A stretch of DNA of 63,670 nucleotides, filler included, from Reclinomonas americana ATCC 50394 (taxonomy: Eukaryota): NCBI GenBank assembly GCA_048213135.1. It is 5 parts of 3 records of this genome, joined end to end, with 100 filler letters (N's around TTAATTAATTAA, not from the genome) between each part and the next. Parts side by side here need not be neighbours in the genome. Positions count along the whole stretch, not along the records: positions 47,001 to 52,836 come from PS015039.1; 4 more parts are not named here. One strand, 5' to 3'. Position numbers and translations under genes: made by a program. Each line of letters begins with the position of its first letter. The stretch's first letter is position 1. Below are positions 1 through 63,670 of this stretch, one piece after another. The notes beneath the pieces are model-generated. The model searched no databases, was not told the DNA's origin, and worked only from the letters and a program-made list of their open reading frames with translations.

Positions 1-119
1 AAATATGCATTGCACGAACCAATTCGGCGCTCGCCAGTCGCGGAGACCGAGGTGAGGTGGGGCGGTAGTTCTCGGGCTTTGGGGGCACAGGTGGCAGCAC
101 CGGCAAGCTGGCCAAAAGT

Positions 120-2050
120 TCAGCTGACATTGGCGCCATTGTCGGCGACGATTGTGGAGAATGCTGCTGCGATGGCGACTGCTTCCTTTCGTCTGCGTGT
201 CGACAAGAGTGAGGTCAGCGACATCATCACATGCGCGCACGCATTCGAGCACACCGACCTTGAAAGCGCACTCGATGAGGCGAAAGAGGCTTGGACTCTG
301 CGCACAGGCTGATGAGAAAAAAGACGGCAGAAATAAAAGGAGAAGCCCTTCTGGTAACACACACCGGCGTGAGGAGCAATGGATGACGGTCGAGGTGGCG
401 ACGAAGGAGCCGCATCCACTGCTTCCATGTCAACGTCTTCCCGCTGCGCTCGCACCAGGGGCACAGGCTGGCTGCCGGCGTCGGCCGCCGTCCGGGCCAG
501 TGCATTGGTGGCACGAATGTCTTGCACAATGCTGCTGCCGCCGTAGCTGGTGCCACTCGGTGGCGAGCGCTGCGTGGAGCCATTGGCAGTGGCCGCCGAC
601 TGGGGCAACGGATGGGACAGCGACTCGTGGAATGTGTCACGGACGACGTCGTGCACGCGTGCTCGCAACGACGACGGACTCGTCTCGTCGGCATTGACCG
701 CCGCAGTCGGTTGGTACTGATAGTGCGGATGCCCAGTGGCCGCCGCCACTGCGACACGCGCCGGCGACGATCGCGCACTCCCGCTGTCGGTGGAGCTCGG
801 AGACCGACCATCGGCAGAGAACGCCGGCCCCAATGCCGACTCCTCATTGTCCAACGCCATTCTCCGTGATACTTCGTCGGCCACAGTTGCCGACGACAAT
901 CGCTGAGCGGCCACTCCGCTGCCGAAACCAGAGCCTGCGTGCGCGACATTTTTGAGAAGCAAGGAGGGAGGAGAGAGAAAAACAGAGAGAAAACGCACCA
1001 GGCAGCTGGCTGTCCATTGAGCGAAGCAGCTGGCGCAAAATGGCGACCGTCTGCGCTTCCGGCGTAGCCTCCATGGCGGGCAGCACTCGAGAGTCGGCGG
1101 CGGCGGTGGCGGGTGCCGATGCCGGTTGAGGAGTGGCCAGCGCGCTCATACTGAGTAGTGGCATGGCGGGTGACGAGTCACCGCCACTGAGGACGCATCA
1201 CACAGTGCGATTAGGAGAGCGACAATTATAGGTGGAAGAAAATAAAGAGCGCACTCACCGAGCCGACGGCGGCAGTGAACCAGAGGCCGCCGACCGCGGC
1301 GAACTGGAGAAACTCATCGCGTCATGCGAGGCGCCCTTGCTGTCGTTTCCTGTGGGGGCGGCGGCGGCGGCGGCGGCGGCGGCGACGGCCACCATCATGT
1401 ACGAATCGGCTCCGCGCGGGCTCCCGCCGTTACTTGCCGCATGCGCTCCCGCTCCCGTCGGTGCCGACGTCAGCGTGGCGTAGCCATTCATGGGACTGGA
1501 AGCGAGTGCCGATGGAGTGAGCGGTGGTGAGCGCCGAGGCGACATGTCGTGCGCGGGCTCATTCACGGAGGAGTCGAGTTGCTGCAGCGGCGAGACAGCC
1601 GCCGGATGGCGACGCACACCGAGCGGGGGCGAACATGAAATCTCCACAGTCTCCGAATCTAAGAGTGGACGATTGAGAGTTTGGCGTAGAGGGGAAAAGA
1701 GTGCGCCTCATCACCAATCACGCAACTCTGCTCCGCCACCTCGACAATCGAGTCGCATTCGGACTGCGACAGCTCGTTTCCCGACAGATTAATGTAGGCC
1801 AGCTTCGGGTGCACTCGCAGCACGTCCACAATGGCACGACAGCCGTCGTATTGCACAAAATTGTCGCGCAANNNNNNNNNNNNNNNNNNNNCCCCAAATC
1901 AAAGAGAGAAAGAGGGATGGATGCACGAGGTGAAGGAGACGCAAAAGGGAGGCAAGCAGGAGGAAAGGCGAGGAGGGAGGAGAGAGGAGAGGAAGAGAGG
2001 AGAGAGAGTGAATGTGTTGCAGTATTAGACGAGAATGCAGAGTGTGCGTC

Positions 2051-2121
<71 letters not shown>

Positions 2122-2587
2122 TGAGTGCACGTGTCAGTGAGCTTGCCCTCTCACTCCTTCTCTGTGTTTCAGTTACTCACCACCCGAGATCCAACACTGT
2201 GAGTCCGCGCACATACACCAACGCCGTGCACACCTGCGCCAACTCCTCATGCGACAAGCGCGTGGCATACAAGTGCACACGCACATCGACTCCCACAGGC
2301 AACGCACTCGAGGACGAGGAAGACGACGAGGTGACCACTGCCTCCTTGACTTCACGACACGAGCGCAGTGTGACTGTGCGACGCGTCAAGTGCGACGGAA
2401 GCTGCTGTTGTTGCTGTTGTGTGTCGCTTTGGTCCACTTCTTGTTCCATATGCTCCGCTTCTTGTGTGGTTGTTGTCGTGGTGTTGGCGGCTCTCATTCT
2501 GCGTATGTGAGCCTCTGCATAGCCGCCTCCGCCTCCAGTGGTGGTGGTGGAAGAGGAGGAGGCAGTGGGTTCCACTGCTGTGCTCAT
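120..2587 (-). CDS. Multi-exon RNI-like leucine-rich-repeat protein with long Ser/Ala/Pro-rich tail (3' end uncertain)
   Basis: ATG at 2587. Exons encode LSHEELAQVCTALVYVRGLTVLDLG and RDNFVQYDGCRAIVDVLRVHPKLAYINLSGNELSQSECDSIVE (LxxLxLxxN LRR pattern), followed by low-complexity exons. Confidence 0.5.
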
Positions 2588-3202
2588 ATCTCTGCGTGAA
2601 GGAGAGGAAGAGAGCTGCTTGTGTGGACAATATTAGATTGTCTGTCTGTCTCGTGTGTTTCTGTGTGCGACATGAGTGCTGTGGAGCCACCTGTGGACCG
2701 TGAATGGTGTGTGTGAGTGAGGGGATGAGTGAGAGAACAAGAGAGAGTGTGCACGTTGATGTGTGAGGAAGAGTGCAATCACTCGTCTCTCTCTCTCTCA
2801 CACACACACACTCACTCACTCACTCACGCTCACGCTGACACTCACACTCACACTGACACACATACGTTCAAGCATTGAGAGAAGGGGCGGCGTGTGAGGA
2901 CTCGTCATTCTCTCACAGTGAGGGCGAGAGAGAGTTGCACTTGCAGAGACGTTTGCGTGCATTCACTCTCTCTCTCTCTCTCCTCGCGTTTGCGTGAGAA
3001 TGACACATGCATTGCGCTCATTCACTCTGTTCACACACGCTCATACTCTTCAGCGAATGCTTGCACTCATCGCTCATCCAAACCATCACCTGCACTCACC
3101 CTCCACTCCTTCTCTCTCTCCGCCTCTCTCCCTTCTCTCTCTCTCTCTCCCTTCTCTCTCTCTCTCTCTCTCTCCCTCTCACTCTCCTTGTTTGTTTTCC
3201 AG

Positions 3203-6643
<3,441 letters not shown>

Positions 6644-6713
6644 GAGTTGCCTACCCACAAGGTGCGCCTTACGTTTCTGTTTCATTATCATGTCACGGAC
6701 GAATCCCTTACCC

Positions 6714-9700
6714 CTATCGATCTTGCGACAGGATGATGATGCTGTAGGCACCGATGGATGTATCCGCGTAAAACAAATAACCATCGCGACGTCCGCTCAC
6801 TGCCTCCACGCTCCTGTCGTATATAGTCAAGAGGGTGGCATAAGGGTTTTGTCTTTTGACAACGCATGTGCGACAACAACAACGCAACTGGCCGACCGGC
6901 AAGCCGTCATTGTGCAGTATCTCGTGGTAGGCGCCGCTGTCGCTGTTGAACCTGTGCGGCAATCAACAGTCATCCATGGCGCCCACTCACCCCCACATCG
7001 CCGTCGCCGCCGCAAGAGACGTACCGAACAACCCAGCGTCCAGGCCGCGGCAGACCGATGCGATACACGGGGAACTTGGTGTTCGAAAAGTTGGCCAGCA
7101 CAATGACATCGTCACCCGGGCCGCCGCGATCCCTGCCCACCACACGTTAGCGACCTGACCACCAACAAAGAGATGACGAGTAACACAAGCAAACCATCGG
7201 TGGAACAAGATGGCAGGCGCCGCCTGATTCGAGTGATGCACGCGAACGTGTTGTCCAGTGAGACCACGAGTCGTGCCGTCCTTGTTCAGTCGCAGGCGCA
7301 GCAGATCAGAGAGCATCGTGAACATGGCTGCGTGCAGCGTAAGGTGATGAACACCGTGATGCACTTCCTTCCTTCACAAGGGAAACGCCCTCACCTCGCC
7401 CGGCGCCCCGTTCACGTCGCGTCATGTCGAAAACCGGCGGTGCTGGCCACTTGTGCGGGCTCTGCCACTCGGCCACCTCCTGGCCCTGCAGAAGCATGGG
7501 AATGCCCGGTGCACACAGCAACATGGCGTTGACGAGACTCGCTCGCTTCAACGAAAAGTAGTTTTCGCCTTGCGTGCGATGCGAGATGGCCTCCACCAAC
7601 CGGTGCTGTGCACGCGGTGAGCCACTCCTTGACATGTGCATATCTATATCACATGTTGCCACAAACCTGCCGATCAGCGGGCGCCGTGTCGTGCGACTCG
7701 GTGTAGATTAGGCGAGAAAAGCCGTCGGTGGTGAAGCGGTCGACAAGAACCTCGCGCACGAGCTGCATGTCGCGTGCCTTGTCCGAGTGTTGAGTGGCGG
7801 CATTGTACATGACAGAGAAGAAGCGCGCATCCCACTGCGAGTCGCAGCAGCAACCACCGCCATTCATGATCGGGTCGTGCTGCATATCCTCAGCAATCAC
7901 GTGGCAGTCGGGGAAGCGCATGTGAATGTCGTCGCAGATTTCCTACAATACAGCAGTCAGTCAGCCATTTATGGTGGGCCTTCCCCGTGCAAGCACAGGC
8001 ACGTACCTGCAGAAGCGTGTAGGCCTCGGGCAGCTCCTCATTGGCCGTCGTGCGGCGCATGGTATTCGTGGAGTCGATGCGCAGGCCGTCCACGTGATAC
8101 ACCTCGAACCACTCCATCATCGAGTCGCGAATGTAGCGCCGCACGTGCGGCTTGCTGAAATCGGGGCGCGGACCGTACGGCGTGTTGCTGCGAGTGAGAG
8201 ACGGTGAGTGTAGGCAGAGGCGAAGGAATCGTGAGGCAGCCTGGCCGTACCGCTTCTTGTCGTTGGGATAGAACCAGCAATTGGGCAGCACGCTCTCCGA
8301 ACTGTGCAGGGCATTCAGCGTCTCACTGCAGAGTGGGAAAGGAAACAAAGATAAACACACCTCATGTGGTTCGGCACGACGTCAATGATCACCGCAATGT
8401 GCAGCTCGTGTGCCGCATTGACGAGAGCCTTGAGGTCGTCCGGTGTACCGTACTCGCGGTGAATGGCAAACAGGGAGACTATGCAGCGATGCACAGCGTC
8501 AGAAAAGGTGGGTTTCACGTTGACGTACACAGAACACGAGTGCCGCAACTCGGATCATAGCCCCAGCACTGCGAGTGGCGATCTGCGCACTTAAACACCA
8601 GTGAGAAACATGATTATCTGCACATAGCACACCGTCCATGCACGTCACCTTGCGTGACCGGCATGAGCTGAATGGCAGTCGCGCCGAGGTCTGCCAAGTG
8701 TTGCAGGCCGGCAATGGCACTCTGGAAGGTGCCGTGCATCTGACCCGCCGGCACCACAAACGACCCAATGTGCATCTCGTAAATGATCAGGTGCTCTGCG
8801 CCAACACGAGGCGGTGATGAGTGGGAAAGTCAGCGCAACAGGTAAGAGGAGAGCACACCTCTCGGAGGCGGCTTGTAGCCGGCGTCGGTCCACGCAAACT
8901 GCATGTGATCCCACACAACACTGTGCATGCGTTGACGGCCACGCAGGTCGCTGGCCACCACGACGGCCGATCGCGGATCCACCAGCGTGATTTGCGTGCC
9001 AGTGGCCGTGGTGGCCACCAGGGTGTACTGCTGCCCGCACCTCGCCTGCGGCACAGTGCCACAAAAGAAGCCGTCGTCGTCTACTCACACGCAGTCCACG
9101 GTAAGAACATAGCAAGAGCAAGGCACGTGCAGGGCGCGCCACCGACCAACACGATCCAGCGGGCAAGCGCCCACCGTCCAGTCGTTAAACTCGCCCACCA
9201 CGCAGGCAGAGACGGCCGTCGGTTCCCACATGGAGAAGAAGAGTCCGGCACCTCCGTCGTCCACATGAGCAAACGGAGTCGCGCTCTCCCGATACAACCC
9301 ACGAGCTCTTTAAGAGTAGCCACAGATTGAGGATATAAAGCGCATACAGTAGAACTAGAGTAACACGCAACTCCTCCAGTGGTCGCACAGAGATGGTCGA
9401 GACCAGCTCGAAACCGCAATGATTGCACGGCTGTTCCAACTGACGTAGCGGTCGTCGTTGCCCGCACCGATAGCACTCAAAGTAGTCGTCGACGCTGGAA
9501 GGAGCTGCAGCAGACAAGGCACCGATGGCATGCGAGGCCAGGGCCAGTGAGCGCGATCCACTGTCCGCTCGTCGCGTGTGACACACCTGTTCTCGACCAT
9601 GATCAGACAGACAAGGCGGGAGAATAGCACAGGTGCGTGAGAGGCATCGAGTGACGTACCCTGCACGCAGTGGCACTGTCGTTGTTGTCGTACTTGCAGC

Positions 9701-10028
9701 GCGGGCAGAACCACACTGCCTGCGCAGAGACAAAGGATCAGTCAGTGATGATCATTCTCTCACTGCCTCTTCTTCCTCACACACACACCGATGCAGCTGA
9801 CAAGGCAGCCACCAGTTCCTCAGTGTCGCGCACTTCTTGGGGCACTGCTGCGGCCGCGGAGGCAGAGGATCCGGAGGCAGAGAAAACAGGAGGAGGTGCG
9901 GCCCACACGGTCTCGGGGTAACCACAAGAGGCGCAGGAGAGTTGGAACCCGTGCTCGTCGAACTCGAGAGGGGTCGAGCGAAGGCATTGTGGGCAAGCCC
10001 ACAACTCAGGCTCGTCCGCGCCCGCCAT
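6714..10028 (-). CDS. GH13 alpha-glucan enzyme (GlgB/TreZ-like: CBM48 + catalytic barrel + C-terminal beta domain) with three N-terminal Cys4 zinc fingers
   Basis: Spliced motifs FSMWEPTA, IYEMHIGSF, LGATAIQLMP, WGYDP, YGTPDDLKALVNAAH, IIDVVPNH, DGLRIDS, IAED, YTESHD, GIPMLLQGQE, GGPGDDVIVLANFS, RFNSD and IGAYSIIILSQDR*. The N-terminus has CxxC pairs including WFCPRCKYDNNDSATACRVC. Confidence 0.85.
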
Positions 10029-10230
10029 GTCGACAACAAAATATCCTGTCACGGCTTGTCCTGTTCGTGTTCTCGCCCCTCTTGTCTGGCTGTCTGCTTT
10101 GCACGAGTTGGCTTGTCTCTGTCTGTTGTCTGTCCGCCGCGAAGACGAAAGATTTTTCGCGTTTCATTCACGGCACATGACAAAGAGGCAAAAGAAGAAG
10201 AAAGGAACAAGCCACCGGAAGGGTGGCAGC

Positions 10231-13200
10231 TTACGCTGTGCGACCGAACGCAGCCCAGCTGTAGTCGACTTGCGAGACTGTGCCAGTGGTGACTGCGAAG
10301 CACACCTGGAGTGAGGCGGCGGTGATGGCGCCCGTGGTGAGGCTGAAGTTGTATGCGCTGTTCGACGAGGTGGCACGGTATCCGCGCACGAATACGGCGG
10401 CCACTGGCGCGCTGGTGAAGTGTCCGCTGGGGAACGTGATGGTGTCTGCAGGGCAACCGGCAGCCGAAACCGTACCCTCGCCGGCCAGCAAGCCGTATCC
10501 GCTAGGTGAGCTGTCGGGGAACGACAGGTACTCTGCGTGTACGCAAAGTCAGAATTAACACGAGCTGCACACAGAAGCGGTGACAAGCGCGCAAGACGCA
10601 ACGGTAGGTGAGACGGGACATGCGGGTATCGCCGTACAGCACCGCCTGGTAGCGGAAGTCACGGCGACCGACACCGACAAACACACCGCCCGAGAACGAC
10701 GTGTCAAAGCCGGTGGCGCTGTACAGCGCGCGCAGGGAGGTCACCAGCGACGGGGTGGAGGCATACGGGCCGAGGCTGCTTGCCCGATCCTGCTGCCGCA
10801 CAGTCGGCAACACGTCGCCGCTGGGCGCCCACCAATCGCGGCGGAGTTGTGAGGAGAAGTAGACGGCGCCTTGCGACGTGAGCGACACGTCACGCGGCGT
10901 GTATTGCGCCAGCACGTTGATCTCCAGGTTCTGCACGTAGGAGTGAGCATCAACGACAACGAGGACAATCTGCACACCCCAGTGCGTACCGACACCGAAG
11001 TCGAGCCGTAGGTGAGGCAGCGGATGGTGATGCCGAATGCGTCAAACTTGCTGCTCACGCACAATATTCCACGAATGGGCAAGAGCATTCATACATCAAG
11101 ACACATGTGTCAACAGGTGTACGCAACGTGGCAGCACAGTACACACGGCTGTCGGTCACACCGAAACCAATGCCGGAGAAACCAGTGATGACGGCCGGAC
11201 GGCGGGCTGAGTCATTTACAGTCAGAGAGAGACGATTGCCAACGTACAAGAGAAAGGGACCAATCGATCGTACCGAATCGCTGCGGGAAAGTGATCTGGG
11301 TGACCAAGGTGCGCGTGCCCGGTGGCGCGTCAAACTTGGAAGCAGTCCACTCGGGTGTCGGACCGACGGCTGGCGTAATCTGAGCCGTGTACACCTCTGC
11401 GGAAATGAAACAGAGCACGCGATTAGTTACCTTACTGCCAAACACAGAGCACACGACTGACGCACGGCTGCCAATGGTCAAGAGACCGCGCGAGTTCTCG
11501 TCGGTGAGCGGCAGGTTGATCCATGTGCCACCCGCGTTCTGTCGGTAGCACACTTGCATGGCGCGGCTCGGGGCGGCCACACTCAGCTTCACAACAAACG
11601 TCTGGTACACAGAGGTGTGCGGCAGCAGTTGCAGGAAGCCCGACGGTTCTGCGGTGGTGCTCGCAAAGCGCGTGACATCGGCATCGTCGGCGCCATTGCA
11701 TGTGCCGGCGTTGCTCAGGGTCTCGATGGCGAACTCGGCGCAATCCGTAAACTGGCCTTGCAGCGTGAGAGCAACCTGAGTTGCTGTCGGCTGGGGAGTG
11801 AGGGGGGAGAAAGAGGGAGGAAGTCAGCCGCACAAGCACCACATCAAGTAGAGACAGAGAGTGGCACGCACGGCAAACTCGGGATGCGTCCACGTCGGCG
11901 TCGACGCGAAAGCTGCAGTCAATGACCGACGAGGACAAGTCAGTATGACAGACAAGGAAATCTTCGCGGAGCCTTTCATCCAACGCAACGAATGACTTGA
12001 ATGGTGCGAATGGGCACGTACGACTCGCTGGCGCTCCACTGCACGCAGATCGACAGGTTGTTGCTCAGCGACGGCGCGCTGACATTGGTCGCGCCAGTGC
12101 AGTCGGCACGAGTGCTAACGGCGAGAATGTATCGGCTTCCGGTCGGCGCGCTGACGGCCGTGGCGCTGATGGAGGCGTTGGGGACGGCAGTTGGTGTGCC
12201 GGCCGTCGACGCCAAGCAGTCGGTGTCGGACGAGAGCACGAAAGTGGCGCCGGTGAGCGGGAACTGTGCGCCAGTGAACTTCATCTGGGCATTGGCGATG
12301 CCAGTCGGAATCTGTGTGGCCGTGTCGGCGGCGAACGTGGCCTTCACTGCAGTCACACAAGAGACACAAAAAATGTTAGCGGGAAGAACAAAGACAAGAG
12401 GGTAGAGACGGATGCTTCTCGTAACGCAACAGACGTGCACGGTTCCGTTGATCACGGCGCGGTAGGTGCCAGAGGCGTTCAGGTTGGCGCACAGCGTGAG
12501 GCCGTAGCGACCGACAGTCTGCAGGGAGGTGTCGAACTTGAGGGTGACGTCGGTGAGACCCGTGTACGTCTGCACCGTGGTCGGGACGGTGGCCGAGTAG
12601 TTGGTGCCGGTAGTGCACGACGAAGTCGTGAAGAGGGCATACGTGTCGGTGGCCTGGAAGCCGGCGGCGTTGGTGTTGAACTGCACCAGAATGTTGGCCT
12701 GCGACGACGTCAAGTAGACGGGAGTCGGGGCGGCAAAGCACGGTCCGTTCACAACCAGGGTGCTACCGGTCCACGTCACCACCGTGTTGCCGCTGACGTC
12801 GCTGGTGGCGCACACGTAAACGGGGGTGAGTTGGCGATCAGGGTGAGCCGTTGTGTCAACGATCCACGTCTGGGCCGTCGAGGTGCCACCGGCTTGCGGC
12901 GTGATGGCTATAGTGCCCGCGTACGCGGTGAGGCAGTCGGCCGCCGTGAACAAGCCATACGATGAGGTGGCAGCAAGCGGCACCGCAAACAGATCCTTGC
13001 CGCTGACGGCGATGGACTGCAGGCCAAGGCTGGTGCAAGTGCCCGCATTCACCGAGAAGGGACTGTCGCAAGCAAGGCAGGGAGAGGGTGGGTGAAGGAT
13101 TTCGACAGGTACAGCACCGCTGCTCACATCACGTACCGAGGCACCGTCACGCACGGCCGGTCAATGTTGACAATGTTGCCGGTGTTGCTGTAGTTGCCCT

Positions 13201-14389
13201 CGACGGCGGTCTTCATGCACAGGAAGAGGCCGGTGAGCGAGGTGGACTGGAACACGGTGTTGAAGCCGAGCGTCTGGTTAGCCGCATCCGAGTAGGCGCG
13301 CACAGTGATCACCACATTGGTGTTGGCGCTGGCAGCCGCGCAGTCGGCGCTGGTGAACAGCTGGTACGACAGGCCGGCAGTGGCCGGGGCGGGGAAGTCG
13401 GTGCCCACCACCACAATATCTTGCGGGTTGGTGACGCACGAGCCGGCGCGCAGCGGCGTAATGACCGGCGTGGTCACGCAGGCACCTGCCAATTGGGGTG
13501 AATAACGCGTGCAATGATAGAGAGTGAATGGAAATGAAGACAACTGACCATTGAGGTTGACACTCGTGCCCGTGTAGGCGTAGGTGCCAGTGGCCGTGGA
13601 GCGCGAGCACAGGTATCCCGTGGCATTCGCCGCACCAGAGGCGCTCGTGTACGACACCGTCGAGGCCGCCAACGACAAGGTCGCCGTCACCGACGTAACG
13701 CAGTTGGTGTCGGAGAAGAGCGCCAAGCTGTTGACCGTGGCCAGGTTGGAGCCGGTGACCGCCACCGTCTGCGTGGCAGGCGCACCACCACCGCAGCTGG
13801 TCGCCGCAAACTTGATCGCGCGCGGAGCAGTGACACACGCGCCATTGACATTGACAACTGCAGTGGTGTCGCTGAACGAGCCACCAGAGGTCGACGACAC
13901 GCACAACAGCAGACCACTGTGTCACACACACACACACACAATGAGCGATCATTGTTGCTGCACAGTCACTCACGTAATAAACGCAACGTGCTGCTCAGTG
14001 AGTAGCCCGTGGTGTCAAAGGTCAGGTCGACTGAGGTGGCCGAGAGGTTGCTGGCTGTGATGACAATGTTGTTGATAATGTCGCTGTTGGAGCAGGCGGG
14101 GTTGGCCGAGACCACTGCTGTGCGGTAGAGAGTGGTGGAGGCATTGGTGGGCAGTGCTGCGCCTGCAAAGGTGCGAGTGATGGAGGAGGGAGTGGCGAAG
14201 CAGGCGCTGGAGTTGGGCACGAGAGTGATGATGGTGCCAGCGGTCACTGTGTGTATGTGTGAGAGAGTGTGTTGTGAGAGAGAAGAGTTGGAGGAGGAGA
14301 GAGACGCAACACGTCTGTGCATTTGCCACGGAGCAGCACACGAGAAGGAGGAGGACTGCAAAGAGTGACACGCGAGTGTGCGTCGTCAT
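10231..14389 (-). CDS. Large secreted Thr/Ser/Cys-rich protein A with beta-sandwich-like repeats and C-terminal H-type-lectin-like domains
   Basis: Signal peptide MTTHTRVSLFAVLLLLVCCSVANAQT. Repeats of about 100 aa with a conserved LC. C-terminus DTITFPSGHFTSAPVAAVFVRGY...ITAASLQVCF...VDYSWAAFGRTA*. Clear paralog at 18042-22105. Confidence 0.75.
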
Positions 14390-14543
14390 GACTGTGCGTG
14401 TGTTGAGTGAGTGAGTGAGTGAGAGAGAGGGCATGCACACCAAAGTGTCGCGAAACCTTCTTGGTGTTGGTGATTGTGCGCGCGCGCGCGAAAAAACCTT
14501 GAGATTTTGGTGGTGTTTGTGCAAGATTTCGCGCCAAAAAAAT

Positions 14544-17542
14544 TTACTTGGCCTTTTTCCGCCGGCTAAACATGGCTGTCTTCTGCATCGATCCGCTTCG
14601 GCTGGGCGTAAACGAAGGGCCGTTCGTCTTGCCGCCCCTCTTGTGCGCTCCGGTCTTCTTTTGCTTCTTGTTCCTCTTGTTCTGGCTTGCGGCAGCCTTC
14701 TCCGCAGCCTGCAGCTCCGCCAGGTCGGGGTCAGAGTCGTCGCCGGCGGCTTCGCCGTCGCTGCCGCTGCTGCTGCCCTTGACTACCTCGGCGGTGGTGT
14801 CGTCGAACGGCTCGTCTGCGCCGCCAAAGAGCGCCTCAAAGTCTTTTTCCGAGATCTTGCGCGACTTGAGCTTGCGCAGCAGGCGAGCGTCGTTGGCAAA
14901 CTCCTCCGCGTCGCGCGCCATGGCATCGCGTTTCCTCTTGAACCGTTCGCGACGTGTCAGTGGTGTGGCTGCAGCAGCGGCCGCCTTGGCGGCTGCGGTG
15001 GCCTTGGCTTTCTGTCGCACCATTTGCTCTGCGCGTCGCGTCTCGGCCTCGGCCTCCATCTTGAGCATGCGCGCCCGCCGAGCCTGTTCGCGGCTCTTCT
15101 CGCGGTACGGAATGTTTGCCACGTCGACGTCCTCCATCGGCGGGAAGCGATCCATGACCTTGCGCAGCTCCGGCATGCGAGGCAGCTGCACGATGCGATG
15201 AGTGCAAGCGGGAGAGGGAGAGGGGGGTGGGAGTGAGGGTGGGAGGGAGAGACGCACCGCCACGAGAGAGAGCAAGTGGGCCAGCGCGATGAGGTCGAGA
15301 GCCTTCAGTCGGAAAATGTAGCTGCACTTGTGCTCCCGGTAGCCGCGCACGTATGACACATACGCCTTTTGTGCCTTGTCAAAGAAGTCGCGGTCGGTGG
15401 CGGCCTCGCGTCGCACAAGCTCAAAGTACCGTAACCGGTCGGCGTTGGTCGACAGTCCCGTCGATTTCGACGACACTCGTGCGCCCTCTTCTTCGTCTTC
15501 GTCTTCCTCCTCCTCACCCTCGGCATCGTCCCTCATCTCCGCATCCTCTCCTTCTTGAGCTGGCCGAGCCTTGAAGGGAGCCAGAAACTCAAACTGTGTG
15601 TCCTCGATGGGAACCTTGCCGAGGCGCAAAAACTCTGCACACTCGCTGGTGAGTGAAAACGCACGCTTGCACACCGTGCCGTGCAACACGAGCGAACCAA
15701 TATATGAATCCTCCGCAGGGGTGAGGAAGAGAAGGGCACGACCGCGGCGACCCATGCGCGCCGTCCTTCCTATTCTGTGTACCATCATGCTGGGATCCTG
15801 CGGCGGATCCACTCTGTGCACACCACCGTCGCTCAGTGAGAACACCATCGTCGCCCCTTCCACCCCCACGCTTGTCGACGCAACTGAATCACAAAGTCAA
15901 CGTCGGGAATGTCGAGTCCTCGAGCCGCCACATCGGTGCACACCAGCACACCGCGCTCCGCCTTGACAAACTGCTCGTAGGTTCCGGTGCGGCGCTTCGG
16001 CACCATTTGCCCGTGCAGCGAGAACACCTCGGTCCGTTCACCGTCGCCAGCCGCCAGACACACACGCAGCACCGACGCAAAGTAGTCCACGCAAGCGCAC
16101 GTGAGGAAATACACGATGCACTTGTCGGCCACGTGGTGGCGCAGTGTCGCCACCAGTGCCGCGATCTTGTCCTCCAGTCGGCACACCAGGTACTCGTTGG
16201 TCAGCCTGCGAGTGACGAAGAAGAATAAGTGAGGCTTCACTGGCTGTGAGTGGTCCTCTCTGGAATGGCACGCAACGTCTTGGGGATCTTCGAGTCTTTG
16301 GGATGTGAAGAGGCGGGTGCCGCAGCCGTGCTGTCGGTGGCTCGTGGTTGCACGCGGACAGTGACCTTGACGGGGTTGCGCAGACCGGCGCGAATCAATT
16401 CCTGCAAGTCGTCCGTCTGGGTGGCCGAGAAGAGGCCCTGGTGTTCGAGCAGCAGATGGTGAGAGTAGTGCGGCACGCGAAACGAGGAATGGGAGAATGA
16501 ATGAGCAAACCGTGCGTCGTTGTTTTGGCAGCCTGGTGAGAATCGACGAGATCTGGTCGCGGAAACCGAGTTCAAGCAACCTACCCCAGCCGAAATGTGT
16601 CAATACCATCATGCACAGAATCGATCATGCACTCGGTGAGTGCGCACCGATCGGCCTCGTCGAGAATCAGCAGCTCCACATGCCGCGTGATCAGTCCACG
16701 CTCAATGAGGTCACCAAGACGCCCCGGAGTGCCAATCACCACCGCACACGATCGCACTCGGCGAAACTCTGCACGAGAAAAAACTCGGCTGTCACACAGA
16801 AGCACGCGTGTGGAGAGACACCAACGTCATGCACACCATCCTCCGCATCGGATCCACCAACAGCCAGTCCCACAGTGAACTCTGGCACCGCAGCATGCTC
16901 CTGCAGCTTCGTGGCCACAGCATGCACCTGATGCGCCAGCTCTCTATCAACGCACACGCAAGTGAGACACTGGCGCCAACACTCTCCTCTTGCTCCTTCA
17001 CTGCGCCCAAACACACCTCGTCGGCAACACCACCAGCGCAAACAGCGATCGCGGGGTGAGATCATTCGACGCCTTCATGCGCAACAGAAGCTCCAGTGCC
17101 GGAATGAGAAATGCCAGAGTCTTGCCACTGCCAGTGCATGCCTGTCACAGCATGTGAGCAACCGGCGCAGAACATGCACAAGGCTGCGTGTGTGTGCCCT
17201 CTCCATCTCCCCTTCTCCCGCCCTTCCTTTCTTCTCCCTCTCTCTCTCCCCCCTCTCCCTCCCTCTCTCCCTCTCTCTCCTTGTGCGAGTGAGACAAGTC
17301 ACCTCGGCGACTGCATCCTTGTTGGTGAGCAGCAGAGGAATGGTGGCCGCTTGCACTGGAGTGGCGGCGGTGAAGCCGAAGCCATCGCACAGCGCGTGCA
17401 GTGACTGATCGCTGAGAGAGCATGACAGATCGGACCATGCGGTGAAGGCCTGCATTTGTGTGAGTGTGCGTGTGGATCAGAGGGCCATGTGCAGATGCAC
17501 ATGCACAGAGCGTTCTCGGACACTGACCTTGCCGAGTGACAT
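14544..17542 (-). CDS. DDX55: DEAD-box RNA helicase DDX55/Spb4
   Basis: Q motif GFTAATPVQAATIP, plus ACTGSGKT, GTPGRL, LDEADRLL, LFSATQ, CTDVAARGLDIPDVD and HRIGRTARMG. C-terminal AYVSYVRGYREHKCSYIFRLK is typical of Spb4/DDX55. Confidence 0.9.
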
Positions 17543-18041
17543 GCTTGCTTGTGCTGCTGATGCTGATGTGTCCTTCCTGGCAAGCAGAGAGTAGTGGCAG
17601 CGGTCACTGCAGGAGGGAGGAACAGAAGATTGGTCGAAGAGTGGGACAAGGACATGCGATCATCAATTTCCGCGAAGTCTTTTGCCCTCAACATCGACGA
17701 CTCACTTGATTCTTCTATTTTTTGTGATCTTATAAGCAACGCCCTTCTTCGTTTCACTGCATTACGCACACCGGTTGGAGACAGACCAAGAGAGAGAATC
17801 CGATGGCACACATAGACACACACACACACTGCAACTGCACAACCGACGACACACAGACACGCCACACTTACGCAACATTCGAAGGCAGAGAAACAAAAAA
17901 GAAACACGCCACACACACACACTACAAAAATCGACAAAACGATGGATGATTTTCTTCTTTCGACACAGGCAAGAGAACAACAAACAACAGCAACAAAAAA
18001 GAAACAAAAGAGGGCACAAGAGCACTCTCTCTTGTGTCTTT

Positions 18042-21000
18042 TTACGTGTTGCGGCCAAAGGCGGCCCACGAGTAGTAGACCTCGGTGAGCACTGCCGGGC
18101 CACTCTCGGTCAAGCACACCTGCAGACCAGTGGCCAGCACGTTGGCGGTGGTCAGGTCGAACGAGACGCCAATGGTGGCAGCCGCCTGCTGAATCGCCCA
18201 GCCGCGAGCAAACACCACGGCCGTTGGGGCAGCGGCGAACACGTCATTGATGTCAAAGGTGATGGTGACGCAGGCGCCCGGAGCCACAGTGCCCTCACCG
18301 GCCAGCAGACCGTAGCCCGAGGCAGTGCGCTTCGGGAACGACATGTACTGGTAGGCCAGGCGAGCGACGCGCGTTTGCTTACGCACGTCGACCTGGTGGC
18401 GGAAGTTGCGGACACCGGCGGGGAACTGAATGCTGCCCTCGAACTCGGCCGGCTTGGTGCGGTCAATGTACAAGTGGCGCATGCCAGTCACAATCGACGG
18501 CGGGCTGGTGTACGGGCCAATGCTGATCGACTGGTCCTGCAGGCGGTGCGTCGGCAGGGTGGTCGAGGCGTTGCTCAGCTGGTTCCACCAGTCACGACGG
18601 CCCTGCGACGAGTAGCGGATGGTGCCGTCCGAGGTCAAGCCAAGGTCGCGAGCAGTGTACTGCGCCAGCACGTTGATGGTGAGCGACGTGATCGCCGTGT
18701 CCTCGTAGGTGATGCAGCGGGTGGTGAGCGACTCCTCGTCGAACGAGATGGCCGAGCAGTAGACGCGAGCATCCGAGTTGTCAAAGCCAAAGCCAGACAC
18801 ACCAATCATCAGGTACGGCTTGCCGGCTGTTCACGAGCAGGTAAGAGCAAAGTAGAGATGATTACACGTGGCAAACGACGGCCACGCACCAAAGCGATCA
18901 GCAAAGTTGATGGTCTGCAGCCAGATGCGGGTGCCAGACGGAATGCCAGCACTGGAGCCAGTCGCAAAGTTGGACTGTGTGAACGACAGGTTGGCAGCCG
19001 AGGAGAGCAACAGCGTCTGGAGCTCTGTAGTGTGCGCATGTTGCGCGCGTGAGTGAAAACCATCTTCAAGAAGCGGAGAGCCGCACAAAAGAAAGAGACG
19101 CAACGAGAGCCAATGCTGATAATGCCCTTGCTGTTCTCGTCGAGCTGCCACAGTGCCACCGGGGTCGCGCCAGCGTCGGCGGTCGCCTTGTAGCAGATCT
19201 GGAGAGCACGAATGGTGGTGGTGGTGGAGCTGACCGTCACGCGGGCCGAGAACGAATCGTAGTAGCCCGACGAGCCGTCAAACTGCTGGTAGCCGAGGCC
19301 GGCACCAATGGCCGACACGGTGACACCAGCCGGAGTGGCGCCAGTGCAAGGCTGGCCCAGCTTCTGCAGCTTCTCGAACGTGTACGAGGCGCAGTCCGAC
19401 AGCTGGCCGTGGATCGAGGCCACAAAGGCAGTGTCGACGGCAGCGTGCACCGGGAAAGTCCAGTTCGGGATGTTCACTTGAGCTGTGCGTACAAGGGGAA
19501 GTTAGCAAAACATGGATGCACACATAGGTCGCTGACATTAAAAAAACAACAAAACAAACCAGTGATGAAGACATCGGCGAGCTTGACGTACGAGTGGTTG
19601 ACGTTCCAGCGAATGCACAGCGGGTACGAGGCAGTGCGAGCAGCGGCAAACTGAGCCAGGTTGCAGCCGGAGCGAGTGTCAATGGCCAGAGCAATGCTAA
19701 TGTCGGTCGGCGGCGCCAGCGGCGACACGTCGACACCGCTCGGGTCCACATCGGTGTTGGTCAACAGAGTCGGCACACCACGCTCACGCTCCGCCAGAGC
19801 GGCGGCGGTGATGCAGTTGGCGTCGGTGGTGATGACAAACTGCGGAGTCGAGGTGGTGGGGAAGTAGTTGCCGCGGACGGTGATCGGGACGTTGAGCACG
19901 CCCTGCGACACGGTGATGGAGGCCGGGCGCACCGGGGCCACTGCACACGAGGGAAAAAACGGGGGCGCGAGGTGAGCAACGTGAGAGAGAGACAACAAAT
20001 GTAGGCAAGGGAATTGAAGCGAACCGAGAGCCAGGTTGCCGTTGATGACCTTCTGGGTGGCGGTGCCAGTGTTGACGCAGAGGCTGAGGCGGTTCAGGTC
20101 GGTGTTGATGCCCGACGCGTTGAAGGTGAACAGCACGTCGGTGCTGCTGGTGAAGCCAAGGGTGGCGGTGATGCCGCTGACAATGCTCGAGGCCGAGCAC
20201 GAGTCGTCCTTGTTGACAGTGAGGGTCATGCCGGCGGCGAAGCCAGACTCGTTCACCACGCCAATCGTGTGGTCGCCATAGTTGGCCATGATGTAGAGCA
20301 CAGCCGGAGACTGGTAGCACGGGCCCTTGATCTCCACAGTCGCACCAGTGTAGGTGAAGAAGGTGGGGTAGGTGGCGGTCGACGCGCAAATGTACGCCGG
20401 GGTGCCGTTGGAGACGGTGGTTCCACCGGTGCCGACGTCAATCGTGTTGGGTGAGCCGCCATTGGCCAGGGTCGGGATGGCGCCGCCGTTGGTCATGGAA
20501 GTGGCCGGGGTGGCCGGGACGAGGCAGTCAATGCCGGTGAACAGGTTGTACGTGGAACCGGGGAAATCCGAACCAGTGACGTCCACAGTGGTCGTGAGGC
20601 TGCCGCTGCACTGACCCGACAGCGCAGTGATCGGGCTGCGCAACAACAGAGGTGGAAATGGTAACAAAATGAGAAAAAGGATGGATGCACACAAAAAATG
20701 CGTGAGGGAGACTCACCGAGGAGTGCGGATGCAGGCAGAGCCAGTCTGCACCACCAGACCGTTGAAGCTCCAGTTCTGGGCACCGTTGTTGCCGCGCTCG
20801 CACACGAACCACGAGCCCGGGTTGCGCAGCAGGGAGGTGTTGGAGTTCAGGTTGAAACCGGAACCAAAGGACATTGTCAGAACAACGTTGGGCTCCTCAA
20901 TGTCGCAATCCTGGTTGTTGAAGGCGGCGAGTTGCGGAATGCTGGCCGGAGACAACGAGGGACCGCCGCCGCCCAACAGGATAACCTGGGGCTGGTTGAC

Positions 21001-22105
21001 GCAGCCGGCAGTCTGGATGAAGATCGGTGCCGTGGTGACGATGCCGTTGGTCAGGCAGCTGGTGTCGTGAACGACCGTGGCGCCAGACCAAGCGAGCTGC
21101 GAGGCGCCGACAGCAGCGCTCGCCGATGTGCAAATGTAGAACACGGTGGTTCCGGCCGAGGCAGTCTGATCGTAAACCAGCTGGCCAGTGCCGGCAGTGA
21201 CACCATTGGTCAGCGTCAGCGACGTCGGGCCGTTGCCGTCGGCAGTGCAAGCAGCGGAGGTGCGCACGCGCACAACAGCCGGGGCCAGGTTGGAGCCCTG
21301 GACGGTGATCGTCTGCGGGGCCGGCGCGACAAAGCCGCAACCGGTCTGCGCATTCAACTTGATCTGACCCGGGCTCTTGATGCACGCCGCATTGGCGTCC
21401 ACGCGCGAGGCGACCGAGATCCAGTTGATGTTGTCCGAGCTCACGCAGAGGAACAGGCCGCTGTAGCACAAGTCATCAGACAACTCGCAGGCAGGCGTGT
21501 TCCTTCAATACACACGAACCTGAGTGCCTCCTTCTGGTTCGAGGTCTGGAACACAAGGCTGGCCGTAGTGGCCGACGCAGCACCAGTGTGCGAGACCTTG
21601 ATGCCAGCGACCTCCGAGTTGCACACGTCACCGGCGGCGGTGCCAGTGGCCGCGTAAAACACCTTCCACAGCTGAGTAGAGGTCGGCAGATTCGTGGCAC
21701 CCGTCACCGACACTGCCTGGTTGGCCAAGTAGGCGTTGCAGTTGGAGCCATCAGGCACCAAGTTGATCGTGCCAAAGGCCGCAGGGAACGCTGCGGGTGC
21801 ACAACGGTCAATTTCGCGCCAAAAAATCACAACGGTCACATGCACGCGCTCTCACACAAAAACAAGTGCCTCACTCACTCAACTCACTCACACAAACCAC
21901 ACACACACACGCGAAACGACAGCAGCAACAAAGAGAGAAACAAGGGCGCAAGAGAGCTCCACATTGCCACAGAGGGAATGTGCGGTGGGCGCGCGCGAAA
22001 ACACACACTCAGATATAAAAAAACGCAACTTGGCTGGGCCAGTGCTGATGTTGCGACGACGCACAACACGCACAGGCTCACCAACAACCATGTGGTGGAC
22101 CGCAT
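18042..22105 (-). CDS. Large secreted protein B, paralog of A, ending in H-type-lectin-like domains
   Basis: Signal peptide MRSTTWLLVSLCVLCVVATSALAQP. Shares DENSxG, INVLAQYT, RRDWW, YGLLAGEGTV and YSWAAFGR blocks with protein A. Confidence 0.75.
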
Positions 22106-22549
22106 GTCTTTGGTTTTTCAAAGAGAGAGACAGGAGAGACAGAGAGAGTGTGGGAGGAGGGACTTTTGCGCGCTCACACACAGAAAAACACAACAAAATG
22201 AAAATGCGGTGCAACGGAAAGAAAATGCAACGGTCGAGCACGCGTTGTTCTGTCTGTGTGGTGTGTGATGCAGACTGTCGGTGAGTGAGTGAGAGTGTGG
22301 CTGTGTCTCTGCGCCACGAGTGCGTTGAAATTATTGATAATACTTGGGTGCGGTTGTGAAATGCAGCGGTTTTGCAAAATGCAACTTGCAGGTTTCCTCG
22401 CTTACTTGCAAATGCAGCTTGCCGTCGAGTGGCAACTGCACGTGCTGTCGGTGTGCATAGGAAGAGTACAGAACAAGAAAAAAAAGCCAGTTCTGTCTGC
22501 ATGACAATACATTTTCCTGTTTCTCCGACAATTGTTTTCGTGCTCAGAT

Positions 22550-24977
22550 TCAGTCGCTCGCCACTAATGCAGCAGCCTCGCCACCATTCGCCTCCGCCGC
22601 TGAGCTCCCAGCAGCTGGCAGCTCCTGCTCTGCGGCACTGGCGGCCTCGGCCAACTGCTCCATGGCTGCCGCAGCTGCATCGTCATTGCCGCCGGTTTGC
22701 TCGTCCGTTTCCATTGGTTGCGCCTCACCCTCACCCTCACCCTCACCCTCACCGTCGGCCGCCACAGGTGCTGCTGGAGGTGCTGGTGGATGCAGCGCCG
22801 CCTGCCGATGATTCTGCAGCTGCTGCAACTGCTGCAGCTGGTGCGGCGCAATGTTGTGGGCGTGCGGGTGATCGCGGTGCGTCAGCGGGTCGTTGGCGCA
22901 ATCCGGTGCCGGCTGCGTCGTGTCGCTGAGCCACTTCATGAAATCGGGGCAAAACGGAACGCCCCAGTACTCAGAAGGTGACTTGTGCTGCGCCGCGTCG
23001 ACCATGTTTCCGCCATTGGCGGCGACGGCGGCGGCGGCGGCAGCAGCAGCAGCGGCAGCAGCGGCGACATTGGTACCATTGACACCGACAATTGTCGGCG
23101 CATTGTTGGCCACTGGCGATGCACCGTAGACTGCGAGGTGTGGCGCGGCGCTCGACGACACCGTAATGTAGGTGCTGGGCGGCACCGTCGAGGATCCCGC
23201 CGAAGACGATGAACCGGCGGCGGCGGCCGCAGCAGCCGCTGCGTGCAACGCCGCCACTCCCGTGTCGTTCTCCGATAATGGGCCTCCGCGGACTCCCAAC
23301 GCTGCCGCCGCCGACGCCGCCGTTGCTGACGGCTGCGATGCTGACGGAAGGGCGTCTGCCTTGGCCGCTCCCCGACCCTTACGGCCAGCTGCCGCACCGC
23401 CGGCGGCTTTCTTGCGCCCCGCACCCGCCACTTGTGTCGGCACACCATAGTCACCAATGTTGCCTCCGATGACGGCCGCCTGCGCCGCCAGCTGTGATGG
23501 GACATAGTACGGAGTGCCGTTGGCGTGGTACGACACACCAAACGCGCCTGCAGAGTGGGGTGTGAGAGAGAAATGGAAAACAACACATTCTTCTATCGAC
23601 ATCGGCGCGCAACTGGAGGGGAACACCACCGATGGACTGGACGATGTGGCCGCAGCAGCGGCAGCAGCGGCGGCGGCGGCGGCGGCTGCAGCCACTGCAG
23701 CACTGTTCTGTGCGTTGCCGTACAGCTCGGTCGCAGGTCGATGAATGTGAGCCGGCGTCGGCATCACCGAGATCTCGGCCACCGGCACCACCAAATCCTC
23801 GTCGGCAAACCATTCGAACTTCATAAACAACCGCTCGTCCTGCTCCTGCAACTCCTCAAAGAACTGTAGCGGGGCGGGTTGAGTAATGCAGGCGCCGTCA
23901 GTTGGTGATGTGTACAAACTCACGCATACCTCGTCGACAAAAGCACGGACATTGCGCGGCTTCTGATCGTCTTCTTCCTCGTCACTCTCCTGGTCCTCGG
24001 CGTGCTCGTTGAGACCCGACAAGCGATGCACCACCGCCACTCTCTGCACCAGATCCTTGACGAAAAAGGTGAACTTGAACGAGTTGCTCTTCACCACCGA
24101 CGAGTAGTAGTCGGAGGTGTCGACAAACGGGCGAGCCGCCAGGCCCAGCACCTCGAAGCGAGCCGAGTCGTACGCCGTCAATGGTGCCGCCGACGATGCG
24201 AGATCGGAGTCGGCGATTCCGGCGGCTGCGTTCTTGCGGCCACGCTTTGGCGGCTGTTGACACAAACACACACGCACGTGCAGGAGGGTCAATGACACGG
24301 GCCGTCATTTTCTTGCGGTGTGCTGCCGAGGACGAGCAACGCAACTGCGGCAGGCGACGGCAACAATTGGAAATTCTGCTCGGTGATGGGGTCGCCGAGG
24401 CTGCGATGTTGCGAGGCCACCACCTGGATCTCCGTCACCGGCTCCGGCAGGCACCGTGCGCGAACCCTCTTGTTGAACTCGTAGCAAAAGTCGACGAGCT
24501 CTTGGAATTCGACGGGCGACAGGCGCTTGCCGTCCTTTAGCACCGCAATTCGCACAAACGGAAATCGCTCCAAATCACACGCCTCCAGTCTGCGAGAGAG
24601 GCGGTGAGTGCGAGGGGCAAGCAAAGGTGACACAGCAGTCGACGCAACTCGTGGTACGTCTCGGCCAGACTCTGGCACGACGAACGCAGCGTGACAAAGC
24701 CTTCAGGGAACGGCTCAAACGCCACACCCAGCGCGCCACCGCGCAGCGGAATGAATCCCACGACGCGCAGCACACAACCTGCGTTGCGTCACCACCAAGT
24801 CAGTATCGCTGAAACTGAAGAAANNNNNNNNNNNNNNNNNNNNTGCATGTTCACCTCTTGAGCGTGTTTTGCGATACGATTTCGCGCGCTTACCGCGAGC
24901 ACGGCACATAATGTCCTCGACTGTCCTTCGGCATCGCAGACAACCACATCGTCATTATCGACGCCGACAACATGCAT
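22550..24977 (-). CDS. Hypothetical protein with globular N-terminal half, NLS-like PPKRGRK and poly-Ala/Gln-rich C-terminal half
   Basis: Frame-consistent GT-AG exons (e.g. HE|LEACDLERFPFVRIAV). No family recognised; start approximate. Confidence 0.5.
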
Positions 24978-25119
24978 GCATGCATGCGACAGAGCACCGC
25001 TCGCTTGCGCAGCGATAAGAATGCATCATCGAACAGCGCAGAGCGGCAATCGCCATCCATGTTCAGAGAGTGGATCGCCAATGAACGGATGTCGCAACGA
25101 CTTTTTGAGATCAAATCGC

Positions 25120-25545
25120 ATGTCATCGCGCTCAAGTGGCTCGTTCTCCACAGCGGAGAGCGCGCGACAAGCGGAAAAGTATCACTTGGCCGCGAAAGTG
25201 TACCACGCCATCACCAGTGGCGTGCGAAGACCAATCACCAGTCTCGAGATTCATCACTTTTGCAAAGGTCGCACCCCCCTCCCTCTCTCTCTCTGTGTGT
25301 GTGCCTGCTCTCTGCCTCACACGCACGCACGCCCGCACAGCCAATGCGTTTGTGGAGTTCCTGTCCGAGGTCGACGTGCGCGTGGTGTGCACCAACTTGT
25401 CTCCGCGCGGACCCGATCAAGTCGAGCTGCAGTGCCTGGCCGACATTCTCAGCGAGCTGACGGCGCGCGATCGTCTGTGTGAGTCGCTCAAGTGGGACTT
25501 TATTCTGCTCGACGAGATCGGCACCGGTCGCATCCCCATGCGCAG
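25120..25545 (+). CDS. 5' part of a possible EF-hand-like protein (runs into gap)
   Basis: MSSRSS...HHFCK|ANAFVEFL...LKWDFILLDEIGTGRIPMR. The last motif resembles an EF-hand loop. Confidence 0.4.
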
Positions 25546-25898
25546 NNNNNNNNNNNNNNNNNNNNNNNNNNNNNNNNNNNNNNNNNNNNNNNNNNNNNNN
25601 NNNNNNNNNNNNNNNNNNNNNNNNNNNNNNNNNNNNNNNNNNNNNNNNNNNNNNNNNNNNNNNNNNNNNNNNNNNNNNNNNNNNNNNNNNNNNNNNNNNN
25701 NNNNNNNNNNNNNNNNNNNNNNNNNNNNNNNNNNNNNNNNNNNNNNNNNNNNNNNNNNNNNNNNNNNNNNNNNNAGAGAGAGAGAGAGGAGGTGGGGCAA
25801 GGCAGAGAAAAAGAAATTTGGGGTGTGTGTGCAGTGTTTTGTGTGAATGCAATCGAAAAGAGAAATGTTGTTTCTTGTTGTTCTGTGGGTGCTCTGCC

Positions 25899-27273
25899 TT
25901 ATTCGACAGCAGCGTGCACGTGTGGGCGCTTGTGGGGTGGCTGCTCGTCCTTGTCTTCGTCGTCGTGCGGTCGCTTGCCACTGGGCATGTGGGTGGACAG
26001 AGTGGTCAGCGAGGCCTGCAGGGACGCGAGGCGGTGTCGCGCATCCGCCGCCTGCACAGCTGTTAGCGAGCGGGTAGCACGAGGTGGGTATGTGTGTGTT
26101 GCAGTAGCCACTCAACTCTCCTCTCGGCGTCGTTGATCTTGTGCTGGTACTCGTGCTCTGTCCGTCTGCACTGCTCCAGCTCCGCTCGCAGAGTGTGCGT
26201 CTCCACGCGCTGCACCGCCAGCTGCGCACTCAGCTCGGCATTGACAGCACCCAGACGATCGCCGCGCACTCGCTGCTCCTGCAGCGCCTGCTGCAGGCGC
26301 TCGGTCTGCTCGACCCGAGTCAGCGACTGGGGGAACCTCACAGAAGGCGTGGACACACACACACACCTCTCGGCTCGACTCCCGACACGCGAGCTCCACT
26401 CGTCGCTGCGCCTGCTCGGCCGCCTGCAGTCGCTGCTGCATGGGCGCCACCACGCCCTCCTTGAACCGCTGCACCTTCTCGCTCAGCCGGCGCACACTGA
26501 CGTTCAACTGCGCCAACTGGCCATCCTGCTCCGCCAGCGTCCGTCGCATGGCCGTGGCCAGCAGTTGCTCCTCGGCATGCTCTCGCGCCGACTGTCACAC
26601 GCACGGAGTGAGCGCGGCTGTGTGTTGCAGGTGGGTGCTCGCGAGAGAGAGAGAGAGATCACCTGCCCAACACGCGCCTCCAGCACCGCGCAGCGCTCGC
26701 GCAGCTGACGATTGGCCGCCTCCAGCACTCCGCACCGATGCTCGCTTGCCTCCAACTGCGACTGCGCGTGTGTCAGTCGTGCACAAGGAAACGCACTTTT
26801 TTCCTTGGTTATTATGTAACCCACCTCCAGCTGAGGTCGCGAGTCATCGACCGCCTGTGCCACAGTCGCGCTCGCCAGTGGCTCGTCCTCCTCCTCTGCC
26901 ACTGGCACATCATGATCGTCTTCACCACCACAGTCGCGCACCTCCTGCGCCTTGTCTTGCTGCTCTCATTGCAGTGAGCTCGAGTGACTTGTCTCTCTCC
27001 CACTCTTTCTTACGTACTGACCTGCGTCTTGTCGACGTGCTCCAGCAGCGCCTCCAGTGCCCGCTGCAGCGACTGCAATGCTCCGAAGCCTGTTCTTCGC
27101 TCCTCTTCCATCATGAATTGACTTTTGACCCAATTGAAGTGCGCGGCGCTTTCGATGAACCGATCGACGACGAGGTGGCGGAGGTGGTCGGAAGACAACA
27201 CAGAGCGAGTGAGGTCGAAGTTTACACAAACGCACCTCAATCGATGGTCGCGATTGAAGGATCCGGAGTGCAT
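25899..27273 (-). CDS. Hypothetical coiled-coil protein (start uncertain)
   Basis: Heptad-rich exons (LEAANRQLRERCAVLEARV; LQQALQEQRVRGDRLGAVNAELSAQL) joined by GT-AG introns; stop at 25899. Confidence 0.5.
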
Positions 27274-27523
27274 GACCGAAGCAATGATGTCTGCACCACA
27301 GCTACAATATCACGGGCTGCACGATGGAGGTCGTAGCGATCGCCTCGTTGTGCATGCGCATGCACTTCGACGTCGAAGTGCCCAATTGAAGTTCATCGCG
27401 AAACAAACGCCGGCATGCTGCGCCCACTGTAGCTGTTGCTGTGCATACTCCAGTGCATAGAACGTGCAGACGAAGCCCAACTACGACGGTCCTGCATAAA
27501 CAGTATTTCATTCATCGGAGGCG

Positions 27524-30500
27524 ATGGAGGCAAGCGACAGCGCTGCGGCTCCTGCAGCCGTTGACTCTGAGCAATCACCACCACCTCCTCCACCACCAAT
27601 GCCCGCAGATGCACCTGCGCCTCCCTCCGACGCGGACATGCCCGACTCTGCGCATTTCCCGCCGGCCTCGTCGACGACCCCCGCGACAGTGGACGTGCCC
27701 GTGCGCGATGCCCACGACGAAGAGGACGATGGGTTCCCTGCTGTGGAGGCCATGGACGCCGATGACGATGATCTGGCGCCACACACATTGCCGCTGTCGA
27801 CATCGACTGTTGGTGGTGGTGGCGATGCCGGCGACGATGATGATGAGTATACGAATGTGCTCAGTGCAGCAGTGGCCGAGTTCACTGCTGCAGCGGCGGC
27901 GGCGCAGCACGGTGTCACCACGCAGCAGCCGTATCGCATGCGGATTGGTCGAGTTGAGTTTGACGCGCGCGAGAGGGGAGAGGGAGGGAGGGAAAGGGAG
28001 AGGCACAGAGGGAAGAAACGATGAGCAAGGGGGAAGGTGAAGAAGAAAGACTGAGGGAAGAGCAAGAGGTGGAAGAGCGAGCGAAGCAGTCATTCTTGAC
28101 ACGCACACTCAGACATTGAGAGATAGAGAGGCAGAGGGAGGGAGGGAGGGGGAGAGAGACAGTGAAGAAACGATGTGGGCCCCTGCAGACTCATTCAGAC
28201 ACACATACACACACTGAGAGAGTGGGAGGGGGAAGGGAGAGACGGTGAGTAGGCACCTGCAATCGTCTGAGTTCTGACCTTGACACACACACGCACAAAG
28301 GAGGGAGGCAGAGGGAGGGATACAAAAGGGAAGGAGTGAGAGGGGGACTGTGCCTCTCTCCCTCAGTGTGAGTGTGAAGCAGAGAGCTCAGTCGAGTCTG
28401 CAAGAGCGCACATCGTTCTTCTCTCTGTCTCCCTCCCCTGAAGAAACGATGAGCAGGCCACCTTTGAGAGCGAGAAGGAGAGCAAAGCGCGTCGTCAGGG
28501 CACCTGCAGACTCNNNNNNNNNNNNNNNNNNNNGCTATTGTATCACCAAGCACATTCACTTCTGTTTGTGACTCTTCTCTCGCATACACTTGCAGAGAGA
28601 AAGAGAGAGTCGCCAGGGTGCCAGCAGAGACGCCTGTAAGCACATTCTTTGCGACTCTTCCTTCTGTGCTAGTGCGTCTGTGTGGTCTCTTTCTCTCTCC
28701 CTCTCCCTCATCCTTCCCCCTCTCCCTCTCCCTCTCCCTCTCCCTCTCCCTCTCCCTCTCCCTCTCCCTCTATTCCATGTCCCTCTCCCTCTTCCCTCTC
28801 CTCTCCCTCTCCCTCTTCCCTCTCCCTCTCCCTCTCCCTCTTCCCTCTCCCTCTCCCTCTCCCTCTTCCCTCTCCCTCTCCCTCTCCCTCTCTCTCCCTC
28901 TCTCCCTCTCCCTCCCTCCCTCCCTCCCTTCTCCCTCTCACTCTCTCCCTCTCTGATTGCAGTTCGGCGGCGGCCCTCCACTGTCGGAGAGCGAGCGACA
29001 AACTGTGCAGCGACGCGCCAGTGAGCTGCAGGAGCGAACGCAGTTCTGGGCGGCGCTGCACGATCACCTGTGGCGCTCACGCACGCCCATTGCCAAGTTC
29101 CCGCAGTACCGTGGACGCTACGTGGACCTGTACTCGTTGTACAGGCGAGTGTGTGACCTGGGCGGCTCACTGGCCATTCGCGTCTCCAAGGTACCTCCTC
29201 CTCCTTCCTCTTCCTCTTCCTCCACTCCCTTACCCTTGTTTTCCCTCTCGTTGTGTGTAGAACGATGGTGCCGCGGCTGGCGCATACTCGTGGAAGGACG
29301 TGTACTCGACACCGCCGTTCAATTTCGACGCCCGTGTGGCGACCGACGCCGGGTTCCGCTTCCGCAGTCTCTTCGAGAAGTACTTGGCGGTGTTTGAGGA
29401 GGCCACGGGTGGGCGTGTGCCGAATCTCAACGAGGACGAGATCTCGGCCGTGTACGAGCACATGGAGGAGACGAATACGTGGCATTTGCGGTGCGACTTT
29501 TGTGGAGATGGCCACGGGCCGGCCGACAAGTGTCCGCGTTGCGACGACAAGAAGGATCTCGTGCAATGTGAAGCGTGCGGTTCGTGGGCGCACTCCAAGT
29601 GTGTAGCCGAGGATTTTAAGATGGATATGGATGAGACGGAGGCGCTACTGGCGGATCAGCTCACTGTTGCGTCTGCGGTGGGAAGCGGCTTTCTATCTTA
29701 TGTGTCTCACTATCTTCATGCTGCGCAGTGGTACTGCCGCATGTGCGGCAACTTTGTGCTGCCGCGCGACGAGAATCTGTTGGAGAGTCGCGCGCTGCTG
29801 ACACTGCGACCGGTAGTGGAGCCGCCACTACGACCTGCACCGCGAAAGAAGAAGGAGGATGGACCTTCGGGAGGCACCAACAGCGGAACGAACACGCCGG
29901 TGCCGAGTTGCGCGTCACATGCCTCGTCGTTTCTCCATTCGCTTCGCGTTTGTTCACGAGTTGCGTGCGCACAGCTCGCTCACAAGCGACGACGGCAACG
30001 ACTGCCACCACCGGCGCTCCGATTGCCGTCGCCAAACGCACTGCTCCACCTCGTGCCGCCGCGCACAAGCGGTTACCAATGGCGAGTGGTGGTGGTGGTG
30101 GTGGTGGTGGAACGACAGCAACACAAGCGGTCGGTGCCTCGGGCGCTGGTGCAGTCACCGGCAGTCGAGCTGGTGGTGTGGCAAGTGGTGGTGCTGGTGG
30201 AAGCGGTGGTGTGGCAGCTGGCAGTCGAACCGATGGCGCCGCGCAGCCGCGTCGCAAGGGTGCTGCGAGACCGTCGGCGCGTGCCGGTACCTCCTACGGA
30301 TGGCGACCGCGACAGCATGCAGACGAGCAAGTGCGTTTCTCACTCACTCTCTCTCTTTTCTCTCATTCTTCCTGCACCTGATCGCTCATTGTGTCGTCGC
30401 GCAGGAGGGTGGAGCAGAGTCCGACGAGGACTCGGAGGAAGAGGAGGAGGAGGCGGAGTTGTCGGCCGAACACCTGTCCAGTCTCATGCCCGTCACACCG

Positions 30501-30704
30501 AAGGAGCTGGAGATTCTCCAGCAGCAGCAGGCGGGTCACTCGCTGTTGCGGCTGCGCAAGTTCACGCCTCTCCAACTGTGGGCCCACGAGGGTGGCAGTC
30601 TGTTCTGGAAGCACCTGAATACGCTGGCCAGCGAGGTCGCCGTCTTGCGACGGGAGCGCGAACAAGATCGCAGGGACTTGGCCGAGCTGCGCAGCGAGCT
30701 GGCG
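27524..30704 (+). CDS. ARID domain + PHD finger chromatin protein (3' end lost at scaffold junction)
   Basis: ARID: FWAALHDHLWRSRTPIAKFPQYRGRYVDLYSLYRRVCDLGG...W...FRSLFEKYLAVFE. PHD: CDFC...LVQCEACGSWAHSKC...WYCRMC. Confidence 0.8.
28695..28955. repeat. (CCCTCT)n-type polypyrimidine tract in an intron
   Basis: Seen directly. Confidence 0.85.
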
Positions 30705-30740
30705 GTGAGTTCGGCTCTTGAGTCGATCCACCTTCGTGTG

Positions 30741-30840
30741 NNNNNNNNNNNNNNNNNNNNNNNNNNNNNNNNNNNNNNNNNNNNTTAATTAATTAANNNN
30801 NNNNNNNNNNNNNNNNNNNNNNNNNNNNNNNNNNNNNNNN
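30741..30840. other. Artificial scaffold linker N-TTAATTAATTAA-N (also at 46945, 52881, 61733)
   Basis: An identical six-frame-stop 12-mer is centred in N-runs four times. Confidence 0.9.
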
Positions 30841-30922
<82 letters not shown>

Positions 30923-31228
30923 TGTGTGAACGCAGGCTTGATTCACATTCTTTCTCTCTCTGTGAGTCTGCACGCTCTCTTCTCTCTCTTCTCTCTCTCT
31001 CTCTCTCTCGGGTTCCTTGACTCACTTTCACTTTCTCTCTGTGAATCTGCACGCTTCCTTCTCTCATTCTCTCTCTCTCTCACGCACACACACACGCACA
31101 CATTGCACGTGCGTCAACATGAGTCTGCCAGTTCCATGACTCAATCTCTCTCTCCGTGCAATTGCAGGTTCCATTCTAACTTTGCTCCTCTTCCCTCCCC
31201 TCTGCCCTCCCTCCCTCCTTCACGCAAC

Positions 31229-43272: not shown

Positions 43273-44937
43273 TCACAAGCACCGGCGATGCACAATGCTC
43301 GGGCCTTCCTCCTCAAATTCAGCCATGAAGATCCACATCTTTGACAGCGACGACAGCATAGAGCCACCGATCCATGCCGAGGACTTGCGCTCCGGCGGTG
43401 CCACGATTCTGACTTCCGTGTTCGACGGAGCGCGGGCGATCAACTCCTTCTGCAGGCGCTCCGAGAAGCCTGCTCGTTGAGGAACAAAGGGGGAGAGGAA
43501 GAGAGCAACGTGAGGAGAGAGACCTCTCTTGTACATGTGCCCGCACAACGTACCGTCGAGCAGGGTGTTACCACCAGCCAACACAATGTTGCCGTACATG
43601 TCGTTGCGCATATCAACATCGCAGCGCTCGATCGAGTCAAAAACAAGCTGGTCAATGCTCTTCTCCTCCACATTGTCGACCAGCGACGGCTGAAACATGA
43701 CCTCTGCGCAGCGAAATCGCTCCGAGCCCACAGTAATAGTCTGCTTGTCAGGCAGCTCGTATGTCTTCTCGCACGCCGACGGCTCCTTCGACTTCAGCAG
43801 CTCGGCTTCAAAGTCAAGCGCCACATACGCCACCTTCTCCTTCATGTCACGCACAATTTTGCTGTCAGTGGGCGGTGAGCGGCCGCTCTCCGTCAACATC
43901 TACGAAGAACGGAGTGTGAGCAGACGAAATGAGAGATCCAGCTGGAGGCACACACACGCAAACTCACTTTCGTGAGGTAGTCAGTCACGTCACGGCCGGC
44001 CAGCGGCAGCGTCTGAACAGCGTGTGGCAACACGAATCCCTCGTAGACAGGCACACAATGCGTTACACCGTCGCCAGAGTCGATCACCAAACCGGTGGTG
44101 CGACCAGACGCGAACAAGGACAGCACCGCCTGGCTCTGCAGACACACGGAAGGCACATTAAAGCCAAACATGATGCTGATCACTGCGAATGTCATTGAGA
44201 AAATCAAGATAATTCGAACGCAGTGCTGCGCAACGCAACTCTTCTCGCGGTTCTGCTTCGCGTTGAGCGGAGGCTCAGTGAGCAGAACGGGGTGTTCCTC
44301 CGGATCCACACGGAGCTCCTTGTGGAAAGTGCGACTCCAGATCACGTCCAAGTAGTCCCAGTTTGTCACTGCGACACGCGCATTGAATGCAACACAAGTG
44401 CTCTCGAAAGCGCACGGAAGTGCTCACCGACTCCACGCTCAACAGGGTACTTCAGGGTCACGCGATCATGCCGAGCAATGGCCTCATCGCCAACGAGTGG
44501 GAAAGCTTCCTCTGGGGGGATATACGCGATGCGCATATATCGGTCGCGATTCCAACTGCATCGCAAAAAGAACATCAGAGAGCGGCTCGCACTGCAGTGG
44601 CCAAGCACACTCAACTGGCCGATAACAGTCGGAAAAACGGCGCGCGGTGCATCTTCGCCGCCGAAACCAACCTTGATCGCCGTGTGTGTGTCAACACACA
44701 AGTCACTCTCGTTCATCTCTCTCACTCACTCACACACATGCAAACGCAGCGTACCCTCGTCGTGCCTGCCAACGGCAATGATCATGAGAACACAGTCAGC
44801 AATCGCATCTAGATCGGCACATTGACTCACAAGAACCACTGTCGACTGTGAACCACATACGCTCGTCAGATGCACCACGTACGCAGAAACAAACTGCACA
44901 CACACTCACCAACGAGAATTTGCGCATGTGCGTCCAT
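43273..44937 (-). CDS. Divergent actin / actin-related protein
   Basis: Spliced [110 protein letters not shown] and IVHRRCL*. Confidence 0.9.
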
Positions 44938-45077
44938 TGAAGTATCTGGACAAGGGAGAGCGTGAGGAGGAGCGTGGGCGGTTGTCAACCATATAGTCGC
45001 ACATACTTTCTGCTATGGAAAGCGTTGGCGATTGTGGTCGAACGTCGAGGACTGTTGTCCTCCAATCTCTCTTTTGC
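44938..45077. promoter_or_regulatory. Probable bidirectional promoter (140 bp between divergent ATGs)
   Basis: Actin-like ATG at 44937 (-) and AK6 ATG at 45078 (+). Confidence 0.5.
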
Positions 45078-46410
<1,333 letters not shown>

Positions 46411-46576
46411 TGAGCAGAGGAGGGGAGGAAAGAGAGAGGGGGAGGGAGAGAGGGAGAGGGACAAGGAGAGGGAGTGAGAGGGAGAGAGCGAGGCAGCATC
46501 TCAGTCTTGTTCTCTCGCCCCCTTTCTCTCTCCATTAACAGTGCCGCTTTTATGCAGCTTTCTCTAGCTTGCTTCT

Positions 46577-46611
<35 letters not shown>

Positions 46612-46842
46612 CTTCCTCCTCATCTTCGTTCTTCTTCTTCTTGTTCTTGTTCTTCCTCTTCTTCTTCTTCTTGTTCTTCTTGTTCTTCTCTTGTTCTTGT
46701 TCTTCTTCTTCCTCTACTTCTTGTTTCTCCTTCTTCTTCTTCTTCCTCCTCCTCCTCCTCCTCCTCCTCTTCTTGTTCTTCTTGTTCTTGTTCTTGTTCT
46801 TGTTCTTCTTCTTCTTCTTCTTCTTCTTCTTCTCTTCTCTCT

Positions 46843-46900
<58 letters not shown>

Positions 46901-47000
46901 NNNNNNNNNNNNNNNNNNNNNNNNNNNNNNNNNNNNNNNNNNNNTTAATTAATTAANNNNNNNNNNNNNNNNNNNNNNNNNNNNNNNNNNNNNNNNNNNN

Positions 47001-50000
47001 ACGAATCTGGTCGTTGGCACGCTGTCGACCACCGATGCCAATTCTGCGCAGACATTCACGTACACGATTGTGGGTGGCGCCAATGCGGCCATGTTCAACA
47101 TCTCGGGCAGTCAGCTGCGCATCACAACAGCAGGGCAAAATGGAACTGGGCTGGTTGTGACGATCCGATCCACTGACAGCGGGACAGGCTCGCTTTTCTT
47201 CAACAAGTCGTTCACCATCAACGAAAGTTGCGGCGTGCGATGACGTTCCCAACGTGCCTGCGACTTGAAGTGACCGTTCTCTTGCAAATCGTCGTAGATA
47301 ACGTGGCGCCGACCGATATCGCGCTGTCGGCCACCACATATACTCCGCCCACGACCGCGAATCTGGTTGTCGGCACGCTGTCGACCACCGATGCCAATTC
47401 TGCGCAGACATTCACGTACACGATTGTGGGTGGTGCCAATGCGGCCATGTTCAACATCTCGGGCAGTCAGCTGCGCATCACAACAGCAGGACAAAACGGC
47501 ACTGGGCTGGCTGTGACGATCCGATCCACCGACAGTGGCACGGGTTCGCTCTTCTTCGACAAGTCGTTCACCATCAACGAGAGTTGCGGGCCGCGTGGCT
47601 GTGAGCAATGGTGCTTCTGTGCCGTGCTTGGCTGATTTCGCAATGTCGTAGATAACGTCGCGCCGACCGATATCGCGCTGTCGGCCACCACATATACTCC
47701 GCCCACCACGGCGAACATGGTCATTGGCACACTGTCGACCACCGATGCCAATTCTGCTCAGACATTCACGTACACAATTGTGGGTGGTGCCAATGCAGCC
47801 ATGTTCAACATCTCGGGCAGTCAGCTGCGCATCACCACTGCAGGACAAAACGGCACTGGCCTCCTGGTGACTGTGCGGTCGACCGACAGTGGCACAGGCT
47901 CGCTTTTCTTCGACAAGTCGTTCACCATCAACGAGAGTTGCGTCTGTCGTGTGCTTCTGTGTCGCACATACTCAGTGGCGTCTGACCAGCTGCGGCTTCG
48001 GTTGCAGTCAATGTGGCGCCAACCGACATCGCGTTGTCAGCCACGATATACACTCCACCGTCGACAGCGAACTTGGTGGTCGGCACGCTGTCGACCACCG
48101 ATGCGAATTCTGCGCAGACATTCACGTACACGATTGTGGGCGGTGCAAATGCTGCCCTGTTCAACATCTCGGGCAGTCAGCTGCGCATCACCAGCGCGGG
48201 CCTCACTGGCAACGGATACGTGGTGACGATTCGGTCCACCGACAGTGGCACGGGCTCGCTCTTCTTCGATAAGTCCTTCACCATCAGTGAGAGTTGCGGC
48301 CTGTGATGACCGTGCCAATGTGCCTGCGGTTCGGTCTGTGTTGAACTAACCATTTTCTTGCAAATTGTTGCAGATAACGTGGCGCCGACCGATATCGCGC
48401 TGTCGGCCACCACGTACACTCCTCCCACCACCGCGAACGTGGTCATTGGCACACTNNNNNNNNNNNNNNNNNNNNNNNNNNNNNNNNNNNNNNNNNNNNN
48501 NNNNNNNNNNNNNNNNNNNNNNNNNNNNNNNNNNNNNNNNNNNNNNNNNNNNNNNNNNNNNNNNNNNNNNNNNNNNNNNNNNNNNNNNNNNNNNNNNNNN
48601 NNNNNNNNNNNNNNNNNNNNNNNNNNNNNNNNNNNNNNNNNNNNNNNNNNNNNNNNNNNNNNNNNNNNNNNNNNNNNNNNNNNNNNNNNNNNNNNNNNNN
48701 NNNNNNNNNNNNNNNNNNNNNNNNNNNNNNNNNNNNNNNNNNNNNNNNNNNNNNNNNNNNNNNNNNNNNNNNNNNNNNNNNNNNNNNNNNNNNNNNNNNN
48801 NNNNNNNNNNNNNNNNNNNNNNNNNNNNNNNNNNNNNNNNNNNNNNNNNNNNNNNNNNNNNNNNNNNNNNNNNCATGGTCATTGGCACACTGTCGACCAC
48901 CGACGCGAATTCGGCGCAGACCTTCACATACACGATTGTAGGTGGTGCCAATGCAGCCATGTTCAACATCTCGGGCAGTCAGCTGCGCATCACCACAGCA
49001 GGACAAAACGGCACTGGCTTGGTGGTGACCGTGCGGTCCACTGACAGTGGCACGGGCTCGCTTTTCTTTGACAAATCGTTCACCATCAACGAGAGTTGCG
49101 TCTGTCGTGTGCTTCTGTGTCACACACACTCGTCTGTGTCTGACCAGCTGCGGCTTCGATTGCAGTCAATGTGGCGCCGACCAACATTGCGTTGTCGGCC
49201 ACCACGTACACCCCACCATCGACCGCGAACGTGGTGGTCGGCACACTGTCGACCACCGATGCGAATTCTGCGCAGACATTCACGTACACGATTGTGGGTG
49301 GCGCCAATGCTGCCCTGTTCAACATCTCGGGCGCCCAATTGCGCATCACCAGCGCGGGTCTCACTGGCAACGGATACGTGGTGATTGTGCGGTCGACCGA
49401 CAGCGGGACCGGCTCCTTGTTTGTCGACGTGACGTTCACAGTCAGCGAGAGTTGCGCGGCAGCTTATAGAGCGTGCAATCCCTCATATCCAGTTTTCCTT
49501 TTCTCACGCCTACATCCGACTGCAGCCAACGTGGCGCCGACTAACATCTTGCTGTCAAGCACTTCGTACTCACCGCCGTCGGTTGGCGCGAATGCAGTGA
49601 TTGGCACACTGTCGACCACCGATGCCAATTGCTGTCAGACGTACACCTACACCATTGTCGGCGGAGCAAATGCAGCCCTGTTCAACATTTCGGGCTCGCA
49701 GCTGCGGTTTACAAGCAGTGGCCAGACTGGAACTGGACTGCAGGTGACGATCCGTTCGACGGACAGCGGCAGTGGTTCTCTGTTTGTCAGCGTGACGTTT
49801 ACAATTAACGAAGGTGAGACACGCATTGCTGTCACCTTGTACACTCTGCCTTGCGCTCATTCCTCACTGAAAAAAACAGCGAATTTCGCGCCGACCGACA
49901 TTGTGCTGTCGTCGGCCGTGTACACGCCACCACTTGCTCTCAATGGAGTAATTGGCTCGCTGACCACCACCGACGGCAACTGCTGCCAGACATTTGTGTA

Positions 50001-52836
50001 CACGATCAGTGGTGGCGCTGACGCTGCCAAGTTCAACCTGTCTGGCGCGCAGCTGCGCTCGAACATTGCGGGGCTGACAGGAGATGGCCTACAAGTGCAG
50101 ATCACCACCGACGATCAGAACGGTGGCACTTTTAGCAAGACGCTGACGATCAGCGAAGGTATCCTCGCCAGCGTGTGTTGTTGTGCTCTGCAGCTATGTT
50201 CATCCCTGTCCCAACTCCGCAGTCAATCTTGCGCCGACCAACATTGCACTGTCGAGCACATTGTACTCAGTGCCGGCCGCCGCCAACAGCGTCGTGGGAA
50301 CTCTGTCTACCACCGACGGCAACTGCTGTCAGACGTTCACGTACTCCATCGTGGGGGGCGCCAACGCTGCTCTGTTCAACATCTCAGGGAGCAGTCTGCG
50401 CATCACCAATGCAGGTCAGTCAGGCAACGGGCTGGTCGTCACGGTGCGGTCGACCGACAGCGGCGCCGGTGGACTCTTTGTGGACAAGTCGTTCACGATC
50501 GACGAGGGTGCGTCTTGATGGTGTGTGTAGCGGGGCTTGTATGATCTCGCTGACTTTGTGTGTGTGCGACACAGCAAATGTGGCGCCGACGGACGTTGTG
50601 CTGTCGAGCTCGACATACGTGCCACCGACTGCGGGGGCCAACATTGTCGTGGCAACGCTGAGCACAGTGGACGCGAACTGCTGCCAGTCTTTCACGTACA
50701 GCATTCAAGGTGGAGCATCGGCAGCCTTGTTCAACATCTCTGGCAATCAGCTGCGCATCACCGCCGCCGGGCAGACGGGGACTGGACTCGTTGTCATCAT
50801 TCGTTCGACTGACAACGGCACCGGGTCGCTGTTCGTGAACAAGACGGTGACCATCAACGAAGGTGAGTGTGCTGCACTTCCTCTCATCGAACCAGTCGTT
50901 TTCGCTCACACGGCCTCGCAACGCACGCAGCTAACGTCGTTCCCACTGACATCTCGCTGTCGAGCACTCTGTACACCTCACCACTCGCACTCAACGGAGT
51001 GATTGGCACGCTCTCGACAACGGATGCCAATTGCTGCCAGTCGCCAGTGTACACGATTGTCGGTGGCGCGGATCAAGCCAAGTTTGCCATCTCCGGCAAT
51101 CAGTTGCTGAGCAATGTCAGCGGCCTTACCGGCAACTCGTACTCGGTGACGATTCAAACCGACGACCAGAACGGCGGACAGTTCTCCAAATCATTCACCA
51201 TTAGCGAAGGTGAGTGTCATGCACACGACTGGGGTCAACATGCTGTGGAGGGTAGACTCACGTTATCTGACGTGATGCAGCGAATGTGGCTCCGAGCAAC
51301 TTGTCACTGTCTGCGACATCGTACAGCCCGCCAACGACAATGGCCAACACTGTGATTGGCACGCTGTCCACCACTGATGTCAACTGCTGCCAGTCGTTCA
51401 CCTACACCATCACCGGCGGCGTCAACGCCGCTCTCTTCAACATCTCTGGCAGCCAGTTGCGCATCACCGCCAACGGACAGGTCGGTGGTGGCTTGCAGGT
51501 GCGGGTACGAACCACAGACGACGGCACCGGGGCGCTGTTCTTCGAGAAAACATTCACCATCACCGACAGTTGCATCCTCCCTTTCCTCTGAGTTGCCTTC
51601 TGCATTCTCCTGACACTCTACATGCATGCGCACACGCACACAGCACCCCAGCCACCCACCAATATCTTGATCACGTCGGTGACGTACGTGCCACCGACGG
51701 CGGCAGCGAACACAGTCGTGGGCGTGCTGAGTGGCGTGGATCCCAATGTGGGCGACACCTTCACGTTCAGTGTGCAAGGCGGCGCCAATGCCGCGCTGTT
51801 CAACATTGCAGGCGGCAACAATCTGGTGCTGCGCAACGCCGGCCAGACGGGCAATGGCCTGACGGTGACGGTGCGAGTGACGGATAGCACGAGTCAGACA
51901 TTTGATCGGACATTTGTGATTGATGAAGGTGAGGAGGAGAGAGAGGAAGAGAGAAATAGAAAGAGAATCATTCTTCTCCCTTCCCTGTTTCACACACACA
52001 ACCAACTGACTTGCTGTGATATGCACGCAGCCAACGTTGCGCCGACCAACATCAGCTGCAGCTCGACTACGTATGTGCCACCGGCCACACTGGGAAGTGT
52101 GATTTGCACGCTGTCGACGGTGGATGCCAACTGCTGCCAGACGCCGACGTACACGATCAGTGGCGGTGCCGATAGTGGCAAGTTCAGTGTGAGTGGCTCT
52201 CAACTGGTGGCGAATGTGGGTGGCGGTGGCCTGTCTGGCAACGGTCTGCAAGTGACGATTACGTCGGACGACGGACACGGCGGCAGTGTGAGCAAGACAC
52301 TGACGTTCAACGAGAGTGCGTGCCGCAGCTTGTGTTTGGGAATCACGATGCAGTTAGCTGACTCTGCCATGTGTTGTAGGCAATGTGGCGCCGACGAATA
52401 TCGGGCTGTCGGCGAACACGTACACACCGCCGACGAGCATGGTCAACACGGTGATTGGCACACTGAGCTCGACGGACGCCAACACGGGCGAGACGTTTGT
52501 GTACTCGGTGGTCGGCGGTGCTGCGCAGGCGCTGTTCAATGTGAGCGGGACACAGTTGCGCTTAAGTGCGAATGGACAGACGGGAACTGCACTCGTTGTG
52601 GTGATTCGCACGACGGACAGCGGTGGTGCGACGTTTGACACGTCGTTCACTGTGAATGATGGTGAGTTGTGGGTGTCTGCGTGTGTGTATAGCGGTGTGT
52701 ATGTGTCGCCAGCTGTTGCTCAACAGTTAATGGCGGCTGCGCAGTTCCTGTGGCGCCGACCAACATTGCACTGTCGTCGACGGTATACACGCCGCCGACG
52801 ACGGGCACAAACAGTGTTGTTGGTGCGATGACGACG
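47001..52836 (+). CDS. Internal part of a giant cadherin-like repeat protein; at least 17 repeats of about 95 aa, one per exon
   Basis: Repeat NVAPTDIALS...VGTLSTTDAN..QTFTYTIVGGANAA.FNISGSQLR....VTIRSTDSG.GSLFFDKSFTINE, separated by phase-1 introns of about 65-100 nt. Both ends lie in gaps. Confidence 0.85.
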
Positions 52837-53001
52837 NNNNNNNNNNNNNNNNNNNNNNNNNNNNNNNNNNNNNNNNNNNNTTAATTAATTAANNNNNNNN
52901 NNNNNNNNNNNNNNNNNNNNNNNNNNNNNNNNNNNNCGTTGCTTGCGAGCCCTGATTTGGTTGCTTACATTCACGCCGCTGACGAGTGAGACACAACGAT
53001 A

Positions 53002-53684
53002 GGTTGACCAAGCTGCGCGCGGAGCACGACGCCATCTTGGCGCTGATTGAGCAGGCGTTCAAGGACGCGCTCGGCGACAAGTTCACCCCGCCGCCGGACA
53101 ATGGTGGTGGCGACGATGGCAATGGTGGTGGTGATGCGGGTGACGCCGATGGTGGCGATGCCAGCGGTGGTGACAACAACCAGCCGGCTCCTGCGCCTAT
53201 GCCGACCCCGGCGCCGCAGCCACCGGTGCCGATGCCGCCGGCTCCGCCGGGCCCGTCGCCCGCGCCGCCGACTGATGCCAGCGAGCTGTCGGTGCGCGGA
53301 TTGAAGCGCCCCGACTTGCCGAACCTGCCGATCCCCGGCCTGCCGAACATCCCCGGCCTGCCCGATTTGCCCATTCCGAAGCCGCCGCAGCAGCCGGGCG
53401 ACCCCATGGAGCCCGACTTCCCCGGCTTCCCAGAGTTCCCCGACTTCCCCGACTTCCCGCCGAGCCCGCCTCCGCAAATCCCCATTCCCGACGTTGGCAA
53501 GTTCTTCCCGCTGCTCGGCTACGTGCGCACTCTGCGCGAGGAGATGGCGGCGAAGCGCAGCGAGGCTTACGACGCCTACCGCCAGTTTGAGCAGGGCGCG
53601 CAGCAGCGCGGCCGCCGTGTGCACAAGAACCTGGCCGCGGCTCGCAAGCTGGCCGCCCAACTGGAGGCCGCTCTCAACGCATAA
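53002..53684 (+). CDS. Last exon of a hypothetical Pro-rich protein
   Basis: Helix-Pro-rich-helix layout with PGLP and PDFP repeats, strong GC3 bias and a TAA stop. Confidence 0.6.
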
Positions 53685-53782
53685 GCTCCTTGTCCTTCTC
53701 TCTCTCTCTCTTTGTGTTTCGCTGAACGAATGGACCCTGAGTGACACAACGCTCTATGATTCATGCATGCATGGGGGAAAGG

Positions 53783-54160
53783 TCACCGACGCCTACGCGT
53801 GGATTTCGCGGCAGCGGCCTTGTCCACAGCCGCCTGCCTCTCCTCTGCCCTCTTGTCGTCGGCCTCCAGCTCCTTCATCTCCTTGTCGGTTGGTGGGTAC
53901 CTGCAAGCGAGAGTTGGTGAGGGAAGGGGGAGAGCAAGAGAAGGCACAAAGAAAATGCAACGCAACTTGTTTGCCACCTTGATGTACCGCAGCTCCTCAT
54001 CGGCGACCACCACAATCTCCTTCCCGGTGGCCTTCCACTGCTGCCACATCATGAAAAAGTAGAAGAACACGCAGGCGGCGGCCAGCGAGAACAAGTTAAT
54101 GAAATCCCATCTCCCGCTCGCCTTGAACTCCGTGTATGCACTCGTCCACGCCGCAAGCAT
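53783..54160 (-). CDS. Small single-pass membrane protein (hypothetical)
   Basis: MLAAW...FINLFSLAAACVFFYFFMMWQQWK...EELR|YPPTDKEMKELE...RRRR*, with one GT-AG intron. Confidence 0.5.
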   Translation of the reverse strand: MLAAWTSAYTEFKASGRWDFINLFSLAAACVFFYFFMMWQQWKATGKEIVVVADEELRYIKVANKLRCIFFVPSLALPLPSPTLACRYPPTDKEMKELEADDKRAEERQAAVDKAAAAKSTRRRR

Positions 54161-55126
54161 CGCCAGCAACAGACTGCGTTCACACACACACACACAATGA
54201 GTGCAAAGTGAGAGTTGCGCGTGCATGCTCTCTCTCTCTCACACCCAATGCCTGCGATCTTCACACGATGCCACTGCAGCATGCGCAGGGCGCCCAAGTT
54301 GCTGCGCAGAGCAGTGGACGCGCGAATGGCGTCCCGCAGCAGGCGCATGGCCTCCAGTCGCTCGTCCGTGTCTCCTCCAGAGAGCTTGCTCTCGAATGAG
54401 GGCGAGTCCATGTGGAGGGTGGTAAAGAATGAGGAGCGCGAAGTGGAGATGTTCCGACTCGCGATTGTTCGTGTCCCACAAGTCAACTGGTGCTGTCAGC
54501 AGATGCGCATGGAAGAGCGCCGTGGCAGCACCGTAGATTCTACTACGGGCGGCGGTCGTCGGGTGGGCTCCACGTCTGTGACTGCGTACTGAGTAGCGGT
54601 TGTACGCTTGAAGCGTCAAAATGCTCTCGGCACCCGTAACCTTCTCTTTTGCTTCTCTCGAAAGGGGCTGCGCAGTGATTGGGAAGGGCATGATCAGCGC
54701 ACCTGTCTTGGCAGCAGCAGGTTCCTTGTGTGTGTGTGTGTGTGCGTTCGCTCTCGGAGCTTCGAACGAGTCGAGAACTGCGATCTTCACCGCACTTATA
54801 GCGTGGTTGTACAGTGGATTTGACGCATGGCGTTTTCTGCGATCGTGCACAGCCAGAGCCAGGCAAGCAAAGCAAAGCCCGGTCCGGATCCGTGAAGCAA
54901 GCAATTGCAAAGCAACGGATCCGGAGACGTCATCGTTGGTTTCTTTTGCAACGCGTACCATGCATGCACAGATATTTATCCGGACGAGTCCACGTGCTGT
55001 CCACGCCACGTATGACTCGGGACGTTGGTGGACTCGGTTGGATCGCGATACAGGACATGTGGCGCCGAAACTATTTCCGCACAATTGTCATTTTCTGTGT
55101 TTTTCGAGCGAGCGAAGGTCATCAAC

Positions 55127-56916
55127 ATGGGTGCTGCACATGGCGGAGAGCTGCAACCGGCGTGGGTGCGCGATGGTGTGACGATGTACGATGTTGCGTG
55201 CGTGCGAGGGTGTGGAGGGAAGACAACTCATCGATCGACCGCATGTGCTCATGTTTTTCTTTTGCAGGAGAGTCGATGCATCATGACGGTGGACGGTGTG
55301 CTGAGCGATGCTGAGTGCGACGAGTGGCGCCAGCGTACGGAGGACGCGGGGTACGCCGATGCCCCGATCACCACTTGTGAGTTTGAAGAGAAGAGTCCAC
55401 ATTCGGCTCGCCTGTTCCAGAAATACACGACTCCTGTCGCTCACTGTGTGTGCCGATCGCGCAGCACGAGGTCCGGTGATGATGAAGGATGTGCGCGACA
55501 ACGAGCGCGTGGTGATTGACAGCGATGTTGCGTTGCATGATGATCATGTCCGCCATGTTGCTGTCGAGCCCGAGTGTATGTTCCTGACAACTGTCGGTCT
55601 CGCAGGAGCTGGCTGCGGTCATCTGGCCGCGCCTGCAGAAGTACCTCCCGGCGGAGTTCGCCGTCACTGCCTGCGGTGTCAACGAGCGATTCCGGTTCTA
55701 CAAGTTGCGCGCGCATGCATGTTGTCTCTTCACCATTCTCTTCGACTCACCGTGCTCTTTCTGTTGCGACGCTATAGGTACACGAAGGGACAGAGTTGAG
55801 TGACTCTGCACAAGCAACGCACTGCCTGTTCGCTGACTCTCCTTTTTTTCCTCTGCAGCCTTCCGACCACACTTCGACGGCTGCTTCCACCGATCGCCGC
55901 GCATCAAGGACTGGGGCGATCGTGTGCACGAGGTCAGCAAGATCACCGTGCTGCTGTATCTCAAGTTGAGTGCGCGCGTGGGGGGAGGAGAGGGAGCAGG
56001 GGAGACGAAGGGAAGAGGAGTGAGAAGGAAAAAGGAACTTGGAGACTCGAGTGTAGGCACAAAGAGGGAAGGGGGCGAAACGAAGGAAGAAGAAGAAGAG
56101 GGAGGAGGAGATGGGAGAAGAGGGAGGGAGGAGGAAACAGGAAAATCGCGTTTCTCAAGCGTGTATGGAGACTCGAGCGTATGTGATGCACAGAGAGGGA
56201 AGGGGAGCTAAACGGAAGAAGAGGGAGGGAAGAGGAAAAAGGAAGAGAGAGCGACGCTGCTCAAGCATTCGTGGAGACTCGAGCGTATGAGATGCACAGA
56301 GAGGGAAGGGGGCGAGAGAAGGCGATAGGGAGGAAGCGACGTTTATGCATGCACTTGCTCCGTTACGAACTCCTGTGGAGACCAGAGAGACATAGAGAGG
56401 GAAGGGGAGCAAGAGAAGAAGTTCTTTGCAACCGTTCTAGTCGCGTCTCCACGATTGATACTGCTCAGACACTGCCTCCCTCCCTCCCTCCCTCCCTCCC
56501 TCCCTCTCCTTGTCTCTCTTCATGCGACTGACTTGTCTCCCCTCGCACAGCGACTGCCCACCGGAGGTCGGCGGTGCCACCAAGTTCTACCTGGACGGTG
56601 CGACACGTGAGGATGTGAGCGAGGGCCGAGCGTCACTCGCCGTGTACCCGAAGAAGGGTGAGTGATCATGCAAGAGCACAGCTGTGAGAGAGAGAGCGAG
56701 CGCTCACAAGTGACTGACAACTGTGCAGGTTCCGCGCTGTTCTTTGTGCATCCACTGCTGCACGAGGGCGCGCCCATTGTGAGCGACGACGGTGTCAAGT
56801 ACGTGATGCGAACAGTTGCGTGCACAGCTGCTCGCTGGTGCTCCTTGCTCTCGTCTGTCGCTCACTCTGACATGCCACAGGACATCATGTTCCCACCGAC
56901 CCACGGCGAGTACTGA
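55127..56916 (+). CDS. 2-oxoglutarate/Fe(II) dioxygenase, prolyl-4-hydroxylase-like (9 exons)
   Basis: LSDAECDEW, VRDNERV, NERFRFYKYTKGQTFRPHFDG (HxD), TVLLYLND, GGATKF, LLHEG (distal His) and KYVMRTDIMF. Confidence 0.88.
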
Positions 56917-57170
56917 GAGAGGCACACAAGCAACCGCGATGTACAGAATATAAGCGTTGCGCAGTACGCGCCTAATGAATTCACAACAACAAGTCGTGCA
57001 ACGTTTGATGTGACGCTTTCTCTTTGCATACTTAAAGCTTCCCATTCCCCTGCATTGATCCACTCAGTAGCGTCACTGATAGTGCGCGAGCTGAGGCACG
57101 ACAACATCGACATCGGAAGAACCACGCAACGTCTGTGTCCTGCATGTGTCACCCCATTCCGTCGCTTTCC

Positions 57171-58220
57171 ATGCTTAGGCTGCTGCGACACCTCCCCCCG
57201 GTGCGCCCACTGCACAGATTATACTCCTGTGCATCTCCGCCACCATCAGGAGAGAGCAATGCCTCCTCCTCTGCTGAGGAGAACGAGGTGGTCGACGGAC
57301 TGAAACGCCGCGGACGACCTCTCTCCGGTCGCACACACACGCAACGCGGTGGTCGCGTGGATGGAGGTGTAGTGGAGGACATAGTAATAGGAGTCGACGA
57401 GAGCGGGCGTGGTGCAGTGCTTGGTGAGCGCACGTCAGTCTCCGTCTCTCTCGCTCTCCCCCTGTCTCTTTGCTGATGCATCGTGCAGGTCCGCTGATTG
57501 TGTGTGGTGTGGCGGAGAGACGGCGAATGCTGCGTGAGTGGCGCGACACGGGCGCGCGCGATTCGAAGCGTGTGAGCAGCAGTCGGAAACGCAATGTTGC
57601 ATCTCTCGCGATCGCACGAGCGTCAATCATCGCACTCGGCTCACCTCTGTGTGCGTGTGTGCGTGTTGCAGGAGCTGAGCTCGTTGATTGTGCGACGCGC
57701 GGCCGCCAGTTTTGTGTTGGAGATCCCGGCGGAGGAGATTGATGCGCGACGCATGCGCGGCGAGAACCTCAACGCGATTGAGCAGCGTGCGTTCTTGACG
57801 GTGGTGGAGGGCGTGCTGCAGCAGCTGGGTGCGCGTGCAGTGGGCGTGGGTGTGTACCTGGACGCGGTGGATGTGCGGGCGGATCGCTTTGCGCAGCCGT
57901 TTCGCGAACAGTACGCCGATGATGCGCGTGTGGCACGGATCGTGGCCGAGCATCGCGCCGACGACACGTACACGGTGGTCGGTATGGCGTCGCTGGTGGC
58001 CAAGTCGGAACGCGACCGGCGAGTACTCGAGCTGGCCGACGAGTGCGGTCAGCCGCTCGGTTCGGGGTATCCGGGCGACGCGTTGACGTATCGCTACTTG
58101 AATAGTTTGCGGGCGAGGGGCGTCACGGTGGGCGACGTGCCGGTGTTTGTGAGGCGCACGTGGAAGACCGCCGAGCAGTTTGGGTTTGGGTTGGTGGTGG
58201 GTGAGAAGAATGAAGGGTGA
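57171..58220 (+). CDS. Ribonuclease HII (RNase H type 2 catalytic protein) with N-terminal presequence-like extension
   Basis: IGVDESGRGAVLG|PLIVCGV, GARDSKR, NLNAIE, YLDAVD, AEHRADDTY, ASLVAKSERD, GSGYPGD and RRTWKT. Introns at 57424-57488 and 57596-57671. Confidence 0.9.
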
Positions 58221-59287
58221 GTAGAGGTGGGAGAGAGGGGGGAAGGGAGGAGAGGGAAGGGGAAGGGAGGGCTGTATGAGAGCACTGCACAGGTGTCTGT
58301 GGTGTCTTGCGTGCTCACTGTGGAGGTTGTGTGTTGTTGGTGGAAGTTGGTCATGGCATTCTCGTCTGAGAACAGCAGCCACGCTGGAGTCATGTTAATC
58401 ATGAGAGGTGGTGCGTGTGGAGTACTCACCATCGGCGAGCTAATGTGGTGGCGGTGGCTGTGTGCGTGTGTGCGATGGCATCATCATCTTCATGCATTTG
58501 CTGCCTGATTGACTCGACAGTCGTCGCCACTTCGCTCAACGGCATAGTCTGAGTGCTCAACACCTGCTGGCATGTTGCGTTGATGGAAGCCACGCGTGTG
58601 TGTAGTCAACAATGCAACGCATTTGCAGCAGCAGCAGCTGTCGTGGAAGCAGTTTCCTCGCCGGGGTTTTCAAGCATTTGCGGCTTGACTGTGTGACAGT
58701 CATCGCCACTTCGCTTGTGTTTGTTCAGTGGTACACCTTGGGTGTACAGAATACGCAGGGTTGTTGGGTTGTAGGAAGCCGCGAGTGTGTGTGGCTTGAA
58801 ATGCAGCGCTTATGCTGCTGAGTCGTGCATTCAATTTTCTTAGCTGCATAACACGTCGCCGCTTTGCTCCCATTGGTTCGGTGGTACAGGAGCGTTCCAT
58901 ACTTGCTGGCTTGTTGGGTTGCCGGAAGCCGCACGTGTGCGGATGATCTGCAACGCTTGTGCAGCAGTTTCCTCTCCGGGTCTTTCTCGCAACCTGACGG
59001 CATGACAGTCGCTGCCACTTCGATCTACTGAATCAGTGGCGCACATTGCATATACAACATCTGCTCGCTGCGCTTGCTGCATGTGTGGTCGGCACGTACT
59101 TGAGCGCTGCGTGGATTCGTTTGTAAGGTGTGCATGCAAGTTGTCTGCGATCAGCATCCACTCCAGCGTGCTTGTTGACAAGCATACAAACCCACTGCAC
59201 GCACTACGTGCAACCAGCTTCGCCAAAGGAAAACGCGGTCGGTTATGTAAACATGTACTGTAACGCTCACTCACTCACACAACAAAA

Positions 59288-59615
59288 ATGCCAGGCAACG
59301 ACAAGGCCGCGCAGCGCGAGGCCGAGCGCCGCAAGCAGAAGAAGAAGAAGCAAAAGGCGAAGAAGAAGGAGCTCAAACAGCAACAACAACAACAACCGTC
59401 GACAACAAAGGGCGCGCCTCGAGATGTGGCCATGGTGAACTGTCCCTTCTCTCTCTCCCCCCTTTCGCCCCTCTTTTCCTCCCACTCTCACACTCTCTGT
59501 GTGTGAGAGCAACAGAGAGAAAGAGAGAGATGTGTGGCCTGACTCGATTGTGCTTGCCTCTCGATCTCATTGCATGTTCTCTGTCGCTCTCTTTCTCACT
59601 CGCTTGAGTGTGTAT

Positions 59616-59664
<49 letters not shown>

Positions 59665-59755
59665 CTGTTTGTCTGCACTCACACACACTTGCAGAGTGAC
59701 CTGCATCATTCTCTCCCATTCACTCCTTTCAAACGCACTCTCCACGTGCTGTCTG

Positions 59756-59801
<46 letters not shown>

Positions 59802-61620
59802 CTACTCTCCCTTGCTGTCTGTCGTTCACTTCACATGCATGCATAACCAGTCTCTTTGCACTCTCTGTCTCTCTCCCTCCTTCATTCTCCCTTCTCTTCT
59901 CTCTCTCTCTCTTTCTCACTCATTGTCTTCGTCTTCTTCTGCAGGATGAGGACGGTGCGAGTGGAGACGAGGAGAATGGAGTGGAGATTGAGTACGTTGC
60001 GGAGCCTTTGATGCTGGATCCGTCAATGTTTGGTGATGTGTTGCGGCGATTTGATCCCACGTTGGCCGCCGCCGATGAGATCAAGGTTTGTGGGACTGCT
60101 GTGAGGGTGAGAAGGAGAGTCAGACGTAAGCAATGCCTCGTCCAGTCTGTTACAGAGCGAGGGAGAGAGATGCTCGGCCTGCTGCGCCTTTCTGTTTGCA
60201 GAGTGACAGCCAGTCAGTTGCTCTTGCATTAGCAGTGTATGCACACACGCACGCACAGAGAGAGTGAGTGAGAGCCAAAAGCAAGCGCAGCATGTACAGA
60301 AAGAGGAGGGCCATTCGGCATGCTGCGCCATTCTGTGTGTAGAGCGACAGCCAGTCAGTTTCTCCCGCCTTGCTTGCACGCGTGCACACAGAGGGTGAGA
60401 GCCATCTTGCCTGAAACTGTATGCACATCTCTCACGCAGAGTCAGTGTTTGCCGAGCCTGCTTCTCTCCTCACGCGCGACTGAGAAAGAGCCATCTTGCA
60501 CGTCGCACGAGTTTGTGATGAGTAAGAATCCCTCTGTACCTCCCTCACTAAGAGCCATTGTTTGCCGATCATGCTTTCTCGTTTTCGCCACTGAGAGAGT
60601 GTCTGCATTCTGTCCCACGAGCCCGTGAGCAGAAACTATCTCCGCATCCCTCCAGCAGAGTGACGAGCATGCTTTCCTCTCCCCTCTCTCCCTCCCTCCC
60701 TCTCATCACTCCTGTCCTCTCCTCTCTCTCCCCTCCCTCTCTCTCACCTTCTCCCCCGCCCCTCCCCTCTCTCAGGAGGAAGACGGCGTGGAAGTCAAGG
60801 TGGAAGACGCCAAGAAGGACCTGTTTGCTGGTGGAATGGACGACGACTCGGACGAGGAGGAAGAGGCGGCGAATGGCGAGAAGAAGCAGAAGCTCAGCAA
60901 CCGCAAGAAGAAGCTGCTGACGCGCCTGTCGGTGGCCGATCTGAAGCAACTGGTGCCGCGGCCAGAAGTCGTGGAGGTGTGCAAGAACGGAGAAATTACT
61001 CCTTCTGTTCTTCCCGCTCACTCACACACACCCTTCTGTCTGCAGGCCCACGACGTGACCGCCGCCGACCCCCGCCTCCTCGTCTTCCTCAAATCCTACC
61101 GCAACACGGTGCCGGTGCCGCGTCACTGGTCGCAGAAGCGCAAGTACCTGCAGGGCAAGCGCGGTATCGAGAAGCCGCCGTTCAAGCTGCCCGAGTTCAT
61201 CGAAGAGACGGGTATCCGCAAGATGCGCGAGGCGTACTTTGAGAAGGAGAACGAGAAGAAGCTGAAGCAAAAGGCGCGCGACCGCATGCAGCCCAAGTCG
61301 GGCGGCATGGACATTGACTACCAGGTGTTGCACGACGCCTTTTTCAAGTTCCAGACCAAGCCAAAGTTGACGGGACACGGCGATCTGTTGCGTGGCATGG
61401 AAGGACGTGCGCTGCTGTCCCGAAGCAATCGTCCTCACCGTCGTCGCGCAGGTACTACGAGGGCAAGGAGTTTGGCGTCAAGTTGGACGACCGCATACCA
61501 GGCATGCTCACGTCGGAGCTGAAGGAGGCACTGGGCATGCCCGAGGGCGCACCACCACCATGGTTGATCAACATGCAGCGATTTGGACCGCCGTTGTCGT
61601 ACCCCAAGATGAAGATTCCG
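59288..61620 (+). CDS. SF3B2: Splicing factor 3B subunit 2 (SAP145/Cus1); 3' end in gap
   Basis: RLSVADLKQLVPRPEVVE, DPRLLVFLKSYRNTVPVPRHWSQKRKYLQGKRGIEKPPF, DIDYQVLHDAFF, GDLYYEGKE, PPPWLINMQRFGPP. Confidence 0.95.
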
Positions 61621-61879
61621 GTGAGTGGTAGGAAGGATGAAGGGAAGAGGGCGAGAGATACTGAGAGGCACTTGCTGCTGCTGCCACCNNNNNNNNNNNN
61701 NNNNNNNNNNNNNNNNNNNNNNNNNNNNNNNNTTAATTAATTAANNNNNNNNNNNNNNNNNNNNNNNNNNNNNNNNNNNNNNNNNNNNGAGAGGTAGTGT
61801 GTGTGTGTGAGTAGAGAAGGAAGTAGGAGGAAGTAGACGACGTGAGTAGTACGTACGTCGTCGCTACTACGTCGCGCTC

Positions 61880-61958
<79 letters not shown>

Positions 61959-62177
61959 GCACACACACACACGCACACACACTGAGACATGCGCATATTG
62001 CATCTCTCGCATCTCTCTCATTCTCTCTCTCTCTCTCACATACACACACACTCACTCTCTCACCCCACACACAGCACTCCTCACCTCACACACGGAGAAA
62101 AACGCGACAAACCCGACAAATCATGTCACTCCTCAATTTCCCGCGCGTTCACTCAATCACTCTCACCCTCACACGCA

Positions 62178-62635
62178 ATGGCTGCTGCTGCTGCCGCTGC
62201 TGGAGCTCCGGCGGGCTACAATGTGCTGGTGTTAGGCGCAACAGGCGCGACCGGAAAGGTCATACGATTCTCTTATTAATATGAGTCAGTCTCTTCTTCT
62301 CTCTTGCTCTCTCTCTCTCTCTTTCTCTTGCCCTCCTCTCTCTCACACACCTTCAACACACGCGCTCTGTCTATCACTCCTCATCGTTGTTTCGTTGTGA
62401 TTCTCTCTCTTTCTCTTTCTCTCTGTCTCTCAATGTGCTTCTCTCTTTTTTTGTTGCAGCAAGTGGTCATGGATATGCTCAGTGCGCCTCGATGTGCGCA
62501 TGTGACGACGCTGGGAAGGCGGCCTGTGTTGGGATCAGGTGTGTGTGATTGAGAGAGAGACAGAGATTGATAGGAAATGAAGATCACGATGTAAGGAAGC
62601 GCTGGAGAGGACACACACACACACACACACACACC

Positions 62636-62668
<33 letters not shown>

Positions 62669-62782
62669 GAGGAGGAGGAGGAGAAGAAGAAAGCACGAAG
62701 AAGGAGAATAAGGAAAGATCATGATGACAAGGCGAACAAGAGGAGCGCTTGTGTGTGTGTGTGTGTGAGTGTGTATGAGAGA

Positions 62783-62819
<37 letters not shown>

Positions 62820-63124
62820 TGAGGACGAGGTGAGGAAGAGGAACAAAGTTGAAAAAGAAGCAACAAGGAGACAGCATCGGAAGAACAGTCCTTGTGAGAG
62901 ACACACACACACACACAGCCTTTTCTTCGTCGCCAACCTCCCTTTTTATCTCCCTCCTCTTCTCCCTTTTTCTTCCGTTTTTAGATGGCGTCGCCCTGGA
63001 GCACCCGAAGCTGAGGCAGCGTGTGGTGGACTTGGAGGCGGCGCGCGATCACATGGAGTTGTTCCAGAACTTTGATGCGGCGGTGTGCTGCATCGGAACA
63101 ACCCGTGCGCAGGCGGGAAGCGCT
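62178..63124 (+). CDS. TIP30/HTATIP2/Fmp52-like NAD(P)-binding protein (continues beyond window)
   Basis: VLVLGATGATGK, VTTLGRR, HPKLRQRVVD, FDAAVCCIGTTRAQAGSA. Confidence 0.85.
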
Positions 63125-63670
63125 GTTGAGTGATTGGGGGGAGAAAACAAGAAAAGCGAGAATGGGTAGAGGCTTTCTCCTCTTTGTTCTTTGTTGGCAT
63201 CACCTTCTCTGTTCTCATCATTTCTTTCCTCTCTCCGCTCGTACCTTGTTGTCACACTCTTCCCACGCCTCAGTTCTTTCCAGTCTCACTCTTCCAACAA
63301 CTTTCGCCCGCAGTTCTTACCACCCTTGAAATGTCCTCACCTCACCTCCATTCTTGTTGTCTTTGTGCCCACTTTCGTTTATGTCCTTCACTCATCCACT
63401 CATGCATCTCGCATGTTGAGTTGCTTTCGCCTCCCTTTTGTTTCCCTGCCCACTTCCGCTTGCGTCCTTCACTCATACACACACACAGTCTCTCTTTTGA
63501 TGACCTTCGCCTGCACATTCTTGTCGCTTTCGCCCTTGCATGTCCTCACCTCCATCATTGTTGTCTTCCCGCCCCGCCTTCCCGTTCCCTTCCCTTTCCG
63601 CTTGCGCTCTTCTCTTCCACCCGCACAGCTCACATTTCGCCTCTCCTTTGCCATTGCCCTGTCCTCACCT

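Follow-up and report, generated by a model that had tools for sequence, protein, structure and literature searches.

Two registers of a putative single U1-binding motif at intron donors of a 64-kb genomic window, and their alternation within a candidate cadherin-repeat gene

Two classes of intron donors are found in the window, that is, the whole stretch of DNA analysed, 63,670 nucleotides made of joined parts, and this one 64-kb sample defines the rule described here. The ordinary donor reads H-G|G-T-R-M-G-T, where H is any base except G, and the second one, accounting for about one third of the introns, H|G-T-T-G-C-G-T. Spelled jointly as H-G-K-T-G-M-G-T, the two forms become one motif: when K is G, the cut comes after the first G, and a T at K leaves a single GT, one base further upstream, and places the cut ahead of the first G. 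We regard it as slightly better than an even chance that GTTGCG donors carry a single U1-binding motif, placed one base off with respect to the cut, so that two registers coexist. The initial annotation had noticed the association of A with GTTGC within a single repeat gene, and had taken it as compensatory co-evolution of the last exon base and an inserted T; the association is strong and real, but it is general to the window and not peculiar to that gene, which does not amount to an independent control, and one U1 motif in two registers fits it better.

The donor rule was derived from a gene parse which ignores both the donor motif and the exon side, and which covers the window outside the repeat array, with 48 introns. 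GTTGCG is the start of 16 of them, preceded by A in seven cases, C in six, T in three and never by G, while G occupies -1 in 21 of the remaining 32 (Fisher p 6.4e-6). Among ordinary GTNNG donors outside the array (G at +5, n=21), G is found at -1 in 19, and position -2 features 6 A, 8 C, 1 G and 6 T. Scored as G or not G, the -1 base of GTTGCG donors is distinct from that of ordinary donors (p 1.2e-8) and indistinguishable from their -2 base (p 1.0). The bases flanking the class match ordinary positions one step upstream at the other side as well, +7 being T in 14 of 16 GTTGCG donors and +6 in 15 of 21 ordinary ones. Moved by one base, GTTGCGT coincides with the ordinary G|GTGCGT, so that its last exon base would play the part of the ordinary -2, seldom a G. 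The class is far less varied than the ordinary one, with G at +4 and C at +5 in 16 of 16 donors, partly by definition; C is also the fourth intron base in 11 of the 21 ordinary donors outside the array, and G|GTTTGT donors are likewise present among parsed introns. Branch motif (CTSAC) and intron lengths are alike in the two classes, as is phase (phase 0 in 2 of 16 GTTGCG and 5 of 21 ordinary introns, p 0.67), and nothing therefore suggests that the choice between the classes is driven by a coding demand on the -1 base.

Counts of the motif, taken over the window, agree with the parse. HGTTGCGT occurs at 38 sites, against 9.74 +/- 3.24 expected, a figure reached in none of 100 shuffles; between 6.0 and 24.8 kb, 15 out of 15 sites lie on the minus strand, the same as all five gene models of that region. 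No site was found in the window for GGTTGCGT, against 2.51 expected, and none of the 38 NGTTGCGT sites has G at -1. A second shifted form, [AT]GTTGAGT, paralleling the ordinary GTGAGT, appears to exist: A or T precedes 11 of the 12 NGTTGAGT sites outside the array, and several of them look like introns. GTACGT, a common donor, has hardly any shifted counterpart, with two NGTTACGT sites in the window.

It might be argued that the genes are mis-modelled, and that GTTGCG is not a splice donor, but for instance a repeat of the transcribed strand. The donor-blind parse does err, having missed the GTTGCGT introns of an actin-like, two kinase and one helicase gene, and having taken 15879 at the helicase. 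We give this explanation very little weight, however, as the same parse selects GTTGCG at 16 of 48 introns, the sites so parsed are followed, 57-92 bases downstream, by a CTSAC-type branch motif and YAG, and exactly the expected protein junction is found at five sites in conserved genes. In the DEAD-box helicase gene, independent of the array, the A|GTTGCGT intron (15814..15884, minus strand, 71 nt, phase 2) interrupts the Helicase_C profile after position 88, the split codon being 89 and the next exon resuming at 90. Two paralogous protein kinase genes have A|GTTGCGT introns at the same position (37953..38011, minus strand, 59 nt, phase 1, again independent of the array; 5536..5600, plus strand, 65 nt), in both of which the Pkinase profile runs to 177, through a split codon at 178, and on from 179. 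Splicing of the A|GTTGCGT intron of the actin-like gene (44183..44239, minus strand, 57 nt, phase 1) gives REK-M-ISIMF, which aligns without gaps to REKMTQIMF of actin P0211. In the SF3B2 gene, whose best named relative is that of Pelomyxa schiedti (68%), the intron is T|GTTGCGT (61387..61451, plus strand, 65 nt, phase 2); the upstream exon reaches position 120 of the 127 of the DUF382 profile (...HGD), and is followed by L, YYEGKEF and the PSP domain. Profile or actin alignment is continuous over four of these introns; the junction of the fifth, in SF3B2, is consistent with splicing, though not position by position. Judged on these alignments, all five sites lie where the conserved genes call for a splice site.

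U1 would bind both donor forms alike, the helix being displaced by one base from the cut in the GTTGCGT form, with G+1 opposite C9, U+2 mismatched with C8, and U+3 to U+7 paired. Folding with ViennaRNA against an ACGUAC-type U1 5' end, which may not be that of the host, yields a mean of -5.2 kcal/mol for 22 GTTGC donors; where A or C stands at -1, the printed examples have the shifted register as their structure of lowest energy, and the printed one with T at -1 pairs only from +3 to +8. A standard U1 5' end leaves GTTGC donors with negligible predicted pairing in every register (mean -1.2 kcal/mol), and the shifted-register model therefore requires a non-standard U1. An Rfam search of the window returned no U1 gene or other match. 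Since a G-U10 pair would be tolerable, pairing alone fails to account for the complete absence of G at -1.

GUUGCGU might also be bound in the ordinary register, with the U at +2 or +3 bulged and the last exon base facing C9. Such an arrangement retains the G+1:C8 pair and identical downstream pairs, and belongs to a class documented in human cells, where 68 sites are predicted according to passages of PMC4856993. It is, however, expected to favour G at -1, which none of the 16 GTTGCG donors of the parse and none of the 38 NGTTGCGT sites shows, and the printed examples in which -1 is A or C have the mismatched, not the bulged, structure as their minimum; we hold it to be rather unlikely.

A recogniser of its own, either a second U1-like snRNA or a protein matching GUUGCGU, comparable to U11, would turn the -1 rule into a preference of that factor. 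The 7-mer is indeed near-invariant at +4, +5 and +7, lacks an exon-side G, similarly to the rigid donor of minor introns, and is nearly unpaired with the standard U1 5' end, and variant U1 5' ends are known from Archamoebae (bioRxiv 10.1101/2022.06.08.495308, in part). Yet branch sites and intron lengths are equal between the classes, GTTGAGT variants echo the ordinary choice between GTGAGT and GTGCGT, and the -1 base of the GTTGCG class echoes the ordinary -2, all of which would follow from one recogniser reading both forms; a dedicated factor seems improbable to us. The rigid intron-side motif and the lack of exon-side G preference are also reminiscent of U12-type introns. By the criteria applied (donor RTATCCTT, branch TCCTTAAC 10-15 bases from the 3' end), the GTTGCGT class was rejected as U12-type, its donor not being RTATCCTT and its branch motifs being of the CTSAC type. 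The sole GTATCCT donor of the window, at 50159, has TCCCAAC downstream, some 10 bases ahead of the AG (a single case, assessed by eye). Mastigamoeba is described in part of PMC8136499 as devoid of a minor spliceosome, which bears on the window only if the host is related.

The gene in which the two forms alternate lies at 47001..52836 (plus strand), a contig fragment with N44-TTAATTAATTAA-N44 linkers at both limits and, inside, an N gap at 48456-48873. Its 17 cadherin-like repeat exons stand in tandem and measure about 282 nt apiece, 4 being truncated by a gap or a contig end, and tblastn with one repeat finds 17 copies, within the window confined to this fragment. The fragment is probably part of a eukaryotic gene whose long protein product consists of bacterial-type cadherin repeats, 17 at least, with one exon per repeat. 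The closest relatives of one repeat are bacterial cadherin-domain proteins (42-53% identity, E down to 1e-126), the best of which carry a precomputed PF00028 annotation and are also named cadherin-domain proteins. Single array repeats score 13 bits with Pfam PF00028, against a gathering cut-off of 28.8, only one in five being listed at all, and PDB and NCBIfam searches gave no noteworthy match. Full exons can be aligned end to end, and all end one base past the ...[IVF]x[ED] codon, so that the shared phase-1 intron position holds; the short intron splits the x codon of the E-x-N-V-A-P-T linker. An in-frame AG acceptor lies just 5' of xNVAPT for 14 of the 15 donors (frame closure); downstream of the remaining one, 48293, is the N gap, and its acceptor was placed by eye at ttgttgcag|ATAACGTGGCG. 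The introns would all derive from one ancestral intron, copied along with its exon.

The 15 donors listed in the initial annotation were all recovered, strings and exon alignment agreeing on a common phase-1 position on the plus strand. Seven are of the A|GTTGC type: A|GTTGCGG at 47227..47297 (71 nt), 47583..47651 (69 nt) and 48293..48373 (81 nt), A|GTTGCGT at 47937..48007 (71 nt) and 49095..49165 (71 nt, with an interior 89% identical to the former), A|GTTGCGC at 49451..49525 (75 nt) and A|GTTGCAT at 51569..51643 (75 nt). Frame closure and the donor-blind parse agree on all of these but 48293, the donor at 51569 being the sole in-frame GT ahead of a read-through stop at 51589-51591; the exon downstream of 48293 enters the N gap, and a parse aided by a donor profile takes this donor. 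Seven introns follow G, namely G|GTGAGA at 49814..49879 (66 nt), G|GTATCCT at 50159..50222 (64 nt), G|GTGCGT at 50508..50574 (67 nt), G|GTGAGT at 50863..50930 (68 nt), 51210..51280 (71 nt) and 52662..52744 (83 nt, or 65 nt with an alternative acceptor), and G|GTGAGG at 51929..52030 (102 nt). Frame closure is joined by the donor-blind parse at 50508 and 50863, by the profile-aided one at 51210 and 51929, and by both at 52662. The lone exception is A|GTGCGT at 52316..52379 (64 nt). Altogether, the donor-blind parse reproduces 10 of the 15 donors; it takes other in-phase GTs at four sites (48287, 51216, 51893 and, in place of 50159, 50177, equivalent to 6 extra linker residues), and reads through 49814, whose intron is in frame without a stop and is therefore not forced by frame alone. 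With the donor profile added, 13 of 15 are reproduced. At the five sites where the donor-blind parse disagrees, the listed donor rests on constancy of repeat length.

The -1 base and GTTGC are associated among the 15 array donors (Fisher p 0.0014), a naive figure, as the rows are related by a tree. The six 5' A|GTTGC introns form one clade (support 88/88); they are related, as initially proposed, but third-codon identity within the clade is 60-77%, and "recent" is too strong a term for such duplicates. On the best tree the seventh, at 51569, stands apart from them and A|GTTGC arises twice, and all seven are joined in 0 of 200 bootstrap trees; a single origin is nevertheless not rejected by the AU test (p 0.268, lnL difference 3.09). 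Grouping of all -1 A rows of the array in one clade is rejected (p 0.0138). A|GTTGC thus arose once or twice in the array, and the -1 A at 52316 independently of it. The array is therefore too small to serve as the internal control it had been taken for, and illustrates the rule, the evidence for which comes from unrelated genes instead; an independent-pair comparison within it had too few cases to yield a test.

The clade of six and the unrejected single origin could suggest that A and GTTGC were simply copied together from one ancestral unit, with no functional link. This is hardly credible, as the link recurs, by counts contradicting mere ancestry, in unrelated genes of the window, the seven cases are never united in bootstrap trees, and GTTGC is invariant despite randomised intron interiors. 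Most pairs of array GTTGC interiors do not rise above the shuffled baseline (47 +/- 4.4%); none but recent unit-duplication pairs exceeds it, as introner-like mobile introns would, and GTTGCGT introns outside the array, compared by eye, have no common sequence. An invariant GTTGC, alongside randomised interiors and 60-77% third-codon identity, speaks for selection on the array donor. The pattern of A with GTTGC and G with GTGAG would be a consequence of the window-wide register rule, the form having presumably switched once or twice with exon length unchanged. A plausible route would be loss of the -1 G, giving A|GTGCGT, followed by gain of a one-base T; the A|GTGCGT of 52316 may plausibly represent this intermediate, if the changes occurred in this order. 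"Compensation" is one possible wording for the change of -1 base and T.

Shifted-register and bulge-register U2-type 5' splice sites are reportedly found in human genes, in work by Roca and Krainer from 2009 and by Roca and coworkers from 2012. Validated non-canonical registers together make up about 1.5% of human 5' splice sites, according to passages of Tan et al. 2016 (PMC4856993). Like these, the donors described here have a GU, a U1 helix that would be one base displaced or bulged, and a cut at the GU, GUU... sites being included among the human ones. Unlike them (about 1.5%, 68 of the bulge type), the form found in the window makes up 16 of 48 introns, is a near-invariant 7-mer, and never has G at -1. 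Among Archamoebae, the preprint of Roy and Bowser (bioRxiv 10.1101/2022.06.08.495308) reports, in part of its text, GUUUGU donors with a U1 AACAAAC in Entamoeba, and a U1 candidate ACGUAC with GUGCGC donors in the amoeba Mastigamoeba. The window is similar in that a fourth-base C is common and G|GTTTGT is present, and an ACGUAC-type U1 would explain the C of GTTGCGT, the SF3B2 match to Pelomyxa schiedti being a weak sign of relatedness; it differs in that the available part of that preprint (10.1101/2022.06.08.495308) makes no mention of a second donor class, bulge or register. In ordinary donors, exon-end G and intron +5 G are mutually dependent, as stated in part of PMC8283771, and exon-side and intron-side positions are interdependent in the window too. 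Read in the ordinary register, however, the GTTGCG class lacks both -1 G and +5 G, contrary to the known trade-off, and it fits the ordinary trade-off solely when shifted one base downstream.

A broader proposal, to which we assign somewhat less than even chances, is that the spliceosome reads one fixed U1 word (G-N-T-G-M-G-T) and cuts at whichever GT lies inside it, so that about a third of introns would be cut one base upstream; this would be the first genome with shifted-register donors as a major, rule-bound class, the -1 base and the T switching together. The coupling of U1 binding to later cut-site choice has so far been studied on a few odd human sites and artificial suppressors. If the proposal is true, a two-register genome would offer a natural experiment replicated hundreds or thousands of times, would reveal the indispensable U1 contacts (the C9 rather than the C8 pair), and would show donor sites switching form with the protein unchanged, the cadherin-repeat gene catching the -1 base and the extra T as they switch jointly between classes. 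Gene finders trained on ordinary donors would then misplace about a third of the introns in such a genome.

The repeat array (47001-52836, plus strand; inner N gap 48456-48873) is the sole content of its contig, and consists of 17 tandem units of about 94 residues each; the unit does not recur in the rest of the window. Four units are incomplete owing to gaps or contig ends, and the contig borders truncate the gene at both its 5' and 3' ends. Each copy is encoded by one exon, 279-288 bases long, and the exons are separated by spacers of 64-102 bases, which open with GT and close with YAG, with a CTSAC-like motif in between. The repeat consensus reads NVAPTDIALSATTYTPP...GTLSTTDAN...FTYTIVGGANAA.FNISGSQLRIT...FTINE. 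A single-repeat query retrieves long bacterial proteins, 42-53% identical and mostly from Planctomycetes and Bacteroidota, which are named as cadherin-domain proteins and feature PF00028; single repeats score 13 bits against Pfam, under its cut-off of 28.8, and no notable PDB or NCBIfam match to them was found. No near-identical protein was retrieved in protein searches for the repeat, the actin-like exon or the SF3B2 exon. The window is a chain of contigs with linkers of the form N44-TTAATTAATTAA-N44, exemplified by the 100-base spacers at 30741-30840, 46901-47000, 52837-52936 and 61689-61788, across which the gene neighbourhood may be unreal. Many genes are flanked by long TC, CA and TCT microsatellites.

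In the initial annotation, 15 homologous introns of the array were assigned to a shared phase-1 position and to two donor forms, A/GTTGC and G/GTGAG-like, with A/GTGCGT at 52316 as the one exception (the slash marks the exon/intron cut; -1 and -2 denote the last exon bases, +n the intron bases). All 15 donor strings match the sequence, and the common position is borne out as well: every full exon stops one base past the ...[IVF]x[ED] codon, the cut falling within the codon of x, the variable residue in the E-x-N-V-A-P-T linker. For 14 of the 15 donors, frame closure places the AG acceptor directly 5' of xNVAPT; the remaining intron leads into the N gap, and its acceptor was assigned by eye. 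Our own gene parse, which ignores donor motif and exon side and scores codon usage, GT, YAG and length only, recovers ten of these donors, assigns four to other in-phase GTs and reads through one, that of the 66-base in-frame intron at 49814; addition of a donor profile brings the recovered donors to 13. At the five sites missed by the donor-blind parse, the choice of donor in the annotation rests on constant repeat length. Donor 51569 is forced, because it is the sole in-frame GT ahead of the stop at 51589-51591. Upon alignment of the spliced array to the bacterial relatives, 42 of 132 windows are free of gaps up to 6 residues from the junction. The gaps shown are deletions of at least 2 residues or reflect a different placement close to the junction, and on the eukaryotic side no extra residue stands between E and N; these alignments lend the array junctions weak support. 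Intron I09 (50159-50222) begins with GTATCCT, a 7-mer unique in the window which matches seven of the eight bases of the minor-intron donor, and contains TCCCAAC about 10 bases 5' of its AG; preceded by AAG, it is just as compatible with a weak donor of the ordinary kind.

A maximum-likelihood tree was computed for the 15 exons that reach 200 bases, with the split codon and the final four bases of each exon excluded. Repeats R1-R7, without R5, which is mostly gap, form one clade (support 88/88), all six rows of which are A/GTTGCG; R13, the repeat of donor 51569, is placed apart from it on weak branches, and R9, R12 and R15 make up a starred clade. The best tree requires two origins of A/GTTGC, and none of 200 bootstrap trees unites its seven rows, but a single origin is not rejected by the AU test when these rows are constrained together (p 0.268, lnL difference 3.09). 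The same constraint on all eight rows with A at -1 is rejected (p 0.0138), which makes the A at 52316 an event of its own. The array gene holds one or two origins of A/GTTGC, and cannot serve as the internal control for a donor rule that had been seen in it: the number of independent pairs does not suffice for a test, so that the naive Fisher test on the 15 donors, whose rows are non-independent, overstates the case (p 0.0014). The six 5' A cases, previously described as recent duplicates, do form a single clade, but the term recent is overstated, third-codon identity being 60-77% within the clade and about 40-50% among the remaining repeats.

All seven A/GTTGC introns of the array agree in their first five bases, GTTGC. 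Intron interiors match one another at the level of shuffled sequence (47 +/- 4.4%), save for four pairs: I03 with I06 (89%), I01 with I04 (68%), I02 with I04 (61%) and I01 with I02 (58%). An invariant donor word beside diverged interiors points to selection on the word itself. A mobile-intron origin was rejected, the introns being without interior similarity.

The occurrence of bacterial-type repeats with an intron in each linker, along with the codon bias of the window, suggests transfer, one intron gain and amplification. In the simplest history, a single intron would have been gained in the repeat unit of a transferred gene, and the exon-plus-intron unit subsequently amplified. At constant exon length, a switch of form requires a change of the -1 base plus the gain or loss of one intron base; three states of such a path may be represented in the array, G/GTGCGT (50508), A/GTGCGT (52316) and A/GTTGCGT (47937), no order of steps being implied. 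The x residue is N, I, T or S with A at -1, and A or V with G; it is variable in bacterial relatives as well as in array repeats, so that the -1 base is under little constraint from the protein.

In the whole window, AGTTGCG is enriched (31 observed vs 12.4 expected); GGTTGCG shows no such excess (7 vs 11.0). HGTTGCGT, where H is any base but G, occurs 38 times vs 9.74 +/- 3.24 expected, and GGTTGCGT is absent (0 vs 2.51 expected); outside the array, the base preceding GTTGCGT is A in 14 instances, C in 10, T in 12 and G in none. Between 6.0 and 24.8 kb, all 15 HGTTGCGT sites share the minus strand with every one of the five gene models in that interval. The donor-blind parse yields 48 non-array introns: 16 begin with GTTGCG and are preceded by A (7), C (6) or T (3), never by G, whereas -1 is G in 21 of the other 32 (Fisher p 6.4e-6). 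Ordinary donors conform to G/GT[GAT][ACT]G[TC], with C at +4 in 11 of 21 and a -2 base which is seldom G (A 6, C 8, G 1, T 6). Among these 21 non-array donors with G at +5, -1 is G in 19, the two others being 13127 and 43967, both minus; the array adds 52316. Intron phase is alike in the two classes, and a coding constraint on the -1 base as driver of class choice was tested and found unsupported.

The parse errs in missing the actin, helicase and both kinase GTTGCGT introns, the helicase donor being placed at 15879, and scoring of all 7,308 GT sites by flanking coding score is too noisy for per-site intron calls. As a rough control, in 80 metagenome loci with SF3B2 relatives (at most 65% identity), many of them redundant, 22 of 150 GTTGCG occurrences have a preceding G; a degenerate exon-donor pattern had no match in metagenome contigs. 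A few parsed donors, G/GTTTGT and G/GTTCG[TC] (19559, 7666, 21519 and 20024, all minus), have GTT after G, yet retain G at +5; GUUUGU is given as the Entamoeba donor consensus (bioRxiv 10.1101/2022.06.08.495308). GTTGCGT donors often continue with GTTGCGTTG, as at 44239, 53966, 24345, 6888 and 11989 (minus) and 55527 (plus), several as a near-duplicate GTTGC-GTTGC; this continuation could be extended pairing or slippage.

Conserved proteins provide a check on five GTTGCGT introns. In a DEAD-box helicase (15814-15884, minus, -1 A), the upstream exon reaches Helicase_C position 88, position 89 is supplied by the split codon, and the downstream exon picks up at 90. Two paralogous kinase genes (5295-5722, plus; 37831-38297, minus) carry an A/GTTGCGT intron at a common Pkinase profile position, the split codon 178, flanked by 177 and 179: the introns span 65 bases in the former (5536-5600, plus) and 59 in the latter (37953-38011, minus). 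In SF3B2 (61387-61451, plus, -1 T), whose best named relative is that of the archamoeba Pelomyxa schiedti (68%), the exon extends to DUF382 position 120 of 127 (...HGD), and splicing yields L, then YYEGKEF, with the PSP domain next. Removal of the actin-like intron (44183-44239, minus, -1 A) gives REK-M-ISIMF, gap-free against REKMTQIMF of a 376-residue actin. A boundary HG/TTGCG with a shifted acceptor was rejected by reading, since non-AG 3' ends would be needed at the helicase and actin introns, and the conserved actin Met would be replaced. Two large multi-exon genes (10243-14247 and 18045-21782, both minus) have a strong coding signal and almost no Pfam match, the only one being an H-type lectin domain at 18045-18827; by their ORF translations, they look like mutual paralogues.

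Read from its second base, GTTGCGT is TTGCGT, i.e. the ordinary GTGCGT carrying T in place of its first G; this shifted reading puts the first G of the intron at the position of the ordinary exon-end G. In G content, the -1 base of the GTTGCG class does not differ from the ordinary -2 (p 1.0), but differs from the ordinary -1 (p 1.2e-8); T is found at +7 in 14 of 16 GTTGCG-class donors, and at +6 in 15 of 21 ordinary ones. A GTTGAGT version exists as well: A or T precedes 11 of 12 non-array NGTTGAGT sites, and three A/GTTGAGT candidate introns, at 44615 (minus, in the actin-like gene), 55795 (plus) and 26116 (minus), each with a branch-like motif and then CAG, seem to represent a less frequent shifted form of GTGAGT. 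The choice between GTTGAGT and GTTGCGT mirrors the ordinary one between GTGAGT and GTGCGT. The shifted form of the common GTACGT (NGTTACGT) is nearly absent (2 sites). One word, H-G-K-T-G-M-G-T, covers both forms, the cut falling after the first G when K is G, and before it when K is T.

Shifted or bulged registers of U1 pairing have reportedly been described in the original papers on odd human donors. The closest described mechanism is U1 recognition of such donors in a one-base-shifted register, or with a bulged base at +2/+3, as presented in PMC4856993. A shifted register would predict the -1 pattern observed in the GTTGCG class. With a bulge at +2/+3, the last exon base would remain opposite C9 of U1, and G would therefore be predicted at -1, but this G is absent from GTTGCG donors. 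In ViennaRNA predictions, 22 GTTGC donors scarcely pair with the standard U1 5' end of PMC4856993 (mean -1.2 kcal/mol), and reach a mean of -5.2 kcal/mol with the one-letter variant ACGUAC. With this variant, the shifted helix is the best predicted structure in those printed examples whose -1 base is A or C: G+1 pairs with C9, U+2 and C8 are mismatched, U+3 to U+7 are paired, and A, if present at -1, pairs with U10; in the printed example with T at -1, predicted pairing covers +3 to +8 only. A U1 candidate of the ACGUAC type, along with 4C donors, is presented for the amoeba Mastigamoeba balamuthi in bioRxiv 10.1101/2022.06.08.495308, a preprint whose accessible text contains neither 'bulge' nor 'register' nor a second donor class; G+C is 57.6% in the window, compared with 60.7% for M. 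balamuthi according to PMC8136499. Together with the SF3B2 match to Pelomyxa and the G/GTTTGT donors, this G+C value is a weak hint of kinship, on which none of the argument depends. In an Rfam scan of the 64-kb window, no family reached its gathering score, and no U1 sequence was detected.

U1 pairing fails to account for the total absence of G at -1, because a wobble of G with U10 would be tolerated. The avoidance of G also at the ordinary -2 supports the equivalence of the two positions, and gives no cause for it. By simple pair counts, H/GTTGCGT has no advantage over H/GTGCGT; even so, it is common, whereas H/GTGCGT is rare, which would suggest that a G facing C9 counts for more than one facing C8.

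No comparable donor class was found in the literature on GTTGCG or GUUGCG introns, on shifted or bulged registers and on protists, the supplementary results of PMC8136499 on introns and snRNAs, possibly relevant, being outside this survey. All our conclusions are drawn from one 64-kb window, by sequence logic and protein homology; on these grounds, what appears to be new here is the shifted-register donor as a major, rule-bound class, and not as a rarity.
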